Shown here: positions 1 to 32,000 of the stretch, one piece after another | How the letters are laid out: each line of letters opens with the position of its first letter | How positions within the stretch are numbered: position 1 is the first letter of the stretch | Source of the DNA: Geotalea uraniireducens Rf4 | GTDB taxonomy: Bacteria > Desulfobacterota > Desulfuromonadia > Geobacterales > Geobacteraceae | DNA: 32,000 nt | Direction: 5' to 3' | Assembly: GCF_000016745.1 (NCBI RefSeq) | Contig: NC_009483.1 | Location: forward strand, 3,000,001 to 3,032,000 | Program-made: the position numbers and the translations under genes | Notes under the pieces: model-generated | What the model saw: only the letters and a program-made list of their open reading frames with translations | What the model was told of the DNA's origin: nothing | Database searches by the model: none

Positions 1-627
1 AACCTTGCCCTTGACAAGAATTTCACTTTTATCGTTATACAGGAAACGGTTTTGCACAGGACGCGGCTCCAGAGGCAAAATCCCGGAGTTCCCGGATATA
101 CCGGGAACAGCCTGCACCTTAGCTCCCTTGAAAACATCACCTGATAGCTTGCATATCTCAAATTCAATTCCGGGTTTTTCAACTCCCACAGGCATCTGGA
201 GCTTAAACTCGACGAGCAACTCATCCTCAGCGGCCCGTTTATAGGTAATCCTGTAGGAAACGCCCGTTGCCGCGTCCCGGGAGGAAATTGTGTATTTTTT
301 GCCCGAATCCCTGGTCAGGTGGCCCGGCAGCGTGCCGGTCCGCCATGGGCCGTTCAACAGCCTTTTTCTGCTGCCATTTCCATACGTTTCATATATTTCA
401 AAAAAACCCAAAATACTGGGCATAACCGGCAGTGTAGCATAGGAAGCCCTGGCTCTTTTTATTTCGTCGACATGAAGCTTGAAAGGCTGAGTTATCGCAC
501 CAGGCAGGCGTTCCTGGGCATGACCGACTCTCGCATTCAACGTAAAAGCGAATAATGACAAAGCGCAGCAGAATGCCACGTACAATAAATTCTGCATACC
601 TGCTGAACGTGTCTTCCGGGTCTTCAT
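1..627 (-). CDS. Secreted hypothetical protein, N-terminal 209 codons. The 3' end runs off the window start. Absent from the supplied ORF track.
   Basis: Hand translation of the reverse strand from ATG 627-625 gives MKTRKTRSAGMQNLLYVAFCCALSLFAFTLNARVGHAQERLPGAITQPF...NDKSEILVKGKV. The frame stays open for exactly 209 codons to base 1. A basic N-terminus, hydrophobic core and small-residue site indicate a Sec signal peptide. The ATG lies 1 nt after the GT4 stop (629-631), so the two are translationally coupled. Confidence 0.6.
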   Translation of the reverse strand, partial: MKTRKTRSAGMQNLLYVAFCCALSLFAFTLNARVGHAQERLPGAITQPFKLHVDEIKRARASYATLPVMPSILGFFEIYETYGNGSRKRLLNGPWRTGTLPGHLTRDSGKKYTISSRDAATGVSYRITYKRAAEDELLVEFKLQMPVGVEKPGIEFEICKLSGDVFKGAKVQAVPGISGNSGILPLEPRPVQNRFLYNDKSEILVKGKV

Positions 628-628
628 A

Positions 629-1750
629 TCAGGCTGCCGTTTTTAGCCGTGCTGTTATCAAGTCTGTATAAAGCTGAGATACCTGTCGGAAGGCTGTCTG
701 AATACTGAACTCCTCTGCCCGCCTGCGGCAGGCAACAGCCATGGTAGACCGCTTGCCACTGTCACGGAGAAGAGCTAGAGCTGCCGCTGCCAGCCCTTCC
801 ACGTCTCCTGGTCCAAGCAAAACCCCGCATCGTTCATCGATGACCTCGGGAATGCCGTCAACGCCGAATGCAAGAACCGGCACTCCACTGGCCATGGCCT
901 CCACCAGGGCAATGCCGAAGGATTCCCGGTTGGATGTAAGGGCAAAAAGATCAAATGCAGTCAAAAGCTCCGGCACATCATTTCTCATCCCCAGCAACGA
1001 GACTGCCCCGCCCAGGCCCAAGTCGGCAATCAAGGCTGTAAGTTCAGCCCTGCAAGGACCATCGCCCGCTATTACGAAGTGCACATCCTGCAGTTGATTG
1101 CGAATAAGAGCCGCCGCCCGGACAAAACCATCCATCCCCTTTTCGTTAACGAGCCTGCCAACCGTACCAACGACAAGAGAATTCCCCGGTATCCCCAACT
1201 CCAGCTTTTTACGATGGGGATCTCTCTCCTGTTCAAAAAGAGACAAATCCACGCCGTTCGGAATGGTTCTGATCGCATCGTTATTAATGCACAAAGTATT
1301 GATGAGAGCTCGTCGGGTTGCTTCCGATACGGCGATATAGGCATCAGCCAGATGAACAAACCGGCGGATGATAATGTTATAAAGTCTCTTGACCAAGCCA
1401 TTGCTGGAAAAAATACATCCGTGCTCGTGCTCGAGGATTATGGATTGTTTCCGCTTCATCAACGCTACAAGAAAACCTATTGAAAATGCATGAACATGAA
1501 TTATGTCGGGATGATGGCAGGAAAGTTGCCGAGATAAATTGATGGCGCCTGATATGTCCCACCCGTTCCGCACGCCGCAGAGCTGTGTTTTAATACCGAG
1601 CTTTTCGGCCTCAGCCTTGATTGGGCCTCCTTTGAATAGAAACCATATCTCAACATCATTGCCTGCATTTTTCTGATAGGTTGCCAACTGCAAGGCGATT
1701 TTTTCTGCTCCGCCGATCACCCCGGCAGAGACCAGATGAACTATTTTCAT
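629..1750 (-). CDS. Glycosyltransferase, GT-B fold, family GT4 (group 1)
   Basis: 373-aa ORF. It has the N-terminal KIVHLVSAGVIGGAEK start typical of GT4. The C-terminal half has VGRLVNEKG and the E-x7-E signature ESFGIALVEAMASGVPVLAF. Its start overlaps the stop of the upstream methyltransferase by 4 nt. Confidence 0.9.
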   Translation of the reverse strand: MKIVHLVSAGVIGGAEKIALQLATYQKNAGNDVEIWFLFKGGPIKAEAEKLGIKTQLCGVRNGWDISGAINLSRQLSCHHPDIIHVHAFSIGFLVALMKRKQSIILEHEHGCIFSSNGLVKRLYNIIIRRFVHLADAYIAVSEATRRALINTLCINNDAIRTIPNGVDLSLFEQERDPHRKKLELGIPGNSLVVGTVGRLVNEKGMDGFVRAAALIRNQLQDVHFVIAGDGPCRAELTALIADLGLGGAVSLLGMRNDVPELLTAFDLFALTSNRESFGIALVEAMASGVPVLAFGVDGIPEVIDERCGVLLGPGDVEGLAAAALALLRDSGKRSTMAVACRRRAEEFSIQTAFRQVSQLYTDLITARLKTAA

Positions 1751-2406
1751 GGCCTGCCCTTTGTGCGTGGCATCGCAACGCAGGCAAATTGGTAGTATTG
1801 TGTATCGGACAAAAAACCAAAAGTTGCCGCGTTAAGCAGCTTGAATTTCCAGGACAGGGCCGGATTGATCCCCTTAATGCAGATCAAGTCGTACTCCAGC
1901 GATTCGAACATATCAATCAAGCTATTTTGCGTGAAGAACCGCAGGTGCGTTCTGTCCAGAATCCCCGCATCCTCATACTTCCACTCCCCCTGGAAAAGGA
2001 ACCGTTTCAGTGTGTAAAAATAGCGAATGTTCGGTATGGAACAGACAACTACACCATGCTCGGAAAGTTTGGTTTTTACATCAAAAAGAATAGTGAACGG
2101 GTCGACAAAATGTTCCAGCACGTCATTGAATATCATGCAATCAAAATAGCCGTCAGGGAGCTCACTGATCAGTTGCCCAAAATCGCCCGACAGTACCTTG
2201 TCTAAGCGTTGCCCTGCAATATGAGCAGCCGCATTGTCAAGTTCCGCCCCCCAAACTTCGGCATTCCTGCTCTGCTTCACCTGACAACCGAACGTGCCCT
2301 CGCCGCACCCCACGTCAAGGACTCGTTGAGCGTCAGCCGGAATAAAATCCAACATTTCCTGCCGGTCATGCGTAAAATACGTCTCCGGCTTTCTTGAACG
2401 GTTCAT
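1747..2406 (-). CDS. Class I SAM-dependent methyltransferase
   Basis: Motif I is VLDVGCGEGTFG and the post-motif is DCMIFNDVLEHF. I prefer ATG 2406-2404, which forms an ATGA overlap with the GT2 stop at 2403-2405, over the track's GTG at 2418. Confidence 0.85.
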   Translation of the reverse strand: MNRSRKPETYFTHDRQEMLDFIPADAQRVLDVGCGEGTFGCQVKQSRNAEVWGAELDNAAAHIAGQRLDKVLSGDFGQLISELPDGYFDCMIFNDVLEHFVDPFTILFDVKTKLSEHGVVVCSIPNIRYFYTLKRFLFQGEWKYEDAGILDRTHLRFFTQNSLIDMFESLEYDLICIKGINPALSWKFKLLNAATFGFLSDTQYYQFACVAMPRTKGRP

Positions 2407-3404
2407 GGATATTTGCACCCCGACGCCGGAAACTTATCTGCTCTGGTCTCATGATTCTCGGTCTCCTCCTTGCTGGAGAGGCTGACTGACGACAAAAGTT
2501 GTCGGAACATGTCGATTTTCCCGGCGACCTTGATATTTCGAAAAAACAGCTGGATTATTGATAGTATCGTCAGATTGAAACGCCAGATCATTCTGCAGGC
2601 TGTGACAAAAACAGCTGAAAATCTCTCACCTTTTGTCTTCGCAAAATAGTATCTGGCAGCCATGAAGCTGCGCAATGTCGCCTTTTGCGGATTACTGCTC
2701 TTGCCGTGATAATGAATGACTTGAAAATACGGGAAGTAGACCACTCTGTAATTAGTGTTATTCATAGTCCTGTAACAATACTCACTATCTTCGTAATACA
2801 TAAAAAACTGTTCATCAAATCCACCAATGAGATTTATCAGTTTGCCGTTGATAAAAAGACAGCAACCGGAAACACAATCGGTGTCGGCAATATGCCCGTA
2901 GTCGATACCCCGGTACTTCAATCGGGATATAGCGGGGATGAATATCCGGATAATGTCGAAGCTGAAGTAATACCATTCCTGAAACAACGTTGGGAAACGC
3001 CATGCCGAATACTGAAGCGAACCGTCTCCGAATACTATTCTGCATCCCAGGAGCCCGATATCCGCTTTGGCATCCATATATTCAATCACCTGCCGCGGGC
3101 ATTCCGGCATTACTGTGTCACTGTTCAGGAGAAGGATATACCGCCCCGTTGCTTCCAACAGGGCCAGGTTATTAGCCTTTGCAAAACCCGTATTAGTCAC
3201 ATTCTCAATCAACTTCACCTCCGGGAAATCCCTCTTCACCATTTCCGGGCTCCCGTCATGAGAGGCATTATCGACCACGAACACTTCGGAGGATATGCCT
3301 TTAACGCTGTCCAACACTGAACGCAGGCAATTCCTCAGCAGCCCCATGGTATTGAAACTGACTATTATGACCGACAGATCCAAAACCGCTTCAGTATGAG
3401 GCAT
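2403..3404 (-). CDS. Glycosyltransferase family 2 (GT-A fold)
   Basis: LSVIIVSFNT...VVDNASHDGS...LLLNSDT is the classic GT2 N-terminal pattern. ATG 3404-3402 is preceded by AGGAGG with a 9-nt spacer (reverse-strand reading cAGGAGGaacagttacATG). The track's start at 3434 lacks this SD. The gene overlaps the Wzy-like gene's end by 14 nt. Confidence 0.9.
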   Translation of the reverse strand: MPHTEAVLDLSVIIVSFNTMGLLRNCLRSVLDSVKGISSEVFVVDNASHDGSPEMVKRDFPEVKLIENVTNTGFAKANNLALLEATGRYILLLNSDTVMPECPRQVIEYMDAKADIGLLGCRIVFGDGSLQYSAWRFPTLFQEWYYFSFDIIRIFIPAISRLKYRGIDYGHIADTDCVSGCCLFINGKLINLIGGFDEQFFMYYEDSEYCYRTMNNTNYRVVYFPYFQVIHYHGKSSNPQKATLRSFMAARYYFAKTKGERFSAVFVTACRMIWRFNLTILSIIQLFFRNIKVAGKIDMFRQLLSSVSLSSKEETENHETRADKFPASGCKYP

Positions 3405-4677
3405 GTAACTGTTCCTCCTGCAACGCGGCATCAACGGTCAACCTGTGAATGATTTCCAGTATGGCGATATTGATCGCAACAGTAACGATCATTGTTGCCA
3501 GGATAAAATGAGGCAAAGTAATGAATGAGATCAGCATGAAAATGAAATGGGACATCAAGCCTAAGACAATGGCCTTTAATTCATCATCATGAATCCGCCG
3601 GTAAACGAAAGCAACTTTCTTGAAATAAGTCAGACTTAACCAGATCAGCCAAGCAATGCCTAGCAGACCGTACTGGGAAAACATTATGACATAGCCCAAA
3701 TCTGTTCTTAGAATCGGATATTTGAGCTTCCTGGCTATCTCACTTAAGGGGCTGATTATTCCAGTGCCGGTAATAGGATGCTGCATGGCATAATTCCAAT
3801 AAGCCTTTGCTGTTTCGTACCTTATGCCTACATTTCCTTTTCTGCTTAAGGTTTCCGTTATGCTTGATTCGATCAGTCTGGTAACAAAATTTTCGTGTTT
3901 TTGCTGGGTAACCAGACCTGTCATCTGCAAGGCGCCAACTCCCATCGCGAAGCACCACACGGTGATTACAAGCCAGCGAAATTTGCCGGTCACGGTCATT
4001 GAAATCATCATCGCAAGCGGAAAACTCAACAAATATCCGCGGGTCTGACTGAGGAAGAATTGAGTAGTGAAAATGATTCCTGACATCAGGCAGAGCAACC
4101 TGCAAGGAACCCCGGATTGTATGAATCTGGCAATGGTAATAAAATATGCAAGCATTACCAGATCAAGGCCGGGATTAATCAGACGATAAAAACCAAATCT
4201 CTGTTTGAACATAGCTGAATTATCAACGTGAAATATGGACGCGCTTGGCATTGCATACTGCAAAAAAGTAACTGCTACTAGCAACAAACATAAAACGGTA
4301 AGCCATCTCAAAAACTTCATAAGTTTTTCTTTGTTATCCAAAGTAAATATGACAACAAAGAAAATTAAATAGTATAAATTGCTGCGAATTGCCCGCAATC
4401 CTTCTGTAATCGGCTGCTGGTAATAGCTGTTACTGAAATAAACATTCAGAAAACTCAGCAGTATAAAGCTGAGAATAATCAAGGTAAACGAGGATTTTAT
4501 AAACTTGATCTTTGCGGAATTTGCCACAACGACAAAAAGTGTGGTACCTGCCATCAGCAATATCCCAATATCACTGATGCGGATTACATTTGGCAATACT
4601 ATAAGCTGCTGAGGTAATAGCCAGAAGAACTCTCTAAGTAAGAATATTATTAAAAATGTGATTAACATGGGTATCAT
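3391..4677 (-). CDS. wzy: O-antigen polymerase/ligase-family (Wzy_C-type) integral membrane protein
   Basis: 428 aa with about 10-12 hydrophobic helices. A large loop carries RYETAKAYWNYAMQHPITGTGI, which is Wzy_C-like. It sits next to a Wzx flippase in a Wzx/Wzy-type cluster. The coding sequence is very AT-rich. Polymerase versus ligase cannot be decided by eye. Confidence 0.75.
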   Translation of the reverse strand: MIPMLITFLIIFLLREFFWLLPQQLIVLPNVIRISDIGILLMAGTTLFVVVANSAKIKFIKSSFTLIILSFILLSFLNVYFSNSYYQQPITEGLRAIRSNLYYLIFFVVIFTLDNKEKLMKFLRWLTVLCLLLVAVTFLQYAMPSASIFHVDNSAMFKQRFGFYRLINPGLDLVMLAYFITIARFIQSGVPCRLLCLMSGIIFTTQFFLSQTRGYLLSFPLAMMISMTVTGKFRWLVITVWCFAMGVGALQMTGLVTQQKHENFVTRLIESSITETLSRKGNVGIRYETAKAYWNYAMQHPITGTGIISPLSEIARKLKYPILRTDLGYVIMFSQYGLLGIAWLIWLSLTYFKKVAFVYRRIHDDELKAIVLGLMSHFIFMLISFITLPHFILATMIVTVAINIAILEIIHRLTVDAALQEEQLHASY

Positions 4678-4695
4678 CTCGTCAGATATAGATTA

Positions 4696-6087
4696 TCATT
4701 CTATTATTGGAGTTTGATTGATCTGTTTATTTATTTTGTGATTTGATTTGACTGTAGCCCATATTAAAAATATCGTACCGGCGGTTAATCCTAATGTATT
4801 AGATAAAGCAATTCCGTTTAATGTTATTTCAGTTGTTTTTGTAAGGGTGATTATCATTGAGATGCTGATAATGGGTGATATGCAGTGGTATATTACAACA
4901 GGGTTAATACTTCCTCTTCCAATTAAATTATAGTATGGCACAAGAGTAACTATACACGCTAGAGTTCCACCTAACATGATTCTGAAACATGTCACAATTT
5001 CGGCATTAAAGCTTTTTGATAGCCATAATCTAAATATCAACTCAGCAAATACATATACTAGTGCACATGTTATAGTTCCACCCAATATAGTTAGTTTATA
5101 AGCCTTAGCATTTATACTATTGATCTTATTATCATTAGATTTATCTGAAATACCGCTGAGCCTGCTTATTTCAGGTGTCAATGCGCGTAATCCCATCGAA
5201 TATACTGTCATTAGCTGTGAGCTGGCCCTGTATGCAACTTCATATAGCGGGACTATTGATACTCCTAATTGTCTTGATACTATTATTTTTGATAATGGGA
5301 AAAATAACAGTGACGCTACTGAACTCACAAATATTGAGCCACTATATTTCAATAACTTTCTAAAGTGAAAGTATGATATGTTGCTCATTGATAATATCTT
5401 CAACGTTACCAATGTTTTAATTTTATATATGTTAGTTATTGATATTATAATATATGCAGCTGTATGAGCTATTAGCATGCTCATTATCTCAGAAACATTA
5501 AGCATTAATAGTGGTATTGCAATCACTAATGGAATTGCTTGTATCAGAGTCTGTGAATAGTTTGCAATATCTATTCGTCCTAAACCGGAAAGTGTTGCAT
5601 TAATTACCTCATATGCAAAAATATACATACTCAATATTGCGATATATGGCAGGTATCTCATACCAAGTATTGCATTGGAGCCAGACAGACCTATCAATCT
5701 AACAATTTCAGTATCGAAACATAAGGAAATGCCAAGAAATAACGAACCTAGAACAAATAGTGCCGATAACGATGTTGCGACATATTTTTCAATATCAGCA
5801 ATATTATTTTTCCCATATTCTTCAGCAACCAGCTTAACTACTCCAACTGTAACTCCGGTCAGACCTAATTGTGCAAATGACAACACCGTAGTCAAAATCA
5901 ACCATACACCATACATTTCATAACTCATGAAACAAAGAAATATCGGGTATTTGATGATACTCAACACAAAGCTTATTGATGCAGATATCATCCCAGAAAA
6001 CAAGTTGAGTCTTAATTGAGACCCTAATATTTTGGACAATATATTCTTTAGCATATTATCAATCTTATTTTTTTCTAATTGCCGCAA
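4696..6087 (-). CDS. wzx: Polysaccharide/O-unit flippase, MOP superfamily (Wzx-like)
   Basis: 463 aa, about 12-14 TM helices, Ile/Leu/Ser-rich. The N-terminus (LKNILSKILGSQLRLNLFSGMI) is typical of polysaccharide biosynthesis proteins. The track start at 6087 is TTG. ATG at 6054 (MLKNIL...) is an alternative, and neither has a clear SD. Confidence 0.8.
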   Translation of the reverse strand: MRQLEKNKIDNMLKNILSKILGSQLRLNLFSGMISASISFVLSIIKYPIFLCFMSYEMYGVWLILTTVLSFAQLGLTGVTVGVVKLVAEEYGKNNIADIEKYVATSLSALFVLGSLFLGISLCFDTEIVRLIGLSGSNAILGMRYLPYIAILSMYIFAYEVINATLSGLGRIDIANYSQTLIQAIPLVIAIPLLMLNVSEIMSMLIAHTAAYIIISITNIYKIKTLVTLKILSMSNISYFHFRKLLKYSGSIFVSSVASLLFFPLSKIIVSRQLGVSIVPLYEVAYRASSQLMTVYSMGLRALTPEISRLSGISDKSNDNKINSINAKAYKLTILGGTITCALVYVFAELIFRLWLSKSFNAEIVTCFRIMLGGTLACIVTLVPYYNLIGRGSINPVVIYHCISPIISISMIITLTKTTEITLNGIALSNTLGLTAGTIFLIWATVKSNHKINKQINQTPIIE

Positions 6088-6103
6088 AGATGGTTATTTG
6101 AGA

Positions 6104-6775
6104 TTATCTCTTCCAAATGACATTATTTTTTATTGGTAGAAGCGGTATTTTCTCTCCAATAATTGAATTGTGGTCATCTATAGTACCGAAAACCTTGGTT
6201 CCTGCTGCTATTATCACACCATGTGCTATATTTGACCCTTTGAGGACTAAAGATCGACAACCTATCCAAACGTTGTCTCCGACAGTAATTTCACGAGGGG
6301 CATTAATAAGTTTATTATCCATATCGTATATTTCGTGTAAATCGGTATCCATAACAAGAACTTCCCAAGACAGCATAACATTATCCCCAAAGGTTATACG
6401 TTTATGAACAACAATTGAACTCTCAGCAGATATCGTAAACATATCACCGAGAATCAATTCTCCATGGACTGAAATTTTACTGCCATGACCGATAATTGCC
6501 CGTCCTTTAAAACTAACTTTTCCTGATACATGCCATATCGAGCGTGAGGAATTAGAATCAAATATTGCAACCTCGCCAAATCCTATTTTTACTATACCAG
6601 TTTTTTCTTCTGCTAATTCAATCGTTCCTTTCAATGTCTTCAGCCACACACGATGAGATATAAATACTGGCAGCTTGATTGCGGTCATAAATGGAAAGTA
6701 TCTGACATTGAATAGTATGGTTTTAGGTAATCCTAATAGGTATAACCAATAAGTTTTTATGTTTTCAATACTCAC
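6104..6775 (-). CDS. Left-handed beta-helix (hexapeptide-repeat) O-acetyltransferase, WcaF/LacA-like
   Basis: Hexapeptide rungs are readable: IGHGSKISVHGELILGDMFTISAESSIV...ITVGDNVWIGCRSLVLKGSNIAHGVIIAAGTKV. Confidence 0.8.
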   Translation of the reverse strand: MSIENIKTYWLYLLGLPKTILFNVRYFPFMTAIKLPVFISHRVWLKTLKGTIELAEEKTGIVKIGFGEVAIFDSNSSRSIWHVSGKVSFKGRAIIGHGSKISVHGELILGDMFTISAESSIVVHKRITFGDNVMLSWEVLVMDTDLHEIYDMDNKLINAPREITVGDNVWIGCRSLVLKGSNIAHGVIIAAGTKVFGTIDDHNSIIGEKIPLLPIKNNVIWKR

Positions 6776-6791
6776 TTGCTACCCTTATCAG

Positions 6792-7394
6792 TTAATGTTT
6801 GTATGTTACAAACCACATTATTTTAATAATTTCGCCAAATATCCACTCCATATTCCAACTTATCGCCCCTATAATATTGCAATGATGTTTTTCAAAACTT
6901 GTGGGAATATATGCTATTGTTTTCGGTACATCCTTAAAAACTGTTTCAGCAATTATTTTTATTCTTCTCATATGATATGGCGAACTGACAATGAGTGCTG
7001 ACTTGAAGCCTAATTTCTCCATGATTCTGCGAGCTTCAAGCAGTTCAAAGTGAGTGTTTTCATAGTATGTTGGATAATTATGGTTCTTCCTTAGCAGATA
7101 GACGCTATTCCCGGGCAGGTAGTTATACTCAATGGGGAACATGATACCGTTACTGTCTAAATATGTTAGCCTATTATATGCAGGAATAATAAGGCATCGG
7201 GCATAGCCGTCAGTGAGTAGCTTGGCGGCTTCTTTTTGTCGCGCCATCCATTCATCCCCGACAAAAAGTACAATGACGTCCGATCTGACCGGCTCATCGG
7301 CATATCTCAGGTAGTATGACAGCAAAGCCATTCCTGACAGCATCAACCAAAATGTTACGATTACGTTGAGAGTCCATCTTTTCCTGATTTCCAT
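6792..7394 (-). CDS. DUF218 (YdcF/SanA/ElyC-like) protein with an N-terminal membrane anchor
   Basis: VIVLFVGDEW...AAKLLTDGYARCLIIPAYN...ALIVSSPYHMRRI matches the DUF218 pattern. One N-terminal TM segment is present (LNVIVTFWLMLSGMALLSYYL). I prefer ATG 7394 over the track's TTG at 7415. Confidence 0.7.
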   Translation of the reverse strand: MEIRKRWTLNVIVTFWLMLSGMALLSYYLRYADEPVRSDVIVLFVGDEWMARQKEAAKLLTDGYARCLIIPAYNRLTYLDSNGIMFPIEYNYLPGNSVYLLRKNHNYPTYYENTHFELLEARRIMEKLGFKSALIVSSPYHMRRIKIIAETVFKDVPKTIAYIPTSFEKHHCNIIGAISWNMEWIFGEIIKIMWFVTYKH

Positions 7395-7713
7395 GACCGC
7401 ATCTAACCGTTGCAATTACGAGGCTCCCGACATTTGCTGCGCATCCGCACAGGGTCCACGCCTCCAGCCTCCCTTTCAGTTGATACGACTGTATATAAAC
7501 TTGAGGTTTGTATCAGGAAAATAGCATAGAATTGTTACGGGCTGGAGGCGGAGCGATTACATTTAGGAAAAGAATTGTTGCAGGTGTGATTCGAGACAAT
7601 ACTGCCACCGCAGTATTGACCGGGTAGCTGCTCGCACTCTGCGGCATAGCACCTGTTATCGACGAAATTATCATAGTGCTCGCCGATTTCAGCGTTGTCC
7701 GGTACAGCCCATC

Positions 7714-8721
7714 TCAAAGCAAGTGGTATCCCTTGTACCAATCCACGAACTTACCGATTCCTTCCTTTATCGCAGTAACAGGCGCGAATCCTACGTCCGT
7801 AATAAGATCATCCACATCAGCATAGGTCGCCGGCACATCACCCGGTTGCATGGGGAGATAATTTTTGACCGCTTTTTGCCCCAGACATTCCTCAAGTACC
7901 TCGATGAACACGCCTAGCTCAACCGGACTATTGTTCCCTATGTTATAAATCAGGTATGGCGCCTGACTTGACGCCGGATCGGGAGAATCACCGCTCCAGG
8001 AGGGGTTGGGTGAAGGAAACCGGTCCAGCACCCGCACAACCCCTTCGACGATATCGTCGATATAGGTGAAATCTCTCAGCATATTGCCGTTGTTGAAAAC
8101 ATTGATCGCCTTACCGGCAATGATCTTCTGCGTAAAGCTGAAATAGGCCATGTCAGGTCGCCCCCAAGGACCATAGACCGTAAAAAACCTCAAACCCGTC
8201 GTGGGTATTCCATACAGATGACTATAGGTGTGTGCCATCAGTTCGTTGGCTTTTTTGGTGGCGGCATACAGCGAGACGGGATGATCCACATTATGATGCA
8301 CCGAAAACGGCATGCGGGTATTGGCGCCATAAACGCTGGAGCTGCTCGCATAGACCAGATGCTCCACGGGATGATGCCGGCACCCTTCCAGCACGTTAAG
8401 AAACCCGACGATATTGCTGTCGATGTAGGCACGGGGATTCTGTAACGAATATCTGACGCCCGCCTGGGCAGCCAGATGAACGACGCGTCGAAACTTTTCT
8501 GCAGCAAACAGTTCCGCCAGTCGCGGAGCATCAGCGAGATCCATTTCAACAAAGCGCACGGAGCCGTACTGCTTCAGGTGTTCAAGTCGGGCTCGCTTCA
8601 GCCCGACATCGTAGTAGTCGTTAAGATTATCAATGCCGACAATCTCATCGCCACGCTCCAACAGGCGTAAGGCCACATGCATGCCGATGAAACCAGCAAT
8701 TCCGGTAATAAGAATTTTCAT
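7714..8721 (-). CDS. NAD-dependent sugar-nucleotide epimerase, extended SDR, UDP-glucuronate 4-epimerase-like
   Basis: [17 protein letters not shown] is a Rossmann GxxGxxG motif. YASSSSVYG and YAATKKANE supply the catalytic S...YxxxK. The 335-aa length and overall sequence resemble Cap1J/LpsL/WbnF-type epimerases. The true start is ATG 8721, and the 25-codon extension in the track (8796) is rejected. Confidence 0.88.
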
Positions 8722-9090
8722 ACGCTTAATTCTCCACCATTCTTTATCGAGCTGCCCTCGTGCTTCCGCAGTTATGCGTGTTCCGTTCATAAGCACTTTA
8801 TCCCGGCACGGTTACATTCCCGCGACGGTCCCGTAAATCTTCCATGACAAGCAACCTAAATTTAACAACCATTTAATATACAAAAAACCCTGCTGTAACA
8901 TACCTATGGCAAAGTCTCCCCGACATGATAGACAGAACCGTCCTGCATAGGGTGCAGGATAGAGCCTTAAAATCAAGCAAGGAGATCTTCCCATGGACTC
9001 AAACAGCGAAAGCAACAAGCTTCACGAGCCACTATCGACATTCAATAGCGACGGTCAGTTTTTCAAGACCCTTGCGCACTGTTCCGTGCA

Positions 9091-11271
9091 ATGAGACGCT
9101 ATCGACGGGTTATTTTCGGCATATTCCTGACGCTGACCGTCGCATGTCCCGCCATGACGGTCTGCGCCGTCGCAGCCGACCTGAAAAAAGCGCCGCCCGG
9201 CATAGCAGAGCGCCTGGATCAAGGCGCCACCCAGAAACTGATCGTCCTGTTCGATGACAGCGCCATTGAGCGGGAAGTTGCTGCAAACCGAAGCCGGACA
9301 GGCATTGAACATGATGATGACGCCATTCTGGCATTCAGAGCTTCGCGTTACAGGGAGCTGAAAAGCCGGGCAGAGCCTGCGGAGCTGAGCGGCGAGGTCG
9401 AAACGGTCAAAGACTACAGTCATCTGCCGATGTCATTCAAGCGTTTCAAAAACCGCCGTTCGCTGGAGAAATTCCTGGCTCTCCCTGAGGTGACGGCGGT
9501 CTACGAGAACCGGCCGATTTACCCGACCCTCGCCCAGAGCCTGCCGTTAATCAAACAGCCGGCAACAGCCGGTCTGGGGCTGACCGGGAGCGGCGCCACA
9601 GTGGCGGTAATCGATACGGGCATCAACTATACCCTGGCCGCTTTCGGTTCCTGCACGGCGCCGGGGACCCCCGCCGGCTGCCGGATAGCCGCCTCGGTGG
9701 ACATTACCGGCAACAACGTTACCCTGAACACCGACCCAAACGGCCATGGCACCAACGTGGCGGGGATTGTCTCAGGAGTGGCGCCGGGCGCCCGGATTGC
9801 CGCGATCAACGCCTTTACCGGCGGCGCGTCTTCCATCGCCTTGATCATTGACGGCATCAACTGGGCCATAGCCAACCGGAGCGCCTATAACATCGTCGCC
9901 ATCAACATGAGTCTGGGGGACGGCGCCAAATATACGGCTCCCTGCGGCAACAGCCACACAAACCCCTTCGTCACCCCGGTGAATAACGCCCGGGCCGTCG
10001 GCATCCTTCCGGTGGCCGCGTCGGGCAACGAGGGGTACTCGAACGGCATTGCCAGTCCGGCCTGCACTCCGGGGGTCGCCTCTGTGGGGGCTGTCTACGA
10101 CGCCAATGTCGGCGGGCGGCAGTGGTCAACATGTACCGACAGTACCACCGCAGCCGATCAGGTCGCCTGTTTCTCCAACAGCTCCAGCTTCGTGACCATG
10201 CTATCCCCCGGCGCGATCATCACCGCCGCCGGCATCGGCATGGGTGGTACATCACAGGCATCACCCCATGTGGCAGGGGCAGCCGCAGTATTCCGCTCGG
10301 CTTTTGCCGGCGAGACCCCGGATCAGACGCTCGCGCGCCTGACCGGCAGCGGTGTGCCCGTCACCGACCCGCGTAACGGCGTCGTCAAGCCGCGCCTCAA
10401 CCTGCTGGCCGCCTTGGGAGCGCCCATCAACGACAACTTTTCCGCACGCCAGGCGCTCAGCGGCGACACCGGCCAGCTCACCGGCAACAACGCCAACGCC
10501 ACCGTCGAGCCGGCCGAACCGGCCCACGCTGGCAACAGCGGCGGCAGATCGGTCTGGTGGAGTTGGACGCCTTCCGTTTCCGGTCCGGTTGCAATTGATA
10601 CACAAGGAAGCAGCTTCGATACCCTGTTGGCGGTCTACACCGGTACGGGCGTTACCGCCCTCACCCCCATTGCAGCAAACGACAACGACGGCGCCCCGGG
10701 AAACACCAGCGGCCTCTCCTTTGTTGCCCAGGCGGGAATAGAGTACCTCATTGCCGTGGACGGCTTCAACGGAGCCTTCGGCAGCACGGTCCTCAACTGG
10801 GGGCAGGCCCCCAGCGCCGATCTGTTCGTTACCATGACCGGCTCACCCGACCCGCTGGCGCCGGGTGAGACCCTGACCTACTCCATCTCGGTGGCAAACA
10901 GGGGACCGGCAACCGCCGTCAACACGACCCTGACCGATACCCTGCCGACTGGGGTGAGCGTCGTCTCTACCTCTGCCGGCTGCACGACGGCAGGTGGGAT
11001 CGTCACCTGCAACCTCGGCAGCATGGCAAGCGCCACCGCCGTCGGCCTCCAGATTGCCGTTTCGCCCGCCTCAGCCGGGACATTGACCAACACCGTGAAC
11101 GTTGCTTCAGATACCTACGAGCTCGCCCCTGCCGACAATTCAGCCGGCATCGCCACAACGGTTTCGCTTCCGCCGCCGGCAGTTCCGGCGCTCTCCCCTT
11201 GGGGGATTGCGCTGGCCGCCTGCCTGCTCTCAGGCTGGCAGCAGCATCGAAAACGGCGCAAACCCAATTAG
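9091..11271 (+). CDS. Secreted subtilisin-family (S8) serine protease with beta-sandwich and DUF11 repeat domains and a C-terminal IPTLxxWG-like sorting tail
   Basis: The signal peptide is MRRYRRVIFGIFLTLTVACPAMTVCAVAA. The catalytic triad motifs are VAVIDTGI (Asp), HGTNVAGIVSG (His) and GTSQASPHVAGAAAV (Ser). An NDNF...EPAEPAHAG...SVWWSW...FDTLLAVYTG beta-sandwich domain follows. A DUF11-type repeat (ETLTYSISVANRGPATAVNTTLTDTLPTGV) comes next. The terminal 29 aa, VPALSPWGIALAACLLSGWQQHRKRRKPN (11182-11268), comprise a motif, a TM helix and a basic cluster. Confidence 0.9.
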   Translation: MRRYRRVIFGIFLTLTVACPAMTVCAVAADLKKAPPGIAERLDQGATQKLIVLFDDSAIEREVAANRSRTGIEHDDDAILAFRASRYRELKSRAEPAELSGEVETVKDYSHLPMSFKRFKNRRSLEKFLALPEVTAVYENRPIYPTLAQSLPLIKQPATAGLGLTGSGATVAVIDTGINYTLAAFGSCTAPGTPAGCRIAASVDITGNNVTLNTDPNGHGTNVAGIVSGVAPGARIAAINAFTGGASSIALIIDGINWAIANRSAYNIVAINMSLGDGAKYTAPCGNSHTNPFVTPVNNARAVGILPVAASGNEGYSNGIASPACTPGVASVGAVYDANVGGRQWSTCTDSTTAADQVACFSNSSSFVTMLSPGAIITAAGIGMGGTSQASPHVAGAAAVFRSAFAGETPDQTLARLTGSGVPVTDPRNGVVKPRLNLLAALGAPINDNFSARQALSGDTGQLTGNNANATVEPAEPAHAGNSGGRSVWWSWTPSVSGPVAIDTQGSSFDTLLAVYTGTGVTALTPIAANDNDGAPGNTSGLSFVAQAGIEYLIAVDGFNGAFGSTVLNWGQAPSADLFVTMTGSPDPLAPGETLTYSISVANRGPATAVNTTLTDTLPTGVSVVSTSAGCTTAGGIVTCNLGSMASATAVGLQIAVSPASAGTLTNTVNVASDTYELAPADNSAGIATTVSLPPPAVPALSPWGIALAACLLSGWQQHRKRRKPN

Positions 11272-11392
11272 CATAATCGTATGACATGCTTCACACTGCT
11301 GTAACTTTCTAGGTTTAAATATAAAGTTAGAAATAGTGTGAATATGAAGGGTTTTCAGAATAGTTTTGTAAGTACGCAAGGAGATAGTAATT

Positions 11393-11776
11393 ATGCGATA
11401 TTCAGTTTTACTTGTTTTTCTTTTGCTATCCGCGGCGGCCTATGCCGATCAAAGCAGGATTACCGAGTATCCTGACCACATACTGGTGGAAATTACCGGT
11501 AGCGGCAGCACGACCCGGAAAAGCGGCGATGAACCGCAGAAGGCCGAGGCGCCTGCCGTCAAAAAGGAAATAGACACGGCGGAACGAACCGCGTTTCTTG
11601 CCGGGGAGATCGAACGGCTGAAGGCGGAGAAGGATGCAATTATGGCCGGAATGGGAGGGGAAAGCGCTGAAGAGCTTCGTCAGAAGCGGGTGCTGATGAA
11701 CGAAAAAATCCAGACGATGAACAGGTATGCCAACGAATTGGGACAGTTGCGAGCCAAAGCGGCAGGGAGCCTGTAG
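11393..11776 (+). CDS. Small secreted coiled-coil protein, unknown function
   Basis: A strong SD (AAGGAGAtagtaattATG) precedes the start. The signal peptide is MRYSVLLVFLLLSAAAYA/DQ. The charged heptad-like C-terminal half reads AFLAGEIERLKAEKDAIM...NRYANELGQLRAKA. The stop lies 9 nt before the next gene. Confidence 0.7.
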   Translation: MRYSVLLVFLLLSAAAYADQSRITEYPDHILVEITGSGSTTRKSGDEPQKAEAPAVKKEIDTAERTAFLAGEIERLKAEKDAIMAGMGGESAEELRQKRVLMNEKIQTMNRYANELGQLRAKAAGSL

Positions 11777-11785
11777 AGGTATCGT

Positions 11786-13975
11786 TTGGTCAAATTCATC
11801 CAGAGAGGATCACCGTCCCTCTGCCTCGCGGCAATTCTGCTCCTGGCAATCCCGGCGCAAGCCCTCGGCCGGCCCCTCAGGATCGGCATTCAGGCAGCGC
11901 AACCGCTTCTCGACTCCCCCCCTGCCCGGCTGGCGATTAACGACACTGTCGGCCTTCTGCAAAAAGCATTTCCCGGGGCAATCGTTGCTCTCAACAAGCC
12001 CGCCGTTGACGTACGTCTGGTCCTGCCGGATTTCAGGGGCGCCAGATCAGCCTGCATGCCGGAGGCCCAAAAACGGCAGCCCTTTCCTTGCCTGCCGGCA
12101 CCTGAATCGTCCTACTCCTGGAAATCTGTGCGACAGGCTGGCGTGACGACCTTACGCCTCGCCGCAACCTCTCCTGAGGGGGTTGCCAGTGGTCTCTACG
12201 GCCTGTTGCAGGAGAAACTGGGAGTACGGTTCATCCACCCGCGGCAGACAATCATCCCTGCCCGTCATTTCTGGCCGCTACCCGGCTCGTTCACGTTTTC
12301 CGGCGCCCCCCGCTTTGCCCAGAGGGGTTTCCACCTCCATACCCTGCACCCCGTCGAACTGACTGAACAACTCAATAACCCCGCCACACCGAACGCCTTT
12401 GAGGATGTAACGACCTATCTTGACTGGCTGGCGCGCAACGGCCAGAACACCTTCCAGTTTTTTCTCCTGCGCGGAGTCAACCGGAACGCCTGGATTCCCC
12501 ATGCCCGGAGGATCGTTGCGTATGCGCATCAACGCGGCATCCGCTGCGGGGTGGAAATTTCTCTCGCCATGCTCCAGCAGCAGGCCTTTCAGGCAATCAC
12601 GCTGCTCCGGCCGTTTCCGTCGTACCGGCGCCAGGTTGACGAAACCCTCGCCTGGCTGTTCCAGGCGCCATGGGACTTCGTCACCCTGGAGGCAACAATG
12701 GGCGAGCACCTCCCCTTCCTGGGAACGCTCCTGCCCGGTGTGCAGTCCCACTTTGAACAGCAGGTGATGGAGCGCTACCACGCCCGACTTCTCTACGCAA
12801 CCCACGTGATCGGTCAGGATGACGGAGAAAAGGTGCGTCGCCCCCTGCTTCCTGCGAGCGGCATTCTGATCCACACCGTCATGTGCTATTCCGCTTCCGA
12901 GCCGAAGGCGCCGGTCTATGGCAACGACAACCAGCGTTTCATGCTGGAGGCGACCCGGGCGGAAAACAACCGTCGTGAGACCTGGTACTGGCCGGAATCA
13001 TCCTACTGGGTCGGCTTCGATAGCTCGGTGCCTTTGCTGCTGCTTCCCTACCTGGATAGTCGCTGGGAGGACATGGAGACCATGGCGCGAATCGGGGTGA
13101 ACGGCCACCTGACCTTCTCCTCCGGCTGGGAATGGGGCTATTGGCTGATGGACTGGAGCATCGCCCGCTGGTCGTGGCGATATGCCGACAACGGGCGGGC
13201 ACGACCCACCTCGCCCCTGTCGCGGCTTGGCGAGCTGTTTCCCGACCCGGTCCTGACCGGGCTCTGGCAGGAGGCCTTGCTCCTGCAGAACCGCTTTCTG
13301 AAGGAGCGGGAGCTCTTGCGCTACATGGCGGCGCTCACCCCCTTTTCCGAACTGCCCCCCCCTCTCAACCGCCCGTTTCAGCCGGAACCGGCGTTTCGCT
13401 ATGGGTGGCTGCTGCACGATGCCGCCGGCGAGGAAGCTGAATCCGTACTCCGGGGACCGGTGAACGATCTGGAAAGCTATGCCGCCGGCATGGAGATAAT
13501 TGCCTCCCGGCTTACCGCACGAATCGACTACCTGAGAAAACACGCGCCTAAGGCCATGCTCCGCGAACCGCTGGCTGACGAACTGACCACAGGGCTCCGG
13601 GCAACCGCTCTGCGCGCCAGACACCGGGCCCTTACGCTCCGGGCGCTGCTCACGAAACGGGGCACACATGGACTCTTCGCCAAGGAATGCAGAGAATCCG
13701 ACCAGTTCCTTACCCGGGCAGAGGAGGTGCGCCGGGAGGCACTGAGGCTTGTCCTTGGGCAGGAGGCCCGCTACCGCTATCCGGTTGAGCTGCTTGCCCG
13801 GCGGCGTCCCAGCCTGACCGCCTATCCCTTCGGCTATCTCTATCCAACCGGGGTCCTGTATTTTTGGGAGCGCGAGGAGCAACAGGTCAGGCAGGACCGT
13901 TTTGACCCGCTTTTCATGAACCTGTGGGATATCCGCAGGACCATCGGCCTCGAAAGCCTCTTTTTCAGGAACTAA
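11786..13975 (+). CDS. Secreted protein with a GH20b/GH67N-like N-domain plus a putative TIM-barrel glycoside-hydrolase-like domain (DUF4838-like). Function unknown.
   Basis: 729-aa ORF with a TTG start at 11786-11788 and the signal peptide SLCLAAILLLAIPAQALG. The segment LRLAATSPEGVASGLYGLLQEKLGVRFIHP resembles the N-domain that precedes GH20/GH67-type barrels. RGFHLHTLHP...YLDWLARNGQNTFQFF resembles a barrel start. A Trp-rich segment, SSGWEWGYWLMDWSIARWSW, is also present. The family call is by eye only. Confidence 0.7.
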   Translation: MVKFIQRGSPSLCLAAILLLAIPAQALGRPLRIGIQAAQPLLDSPPARLAINDTVGLLQKAFPGAIVALNKPAVDVRLVLPDFRGARSACMPEAQKRQPFPCLPAPESSYSWKSVRQAGVTTLRLAATSPEGVASGLYGLLQEKLGVRFIHPRQTIIPARHFWPLPGSFTFSGAPRFAQRGFHLHTLHPVELTEQLNNPATPNAFEDVTTYLDWLARNGQNTFQFFLLRGVNRNAWIPHARRIVAYAHQRGIRCGVEISLAMLQQQAFQAITLLRPFPSYRRQVDETLAWLFQAPWDFVTLEATMGEHLPFLGTLLPGVQSHFEQQVMERYHARLLYATHVIGQDDGEKVRRPLLPASGILIHTVMCYSASEPKAPVYGNDNQRFMLEATRAENNRRETWYWPESSYWVGFDSSVPLLLLPYLDSRWEDMETMARIGVNGHLTFSSGWEWGYWLMDWSIARWSWRYADNGRARPTSPLSRLGELFPDPVLTGLWQEALLLQNRFLKERELLRYMAALTPFSELPPPLNRPFQPEPAFRYGWLLHDAAGEEAESVLRGPVNDLESYAAGMEIIASRLTARIDYLRKHAPKAMLREPLADELTTGLRATALRARHRALTLRALLTKRGTHGLFAKECRESDQFLTRAEEVRREALRLVLGQEARYRYPVELLARRRPSLTAYPFGYLYPTGVLYFWEREEQQVRQDRFDPLFMNLWDIRRTIGLESLFFRN

Positions 13976-14159
13976 GGGACTTGGAATTAACTGATATACC
14001 AGGTTTTACGCTCAGATTTAGGTCAGGTTTGTCGTTCCTGATTGAGCAAAACCGCAGGCGTAGCAAGGCTACGCTGAGGATTTTGCGATTGAAGGGGCGG
14101 CAAAGATGGCCTGAAGATGAGATGTAAAACGGTATATTGGTTAGTTCCGAGTCCCTAAG
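13972..14159. repeat. MITE/REP-like structured element, copy 1: 29-nt terminal inverted arms enclosing about 130 nt of internal hairpins
   Basis: The left arm is CTAAGGGACTTGGAATTAACTGATATACC (13972-14000). The right arm is GGTATATTGGTTAGTTCCGAGTCCCTAAG (14131-14159). They are complementary at 24 of 29 positions. Four of the five mismatches become G-U pairs on the plus (transcribed) strand. The stem continues inward as GTTTTAC/GTAAAAC. TAA flanks the GGGAC...GTCCC ends on both sides, and the left TAA is the stop codon of the 729-aa gene. Confidence 0.75.
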
Positions 14160-14250
14160 CCCATGACAAAATATGCGGATCTTCATCTTTCACATAACTA
14201 TTGCATCGCCTCAATGTGATTGTAATATGGCAGTGGCAGGATGATTCACC

Positions 14251-16689
14251 ATGAAACCATTTAAAGCAGATCTTCATCTTCACTCCAGCCACTCCAACAA
14301 GCCGACCTACTGGGCGATGCGCAAGTTCAACGTCCCCGAAAGCTACACCTCGCCCCAGCACCTCTATCGAATCGCCCGTGATCGCGGCATGGATTACGTC
14401 ACCATTACCGACCATAACTCGATCACCGGGGCTCTGGAGATCGCCCACCTTCCGAATACTTTCGTCAGTTCGGAAATTACAGCCCATTTTCCGGAAAACG
14501 GTTGCAAAGTTCATGTGGTCGTCCTGAACATCAGCGAATACAATTTTTACGACATCATGGCCTTGCGGAAAAATGTCTACGAACTTGTCGCCTATCTGAA
14601 TCGGGAAGAGATCGCCCATTTTCTCGCCCATCCGATCTACGCCCAGAACGATAAATTGACCGCGGAAATCATCGAAAAATGTCTGCTCCTCTTCACCACC
14701 TTCGAGGTGAAGAACGGCTGCCGAGCTCGACGTTTCAACGGTTTTACGACGCGTCTCATTTCAACACTGACCGAGGAACGTATCGAGCATCTGGCCGACA
14801 AGCACGCCCTGCAACCCTACGGCTCATGCCCCTGGAAAAAAGGGAAAGTCGGGGGATCAGACGATCACGGCGGTCTGTTTATCGCCCGGGCCCATACGGT
14901 TGTCGCCGGAGGAGAGTCGGTCAACGCATTTCTTACGGCCGTGCGCAACGGAGATACGTGGGCGGAAGGCGAGGACGGCGGGCCGCTCACCATGGCCCAC
15001 AGCCTGTACGGTATCACCTACAGTTATTACAAGGAGCGTTTCGGCGAGCGGCGGCGCAGTGCAACCCCCTTTGTCAGCGCTTTGTTGGACCGTTTCTTCA
15101 ACCTGGGCACAGACAAGTTATCTTTTATCGAAAAAGTCAGGCTGTTCGTCCGCAAAAACCTTCCGGAGTCCCGCAACGCAACCGGCAGGAGTTTCGAAGA
15201 GATCCTCGACAGCGAAGCCAGGCAGCTGCTTAACGATACCGAGTTCGTGGCGAGCATCAAGGATGTCGACCATAACCGGAAGATTTTTGCCGTGACAAGT
15301 CGCCTGGCAAACCGGATTCTCTTCCATTACACGAGGCGTCTCATGTCGTTGCCCGGCAATGCCGGGTTCTTCGACTATCTCAACACCATCGGCACAATCG
15401 GCCTGGTGCATCTTCTTATCTCCCCCTACTACCTTGCCTTTCACCACCAGCACAAAAGCAAGGAACTGATGCAGGAACTTTCGAAGCAACTCCCCGATCG
15501 CGCCACCCGGCAGCCGGCTGAAAAGATCGCCCTGTTCACCGACACGCTCGACGAAATCAACGGCGTGGCCATAACGATCCGGCGCCTCATCAGCACGGCC
15601 CGGAACAGGGGGATCGAACTGACGGTGATAACGGCGGGGAACTCTACCGATGATGAGATGGTAGGCGTAAAAAAATTCGCCGCTGTCGGCGACTTTGTCC
15701 TGCCGGAATACCCTGAACTGAAACTCAGCTTCCCACCAATCCTCGACGTGATGGATTTCATCGAGAGAGAGGGATTTACCTCCATCCACGTCAGCACGCC
15801 CGGCACGGTTGGGCTGCTCGGGCTGCTGATCGCCCGCATGATGGACATTCCCCTGGCCGGCACCTATCACACCGACATACCGCAGTACGTGCGCTGCCTG
15901 ACCAATGACGAATTCCTGGAACAGGCCGCCTGGAGCTACATGGTCTGGTTCTACAATCAGATGGAAGAGGTCATGGTTCCTTCGGTGGGAACGAGGGAGC
16001 AACTGCTCGCCCGCGGCCTGCCGGCCAACAAGATGAAGCCGCTCCCCCGCTGGGTGGACACCGACCAGTTCACTCCGGCCGGGAAAACCCCGCGCTACTG
16101 GGAGGACCGTGGTCTGACCGGTGCTGTAAAGCTGATTTACGTGGGGCGCGTCTCGCGGGAAAAGTCTCTAGAACTCCTAACCGAGGCTTTTCGCGAGTTG
16201 GTCGACACCGGTGCGGATGTGGGCCTCGTCATAATTGGCGACGGTCCCTATCGTCAGGAGATGGAGACAGCCCTCGCGACCTATCCGGCGCTGTTCACCG
16301 GTTATCTGCACGGGGAAGAGCTGCAACGCGGCTATGCATCGGCTGATCTTTTCGTCTTTCCCAGCGCAACCGACACGTTCGGCAATGTCGTTCTGGAGGC
16401 GCAGGCCTCCGGCCTGCCCGTGATCGTATCCAACGCCGGCGGCCCACGTGAACTTATGGTCGAAGGGGAAACAGGAGCGGTCTTCCAGGCGGGCAGCAAG
16501 GACGATCTTATCGCCGCCATCAGGCGCTTGACTGCGAGTCGCCGGCTGCTGGCCGAAATGGGGGAAAAGGCCCGCACGTTCACCCTGCAGAAGGCGCCGA
16601 GCGTGGACGAAACCTACAGCACCATTTTGCACACAGGCGCTGCAGCGATTATGACTGACGAACATCAGGCGCCAGCAGGCGCAGCATAA
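14251..16689 (+). CDS. Fusion protein: N-terminal PHP-family metal-dependent phosphoesterase, a central linker with a hydrophobic helix, and a C-terminal GT4 glycosyltransferase
   Basis: The PHP motifs appear in order: DLHLHSSHS, VTITDHN, SSEIT, VHVVVLN, GGSDDHG. A hydrophobic segment, FFDYLNTIGTIGLVHLLISPYYLAF, lies mid-protein. The GT4 half has KIALFTDTLDEINGVA, YVGRVSREKS and PSATDTFGNVVLEAQASGLPVIVSN. Confidence 0.88.
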   Translation: MKPFKADLHLHSSHSNKPTYWAMRKFNVPESYTSPQHLYRIARDRGMDYVTITDHNSITGALEIAHLPNTFVSSEITAHFPENGCKVHVVVLNISEYNFYDIMALRKNVYELVAYLNREEIAHFLAHPIYAQNDKLTAEIIEKCLLLFTTFEVKNGCRARRFNGFTTRLISTLTEERIEHLADKHALQPYGSCPWKKGKVGGSDDHGGLFIARAHTVVAGGESVNAFLTAVRNGDTWAEGEDGGPLTMAHSLYGITYSYYKERFGERRRSATPFVSALLDRFFNLGTDKLSFIEKVRLFVRKNLPESRNATGRSFEEILDSEARQLLNDTEFVASIKDVDHNRKIFAVTSRLANRILFHYTRRLMSLPGNAGFFDYLNTIGTIGLVHLLISPYYLAFHHQHKSKELMQELSKQLPDRATRQPAEKIALFTDTLDEINGVAITIRRLISTARNRGIELTVITAGNSTDDEMVGVKKFAAVGDFVLPEYPELKLSFPPILDVMDFIEREGFTSIHVSTPGTVGLLGLLIARMMDIPLAGTYHTDIPQYVRCLTNDEFLEQAAWSYMVWFYNQMEEVMVPSVGTREQLLARGLPANKMKPLPRWVDTDQFTPAGKTPRYWEDRGLTGAVKLIYVGRVSREKSLELLTEAFRELVDTGADVGLVIIGDGPYRQEMETALATYPALFTGYLHGEELQRGYASADLFVFPSATDTFGNVVLEAQASGLPVIVSNAGGPRELMVEGETGAVFQAGSKDDLIAAIRRLTASRRLLAEMGEKARTFTLQKAPSVDETYSTILHTGAAAIMTDEHQAPAGAA

Positions 16690-16710
16690 CATCCAGCAAG
16701 GAGGTAGCTC

Positions 16711-16890
16711 ATGACATTTGCAGAAATAAAAGCAATAGCCAAGGAACGGGGCATCAAGGTCGGCGGCGTGAAAAAGATCGATCTCGTCAGGTCACTCCAG
16801 GCCCAGGAGGGCAATGAACCCTGCTTTGCCACCGGCAGAGCTGCCGAATGCGGCCAGCTGCACTGCTTATGGATTAAATCCTGCGAATAG
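16711..16890 (+). CDS. Small SAP/Rho_N-like (helix-extended-helix) protein with a four-Cys C-terminus, 59 aa. Just below the ORF-track length cutoff.
   Basis: Hand translation gives MTFAEIKAIAKERGIKVGGVKKIDLVRSLQAQEGNEPCFATGRAAECGQLHCLWIKSCE*. A strong SD (cAAGGAGGtagctcATG) is present, 21 nt after the PHP-GT4 stop. The N-terminal 35 aa match the Rho_N/SAP-type pattern (..EIK.IAKERGIKV.G.KK.DLVR.LQ). The Cys spacing is C-x8-C-x4-C-x5-C. Confidence 0.7.
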   Translation: MTFAEIKAIAKERGIKVGGVKKIDLVRSLQAQEGNEPCFATGRAAECGQLHCLWIKSCE

Positions 16891-16928
16891 GGAGAACCAC
16901 CGGGGGTCACCAATTACTCGTGACTCAA

Positions 16929-17927
16929 TTACTCGGGAGCCTGCCTCCCACCCTTTGCCCCGGGTTCGCCACGCAGCATGAGCAGCCAGAGCAGGACCGG
17001 CGCAAGGTACTGGCCGACCAGACTGATCCCCATTGACAGCCTGATTGCGGGTTCGTTGTGAAAGGCGGTCATCATCACATTGCAGATCCTGAACATGACC
17101 TGTATGCCGACGATGGCCGCCAGCCCCGCTGCCAGCGCCGTGAGTTTCCGCTGCATCACGCGGTGGCGGCTGGCCAGGACAAGCCCGACAAAGGTCACCA
17201 CGTTGAAGGTCTGATAATAAATCTCGTGCTGGTATGGTATTTCGAGACGATAGTCGAACAGAGCGAATAGAGCCGTAACCAGGTGATCGGTCAGCCTGAC
17301 GTACTCCTTGTTGATCGCAAGCCATACAAGAAAGGGAATGGCGGAAAAAGCAACGAAACGGACCGGAAAAGCGGCAGGCGTGAACCGTGGAGCGGCCGGC
17401 GATGCTGCTCGCAGCCATGCCATGCAGACGGCAAGGACGAACAGGACCATCAGGACCTGCCCGAGATAGACATGGACGAATTCGAAGAGATTCTGCTTTC
17501 GCAGGCCGATGGCGAACACCGCGGCAATGCGCAGGATGTTGCCCGCATGGAGAACCGGTATCCCGAGAGCCAGGCCGATAAGCTTCCGGCTCAGGGATAT
17601 CGGGTAGGCAATGACGAAGGAGAAGAACAGTATCCCCATGTAGAGGACCGAGCATTCCGTGATGACCCTGACCGCAAAGCCGTCCTGGCTGAGGGTGAGC
17701 CCCTGGAGGGCCGGATGGATGCCGAATGGTCCCAGGCAACAGGCAGACATGCGGGCGGTATGGCGGTTTAACGGCTCAAACAGGGATTCGGGCAGCCAGG
17801 TGGCGAGGGTATAGAGCAAAATACAGCAGATGCCGAATGTGACGGCAAACCTGACGTCGATGACGGACTGACCGGATGGTGCTCCGCTGCCGGCCCGCCA
17901 CGATTTAAAGCCCCTTTTCCGGTTCAT
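16929..17927 (-). CDS. Exosortase/archaeosortase-family transpeptidase (XrtH-like by context) with an additional C-terminal multi-TM region
   Basis: The conserved exosortase triad sits in its usual helices. Cys is in VITECSVLY (codon 17654-17652). Arg is in HAGNILRIAAV (17531-17529). His is in FVHVYLGQV (17474-17472). About 160 further residues carry about 4 hydrophobic helices. I prefer ATG 17927 over the track's TTG at 17939. The gene starts 24 nt after the PPIase stop. Confidence 0.75.
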   Translation of the reverse strand: MNRKRGFKSWRAGSGAPSGQSVIDVRFAVTFGICCILLYTLATWLPESLFEPLNRHTARMSACCLGPFGIHPALQGLTLSQDGFAVRVITECSVLYMGILFFSFVIAYPISLSRKLIGLALGIPVLHAGNILRIAAVFAIGLRKQNLFEFVHVYLGQVLMVLFVLAVCMAWLRAASPAAPRFTPAAFPVRFVAFSAIPFLVWLAINKEYVRLTDHLVTALFALFDYRLEIPYQHEIYYQTFNVVTFVGLVLASRHRVMQRKLTALAAGLAAIVGIQVMFRICNVMMTAFHNEPAIRLSMGISLVGQYLAPVLLWLLMLRGEPGAKGGRQAPE

Positions 17928-17951
17928 GGAACCATCCAAAAAATATTCGGA

Positions 17952-18932
17952 TTACATCTCGGCCGGGTTGATCTCCACTCGCGCTTTTTTGCGCAGGTCC
18001 CCGGCGTAGCGGTTGGCCTTCTCCATCGCCTTTTCCTGCTTGAGGTACTCCGAGATCTTCCCCTCTGCCGCTTCATAGGCTATCACCTGCTCCGGCTTTC
18101 TGTCGGTGAGACGGATCAAGTGCAGGCCGAACCTGTCCTCGACAATGCCGCTCGTTTCCCCCACTTTCAGGTCCATGACGGCATCCTCCACCACCCTGGC
18201 CATCTCCCCGCGCCGAAAAAAGCCCAGATCGCCCCCCTGCTCCTTGCTGCCGCATTCCGAATAGGCGCGGGCCAGTGCATCGAACGATTCGCCCTTTCCG
18301 ACCTTCTCACGGATGCCTTCGATCTTCTTCTCAGCCTCCGCCCTGGCTTTGCCGGTCATGCCGCCGGTCCTGACCAGAATATGGCTGATTCTGACCTGGA
18401 GCGGCCGCTTGAAGGTGTCGGGGTGGCTACGGTAATACCCTTTCTTTTCCTCATCCGTAACCGTGCTCTGCCCGGCAAACTGCCGGTCGATATAGGTCCT
18501 GACCGCGATTCCCCGTTCGACGATATTCCTGAGCGATGCCTCGGACACGTGCAAGCTGCTCAAGGCCGAGCTGAATTCCATCTCGTTGGCGAAACGTGTC
18601 TTCAGCCTGGCCAGTTCCTCGTCGACTGCCGTCGCAGCAACACCGATGCCACCCTTCCGGCTTTCCTGGTAGATGAGTTCACGACGGATAAGATTGTCCA
18701 GTGCTTCCTGCTGGATTTCCTTGAGCAGGGCCGGGCTGAATAGCCTGACGCTGCGGCTCCGCTTGAGGCGCTCCAGTTCACCATTACACTCTTCCCGGCT
18801 GATCGGGGCGCCGTTTACCACGGCACAATTCAGTTGCCGGGCGGTCTCTTCGGCCGGAACCGGCGCTGCCGGAAGCGACAGCATTGCAACTGTCAGTGTA
18901 AGACGAAGACCGGCCTGTATCGCATTGCTCAT
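17952..18932 (-). CDS. Periplasmic parvulin-type peptidyl-prolyl isomerase, SurA/PrsA/EpsD-like
   Basis: The signal peptide is LRLTLTVAMLSLPAAPVPA. A SurA_N-like chaperone region is followed by a rotamase core (VRISHILV...GGDLGFFRRGEM...FGLHLIRL). The reverse-strand reading GGAGGatgttcATG favours the second ATG (18932). Confidence 0.85.
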   Translation of the reverse strand: MSNAIQAGLRLTLTVAMLSLPAAPVPAEETARQLNCAVVNGAPISREECNGELERLKRSRSVRLFSPALLKEIQQEALDNLIRRELIYQESRKGGIGVAATAVDEELARLKTRFANEMEFSSALSSLHVSEASLRNIVERGIAVRTYIDRQFAGQSTVTDEEKKGYYRSHPDTFKRPLQVRISHILVRTGGMTGKARAEAEKKIEGIREKVGKGESFDALARAYSECGSKEQGGDLGFFRRGEMARVVEDAVMDLKVGETSGIVEDRFGLHLIRLTDRKPEQVIAYEAAEGKISEYLKQEKAMEKANRYAGDLRKKARVEINPAEM

Positions 18933-18973
18933 GAACATCCTCCGTGGCTCACTCCGTCGCGGCTGATTCCGCT

Positions 18974-19129
18974 ATGGGACTTGGTAATTGTAAATATACC
19001 ACGTAGGGGCGACAGCACGGCTTCTTCGTGCTTCGCCCCAGTTCGCAACGCCACCAAAGACGGGCGAAGCAGATAAGGCGTTTGCTTCGCCCCTACGATC
19101 AAAAACGGTATATCAGGAAATTCCATGTC
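18974..19129. repeat. MITE/REP-like structured element, copy 2 (degenerate arms), carrying nested GTAGGGGCGAAGC-type hairpins
   Basis: The arms are ATGGGACTTGGTAATTGTAAATATACC (18974-19000) and GGTATATCAGGAAATTCCATGTC (19107-19129). The reverse complement of the right arm matches the copy-1 left arm at 20 of 23 positions. The interior has CGTAGGGGCGA (19002-19012) paired with TCGCCCCTACG (19087-19097). It also has GCTTCGCCCC (19030-19039) and GGGCGAAGC (19062-19070). The element fills the porin-PPIase gap and abuts the porin stop codon. Confidence 0.7.
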
Positions 19130-19130
19130 G

Positions 19131-20849
19131 CTAAAAACGCACATTGACATTGGCTTGAAAGGTATCGACCGCGAACTTGGGGCCGACTATTTCGTTGGTG
19201 GTCAGCCATTTTGCCGACAACGACAGGTTTTTGGCAACCCCGATTTCGCCCCCCAGAATCCACCCCTCCGCATTGGTGCCTCCTGCGTGAAAATCCGATT
19301 CGGCAAAGGCATCGATAACCGCATCGGCCTCCAGATGCTTGTAGAAAAGGTAACTCTGCCAGTCGCCAAGGTTCTGCACCTTGGGATAGCCGACCGTCAC
19401 GCCGAACTGGTACCCTTCCGTCTGTTTTGTCGTAAGATCACTGTTCCAGTCCCACAGCGGCTTTTGCAACACTTCGGAGTAATCGAAGCCGATGTTGTTG
19501 ACGTAGTCGGCCAGCAGCACCACATGGACAGGGTTCCAGAAACCGATATCCAGCATGCCGGTGAGGGCCAGTTCCCGATACTTGCCCGCCAGGGCCAATT
19601 TGTACAAACCGGTCTGATCTATAAACATTCGGGTATTCCCCTTTTGCTGAAACTGCGGCATGGTCCAGTCGTTGGTGCTAGAACCCGGTTCGTTCATGAT
19701 CCCTTCCGTATGCTCAAAATCGTAAAACGCCACGCCGAATTTCGCCGAAAGCTCTTCACTCGGCTTGTACTCGACCCCCACCTGGCCGGCTAAGAGCCAC
19801 TTGTCCCGCTGGGAGAATTCGATCTCCTGAAGCGGAAAGGCGCCTGCCGTAACGAAGCCGGAAAGGGTTTCCGTCACCCTCGGGGTCCAGGTTACGGCCA
19901 AGCCGTCAAAGTTCACGTCCGGGTCCCAGACCAGGTCGCTGTAAAACCAGGGGTTGGGGAAACGTCCGCCGAGAACTGCCAGCTCCGGTATGGGTCTTAT
20001 CCTGAAATAGGCCTGGTCGAGAACGAAGGTCTTCTTGTTGAAGAAGTCTCCCAGGGTCGCGTTGGTTGACACCGGATCGGTGGTGTTCCCCGTGGCCAGG
20101 CCGATGACAGCATCGGTCTGGTCGTTCACCTTGGCGGTTACGTTGAGCCTTGCCCGCAATCTGACCCGCTGGCGATTAATATGGGAATTCAGTGGTTCAG
20201 GCTTGTCATTGCGGTAAAAATCAGCGTTGCTGTCATCGAAGAAAATGCTTTCGTAGCGGAAGCGCAGGTCCCCCCCGAGCTTGATCCGTTGCGCCCACTC
20301 TGACGAGGCAATCGACTTGGTGACCTTGTTAACCCCCTCCGTCACCTGATCCTGAACACTCTGCTTCACGTCGCCTGCTGCGCTGTCCGCGACCGTTTTC
20401 AGGTAATGCCCCTCCCGGTTGCCGACAACCTCGCTGATGGCCCCGGCCAGGTAGCGCTTATGGTAGGTCTCGCTCAACTGCTCGGCCTCTTCGCCGCTCA
20501 GGATGCCCATCACCCTCATCCGCTCTATGATCAGGTCCGCATCCCTGACCTCGTTGTAAAGTTCGTCGAAGTCCTCCCCGCTTCTCTCCCCGGCAATCCA
20601 CTTTTCCCGCAACTGGCCGATCAGAACCGACACATCGTCACCGGGCATGACCTGTTCATTCAAACGACTGCCGATGGTTGCTGCCTCTTCACCGGTAATG
20701 ATCCCTTTTGTCTGCAAAAGCTCAAGGAGAGCGCCGACGCCCCCCTGCTTGCCGCTGCCGGCTGCCGGTTCAGCACAGAATGCGGGAAAGGATCCGCCAC
20801 CAATAACCATTATGGTCACACTGATAATGAGTGTGATTCGCTGCCACAT
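19131..20849 (-). CDS. Porin-like outer-membrane beta-barrel protein with an N-terminal helical repeat region
   Basis: An SD plus ATG (ctGGAGGttttcaATG) sets the start at 20849 (MWQRITLIISVTIMVIGGGSFPAFCAEP, a signal peptide). There are three copies of a motif of about 27 aa: LLELLQTKGIITGEEAATI, LIGQLREKWIAGERSGEDFDEL and IIERMRVMGILSGEEAEQL. The C-terminal roughly 390 aa have alternating amphipathic strands (YQFGVTVGY, WILGGEIGVA, LSLSAKWLTT). The protein ends in FQANVNVRF, a terminal aromatic residue typical of OMPs. Confidence 0.75.
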   Translation of the reverse strand: MWQRITLIISVTIMVIGGGSFPAFCAEPAAGSGKQGGVGALLELLQTKGIITGEEAATIGSRLNEQVMPGDDVSVLIGQLREKWIAGERSGEDFDELYNEVRDADLIIERMRVMGILSGEEAEQLSETYHKRYLAGAISEVVGNREGHYLKTVADSAAGDVKQSVQDQVTEGVNKVTKSIASSEWAQRIKLGGDLRFRYESIFFDDSNADFYRNDKPEPLNSHINRQRVRLRARLNVTAKVNDQTDAVIGLATGNTTDPVSTNATLGDFFNKKTFVLDQAYFRIRPIPELAVLGGRFPNPWFYSDLVWDPDVNFDGLAVTWTPRVTETLSGFVTAGAFPLQEIEFSQRDKWLLAGQVGVEYKPSEELSAKFGVAFYDFEHTEGIMNEPGSSTNDWTMPQFQQKGNTRMFIDQTGLYKLALAGKYRELALTGMLDIGFWNPVHVVLLADYVNNIGFDYSEVLQKPLWDWNSDLTTKQTEGYQFGVTVGYPKVQNLGDWQSYLFYKHLEADAVIDAFAESDFHAGGTNAEGWILGGEIGVAKNLSLSAKWLTTNEIVGPKFAVDTFQANVNVRF

Positions 20850-20924
20850 TGAAAACCTCCAGATAGTTGAGTCCATTTATGTAATCTAGTGCTGATCTTC
20901 AGCCATCAAGACAAAGCAAGCGCC

Positions 20925-21006
20925 TCCCCCTTTAAGAAAGGGGGAATGAGGGGGATTTGCCTGTCGCATTCTAAATCCCCCCTGGCCCCCCTTTCCCAAA
21001 GGGGGG
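20925..21006. repeat. Triple-hairpin G5/C5 intergenic element, copy A
   Basis: H1 is tCCCCCTTTaagAAAGGGGGa (20925-20945). H2 is GGGGGATTT-14 nt-AAATCCCCC (20950-20981). H3 is CCCCCCTTTcccAAAGGGGGG (20986-21006). It lies between tonB and the porin-like gene. Confidence 0.85.
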
Positions 21007-21019
21007 TAAAACCTTAATC

Positions 21020-21754
21020 CTATCCCTGCAACGAAATTTTCAGGTTCATGCCGCTCGGCATCCCCTCCGGCGGCGGCTCGCTGATGTGTATGAGCCTGAT
21101 TGCTTCCAAAACCGCTTTGTCCATTCTTTCATTTCCGGACGTGCCGGTAATGCTGAACTTGACCACCGTGCCCCGCTGATCGAGAAAAATCTTGACCAAG
21201 GCCTGGTTTTTCCCTTTCGGGTAGCCGCCTTCCCGTTCCAGGCGTTTTTTCACCTGGTTGCGGATTTCGTCCTGAACCTTCTGGGTATACCAGCCGTACC
21301 TGGCCAGGAGCGACAGGCGGTTTGCGCCGCCGCTGTTGCCGCCACCGATCAGCCCCCGGCCACCCTTTTTCCCCACAAGGCCGAAACCGTCCGACCCGGC
21401 ACCCCCCTCCCCGTCAACCCCCAGGTCGCTGCCGGCAGGGGTGTTGTCCTGCGGTTGATCCTGGGCCTGGTTCTGCGGCGACTGCGGGGATTCCTGGGGA
21501 GTAGTGATGGTCTCCTTGGGGATCTCTTTCTGCACCTGCGGGGGAGGTTCCGGCGGTTTTTCCTTCACATCGGGCGGCGGCTTGATCAGCGTGATACTGG
21601 CGATCTTCTCCTGTTTCCGCCCGCCGTCATCGGACAGCATGATCCTGATCACAAAGACGATCAGACCGAGAAAGACCAGGCCGATCACCCCCGGCACCAG
21701 CCAGGTTTTGTACAATCCTGTGAGAGTGTCTTTTTTATGTTTCAACTTTTTCAC
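21020..21754 (-). CDS. tonB: TonB-family energy transducer
   Basis: GTG start with GGAG 5 nt upstream. An N-terminal TM anchor (WLVPGVIGLVFLGLIVFVI) is followed by a Pro/Glu/Lys-rich spacer (KPPPDVKEKPPEPPPQVQKEIPKE). An unusual Gly-rich stretch follows. The C-terminal TonB_C-like domain reads YPKGKNQALVKIFLDQRGTVVKFSITGTSGNERMDKAVLEAI. Confidence 0.85.
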   Translation of the reverse strand: MKKLKHKKDTLTGLYKTWLVPGVIGLVFLGLIVFVIRIMLSDDGGRKQEKIASITLIKPPPDVKEKPPEPPPQVQKEIPKETITTPQESPQSPQNQAQDQPQDNTPAGSDLGVDGEGGAGSDGFGLVGKKGGRGLIGGGNSGGANRLSLLARYGWYTQKVQDEIRNQVKKRLEREGGYPKGKNQALVKIFLDQRGTVVKFSITGTSGNERMDKAVLEAIRLIHISEPPPEGMPSGMNLKISLQG

Positions 21755-21782
21755 GGCTACTCCATGCGGATTCCGATGGATA

Positions 21783-21867
21783 CCCCCCTTTTAGAAAGGG
21801 GGGCCAGGGGGGATTTCTCCGCGGCAATCATTGTAAATCCCCCTAAATCCCCCTTTCTCAAAGGGGG
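21783..21867. repeat. Triple-hairpin G5/C5 intergenic element, copy B (inverted relative to copy A)
   Basis: The hairpins are CCCCCCTTTtagAAAGGGGGG (21783-21803), GGGGGGATTT-18 nt-AAATCCCCC (21807-21843) and CCCCCTTTctcAAAGGGGG (21849-21867). The spacer CCA between the first two hairpins is the reverse complement of the TGG spacer in copy A, which gives the opposite orientation. It lies between exbD and tonB. Confidence 0.85.
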
Positions 21868-21889
21868 ACTTTATGCTTCCGGCTGGAAA

Positions 21890-22297
21890 CTATTTGACCA
21901 GCTTCTGCGTCACTAGTCCGAGCTGGGTAATCTCCAGTTTTTGCAGAAGGTCCAGCACCTCGATGATGTTCTTGTAGGAAATTTTTTCATCCCCCCTGAC
22001 CACCACCGGGAGATTCGGGTCGGACGCCTTGGCCTGGCGCAGCCGGGATTCCAGGTCCGAAATCGTGACCGGAAAACTGTCCAGGTAGATCGTCCCGTCC
22101 CCGGTGATGGTGATCGCCTTGGTGGTCGGCTTGATCTTGCTGGCCGCGGCGCTCGCCTTGGGAAGGTTGACGCTGATCCCCTGCACCGAGGCGGTAACCA
22201 CGAGCATGAACACGACCAGGAGATTCCAGGCCAGGTCCAGCATCGGGACAACATTGATTTCTACAATGTCTTCGTGATCATCTGCCGGCGCTTTCAT
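21890..22297 (-). CDS. exbD: ExbD/TolR-family biopolymer transport protein
   Basis: 135 aa. INVVPMLDLAWNLLVVFML is the conserved TM segment with the essential Asp. A periplasmic domain follows (ITITGDGTIYLD...VVVRGDEKISYKNIIEVLDLL). The start overlaps the exbB-like stop (ATGA, 22294-22297). Confidence 0.9.
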   Translation of the reverse strand: MKAPADDHEDIVEINVVPMLDLAWNLLVVFMLVVTASVQGISVNLPKASAAASKIKPTTKAITITGDGTIYLDSFPVTISDLESRLRQAKASDPNLPVVVRGDEKISYKNIIEVLDLLQKLEITQLGLVTQKLVK

Positions 22298-24090
22298 GCG
22301 GATTCTCCGTAATTCCCTGCGATCTTGAGGTTGAGCTCTTCAATGAACAGCCGGGTATCGATATTGACGTTTTTCATCTGGGCCGCCAGGTATGTGTAGG
22401 CGAACAGCGCCGGGATGGCGACCAGGAGACCGAACAGTGTACAGGCCAGCGCCGAAGCGACACCCGGCGCAATGGCTGCCAGGCTGGCTTCACCGGACTC
22501 GGCCAGGCTGGCGAAGGTATTCATGACCCCCCACACCGTCCCCAGCAGTCCCCAGAACGGTCCGCCGGAGATCCCCAGCGTCAGGACCATCATCCAGCCG
22601 TTAAGTTTCTTTGTTTCATTGGTGCTGGCCCGGTCCAGGGCAGCCTCCACATAATTCAGGGATGCCCTGCTTAGGGCGTTCTTCTTCGAGGAGTTCGCCC
22701 GCTCCAGGCAGCGCTGGACTTCGTCATAACCGGCGCAATAGATGCGCCACAGGGACGAGTGCTGGAAGGCCTCTTCCTCTTCATGAAGCGCCAGGGGATC
22801 GTCGAGTTCGCCGAAAATGGCAAGGAAGGCATGGTTCCCCTTGGTGATTTTCTGCAGGGCGATGAACTTGCGGACGAAAACGTAAGTGGCCAGGAGAAGC
22901 ATGCCTGTGCAAAGGCCGATGACCAGCCAGCCGTCGAGGGAGATGCTCTTGGAAATGACCCGCATCATGTGGATGGTCATATCTTCGCCGCCACCCTTGC
23001 CGCCGGCCTCCTCCTGCTGGTAGGCGGAGAGCTTTCCCTCCTGCCCCTGGCTGCCGAAGGCGACGCCGATCCATCCGGCAGAGCGGGCAACCGACGATAT
23101 CTCCACTTCATCCATCTCACCCGCATAGAAACCGCCGCCGTTCAGGGCAGCGCCGACCGCCAGCTCCGCAGCAGGAGAAGGTAGCGCCACGGCCAGAGGC
23201 GCAGCAGCAGCTTCCCGGCCATCCAGGTAGACGACAACCCTCTTGCCCGGCTCCGCGGAGACGGCCAGGTGATGCCAACTCTGGGAGGTGATAGCGGGGG
23301 TCTTGCCGGTGACAGCCTGCTTGCCGTCCCCAGTGATGCGGCAATAGGCGCCGGCCGGGTCCAAGCCGACAACGATCGACTGGCTGCCGTCATCCCAGGA
23401 AAAGAGGCGCGCATCGGCAGCTGTTCCGGCCGGCTTGAGCCATGCGGAAAAGGTAAAACCCTTGCTGAAGTTCAGTGATGACGAGCGCTTGATCACCAGC
23501 CTGTCGCTGCTGCCGTTGAACGCCGCGCCATTGCCGATGGCCGCCGGTATCCCCAGCTTGCCGCTGAACTCGGCTCCGTGATTGGCATAGGCAGTGGCGT
23601 CACGGGGCGTGCCCTCCTTCTCGTCGAAATGGAAAGACGCCGCCATGGTCGCGTCGTAGGTCCCGCCGTCATCAGGGACGGCTTCAACCGAATTGTTGCC
23701 GTAATAGATCCAGACGGAATCCTGTGCTGATCCGCCGGTGATCTGCGGTACCTTGACCCAGAACAGGCCGATGGCAAGCTTCGGATCGTACTTCTCCAGG
23801 TGCGCCTTGAGCGGGGTCTTGTCATCGCCGCTGACGAACCTGATGTCGGAGCCGTCATCCTTGGCATTGGCGAAGGTGAAATTCCCTGCATGGAGGCGGA
23901 GCAGGACCGGCACCTCGGTCAGGTTGTCCTTGATGTTCGTCCCCTTATCCGTGGTGTCGAAAGCCACCTTCTTGCGAAACTGCCATTTTGCATCCCACCA
24001 GGCGTTGGCCTGGAGCACGCCGGTCATCATCACCAGGGCGATTACCATCCCGGTGACGCTCAATAATTTCCCATGAATACTTCCCCTCAT
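22294..24090 (-). CDS. exbB: MotA/TolQ/ExbB proton-channel protein fused to an N-terminal DUF2341 plus LamG (concanavalin-A-like lectin) module
   Basis: The signal peptide is LLSVTGMVIALVMMTGVLQANA. DUF2341-like motifs are present (WWDAKWQFRKKVAFD, DGSDIRFVSGDD, VWIYYGN). A LamG-like region runs FHFDEKEG...FTFSAWLKP...WHHLAVSAEPGKRVVVYLDG...FYAGEMDEVEISS. Three TM helices follow, with the ExbB signature GGPFWGLLGTVWGVMNTFASLA. GGGAGGaatggcATG sets the start at 24090, 24 nt after the giant gene's stop. Confidence 0.85.
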   Translation of the reverse strand: MRGSIHGKLLSVTGMVIALVMMTGVLQANAWWDAKWQFRKKVAFDTTDKGTNIKDNLTEVPVLLRLHAGNFTFANAKDDGSDIRFVSGDDKTPLKAHLEKYDPKLAIGLFWVKVPQITGGSAQDSVWIYYGNNSVEAVPDDGGTYDATMAASFHFDEKEGTPRDATAYANHGAEFSGKLGIPAAIGNGAAFNGSSDRLVIKRSSSLNFSKGFTFSAWLKPAGTAADARLFSWDDGSQSIVVGLDPAGAYCRITGDGKQAVTGKTPAITSQSWHHLAVSAEPGKRVVVYLDGREAAAAPLAVALPSPAAELAVGAALNGGGFYAGEMDEVEISSVARSAGWIGVAFGSQGQEGKLSAYQQEEAGGKGGGEDMTIHMMRVISKSISLDGWLVIGLCTGMLLLATYVFVRKFIALQKITKGNHAFLAIFGELDDPLALHEEEEAFQHSSLWRIYCAGYDEVQRCLERANSSKKNALSRASLNYVEAALDRASTNETKKLNGWMMVLTLGISGGPFWGLLGTVWGVMNTFASLAESGEASLAAIAPGVASALACTLFGLLVAIPALFAYTYLAAQMKNVNIDTRLFIEELNLKIAGNYGESA

Positions 24091-24114
24091 GCCATTCCTC
24101 CCGAGTCTTTCCCT

Positions 24115-27100
24115 TTACTGCTGTTTATTTTCCGTGTCGCGTTTATCGTCCGCATCGTCGAAACTGCTGTCGAAACTGATCACCTTGACATCGAGCCATT
24201 TGGCCACGAAATCCTCTACCGCCTGGTTGCCCGAAGCGGCGGTCTTATCCTTCCCCGCGCCAAGGCTATTGGTCTGCTCAATCATCTTGCCGCTGTCCGC
24301 CAGCCCGCCGGCCCCCGCCAGCGCGCCGATGCTGACCCCGCTGTCGGCCGCAGTGGCGCCGACCACGGACCCGACAGAGGCAGCAATGTTGCCCGCATTA
24401 ACAAGATTCGGAGTGTCAACCACGACTATGCCCCCGGCAATCCCCGCCTCCCCGGCATCAATCGACCCTTTCGTCGCAGAGAGGTTGACGTCGCCCTGTT
24501 GCGTACCGGGAGTATAGCTCAAGGTCCGAATGCCGCTCCCCACCGCCGGCGGGCTGAAGACCAGCATGTATTCAGCAGGAATTTTTCCTTCCGGGTCGAG
24601 CGCTCCCGTGCCATCTTTCAATACCAGTTTAGGCGGATCGGCGCTGATGGCCGCTTTGGACCCTCGCCCGGCATTGATGCTCCCCTTCTCGCTCCAGACG
24701 TTTATGTCACCACCGTCAAAGGTCATCACCCTCGCTTCGTTGACGTTCACGTCCCCCCCGGCGTAGATGTTGATGTTGCCACCCTTTGCGGTGAAGATCC
24801 CTGTGTTTTTCAGATTCTCTTCCTTTTTCTTTTTATCCAGATTGATGGTGCTCTTCCCCACATTAACCGCCTCCCGCGCCAGGATGTAAATGTCGTCAGC
24901 CCCGGAATTGGTGCTGATCTGGGAGGAGGTCATATTGATATTGCCGCCGTCATTTGCCGGATCTGCGTTCAGGGCATAATAGGCGGCAACTGCCGTTCGT
25001 TCATCGGCAAGCCGCTGATCTGCCGCAGCATAAAGTTCTTCAAATTTTTCCAGATTGTCGTGTTCTTTCTCGAAATTCGCTTGCGCCTTGAGTTGTTGAA
25101 TTTCAACAGCGGTATTTTTCATACTGTCGAATTGACCTGTTACATCAGCAAAACCCGCCGCAATAAGGAGATCGCTCCCCTTCGCACCCAGGTTCTGATT
25201 AAAGGCCCCGCCATAGGTCTGGAGGCCCCTGGTGGTGCCGAGATCGATGTTGTGACCGGCCTGGACCAAAAGTGTGCCCGAACCGCCCAGCTCGATGCCT
25301 GTGCTGCTGTTGTCGCTCCCCGAAAGGGAGCTGAAGAAAATATCCCGGCCCGCCTGGATGGCCGTCATATCGCTCGCCGAGTGGTTCTGGCCGACAAGAT
25401 ATATGTCCCGTACGTCCCGGCCGGCGCTGATTTGCGCCTGTTTCGGAAGGAAGAGTTGCAGGTTCTTGATGTCACCGCCCGCCGTGATCGTGATGGGAGA
25501 TGGGTGCTGCTGACGCTCTGACTCCCATTCAGGATCGGTGTTGTGCGAGTGGGAATCGAAAAAAGTGGATTCTTTCGGAATAGCGTCTGGATTGGTATTT
25601 GTATGGGCGTTGTAAACTGTCTCGGGGTCAATGTCCGACATGGAGATTTTGGTGTTGCCTGTATCTCCGTGATTCACGCCGCGGATGTCCCCACCTGCAA
25701 TCAGTGTGAGTCCCCCCTGTGCCGAAGGGGCCAATGCCAGATTATTGCCCAGGTTGATATTACGGCCGGCTGCAATCTCCAATGTCGGGGGGAGTATCCG
25801 CGCCTTCCAAAGAGCATTGAAAATAGAGTAATAGTTGCCGGAAGTAAGTCCGGAAATGGCCACGTCACCGTTCTTGGCATGCAACCGAACCTTGGAGTCG
25901 CTGCTGTAAAGGAGATTCCACCTATAGTCGTTGCCGCCGTTATTAATAACAACGGTTGGGTTGACTACCGAGCCAAGGGTGACGTTCCCTTGGGCCGACA
26001 CATCAGCTTTCGTGGCAAAGGCCTCTATGACCGTTTCCACAGGAGTGCTTAGTCTGCCATAACTGTCAGTGGTCTGCGCTGTGCCGAAGTTGCCGAGACT
26101 ACGCAGCTCGGCATTTCCCTGCCTGGTCAGAAAGCGTCCATTCAGGTTGCCACCCGTATGGAGCAGCAAATCACCACTGCCGAAGGTCCCCGCCTGGGAG
26201 TTGAAATCTCCGCCACTAATCACTTCAAGTGTGCCGCCGGCCATTGTCGCCAATCCGCGCACAGGCTCATTTTTCCCGTTTATTTTGAAAGAGGCACTCA
26301 GGAAATACTGCGCAGTAGTCCCAATCCCCACTTTGTTCATGTAATACCAGGCAGCCGGCGCCACGCCCCCCTTGATGTCTCTTCCCGCAGTCAAGGAGAT
26401 GTCGCCTCCGCCGGCATAGTCCCAGTAGTTGCCGGCAGGCGTGGTCTGCTCGCCGGTGGTACGGATGGAACCCAAGAGGCCGCCAGGCTCAAACAGGTTG
26501 AAGTCGCGGGTGACACTGATTGCAATATCTCCGGTCGCCGACTGAATTACCCCACTCTTGTTCATCACCAGGTCCCCTTCCACATTACCCTGGATGGTGC
26601 CGCCATAGGTGCCTATGTTATATTTCAGGTCATTATTGATCATAGAACTTGCGGAAATGGTGCCGATGACGGTATTGCCGCCCGATGCAAAACTGACGGG
26701 CGCCTTCTCACTATAAACCGACTGCTTGTCTGCGATCGTCAAGATCCCTTTGTCCGGCTTGACCGCCATGGGATCTGCGGCATTCAGATCAGCGCCGGCC
26801 ACGAGCCTGATCCCCCAGGAAGCGGCGCCGCCGTTGGTTCCCGGGAGTGCGCTCTTGGCCGTGGGTGAATCCGTCAGGGAATTGTTGATGTTCAGGTTTC
26901 CCGCCGCACGCAAGGTCAGGACTCCCGGCTGGCCTGCTGCTCCAAAGCGCCAGAAGGTAAGATCCCATGGCGTGTTCAGGGTGAGGGAGCCACTGCTTCG
27001 CACCTCGATGCCGGGACGGAGATCAAACTGGCCGGCGCTGACCGTCTGACTTTCCATCAAGGCCGCAATGGCGGTGTTCCAGCTGGTCAGGTCGTCTGAG

Positions 27101-30100
27101 GTAATGGTGCCGGCATTCTGCGGATTGACGACCTGTACGGCCTCTGCCGTTTTGCTCGACGCTCCCTTGACGGTGACGTTCAGGTTGCTGGTATTGACGC
27201 GGCTGCTGTCAAAGGCGGCTGCAGGCGCCCGTAAAGATACGCTCCCTCCTTTACCCGCCCCGCTTACATCTATCGATCCTCCGGCCAGGTTCAGGACCCC
27301 GCCGGCTGTACCGAGGGACACGTCGCCGCCGGTACCGTTTGCTGCCGTAGCCTGTGCCCCTATAGTGCCGCTGAGCGATAAATCCTTCCCCGCATTCAGC
27401 GCCACGGTCCCTCCCTGGTTCCCCGAGGCATCGACTGTTCCGGCAACGGTGACGTTACCGGCATCAGCCGCCACCCTGAAGAGATGGGCCTTCACCCTGT
27501 CATCCGCGGCAACCGTCACATCCCCGTTACGGCTGCGGATGTTCAACTCTTCGGTGAAGCCCCCTGCCGCCACCTTGTCGTTGAGGGCGGAAAAAGTTGC
27601 CAACTGGCAGGTATCGAGGGTAAGGGAGCCACCTTTGCCACCGTTGCTCATGCCTAGCAATTCGCCGCTCAGGTCTGCTTCCCGCTTATCCGCAATGATT
27701 GCGACAGTGCCGGCATCGCCTGCTCCCGGCGCGGAAACGTCAATTTTTGCGTCCTTTTCAAGGGTCATGACCCCGGCGGAACGGAGTTCAATCCGCCCGG
27801 CAGATTCACTGTCCGTGGTTCCGTCGGCATTCGGTTTGTAATCATGCCCCCTCGCCCGGATCGCGGCGCCGCTCCGGAGTTTGATCCCGTCATCGGTCCC
27901 GGTCCCGGTCGCCTCCAGTTTCACCCGGCCGGCGGGGAGGTCGATGAGACCGCTGCTCTCTATGCTCCCGGCAGTGATGTGGATGGCGCCGCCAAGCGCC
28001 GTATCCTGCCCTGCCTGGGCACCGCTTGAGGCGAGCGTAAACGTCCCGGAACCTGCATCTATCTTGAAATTGGCCGCCTGGTAGGTGGGGGCGAGAAGCG
28101 CGCCGTTGGCATCGGTGACTGTACCCCACTCCACATTTGGGGCCGCCGTCAGCCTGGCTGTTGTCATGTTCAGGTCAGCGCCGTTGGTCGTTAGCGAGCC
28201 AACCCCTTTCAGGGTCATATCGTTCGTGCTTTTAAGGTCAACTTTGCTGAAGCCGTCGAGCATGCCATCACCCTTGCCGATGGTCATGCTGTCCGTGGCG
28301 GTAAGGCTAAGCTGGCCGGTGGCGGCTGATGCTGCGCCGGTATACTTCGCGCCGCTGTTGAGCAGGGTGATTACCGGTGCGGTAAGGGAAACAGCTCCGG
28401 TGCCCCCCGTCTTGGCGATCCGCCCGGCATCGATGGTCAAAGCCTTGGTCGCTGACTCGGTGAAATCCCCGTAGAATGTTATATCCGAGCTTTTCAAGGT
28501 AACGTCGGTAAAAGGGTGTGTGTTTCTTTCGCTTGCAACGGTGAGCCGCTTCCAGAGTGCATCGGTAAGGTAGAACGCAGTGGCTGAGCTGCCGGACTTA
28601 TAGTCCTCAGCCACAAAGGAGAGCTTGTCCCCCTTGAGAATAAGCTTGCCGTTGTCTGCAACCAGGGGCGAGTCCCCCTGCAGCTCAACCTGCTTCGTCT
28701 CAAGGCTCACCGTATCGGTAGCCTGGACCTGCCCCCCCGCCTCCACGACAATTTTGTTCTGACTGACCAGATTGACGGTCCCGCCGCCATCTGCCGTTGA
28801 CGCCGGTGTCCCCGTTATCTTGGCTTTGACCTGTGCGTCTTTTTCGATGGTAATGGCGTCTTTCGCAGTCAGGGTTACCGTCTCCGCTTCCAGGGTCGTC
28901 CCCTGCTTCACCGTAACCGTCACGGTCGAGTTCGCGGTATTTGCGGCATCAATCGAGCCGAGCCTGACCTCTTTCAGCCCTTTTCCCAGGGTCGAGGCGG
29001 CCAGTTGGAGCGTTCCAGCCAATCCGGCAGGAACCGGGCTCGCGAAATTGAAGCCCTTGTCCAGGGGAACCGTATCTGCCTGGACCGTCACGTTTTTGCC
29101 GCTCAGGTCTACCACCCCGCCGCTGGACCCGGCAACGGCGTCCGCCTTCAGGGTCCCGTTGAGGATCGTGGTGCCCCCCAGCAGGGTTATCGTGCCCGCA
29201 TCGCCGCCGCTGAACTCGGTGGCAGATGGTTTTGTTGCTACATCGCCCGTCAGGTACGCCCCCGGCGTGAAATTACCCTCCCTGAGCACGTCCGCAGCAC
29301 TGCGCACCGCATACCCCTTGAAAACCGGCGAACTGATGCCAGTCCCCACGACCGTCTCATAACCGGCGGCCACCGGATACCCTTCGGTGGTAACGAATTG
29401 TCTACCCGGCATCACCGTGCTTCCCAGGTCTGTCAGGATCAGCGCCCCCGGCAGAAAAGCGTACTGCTCGGGGAGAAGTGAATAGGTCCCCTCGTTTAGA
29501 TAGCTGCCGTCACTCAGACGGATTGCCGCCAGGTGAACGGCGCAGAAGGGCTTGCTCTTTACCTTCCCGTCCACGTCCGTATAGGTGTAAGTGAAGCCGG
29601 GCAGCTGCACCGAATTGTCCGGAACAATGACATAGCGGTCAGGGCGAGTTTTCTGATTGTTCAGAATCCCTTTAGCAGTGATCGGATTCACCGTCCCCTC
29701 GATACCGGGCATGAACGTGGTTGCGTAAACGGAACCGCCGCCGGACACGTCGATCGTCGCCTGCTCCCTGACAATCACCTCTTTGCCGTTGATGGTGATA
29801 GACTTTTCCGGGGCCGCAGTCACGATTGTCCCCTTTGATTCGAGGCCCGACTTCTTGTCCATGAATCGCATGACCCCGTCGGCATCGACAAAGCCGTACG
29901 CCACCGGCGCAGTGCCGGCAGTGGTCAATGTGCTCCCCGGCGCCAGGTATACGCGACTCGTGGCGGCATAGGCGGGGGCATTGTTCAAGGAGATCGTCCC
30001 GAGCGGGGCGGCAATGAAACCATTGTGCTCGATGCCTTTTTTGGCATTGATGGTGAGGCTGCCCCCTGCTGAGTAGACCGGAGTGGAAACAACAGGCGCC

Positions 30101-32000
30101 GCCAGGGTGGTGAACTTCCCTTCCACGTTGATGGTGAAATCAGAGCTGACCATCCCCTGCGCCGGACTAGCCGCGTCAAATGGATGCATCATCGGATAGA
30201 TCCGCTCAGCCTTGATGGTCAGGTCCCCCGGCACCGCCAGTGACCCGTTCCAGACAGTACCTGATGCAGAATCGGCCAGTCTAAGATCATGCTTCGCATT
30301 CAGATTGGTGGCGGCAAAACCATCAAGGGCGATTTTCCCTTCGACATCCAGCCAATCGCCGGTCAGGTTCAGCGTCGCCGTTTCCGCAGCGCCGGTGGTT
30401 ACAGGGACTGTGGAAGGATTGCTGTCGATCAGCCTGATCCAGGGCGCAATGAAATAAACTGCATCCTTGCCGGAACCGGTGATTTTGGGCGCATCCAGAG
30501 TCAGGCTTCTGCTGATGGACAGCCCCTTGCTGTACTTTGAAACGTCAAAGCCGGTAAAATTTAGGCCATTCAAGCTGGTAAAGGTGAAGGCATCGAACCC
30601 GTCGTCCGTGAACCCCTTGATCTGGTCGGCGGACAGGGAGAGGGGGTTGACGCTATCCCTGCTGGTTATACTCAGCCCCCCCCCTTTGATTCCCTCCTTG
30701 CTGCCGGCGCTGCCGATCAACTTTCCGTCGAGCCTCAGGTCACCCACGGCGGCCAGAATGACCTCTCCCGGGGCACCCGCCATTAACGTGGAGGTCCGCA
30801 TCCCGTTGACAGCGGTAACAAAAGTTTTTACCGGTGCTATGCCGGCAACGCTCACCAGCGAGCCGGAGGAAAGATTCAGGTCGCCCTTGCTTGCATCGAG
30901 GGAAATGGTGCCACCTGAGAGTGGGAGGTATCCTGTATCGGCTTTGCCGGCCAACGTAGAAAGATAGGGCTTGGCGAATCCATCAGCCAGCAGCTTTCCT
31001 TTAATCTCAAGGTCACCCTCATTTGCCGTCACCGTGATCCGACCTGCCGGCGCATTGAGGGTGCCATGCACAACCACATTCGGCGCTGTCAGAGATATCA
31101 TACCGTTAGGGGCTATGGTCTCAATGGTCGCGCCCGGCGCTACGGTCAATTTGGCTTTTGGGTTTGGCTCATTGACCATGTTTCCCTGCGCGTCGTCATC
31201 TCTTGTACCTTCAAACCTGGCATTGGCCGTTAACGACAGGGAGGTTGTCCCCAGGTAATCCGCCAGTGCAAGCCCGCCGGGGAAGAGTTCACCATCGGCA
31301 GGCCTCGTCGTGAGTTCGGTACCGGCGGTATCAACGGCCATGCCGGGTGTCGGCATGGCCAGCCTGGTTTTTGATGGAGCGAGGTCGATCCCGTTCAAGA
31401 TGGTCAGATCGTCCTTGCTTTTCAGCTCGATATTCGTGAAGCCGGTGTTGGCCAACCGGTTGCCGGCAAAGGTCAGTTTCCCCTGGATGTCAACAGGCAG
31501 GGTTGTGTCGCCGGACTGGAGATTCCGCTGCAATGACTGCAGATCCGGGTCAGCAGCCGGTGTTACCGCCACCTCGCCGGCATGCATAGAAATTGTTCCG
31601 CCTTTCATCCCCGGCAGAGCGTATCCACGCAGGTCGCCGTCCGCCACCAGGGTCGAGCCCTGCAACGTGAGCGTGCCGGCATTACCGCCAGTAACCTTTC
31701 CCTTCTGGTCGATCAGATAGCCGCCGCTCACATCCACTACTGCGCCCTCTCTGATGGTCACCCCGAGGCCGCTGTCCGTCTTGTCCTTGATATCGATAAC
31801 CCCGCCCCCCGTGTGGGCGATGCGGGGCATATCGCCAGCTGCGCCGTTGGCGGGATAATTGTCAACCCTTTCCCCGGCAACGGAAATCCGACTCCCGTCA
31901 GCCAGGTAGATTTTCGACACGAGGGGATGGTCGGGATTGTCCGAGTCAAACGTGGTCTTATTGTCCATCGTCTTCAGGGTCACATTCCCGCCGGGAACAG
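24115..32000 (-). CDS. Giant filamentous-haemagglutinin (FhaB/PdtA)-like beta-helical exoprotein, C-terminal 2,628 or more codons. The N-terminus, with the expected TPS secretion domain, lies beyond base 32000.
   Basis: One uninterrupted reverse-strand frame runs from the window edge to TAA 24117-24115. The track's start at 31983 is an internal GTG, and the frame stays open upstream (..VPGGN|VTLKT..). The protein is Gly/Thr/Ala/Asn/Ser-rich with degenerate beta-helix rungs (GGTISLDASKGDLNLSSGSLVSVAG, GGDVSLGTAGGVLNLAGGSIDVSGAGKGGSVSLRAP). The C-terminal region (GGDINVWSEKGSINAGRGSKAAISADPPKLV) resembles the DUF3739-type end of PdtA-like TpsA proteins. The tail is acidic, with no TM segment or sorting signal. 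Confidence 0.85.
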   Translation of the reverse strand, partial: VPGGNVTLKTMDNKTTFDSDNPDHPLVSKIYLADGSRISVAGERVDNYPANGAAGDMPRIAHTGGGVIDIKDKTDSGLGVTIREGAVVDVSGGYLIDQKGKVTGGNAGTLTLQGSTLVADGDLRGYALPGMKGGTISMHAGEVAVTPAADPDLQSLQRNLQSGDTTLPVDIQGKLTFAGNRLANTGFTNIELKSKDDLTILNGIDLAPSKTRLAMPTPGMAVDTAGTELTTRPADGELFPGGLALADYLGTTSLSLTANARFEGTRDDDAQGNMVNEPNPKAKLTVAPGATIETIAPNGMISLTAPNVVVHGTLNAPAGRITVTANEGDLEIKGKLLADGFAKPYLSTLAGKADTGYLPLSGGTISLDASKGDLNLSSGSLVSVAGIAPVKTFVTAVNGMRTSTLMAGAPGEVILAAVGDLRLDGKLIGSAGSKEGIKGGGLSITSRDSVNPLSLSADQIKGFTDDGFDAFTFTSLNGLNFTGFDVSKYSKGLSISRSLTLDAPKITGSGKDAVYFIAPWIRLIDSNPSTVPVTTGAAETATLNLTGDWLDVEGKIALDGFAATNLNAKHDLRLADSASGTVWNGSLAVPGDLTIKAERIYPMMHPFDAASPAQGMVSSDFTINVEGKFTTLAAPVVSTPVYSAGGSLTINAKKGIEHNGFIAAPLGTISLNNAPAYAATSRVYLAPGSTLTTAGTAPVAYGFVDADGVMRFMDKKSGLESKGTIVTAAPEKSITINGKEVIVREQATIDVSGGGSVYATTFMPGIEGTVNPITAKGILNNQKTRPDRYVIVPDNSVQLPGFTYTYTDVDGKVKSKPFCAVHLAAIRLSDGSYLNEGTYSLLPEQYAFLPGALILTDLGSTVMPGRQFVTTEGYPVAAGYETVVGTGISSPVFKGYAVRSAADVLREGNFTPGAYLTGDVATKPSATEFSGGDAGTITLLGGTTILNGTLKADAVAGSSGGVVDLSGKNVTVQADTVPLDKGFNFASPVPAGLAGTLQLAASTLGKGLKEVRLGSIDAANTANSTVTVTVKQGTTLEAETVTLTAKDAITIEKDAQVKAKITGTPASTADGGGTVNLVSQNKIVVEAGGQVQATDTVSLETKQVELQGDSPLVADNGKLILKGDKLSFVAEDYKSGSSATAFYLTDALWKRLTVASERNTHPFTDVTLKSSDITFYGDFTESATKALTIDAGRIAKTGGTGAVSLTAPVITLLNSGAKYTGAASAATGQLSLTATDSMTIGKGDGMLDGFSKVDLKSTNDMTLKGVGSLTTNGADLNMTTARLTAAPNVEWGTVTDANGALLAPTYQAANFKIDAGSGTFTLASSGAQAGQDTALGGAIHITAGSIESSGLIDLPAGRVKLEATGTGTDDGIKLRSGAAIRARGHDYKPNADGTTDSESAGRIELRSAGVMTLEKDAKIDVSAPGAGDAGTVAIIADKREADLSGELLGMSNGGKGGSLTLDTCQLATFSALNDKVAAGGFTEELNIRSRNGDVTVAADDRVKAHLFRVAADAGNVTVAGTVDASGNQGGTVALNAGKDLSLSGTIGAQATAANGTGGDVSLGTAGGVLNLAGGSIDVSGAGKGGSVSLRAPAAAFDSSRVNTSNLNVTVKGASSKTAEAVQVVNPQNAGTITSDDLTSWNTAIAALMESQTVSAGQFDLRPGIEVRSSGSLTLNTPWDLTFWRFGAAGQPGVLTLRAAGNLNINNSLTDSPTAKSALPGTNGGAASWGIRLVAGADLNAADPMAVKPDKGILTIADKQSVYSEKAPVSFASGGNTVIGTISASSMINNDLKYNIGTYGGTIQGNVEGDLVMNKSGVIQSATGDIAISVTRDFNLFEPGGLLGSIRTTGEQTTPAGNYWDYAGGGDISLTAGRDIKGGVAPAAWYYMNKVGIGTTAQYFLSASFKINGKNEPVRGLATMAGGTLEVISGGDFNSQAGTFGSGDLLLHTGGNLNGRFLTRQGNAELRSLGNFGTAQTTDSYGRLSTPVETVIEAFATKADVSAQGNVTLGSVVNPTVVINNGGNDYRWNLLYSSDSKVRLHAKNGDVAISGLTSGNYYSIFNALWKARILPPTLEIAAGRNINLGNNLALAPSAQGGLTLIAGGDIRGVNHGDTGNTKISMSDIDPETVYNAHTNTNPDAIPKESTFFDSHSHNTDPEWESERQQHPSPITITAGGDIKNLQLFLPKQAQISAGRDVRDIYLVGQNHSASDMTAIQAGRDIFFSSLSGSDNSSTGIELGGSGTLLVQAGHNIDLGTTRGLQTYGGAFNQNLGAKGSDLLIAAGFADVTGQFDSMKNTAVEIQQLKAQANFEKEHDNLEKFEELYAAADQRLADERTAVAAYYALNADPANDGGNINMTSSQISTNSGADDIYILAREAVNVGKSTINLDKKKKEENLKNTGIFTAKGGNINIYAGGDVNVNEARVMTFDGGDINVWSEKGSINAGRGSKAAISADPPKLVLKDGTGALDPEGKIPAEYMLVFSPPAVGSGIRTLSYTPGTQQGDVNLSATKGSIDAGEAGIAGGIVVVDTPNLVNAGNIAASVGSVVGATAADSGVSIGALAGAGGLADSGKMIEQTNSLGAGKDKTAASGNQAVEDFVAKWLDVKVISFDSSFDDADDKRDTENKQQ

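Follow-up and report, generated by a model that had tools for sequence, protein, structure and literature searches.

A long-form exosortase H of Geotalea uraniireducens whose C-terminal half is best read as a dead copy of the exosortase core

The 32,000-nucleotide stretch of Geotalea uraniireducens Rf4 DNA analysed here (the window) carries a long-form exosortase H (XrtH) gene, and the reading that we prefer, with a probability of roughly 0.7, is that this XrtH has an active N-terminal core and a dead C-terminal copy of it, that a subtilase encoded in the same window is its substrate, and that the adjoining peptidyl-prolyl isomerase (PPIase) belongs to a separate envelope cluster. Exosortases are widespread. 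Our searches found no exosortase structure in the PDB and little direct biochemistry, and no description of an architecture made of an XrtH core plus a dead repeat was found. The gene and its two halves are as follows.

16929 to 17939, minus strand: long-form exosortase H (XrtH) gene; TIGR04177 at 244.8 bits (cutoff 86); ATG start read from the sequence.
17397 to 17855, minus strand: catalytic exosortase core with four TM helices, residues 29-181; TIGR04177, PF09721 and the conserved triad.
16962 to 17384, minus strand: C-terminal four-helix domain, residues 186-326; no family match, alignment to the exosortase core by hhalign, helices from the AF2 model.

The open reading frame measures 336 aa if read from the TTG at 17939 and 332 aa if it begins with the ATG at 17927; the ATG is the more likely start, and the same start is used in a 94%-identical protein (P0001). 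The motifs VITECSVLY, GNILRIAAV and FVHVYLGQ were read in it, with the codons of Cys96, Arg137 and His156 at 17654-17652, 17531-17529 and 17474-17472. The intact Cys/Arg/His triad with C-x40-R-x18-H spacing that a preliminary description of this DNA had reported is borne out by these positions, and so is its placing of the core in only the first 175 or so residues, as the TIGR04177 match covers residues 29-181. All of 132 two-domain relatives keep the three triad residues (100% conservation), which are invariant also in a further alignment (A3). Full-length homologues (n=46) measure 300-350 aa, and several of them carry the name exosortase H.

Judged by its sequence, the window gene is an ordinary member of this known family. 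The preliminary description had proposed either an XrtH-type enzyme or a new subtype, and had called for scoring against all subfamily HMMs, with the C-terminal half scored separately. In the NCBIfam search TIGR04177 (exosortase H) was by far the best model at 244.8 bits, matching profile positions 1-157 of 158; the runners-up were archaeosortase B (66.2 bits, cutoff 150) and XrtX (63.9 bits, cutoff 170). The exosortase/archaeosortase signature region TIGR04178 scored 44.9 bits (cutoff 23), PF09721 scored 39.5 bits with only the core aligning (positions 104-250 of 254), and the XrtA model TIGR03109 gave 18.9 bits (cutoff 208). The new subtype does not hold up, because the two-domain form is an existing clade of 221 clusters at 50% identity whose members already bear the name exosortase H at NCBI and JGI. 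As in other exosortase H systems, which are IPTLxxWG-CTERM-specific, the core is matched end to end, the triad is intact and a cognate TIGR04174 protein is nearby; the model, with its 158 positions, describes only the first half, to which the window protein adds what appears to be a dead repeat of about 140 aa. The eight-TM exosortases of the XrtA/EpsH type (PF09721, TIGR03109, TIGR02602) share with the window XrtH the catalytic superfamily, a total of about eight TM helices and an adjoining polysaccharide cluster. In those enzymes, some of which are fused to a periplasmic EpsI domain, the extra helices are N-terminal and the sorting signal is PEP, whereas in the window XrtH the extra helices are C-terminal, an EpsI-like domain is lacking and the signal is IPTL.

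The C-terminal half lies outside every Pfam and NCBIfam model: residues 186-326 or so had no Pfam match, and the sole NCBIfam match was non-significant (YfbV, E 0.043). The preliminary description had seen here about 160 further residues with about four helices and nothing like EpsI, and this was corroborated by four helices in the AF2 model (190-226, 242-256, 262-293 and 296-321) and by the lack of any EpsI-type match in Pfam or NCBIfam. A profile search with the C-half among 1.84 billion representatives recovered 221 protein clusters (50% identity, E<=1e-3), and nearly all complete matches follow an XrtH-like core, as in the window gene. Some public-database entries with the long-form layout, such as one from Geobacter pickeringii, already carry the name "exosortase H". 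When the large protein index was searched with the N-domain alone, 2 matches were returned, and the N-domain alignment retrieved short forms for the most part; candidates seem to be sampled unevenly in this index, so frequencies were not drawn from it. In a neighbour-joining tree every two-domain form falls in a single clade and the forms of 166-205 aa fall outside it; the two-domain forms are thus, by this tree, one clade of single origin. Short XrtH proteins of 171 aa (e.g. P0200) score 202.7 bits to TIGR04177, and they have neither the C-domain nor a neighbouring equivalent, which indicates that the C-domain is not needed for the basic chemistry of the family.

Such a layout could in principle arise by read-through or mis-assembly of an exosortase gene and a downstream membrane-protein gene, and in one relative (L019) the halves are indeed separate ORFs, with the C-half ORF directly after a 137-aa exosortase ORF at a distance of 27 nt. 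But the continuous two-domain ORF occurs in more than 130 clusters (50% identity) from independent assemblies, one finished genome included, and the AF2 model gives a confident packing of the two halves, so that an artefact is effectively refuted. Free-standing C-domain genes were considered from matches of 150-200 aa and were rejected, as the two that were inspected turned out to be a contig-edge fragment and the split gene of L019.

The C-domain is best read, from profile comparisons and the predicted structure, as an ancient, catalytically dead and colinear duplicate of the exosortase core. When the profiles of the N- and C-domains were compared by hhalign, 111 colinear columns were aligned with a probability of 95.5% (E 1.6e-8, score 52.0), a kind of score that common hydrophobic periodicity can inflate between multi-TM domains. 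Block-shuffled controls averaged 14.3 (sd 3.3, maximum 23.1) and reversed ones 11.6, all with probabilities below 10%. Independent single-domain (short) exosortases also aligned to the C-domain (85.8%, E 5.4e-6). A first, shallower alignment had given a probability of only 47%. In dozens of proteins each of the two HMMs (N- and C-domain) gives a weak match to the other's domain, usually in the same register. In the AF2 model (pLDDT 85.9, pTM 0.83) both halves are packed confidently, and by the secondary-structure strings the N-half helices 99-111, 116-147 and 149-179 are paralleled by 242-256, 262-293 and 296-321. The C-domain has lost the Cys-bearing segment and has no equivalent of the His, and it usually keeps Arg284 (conserved in 86%) and a cytoplasmic "RKL..LA.G" loop; Trp206 (96%), Tyr213 (95%), Gly272 (99%) and Pro314 (98%) are also conserved. 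The family profile had 0 sequence matches in the PDB at E<=10 and Foldseek with the AF2 model gave none there below E 1, and so the duplication is argued from these profiles and the model and not from a structural homologue.

It is unlikely that the C-half is instead an accessory membrane module of unrelated origin, perhaps transporter-like or acceptor-binding, which was gained by fusion, and that XrtH works with the PPIase as a dedicated sortase-foldase pair. The C-half does belong to no Pfam or NCBIfam family, but it is colinear with exosortase cores far above the controls, and no convincing free-standing gene for it was found. The foldase side of this proposal is taken up with the PPIase below. 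The "uncharacterised accessory membrane domain" of the preliminary description thus stands as far as no model covers the C-half, and is refined by the profiles, from which the C-half is best read as an inactivated copy of the exosortase core. Less probable still is that the C-domain holds another active site, or a channel, of a non-canonical kind (using e.g. Tyr213, Asn246, Arg284, Gln310) for the second half-reaction, the transfer to a lipid or glycan acceptor. The conserved polar and aromatic positions within the helices (Trp206, Tyr213, Gly272, Pro314, Arg284) and the polysaccharide-synthesis genes flanking the locus would suit such a site, yet a conserved nucleophile (Cys, Ser or His) is absent from the C-domain, and the 171-aa XrtH proteins match the family model without it.

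The predicted substrate of XrtH is encoded on the other strand of the window.

9091 to 11271, plus strand: subtilase (Peptidase_S8 + DUF11), predicted XrtH substrate; PF00082, PF01345, TIGR04174.
11182 to 11268, plus strand: IPTL-CTERM tail, made of VPALSPWG, a hydrophobic helix and HRKRRKPN; read directly and matched by TIGR04174.

TIGR04174 scored 33.4 bits on this subtilase (cutoff 20.5, residues 698-724), whose tail is the only one of IPTL type that six-frame translation of the window shows; counts of such tails covered the window and flanks. The pattern of the cognate tail is [V/I]P[A/T]LSxWG, then a TM helix and a basic cluster. This agrees with the earlier pairing of XrtH with IPTLxxWG-type tails. 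In one relative (L017) 4 nt separate XrtH from a subtilase homologue upstream of it, in three clusters (P0055, P0070, P0075) such a homologue and XrtH form one fused protein, and S53-like proteases bearing IPTL-type tails were found about 3 kb from XrtH in two more relatives (L001 and L008). Since the protease adjoins XrtH in one relative and is fused to it in three clusters, it is a stronger XrtH partner than the PPIase. The recurrence of S8/S53-like proteases with IPTL-type tails near XrtH offers a concrete experimental substrate.

No experimental study of exosortase H (XrtH) was found in the literature searched, so it is from sequence and model that we infer the cleavage, the acceptor and the role of the C-domain. 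The N-terminal core would be an active transpeptidase/protease. It is predicted to recognise the subtilase by its tail, and probably further tailed proteins encoded in other parts of the genome, and to cleave the tail on the outer side of the inner membrane. The inactive half may pack on the active one as its fused partner in a pseudo-dimer, each half probably having both its N-terminus and its C-terminus inside, and would support the structure or offer the substrate TM helix or the acceptor a surface on which to dock. Inactive rhomboid homologues are pseudoenzyme partners that arose by duplication of an intramembrane enzyme, in which a dead polytopic copy has been retained under selection; in the window XrtH, by contrast, the dead and the active copy would stand in tandem within one polypeptide. 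We suggest tentatively, as a possibility short of an even chance, that long-form XrtH is a natural single-chain pseudo-dimer from an ancient tandem duplication of the core, with one active and one dead protomer. If so, minimal exosortases of 4-5 TM helices, such as the 171-aa XrtH, would work as homodimers, the dead half would have been re-purposed to bind the substrate helix or the acceptor, and the natural XrtH-subtilase fusions would be a self-contained model for exosortase chemistry. The reading as a dead tandem copy gives an identity to about 140 unannotated residues of a large XrtH clade, and the duplication suggests a testable structural model, in which the long form is a pseudo-dimer and the short forms are possible homodimers.

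Upstream of XrtH lie the PPIase and a run of envelope genes on the same strand.

17952 to 18938, minus strand: SurA-like parvulin PPIase with a signal-peptide-like N-terminus, SurA_N_3 + Rotamase; PF13624, PF00639.
19131 to 32000, minus strand: upstream same-strand genes as a set, by Pfam, namely the five below.
19131 to 20876, minus strand: Porin_5.
21020 to 21754, minus strand: TonB_C protein.
21890 to 22297, minus strand: ExbD.
22294 to 24090, minus strand: DUF2341-LamG-MotA/ExbB.
24115 to the window end, where the ORF is open, minus strand: giant DUF3739 filamentous-haemagglutinin-like protein.

The giant DUF3739 protein was considered as an XrtH substrate and rejected, as its C-terminus has no IPTL-type tail. 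The 24-nt distance between the PPIase and XrtH given previously was reproduced, the PPIase stop ending at 17952 and the XrtH ATG lying at 17927. Like the EpsD PPIases of PEP-CTERM/XrtA loci (TIGR02925), the window protein is a parvulin-type periplasmic PPIase adjoining an exosortase. The claim that it is EpsD-like was not upheld: the EpsD model gave 26.4 bits (cutoff 108.9), the top NCBIfam match was the generic PRK00059 (107 bits, cutoff 303), and the protein consists of SurA_N_3 and one parvulin domain. Unlike EpsD, it accompanies the Porin_5/TonB/ExbBD/giant-adhesin cluster and not XrtH in general. A scan of genome contigs with one rigid peptide pattern gave 10 loci, and a metagenome scan with the PPIase gave 1 locus, of the same species. 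A parvulin gene lies near long-form XrtH (7-10 kb) only in the window's lineage and in Geobacter pickeringii; the two genes stay next to each other only in L011-L014 and L016 (the latter G. pickeringii), and in 12 other relatives (L001-L010, L015, L017) no PPIase gene lies within 7-10 kb of XrtH. The single strand shared with XrtH at 24 nt and the recurrence of the two genes in G. pickeringii at 39-45% identity would favour the dedicated pair that was doubted above, but in G. pickeringii the two are divergently transcribed, and XrtH is surrounded there by the same set (DUF3739 giant, ExbB/ExbD/TonB_C, Porin_5). From its domains and neighbours, the PPIase is a predicted periplasmic chaperone of this larger envelope cluster (giant adhesin, ExbB/ExbD/TonB, Porin_5) and not a universal XrtH partner. 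As a general unit the sortase-plus-foldase pair put forward earlier is weak, the parvulin being nearby in only two lineages, and in annotation the PPIase beside XrtH should not be taken as an EpsD-type exosortase marker. The envelope cluster happens to end with XrtH in the window's lineage. Position 18932, the end coordinate given in the preliminary description, is the second ATG of the PPIase ORF, the start that gene callers chose in relatives (326 aa).

The gene beside the SurA-like parvulin (PPIase) genuinely belongs to a known family, exosortase H (XrtH), the label already given to its orthologues. The two reading frames are:

17952..18938, minus strand: PPIase ORF, 328 aa, adjacent to the XrtH ORF
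16929..17939, minus strand: XrtH ORF, 336 aa from TTG

An ATG at 17927 gives a 332-aa XrtH product, the form annotated by gene callers in a 94%-identical relative, and 24 nt separate it from the PPIase stop codon. The ORF contains the motifs VITECSVLY, GNILRIAAV and FVHVYLGQ, and Cys96, Arg137 and His156 are spaced C-x40-R-x18-H (codons verified), so the triad motifs, spacing and 24-nt gap of the preliminary description were all correctly read. The triad was conserved in 100% of the N-domains of 132 two-domain proteins. The NCBIfam scan gave TIGR04177 (exosortase H) at 244.8 bits (curated cutoff 86), with XrtH residues 29-181 covering profile positions 1-157 of 158, and the remaining exosortase/archaeosortase subfamilies scored at most 66 bits, each under its own cutoff. 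The proposed XrtH type was thus borne out, TIGR04177 being the model with IPTL-CTERM as its cognate tail, and the suggested new subtype gives way to an ordinary family member. The cognate sorting signal is present within the window, on the following protein:

9091-11271: S8 subtilase with a DUF11 domain, ending VPALSPWG-IALAACLLSGWQQ-HRKRRKPN

The subtilase passes TIGR04174 (IPTL-CTERM; 33.4 bits vs 20.5), and its tail was the only one of this type in the six-frame translation of the 32 kb. Of the three results named beforehand as counting against the XrtH reading, two came out for XrtH: the best-scoring model is not one with another cognate tail, and the C-terminal half lies outside the TIGR04177 model.

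Residues ~186-326 of XrtH had no Pfam match and no significant NCBIfam match, but this half is not peculiar to the window gene. A first homologue search found 46 proteins, nearly all of 300-350 aa and spanning both halves, several of them named "exosortase H" by NCBI or JGI; examples came from Geobacter pickeringii, Syntrophobacteraceae, Geobacteraceae and Candidatus Deferrimicrobium. The profile of the C-terminal half (alignment A2), scored against 1.84 billion representative proteins, gave 221 matches at E<=1e-3 and 154 at E<=1e-10, and in virtually every complete protein among the 190 re-scanned with separate N- and C-domain HMMs an XrtH-like core was followed by the C-domain. Short "C-only" matches were unconvincing as free-standing C-domain genes: one lay at a contig edge and another directly after a 137-aa exosortase ORF, with a gap of 27 nt. 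A short XrtH (P0200, 171 aa) scored 202.7 bits to TIGR04177, and its housekeeping neighbourhood (aroK, aroB, pdxH, yggT, proC, pilT) held no C-domain gene. As both short and long XrtH match TIGR04177, the family model spans two architectures and describes only the half that they share. In a neighbour-joining tree of the catalytic domains, which is crude and built on biased sampling, the two-domain proteins all grouped in a single clade that excludes every form of 166-205 aa, consistent with a single origin of the two-domain form.

The family alignment shows the second half echoing the layout of the first: both have a cytoplasmic "RKL..LA.G" loop, a conserved-Arg helix (FRICNV vs LRIAAV) and a last helix with a "GQ" motif. 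Alignment of the two halves by hhalign with 27 sequences gave a probability of 47% (E 1.9e-4, score 30.8, 103 colinear columns), and the controls scored ~13 when reversed and 12.6 +/- 2.4 (max 21.1) when block-shuffled. A later hhalign used 132 diverse sequences per domain.

Profile comparisons with the C-domain (hhalign probability, E-value, score, columns)
N-domain vs C-domain, 132 sequences: 95.5%, E 1.6e-8, score 52.0, 111 columns
Block-shuffled C-domain, 40 runs: max 9.6%, min E 0.0025, score 14.3 +/- 3.3, max 23.1
Reversed C-domain: 0.2%, E 0.25, score 11.6, 6 columns
22 single-domain exosortases vs C-domain: 85.8%, E 5.4e-6, score 39.8, 112 columns

The last comparison is independent because those proteins were never in the two-domain set. 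At the level of sequence profiles, these results support homology of the C-terminal half to the exosortase core. Three further observations fit a duplication. In dozens of proteins the N- and C-domain HMMs each give a weak match to the opposite domain, usually in the same register. Arg284 aligns on the catalytic Arg137, the strand bearing Glu-Cys coincides exactly with a 12-column deletion in the C-domain, and the alignment gives no counterpart of His156. In the C-domain no Cys or His is conserved across the 132 proteins, and its best-conserved positions are Gly272, Pro314, Trp206, Tyr213 and Leu253, with Arg284 at 86%. We consider it probable (roughly 70-75%) that the extension arose by an ancient tandem duplication of the exosortase core and then lost its catalytic function.

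The PDB, searched by sequence and by fold, contained no exosortase structure. The AlphaFold2 model of XrtH was confident (pLDDT 85.9, pTM 0.83), and its secondary structure runs parallel in the two halves:

helices 29-48 and 51-72 correspond to helix 190-226
beta-hairpin 77-91 corresponds to loop 227-241
helix 99-111 corresponds to helix 242-256
helix 116-147 corresponds to helix 262-293
helix 149-179 corresponds to helix 296-321

Long-form XrtH has an intact catalytic core and a conserved dead repeat, and a nearby protease carries the cognate tail. Basic residues are concentrated at both termini and in the 257-261 loop; both ends of each half would lie inside, with Cys96, Arg137 and His156 near the outer helix ends. 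The enzyme would cut the IPTL-CTERM tail and hand the protein to an acceptor, and the dead repeat may act as a fused pseudo-protomer serving stability, substrate-helix docking or acceptor binding. What the second half is seems not to have been described before: Pfam and NCBIfam have no model for it, and our literature search found no paper on XrtH. The gene is ordinary, and its interest, which is modest, lies in the dead-repeat architecture.

Among the possible partners of XrtH, the protease has the best support. Locus L017 encodes a 65%-identical subtilase with a VPALS-type tail and a gap of 4 nt from its stop to the XrtH ATG, and two other loci (L001, L008) encode proteases with VPALGQWG and TPALGPWG tails ~3 kb from XrtH, which by eye look S53/sedolisin-like. 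Three metagenomic proteins from separate clusters (P0055, P0070, P0075) join XrtH core, C-domain, S8 protease and VPAL-type tail in single chains, presumably sortase plus substrate, and are a useful experimental handle. DUF11 is also present in P0055 and P0070; the VPALSPWG motif is full in P0055 and degenerate in the other two. The protease part of P0055 is 59% identical to the window subtilase, signal-peptide region included, and retention of that region fits the proposed topology. In a second fusion class (P0113, P0120, P0131, P0144, P0151, P0152, P0154, P0156 and P0179, the last at L022/L023 8001-10061) long-form XrtH is followed by a conserved ~350-aa domain, 23-42% identical between members, without a Pfam match in the six scanned (P0113, P0120, P0131, P0144, P0151, P0179) and without a counterpart in the window; the L022/L023 neighbours include FGE-sulfatase-like and TPR/GT41 genes. 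Two MAGs, CAWGGE010000001 (L001+L003) and CAVYEB010000002 (L002+L004), each carry two long-form XrtH paralogues distant on one contig, 57-60% identical to the window XrtH, a hint that one genome may hold several IPTL-type sorting sub-systems.

The PPIase has SurA_N_3 and parvulin domains and a signal-peptide-like N-terminus; called EpsD-like earlier, it falls outside the EpsD family, with 26.4 bits against the EpsD cutoff of 108.9. A jackhmmer scan of the ORFs of 21 loci found a parvulin gene near long-form XrtH in two lineages only, the window's own (L011-L014) and Geobacter pickeringii (L016; 39% identity, divergently transcribed from XrtH). The supposed sortase-plus-foldase pair is therefore at best a lineage-specific arrangement and not a general pairing. 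Both lineages have the same conserved gene set beside XrtH and PPIase, with a polysaccharide-synthesis cluster also nearby:

19131-32000 of the window, minus strand, and 9258-17005 of L016: envelope gene set, flanking XrtH in both
member: giant TPS/DUF3739 filamentous-haemagglutinin-like protein, its frame still open where the window ends; relatives have 3214-3385 aa
member: DUF2341-LamG-MotA/ExbB fusion
members: ExbD, a TonB_C protein and a Porin_5 protein

Because the PPIase stands near XrtH only alongside this shared set, it is more economically read as a chaperone of the envelope module. No TpsB-type transporter gene was seen in the window, and an ExbBD/TonB-energised route for the giant DUF3739 protein is speculation.

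A Wzx/Wzy-type polysaccharide cluster occupies 629-8796 (minus strand; GT4, methyltransferase, GT2, Wzy_C, MatE-like flippase, hexapeptide transferase, DUF218, NAD epimerase/dehydratase). Its GC of 0.34-0.36 at 4001-7000, versus 0.55-0.66 over most of the remaining window, suggests a horizontally exchanged serotype-type segment. Between the subtilase and XrtH lie:

11393-11776, plus strand: 127-aa ORF, no Pfam match
11786-13975, plus strand: 729-aa ORF, no Pfam or NCBIfam match
14251-16689, plus strand: 812-aa protein, C-terminal half a GT4 glycosyltransferase
16711-16890, plus strand: 59-aa ORF, strong AAGGAGG ribosome-binding site, no Pfam match

The first two, between subtilase and glycosyltransferase, are both kept there in a close relative (L013). 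The N-terminal ~430 aa of the 812-aa protein have no Pfam match and start with a DLHLHS...TDHN motif, giving the impression of a PHP-phosphoesterase-like domain. The 59-aa ORF sits between the glycosyltransferase and the XrtH 3' end, where a 59-aa gene is also called in L011-L014.

Follow-up and report, generated by a model that had tools for sequence, protein, structure and literature searches.

Two-partner secretion (TPS) is thought to require no energy input. In Pseudomonas aeruginosa PAO1, the genes pdtA (PA0690) and pdtB (PA0692) are followed by exbB2 (PA0693), exbD2 (PA0694), and tonB4 (PA0695) (PMC7035377, PMC4971064), the linkage to which the initial annotation of the DNA studied here had pointed. 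The pdtB-exbB2D2-tonB4-PA0696-0701 genes are cotranscribed, coinduced, and regulated by PhoB/VreI. Llamas et al. noted in 2009 that, in several Proteobacteria, homologues of the TPS, exbBD, and PA0696 genes are found together with the vreAIR genes of PUMA3; in the same study, transposon mutants of tonB4 and PA0696 showed unchanged VreI-induced virulence in zebrafish, an assay that does not measure secretion (PMC2729926). The association was still termed "uncharacterized" in 2020. The initial annotation took the module to be undescribed and the linkage not to have been explained. The first of these is true only in part, since the association was published in 2009 and the cotranscription was known; a function for the module, and its recognition outside the Proteobacteria in a form without sigma/anti-sigma genes, were both missing from the literature searched.

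We analyzed a stretch of 32,000 nucleotides from Geotalea uraniireducens Rf4, referred to here as the window. It carries the distal three-quarters of a DUF3739/PdtA-type TpsA gene, followed by an envelope-spanning accessory set (Table 1). The gene set and order are those of P. aeruginosa pdtA/pdtB-exbB2-exbD2-tonB4-PA0696-PA0699, from which the locus differs in having no sigma/anti-sigma genes in the available sequence and an appended exosortase gene. The giant open reading frame (ORF), previously described as at least 2,628 codons long, does end with a TAA (24117-24115), and its frame stays open as far as 32000, giving 2,627 full codons and one partial codon inside the window. We also recovered the annotated spacer of 24 nt, in which the GGGAGG lies 7 nt upstream of the exbB-like ATG at 24090 and a terminator scan found no terminator-like site, as well as the ATGA overlap at 22297-22294, through which exbD is translationally coupled to the exbB-like gene. 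The tonB-like gene has a GTG start with GGAG upstream, and it and the porin-like gene follow exbD on the same strand, as annotated. On the other hand, the span of 21020-32000 given for the module was too short, although the statements made within it held: the string of genes runs on through the Porin_5, peptidyl-prolyl isomerase (PPIase), and XrtH genes, the last starting 12 nt past the PPIase gene.

Table 1. Features of the fibre-motor locus in the 32-kb window
Feature	Coordinates	Strand	Properties
Giant TpsA fibre gene, 3' 7.9 kb	24115..32000	-	Type Vb, DUF3739/PdtA-like subfamily; open to window end
DUF3739 block (GGDINVWSEKGSINAGRGSK...IDAGEAGIAG...)	24352..24714	-	Pfam 112.6 bits, residues 2429-2549; translation checked
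Strand motif WLDVKVISF	24172..24198	-	Near fibre C-terminus; translation checked
Spacer, fibre stop to exbB-like start	24091..24114	-	24 nt, contains GGGAGG Shine-Dalgarno sequence
ExbB-like stator A subunit gene	22294..24090	-	598 aa; DUF2341+Laminin_G_3+MotA_ExbB (Pfam)
ExbD/TolR-like stator B subunit gene	21890..22297	-	135 aa; Pfam ExbD 99 bits
exbD-tonB intergenic region	21755..21889	.	Two further copies of CCCCTTTnnnAAAGGGG palindrome
TonB/TolA-like transducer gene	21020..21754	-	244 aa; Pfam TonB_2 54.8 bits
tonB-porin intergenic region	20877..21019	.	Two CCCCTTTnnnAAAGGGG hairpins, REP-like
Porin_5 outer-membrane protein gene	19131..20876	-	581 aa; Pfam Porin_5 396 bits
SurA-like PPIase gene (PpiC type)	17952..18938	-	328 aa; Pfam Rotamase + SurA_N_3
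Exosortase XrtH gene	16929..17939	-	TIGR04177 244.8 bits vs cut-off 86

The remainder of the fibre gene is supplied by Logan contig L001, which is 100% identical to the window over 10,159 bp. The complete fibre has 3,365 aa, with the PF05860 TPS domain, sought beyond position 32000, at its N-terminus and DUF3739 near its C-terminus. The DUF3739 block represents the last conserved β-helix coils of the fibre; its region was modeled by AlphaFold2 as a β-helix (pLDDT 85-95), and comparison with the PDB gave generic β-helix matches only. We failed to detect any catalytic or ligand-binding domain in the 2,627 aa encoded in the window using Pfam and NCBIfam. Close to the C-terminus, the motif WLDVKVISF sits on a low-complexity tether of about 50 aa and is followed by an acidic tail, and this part is modeled with pLDDT below 50. 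A motif of the form [W/F][L/I]xVxV[I/V/L][G/S][F/Y] was found in 79 of 96 complete C-termini of the family, with a median distance of 16 aa to the end, compared with 0.7% of shuffled tails and 0.007 occurrences per 110 aa in protein bodies, and it was rare or absent among the other module proteins. This tethered strand, near-universal in these fibres, is a new lead from the present analysis and may be where a TonB_2-type domain docks.

The motor is a Ton/Tol-family proton-driven stator with a TonB_2-type transducer. The genes first annotated as an ExbB-ExbD-TonB motor are all present, but the naming requires correction, as they score at least as TolQ/TolR/TolA-like as they do ExbB/ExbD/TonB-like. 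Stator A consists of a signal peptide, a periplasmic DUF2341 and Laminin_G_3 region (about aa 31-370), and a three-transmembrane (TM) MotA/TolQ/ExbB channel domain; its PDB sequence matches, TolQ (1e-17) and ExbB (1.6e-15), cover the C-terminal domain only. This architecture was common to all 120 close homologues (120/120) and recurs in the 612-aa DUF2341-LamG-ExbB protein of a PAO1-like Klebsiella plasmid, which bears the whole gene set. The TM Asp of ExbD (PMLDLA) aligns with D25 of Escherichia coli ExbD and is shared by at least 70% of the 71 family members compared, so that, judged by alignment, ExbD keeps the essential proton-pathway Asp. In the transducer, a TM anchor at the N-terminus and a TonB_2 domain at the C-terminus are joined by a Pro/Lys/Glu-rich spacer and a conserved Gly-rich segment; this protein reached only 18.3 bits for Pfam TonB_C, below the cut-off, and matched NCBIfam tolA_full at 9.5e-10. 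Unlike TonB and TolA, its TM helix lacks the conserved His in the family conservation profile.

To see how widely the set occurs, we took a census of DUF3739 loci from GTDB species genomes with enough downstream DNA (n = 57). All of DUF2341-ExbB, ExbD, TonB_2, and Porin_5 were directly downstream in 46 of them, the stator genes being found in 48 and the Porin_5 gene in 47. The median gap between the fibre stop and the exbB start was 107 nt, and 49 of 62 gaps were 300 nt or shorter. The full set was present in Desulfobacterota, Nitrospirota, and Gamma- and Betaproteobacteria, and the gene order was kept across at least four phyla. Look-ups seeded from ExbB, with the loci annotated independently using Pfam, returned a giant TPS+DUF3739 protein upstream with the same set and order in 5/5 cases. 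Thus, fibre and motor co-occur far beyond chance in several phyla, and we regard the identity and conservation of the module, as initially proposed, as nearly certain. These data also bear on the idea that the motor shares an operon with the fibre only for coregulation and is a spare Ton system whose TonB-dependent transporters (TBDTs) are encoded elsewhere. Several TonB/ExbBD paralogues are common in bacteria; however, the shared order across phyla, the DUF2341-LamG ExbB beside a DUF3739 fibre in every seeded look-up, the dedicated barrel after the motor, and the many short or overlapping junctions make such hitch-hiking very improbable.

The Porin_5 protein is predicted by AlphaFold2 (mean pLDDT 81.7) to form a 16-strand barrel (aa 198-581) preceded by a helical periplasmic stalk of about 150 aa with 'LLxxKGxITxEEA' repeats. 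In the PDB, this model is closest in fold to Veillonella OmpM1 (E 3e-17, TM 0.74), described as an 'outer membrane attachment porin'; AlgE is among the further matches, and the OmpM-like stalked model constitutes a second new lead. The periplasmic PPIase, a SurA-like chaperone, is the counterpart of P. aeruginosa PA0699 and occupies the equivalent position in L004, L005, L169, L170, and L171 and on the Klebsiella plasmid. The exosortase XrtH is a lineage-specific accessory outside the core module; an exosortase lies inside or adjoining the module in L004, L005, L038, and L097 and was found in only 3 of the 57 census loci. A Tol-like motor and an OmpM-like porin might stabilize the outer membrane or aid the export of polysaccharide or exosortase-sorted proteins, with the fibre merely a coregulated matrix component. 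The slightly better match of the motor to TolQ/TolR/TolA, the fold matches of the porin, the lectin-like LamG-type domains on ExbB, and the frequency of Wzx/Wzy/glycosyltransferase and exosortase or PEP-CTERM genes as neighbors, this window included, are in keeping with such a role. We nevertheless consider it unlikely, given that TolB and Pal are absent, that proteobacterial versions occur without polysaccharide and exosortase genes, and that the constant partner of the module is instead the TPS pair.

The initial annotation saw no TonB-dependent receptor in view, and this was borne out more widely: we found no Plug/TonB_dep_Rec protein among the 18 substantial ORFs scanned in the whole window, nor were these families among the Pfam families matched by at least 4 of the 67 largest unassigned neighbor ORFs. 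Within these two sets of ORFs, a TBDT was rejected as the explanation of the motor. Alternatively, the fibre could be a sensor whose signal, or that of the porin, is energized by the motor and passed across the envelope to an ECF sigma factor, on the model of TonB-dependent transducers. The genes for VreA (STN + TonB_2), an ECF sigma factor, and a FecR-type anti-sigma factor flank the module in Pseudomonas, Burkholderia, Rhodopseudomonas, Janthinobacterium, and the Klebsiella plasmid, and this set is often repeated ahead of each tpsA paralogue. However, scanning with HMMs seeded from these Klebsiella genes found sigma/FecR-like ORFs in 0/80 TpsB-seeded loci (which include as much as 10 kb on the 5' side of tpsB) and 0/80 DUF3739-seeded loci, and there were none in the window; among the loci examined, only the PAO1-like Klebsiella plasmid locus had them. 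Signaling is thus best viewed as a proteobacterial add-on rather than the core function, and we give it little credence as an explanation of the module. Since each proteobacterial tpsA paralogue is preceded by VreA with its STN and TonB_2 domains (PMC2729926; also the Klebsiella plasmid), a TonB-box-like ligand within the regulon is implied.

A serious rival is energized uptake, in which the fibre would be an extracellular scavenger, probably of a phosphorus-containing substrate, the motor would gate Porin_5 rather than the fibre, and a PstS-like protein would receive the cargo. The PAO1 cluster is wholly PhoB-controlled, its products belong to the group of proteins that phosphate limitation induces most strongly, and it adjoins the LapA phosphatase and Hxc secretion genes. 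Of the 80 TpsB-seeded loci, 36 encode a 468-aa PstS-family-like protein upstream of tpsB (its TIGR02136 match, E 6e-13, falls short of the cut-off), a new lead that supports phosphate uptake, and on a Methylomagnum plasmid a PBP gene, tpsB, and tpsA lie beside PhoX and another alkaline phosphatase. Porin_5 follows tonB nearly as regularly as the stator occurs, and there is a precedent in HxuABC (HxuA-HxuB-HxuC), where a TPS system works together with a TonB-dependent importer. However, Porin_5 lacks a plug domain, and its N-terminus showed no conserved strand resembling a TonB box; the fibre lacks a detected catalytic or ligand-binding domain, and the window contains no phosphate genes. Uptake would also leave the DUF2341-LamG region on ExbB and the very tight juxtaposition of fibre and exbB unexplained. 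We therefore consider it doubtful, although the PstS-like genes and the phosphate regulation suit uptake at least as naturally as a motor acting on the fibre.

The best overall explanation, to which we assign a probability of about 0.5, is that the motor serves the fibre system itself and not a classical TBDT. That the motor is functionally dedicated to the fibre/porin set seems probable from sequence comparison, and we infer that proton-motive force may be coupled to a step of the fibre life cycle. If this reading is true, the module hints at an energy-requiring step in two-partner secretion. TpsA would be threaded outward through TpsB, while the fibre end, comprising the DUF3739 β-helix, the flexible tether, and WLDVKVISF, would stay periplasmic, at least transiently. 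The TonB_2 domain could then capture WLDVKVISF by β-strand augmentation, as TonB does with the TonB box and TolA with the TolB N-terminus. The stalked porin, possibly with the 230-aa coiled-coil protein that accompanies the module in most lineages, would serve as an outer-membrane/periplasmic scaffold. Proton flow via ExbB-ExbD would pull on the periplasmic end of the fibre and decide between its release and its retention under tension at the surface. Strand capture with such a retention/release step is a tentative proposal drawn from these analogies.

Counted in favor of a fibre-directed motor were the synteny, the ExbD Asp, the C-terminal motif, the OmpM-like porin, VreA, the PAO1 cotranscription, and the want of a recurrent TBDT; counted against it were the unchanged zebrafish virulence, the motor-less loci, and the missing TM His. 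To our knowledge, FhaB and CdiA, equally large TpsA proteins, need no motor, which also counts against it. In approximately 15% of DUF3739 loci the motor is absent within 10 kb and the C-terminal motif is still kept, so the motif does not prove coupling to a motor, although a single motor might serve several fibre paralogues of a genome. A pattern search found the CCCCTTTnnnAAAGGGG palindrome in four copies in the window, with 0 expected, all of them flanking tonB.

The fibre gene heads a string of minus-strand genes that continues through a DUF2341-LamG-ExbB fusion, ExbD and a TonB_2 transducer (together referred to as the motor) to a Porin_5 protein, a SurA-like peptidyl-prolyl isomerase (PPIase) and the exosortase XrtH (see table). 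The initial annotation, made from the sequence alone, had placed the end of the giant ORF at 24115, an exbB-like gene 24 nt further on behind a GGGAGG, an ATGA overlap between exbB and exbD, and a tonB and a porin-like gene after them on the same strand. All of this was confirmed, with 2,627 full codons of the giant ORF up to base 32000 and with products of 244 aa (TonB_2) and 581 aa (Porin_5). The span that it had assigned, 21020-32000, was right in content but has to be extended at its lower limit to at least 17952. In agreement with its reading, 18 substantial ORFs from all over the 32-kb window were scanned and none was a TonB-dependent transporter (TBDT).

Features of the fibre-motor module and its surroundings, in window positions
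Feature	Position	Strand	Content or basis
Fibre ORF (3' part)	TAA 24117-24115, open to 32000	-	2,627 full codons read
Strand motif WLDVKVISF in fibre	24172-24198	-	18 aa from the fibre C-terminus
DUF2341-LamG-ExbB, 598 aa	starts 24 nt past fibre stop	-	GGGAGG upstream; signal peptide, DUF2341, Laminin_G_3, MotA/TolQ/ExbB channel domain
ExbD	overlaps exbB by ATGA	-	sequence read
TonB_2 protein, 244 aa	21020-21754, 135 nt past exbD	-	TM anchor, Pro-rich spacer, TonB_2 domain
Palindrome CCCCTTTnnnAAAGGGG, 4 copies	20927-21004 and 21785-21866		two copies in each range
Porin_5 protein, 581 aa	143 nt past tonB	-	Pfam
SurA-like PpiC isomerase	downstream of Porin_5 gene	-	Pfam
Exosortase XrtH	16929-17939, 12 nt past PPIase gene	-	TIGR04177, 244.8 bits vs cut-off 86
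812-aa protein	14251-16689	+	C-terminal half is a GT4 glycosyltransferase
729-aa protein	11786-13975	+	secreted-looking; no Pfam family
S8 protease, 726 aa	9091-11271	+	DUF11 repeats; 6 kb from XrtH
Low-GC island	3391-7415	-	34-41 % GC vs ~58 % elsewhere

DUF3739 (PF12545) was the sole Pfam match of the in-window part of the fibre (112.6 bits against a cut-off of 27, residues 2429-2549 of 2,627). The complete protein, read from a contig (L001) that matches 10,159 bp of the window with 100 % identity, has 3,365 aa, and at its N-terminus lies the TPS domain (PF05860) that the initial annotation had proposed to look for beyond base 32000; an NPNGI-like stretch, LNQNGILFG, is readable in the same translation. 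With a TPS domain at the start of the 3,365-aa product, the fibre is a genuine two-partner-secretion TpsA protein. In an AlphaFold2 model of its last 328 aa, a β-helix occupies residues 55-247 (pLDDT mostly 85-95) and is followed by a tail of low confidence, and a Foldseek search with the DUF3739 region returned β-helix proteins only, all generic and none significant. A homology search with the fibre C-terminus retrieved fragments of up to 567 aa only, with no full-length giants and no P. aeruginosa protein among them. Two other identities were rejected: a CDI toxin, because no toxin domain was found in Pfam or NCBIfam and the start of exbB 24 nt past the fibre stop leaves no room for an immunity gene, and an exosortase substrate, because the acidic tail carries no sorting signal and no IPTL-CTERM.

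The channel domain of the ExbB-like protein matched PF01618 with 92 bits and ExbD matched PF02472 with 99 bits, and the transmembrane Asp of the latter aligns with D25 of E. coli ExbD. Among PDB structures the channel domain is about equally near to TolQ and ExbB. In NCBIfam, the motor scored higher as TolQ (123 bits against a cut-off of 221), TolR (87 against 127) and tolA_full (38 against 59) than as ExbB/ExbD, with all scores falling far under the equivalog cut-offs. Tol-Pal was rejected as its identity because these cut-offs were missed and neither TolB nor Pal had a family match in the window scans. The nearest named homologues of the ExbB-like protein, from Geobacter pickeringii, G. pelophilus and Geobacteraceae MAGs, had 58-65 % identity. 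Its signal peptide puts the 340-aa DUF2341-LamG module on the periplasmic side. An exhaustive search with this protein gave 1,259 cluster representatives at E ≤ 1e-30; among the matches listed (P0337-P0486), many were full-length fusions of 570-650 aa. Other listed matches were giant proteins of 2,000-7,900 aa with up to 21 tandem DUF2341+LamG copies, which mark this unit as an extracytoplasmic building block.

The TonB-like protein has the classical TonB layout, with a transmembrane helix and the spacer KPPPDVKEKPPEPPPQ read from the sequence, and it matched TonB_2 with 54.8 bits and TonB_C with 18.3 bits, the latter under its Pfam cut-off of 24.6. The transmembrane helix of TonB and TolA typically has a conserved Ser/His (SHLS-type) motif. 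The helix TWLVPGVIGLVFLGLIVFVIRIML contains no His, and among 63 family members none of its positions reaches 60 % conservation. A Gly-rich segment, LGxDAxGxAGxDxFGL...KGGRxL, lies between the Pro-rich spacer and the TonB_2 domain and is conserved in the family (window and 62 homologues). From the features of a Ton system, the motor has the channel subunit, an ExbD with the transmembrane Asp and the TonB layout. It lacks the transmembrane Ser/His motif and has no TBDT client among the window ORFs, although a distant client may exist. Two consecutive ExbD genes follow the DUF2341-ExbB gene in five related loci (L152, L155, L157, L162 and L163).

The outer-membrane member of the string matched Porin_5 (PF16930) with 396.5 bits over model positions 68-535 of 535. 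Its AlphaFold2 model, built with 62 sequences (mean pLDDT 81.7), predicts a 16-strand barrel at aa 198-581 with high confidence and a helical N-terminal region at aa 46-190 with lower confidence, and contains no plug. A sequence search against the PDB gave no match; by fold, the best PDB match was Veillonella OmpM1 (E 3e-17, TM 0.74), followed by general porins and AlgE, with a Foldseek probability of 1.00 to porins. Like the model, V. parvula OmpM1, an outer-membrane attachment porin, combines a 16-strand barrel with an N-terminal periplasmic helical stalk, although the window porin has no SLH domain and shares about 16 % sequence identity with it. One to three LLxxKGxITxEEA repeats at the N-terminus are conserved in the porin family, and no conserved candidate for a TonB-box-like strand was found in this N-terminal region.

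A neighborhood census of the kind that the initial annotation had suggested was made by scanning a profile of the DUF3739 C-terminal region against one genome per GTDB species, which gave at least 591 confirmed loci, and by searching the ORFs of the best 80 with iterated HMMs seeded from the window proteins. These best 80 came from Geobacteraceae, Desulfobacterales, Syntrophobacteraceae, Nitrospirota, Methylococcales, Steroidobacteraceae, Woeseiaceae, Burkholderiales, Sulfuriferula, Bradyrhizobium and Myxococcaceae. Among the 57 loci whose sequence extends 6 kb or more past the fibre, 46 had the complete set of ExbB N-module, ExbB channel domain, ExbD, TonB C-domain and Porin_5, i.e., the motor and the porin, and 48 had the stator genes. 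These loci are samples of the best matches, which lean toward relatives of the query and span several phyla; the family HMMs were built ad hoc, and the PPIase profile under-detects. From the fibre stop to the exbB start, the median distance was 107 nt (300 nt or less in 49 of 62). Reverse look-ups from ExbB-like seeds, which used independent precomputed Pfam labels, found a giant with TPS and DUF3739 upstream in 5/5 cases. Downstream lay ExbD, TonB_2, Porin_5 and a SurA-like PPIase, frequently joined by a 230-aa protein. Adjacency of this ExbB paralogue to this TpsA subfamily by chance would be well below 1 %, and conservation of the fibre-motor linkage is strongly supported. In G. pickeringii and the majority of family loci a TpsB gene adjoins tpsA, on its upstream side or in the gap before exbB; neither the window nor L001 includes a TpsB gene, as the sequence of both ends before reaching it. 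Plug and TonB_dep_Rec were not among the families matched by at least 4 of the 67 large unassigned ORFs from about 165 related loci, and a TBDT that would explain the motor was rejected on the ground that none occurs in the window and none recurs among these ORFs. From the description of the module as "conserved but undescribed" in the initial annotation, the first word is borne out by these counts (46/57 and 5/5), and the second holds only in part, since Llamas et al. (2009) had noted the association.

Several further genes accompany the module. In 43 loci of the DUF3739 scan, the gene after Porin_5 encodes a protein of about 230 aa that has an N-terminal transmembrane segment and a coiled coil and that merged with a Klebsiella PA0697-like protein in profile searches; it is missing in the window and in Geobacter relatives, whose porins have a longer N-terminal extension. 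A second, TpsB-seeded scan covered 80 metagenome loci (L089-L168) up to 10 kb upstream of tpsB and found three recurrent families there: a 312-aa protein weakly similar to FKBP in 41 loci, a 468-aa protein resembling the PstS family in 36 loci (TIGR02136 at a sub-threshold E of 6e-13) and, in 26 loci, PEP-CTERM proteins of 258 aa with weak similarity to the flocculation protein PepA. Exosortase genes were occasional (3/57 census loci), and in the Nitrospirota relatives L005 and L038 the tonB and porin genes are separated by those for an exosortase and a sedolisin. TPR proteins made up 14 of the 67 large neighbor ORFs (L004-L168), seven of them with a GT41 domain. HMW1C, the enzyme that glycosylates the TpsA adhesin HMW1, belongs to GT41; such TPR/GT41 neighbors may modify the fibre. 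Wzx, Wzy and glycosyltransferase genes are often found downstream of the module, as in the window. A Methylomagnum ishizawai plasmid (L087, NZ_AP019784.1) carries a DUF3739 TpsA/TpsB pair with no motor nearby, preceded by a PstS-like binding-protein gene and followed by RiPP genes with Cys at every fifth position, PhoX and a further alkaline phosphatase, which gives an example of a phosphate-starvation setting in a genus other than Pseudomonas.

The linkage of pdtA/pdtB to exbB2-exbD2 and a tonB-like gene in P. aeruginosa PAO1, which the initial annotation had named, is documented in published work. There, pdtA (PA0690) has its own promoter, and phdA-pdtB-exbB2-exbD2-tonB4-PA0696...PA0701 form a single PhoB/VreI-dependent transcript (PMC4971064); the PAO1 papers describe PA0696 as a putative porin and PA0699 as a PpiC isomerase. 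Homologues of the TPS, exbBD and PA0696 genes were reported alongside vreAIR genes in P. fluorescens, P. entomophila, Burkholderia, Rhodopseudomonas and Janthinobacterium, and tonB4 and PA0696 mutants had no zebrafish virulence phenotype (Llamas et al. 2009; PMC2729926). PdtA, PA0696 and PA0698 were among the proteins most enriched under phosphate limitation (PMC9769906). A 2017 review of TPS systems names no motor among their accessory components, and in the full-text literature searched we found no functional study of the association of the DUF3739 fibre with the DUF2341-ExbB motor.

A complete PAO1-like module was found on the Klebsiella quasipneumoniae plasmid pKqq_SB98_1 (L086/L088; NZ_CP084804.1, ~127-167 kb). 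It begins with two sets of an STN/TonB_2 protein, an ECF sigma factor and FecR, each followed by a tpsA, and continues with tpsB, a 612-aa ExbB, ExbD, TonB, a putative porin, a 222-aa protein, YbjN, a PPIase, a hypothetical protein and LysR. The 612-aa ExbB has the same DUF2341-LamG-MotA_ExbB architecture as that in the window, and the plasmid proteins match the family profiles for the DUF3739 region, Porin_5, the coiled-coil protein and TonB_C. This plasmid is a conjugative IncFIB plasmid in which the module adjoins ars genes and IS26, and transfer of the module between Enterobacteriaceae is therefore possible. Compared with the PAO1 PUMA3/VreI cluster through the papers and this Klebsiella copy, the window has the TpsA, both stator subunits, the TonB-like protein, the porin and the PPIase in equal order. 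On the other hand, its sequence lacks counterparts of vreAIR, phdA, YbjN and PA0700/PA0701, it has no TpsB between fibre and motor (in the nearest named relative, TpsB is upstream of tpsA), the coiled-coil PA0697-like gene is absent, with the Geobacter-clade porin having a longer N-terminal stalk instead, and XrtH is added. This match to the PAO1 and Klebsiella gene sets means that the window contains a deltaproteobacterial-type member of a recorded cluster; the gene association has been known since Llamas et al. (2009), and the literature searched contained no description of the cross-phylum conservation or the function of the cluster.

The low-confidence tail of the fibre contains the strand motif WLDVKVISF. 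The pattern [W/F][L/I]xVxV[I/V/L][G/S][F/Y], which was defined in this analysis and is not an established criterion of the DUF3739/PdtA-like subfamily, occurs in 79 of 96 complete family C-termini, and most of the other 17 are obvious variants; its background is 0.7 % in shuffled tails and 0.007 per 110 aa in fibre bodies. Among the other proteins of the module, including Porin_5, TpsB and the coiled-coil protein, the motif is rare or absent, and it also occurs in fibres without an adjoining motor. We found no description of it in the literature searched. Gammaproteobacterial variants carry an added Cys pair (…VVGYGxCSVADVRxGKxGCGG).

Because the motor is constantly accompanied by the TPS pair and a plug-less stalked barrel, and not by a TBDT, a Ton/Tol-family machine dedicated to the fibre system is the best reading. 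The periplasmic end of the fibre would present a tethered strand to the TonB_2 domain, which might take it up by β-strand augmentation, with the stalked porin and, where present, the coiled-coil protein possibly acting as an outer-membrane/periplasmic frame; proton flow would then pull on the fibre end and so control retention, tension or release. TolA binds the N-terminal strand of TolB, and TonB binds TonB boxes, both by β-strand augmentation, and the proposed capture mirrors the former. In its full form, to which we tentatively give a probability of about 0.3, this reading would define an unrecognized Ton/Tol machine class for type Vb secretion, in which TonB_2 grips a TpsA strand and the stator does mechanical work on the fibre (to anchor, tension or retract it or to trigger its release), and type V would thereby gain its first energy-coupled step; in Proteobacteria, the TonB_2 domain of VreA would read the same strand for ECF-sigma signaling. 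VreA, with STN and TonB_2 domains, is encoded ahead of each tpsA paralogue in Proteobacteria (Klebsiella plasmid; PMC2729926), which calls for a TonB-box-like ligand in the regulon and so gives indirect support. Signaling as the core function was rejected, since ECF sigma and FecR HMMs built from the Klebsiella copies matched only the Klebsiella plasmid locus among about 165 loci, and vreA-vreI-vreR type genes were not found in the window; the signaling genes thus appear as a proteobacterial add-on. Signaling, envelope tethering or matrix export, and plain co-regulation of the neighboring genes are less likely accounts of the module.

The main rival is a capture-and-uptake system of the HxuABC type, with Porin_5 as its energized channel, for which the phosphate regulation in PAO1 and the PstS-like and phosphatase neighbors in other loci speak, although it fits poorly with a porin that has neither plug nor TonB box and with the tight coupling of fibre and exbB. 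In Haemophilus influenzae HxuA-HxuB-HxuC, a TPS pair is likewise encoded with a TonB-dependent outer-membrane partner and the TpsA works with an energized outer-membrane protein. However, HxuC is a classical plug-and-barrel TBDT and its operon is motorless, whereas the window pairs a plug-less 16-strand Porin_5 with its own stator and TonB. For a dedicated fibre machine, a functional analogy is the Agl-Glt gliding system of Myxococcus xanthus, which comprises the TolQR-like AglRQS, the TonB-like GltG/J, outer-membrane barrels and the surface adhesin CglB, and in which a Tol/Exb-family motor acts on a surface adhesin via TonB-C-like domains and non-TBDT barrels. Its components are unrelated, as Glt is not known to include a TPS pair and the window has no Glt proteins, and we know of no motility link for the fibre-motor module. 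Tol-Pal resembles the window in that stator and transducer score TolQ/TolR/TolA-like, but the module has no TolB, Pal or CpoB and its ExbB has the extra 340-aa periplasmic module. In Bordetella FhaB/FhaC, the C-terminal portion of a giant TpsA is thought to be periplasmic and to control the fate of the surface fibre; unlike the window fibre, FhaB is not known to have an adjoining motor, and proteases remove its prodomain.

Two-partner secretion is the textbook case of outer-membrane export without an energy source, and a TpsA subfamily with its own proton-driven motor in most lineages examined suggests some energy-needing step, such as retention, release, tensioning or fibre-linked uptake. If true, this would add a new client class for Ton/Tol-type motors beside TBDTs, Tol-Pal, gliding and T9SS. 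It would also offer a testable hypothesis for a 15-year-old question, i.e., the role of exbB2-exbD2-tonB4 and PA0696-PA0699 in the phosphate-starvation virulence regulon, with the C-terminal strand, the stalked porin, the DUF2341-LamG module and the coiled-coil protein as new handles.

Some other features of the window were observed. The copies of CCCCTTTnnnAAAGGGG, with 0 expected by chance, are confined to the two intergenic regions flanking tonB, two in each, and these REP-like hairpins might tune mRNA stability differentially within the operon. Both an XrtH and an IPTL-CTERM protein of the exosortase H sorting system are present, as the S8 protease ends in the IPTL-CTERM signal VPALSPWG...RKRRK (TIGR04174, 33.4 bits against a cut-off of 20.5) and is likely the XrtH substrate. 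The 729-aa protein has a TBDT-like size and no Plug or barrel signal, and the N-terminal half of the 812-aa protein opens with a PHP-like HLHSSHS...TDHNSI uncalled by Pfam. The low-GC island encodes Wzy_C, a MatE/Wzx-like flippase, a hexapeptide acetyltransferase and DUF218 and was probably gained by horizontal transfer as an O-antigen/EPS cassette, and similar Wzx, Wzy, glycosyltransferase and DUF218 genes lie downstream of the module in two related loci (L169 and L170).
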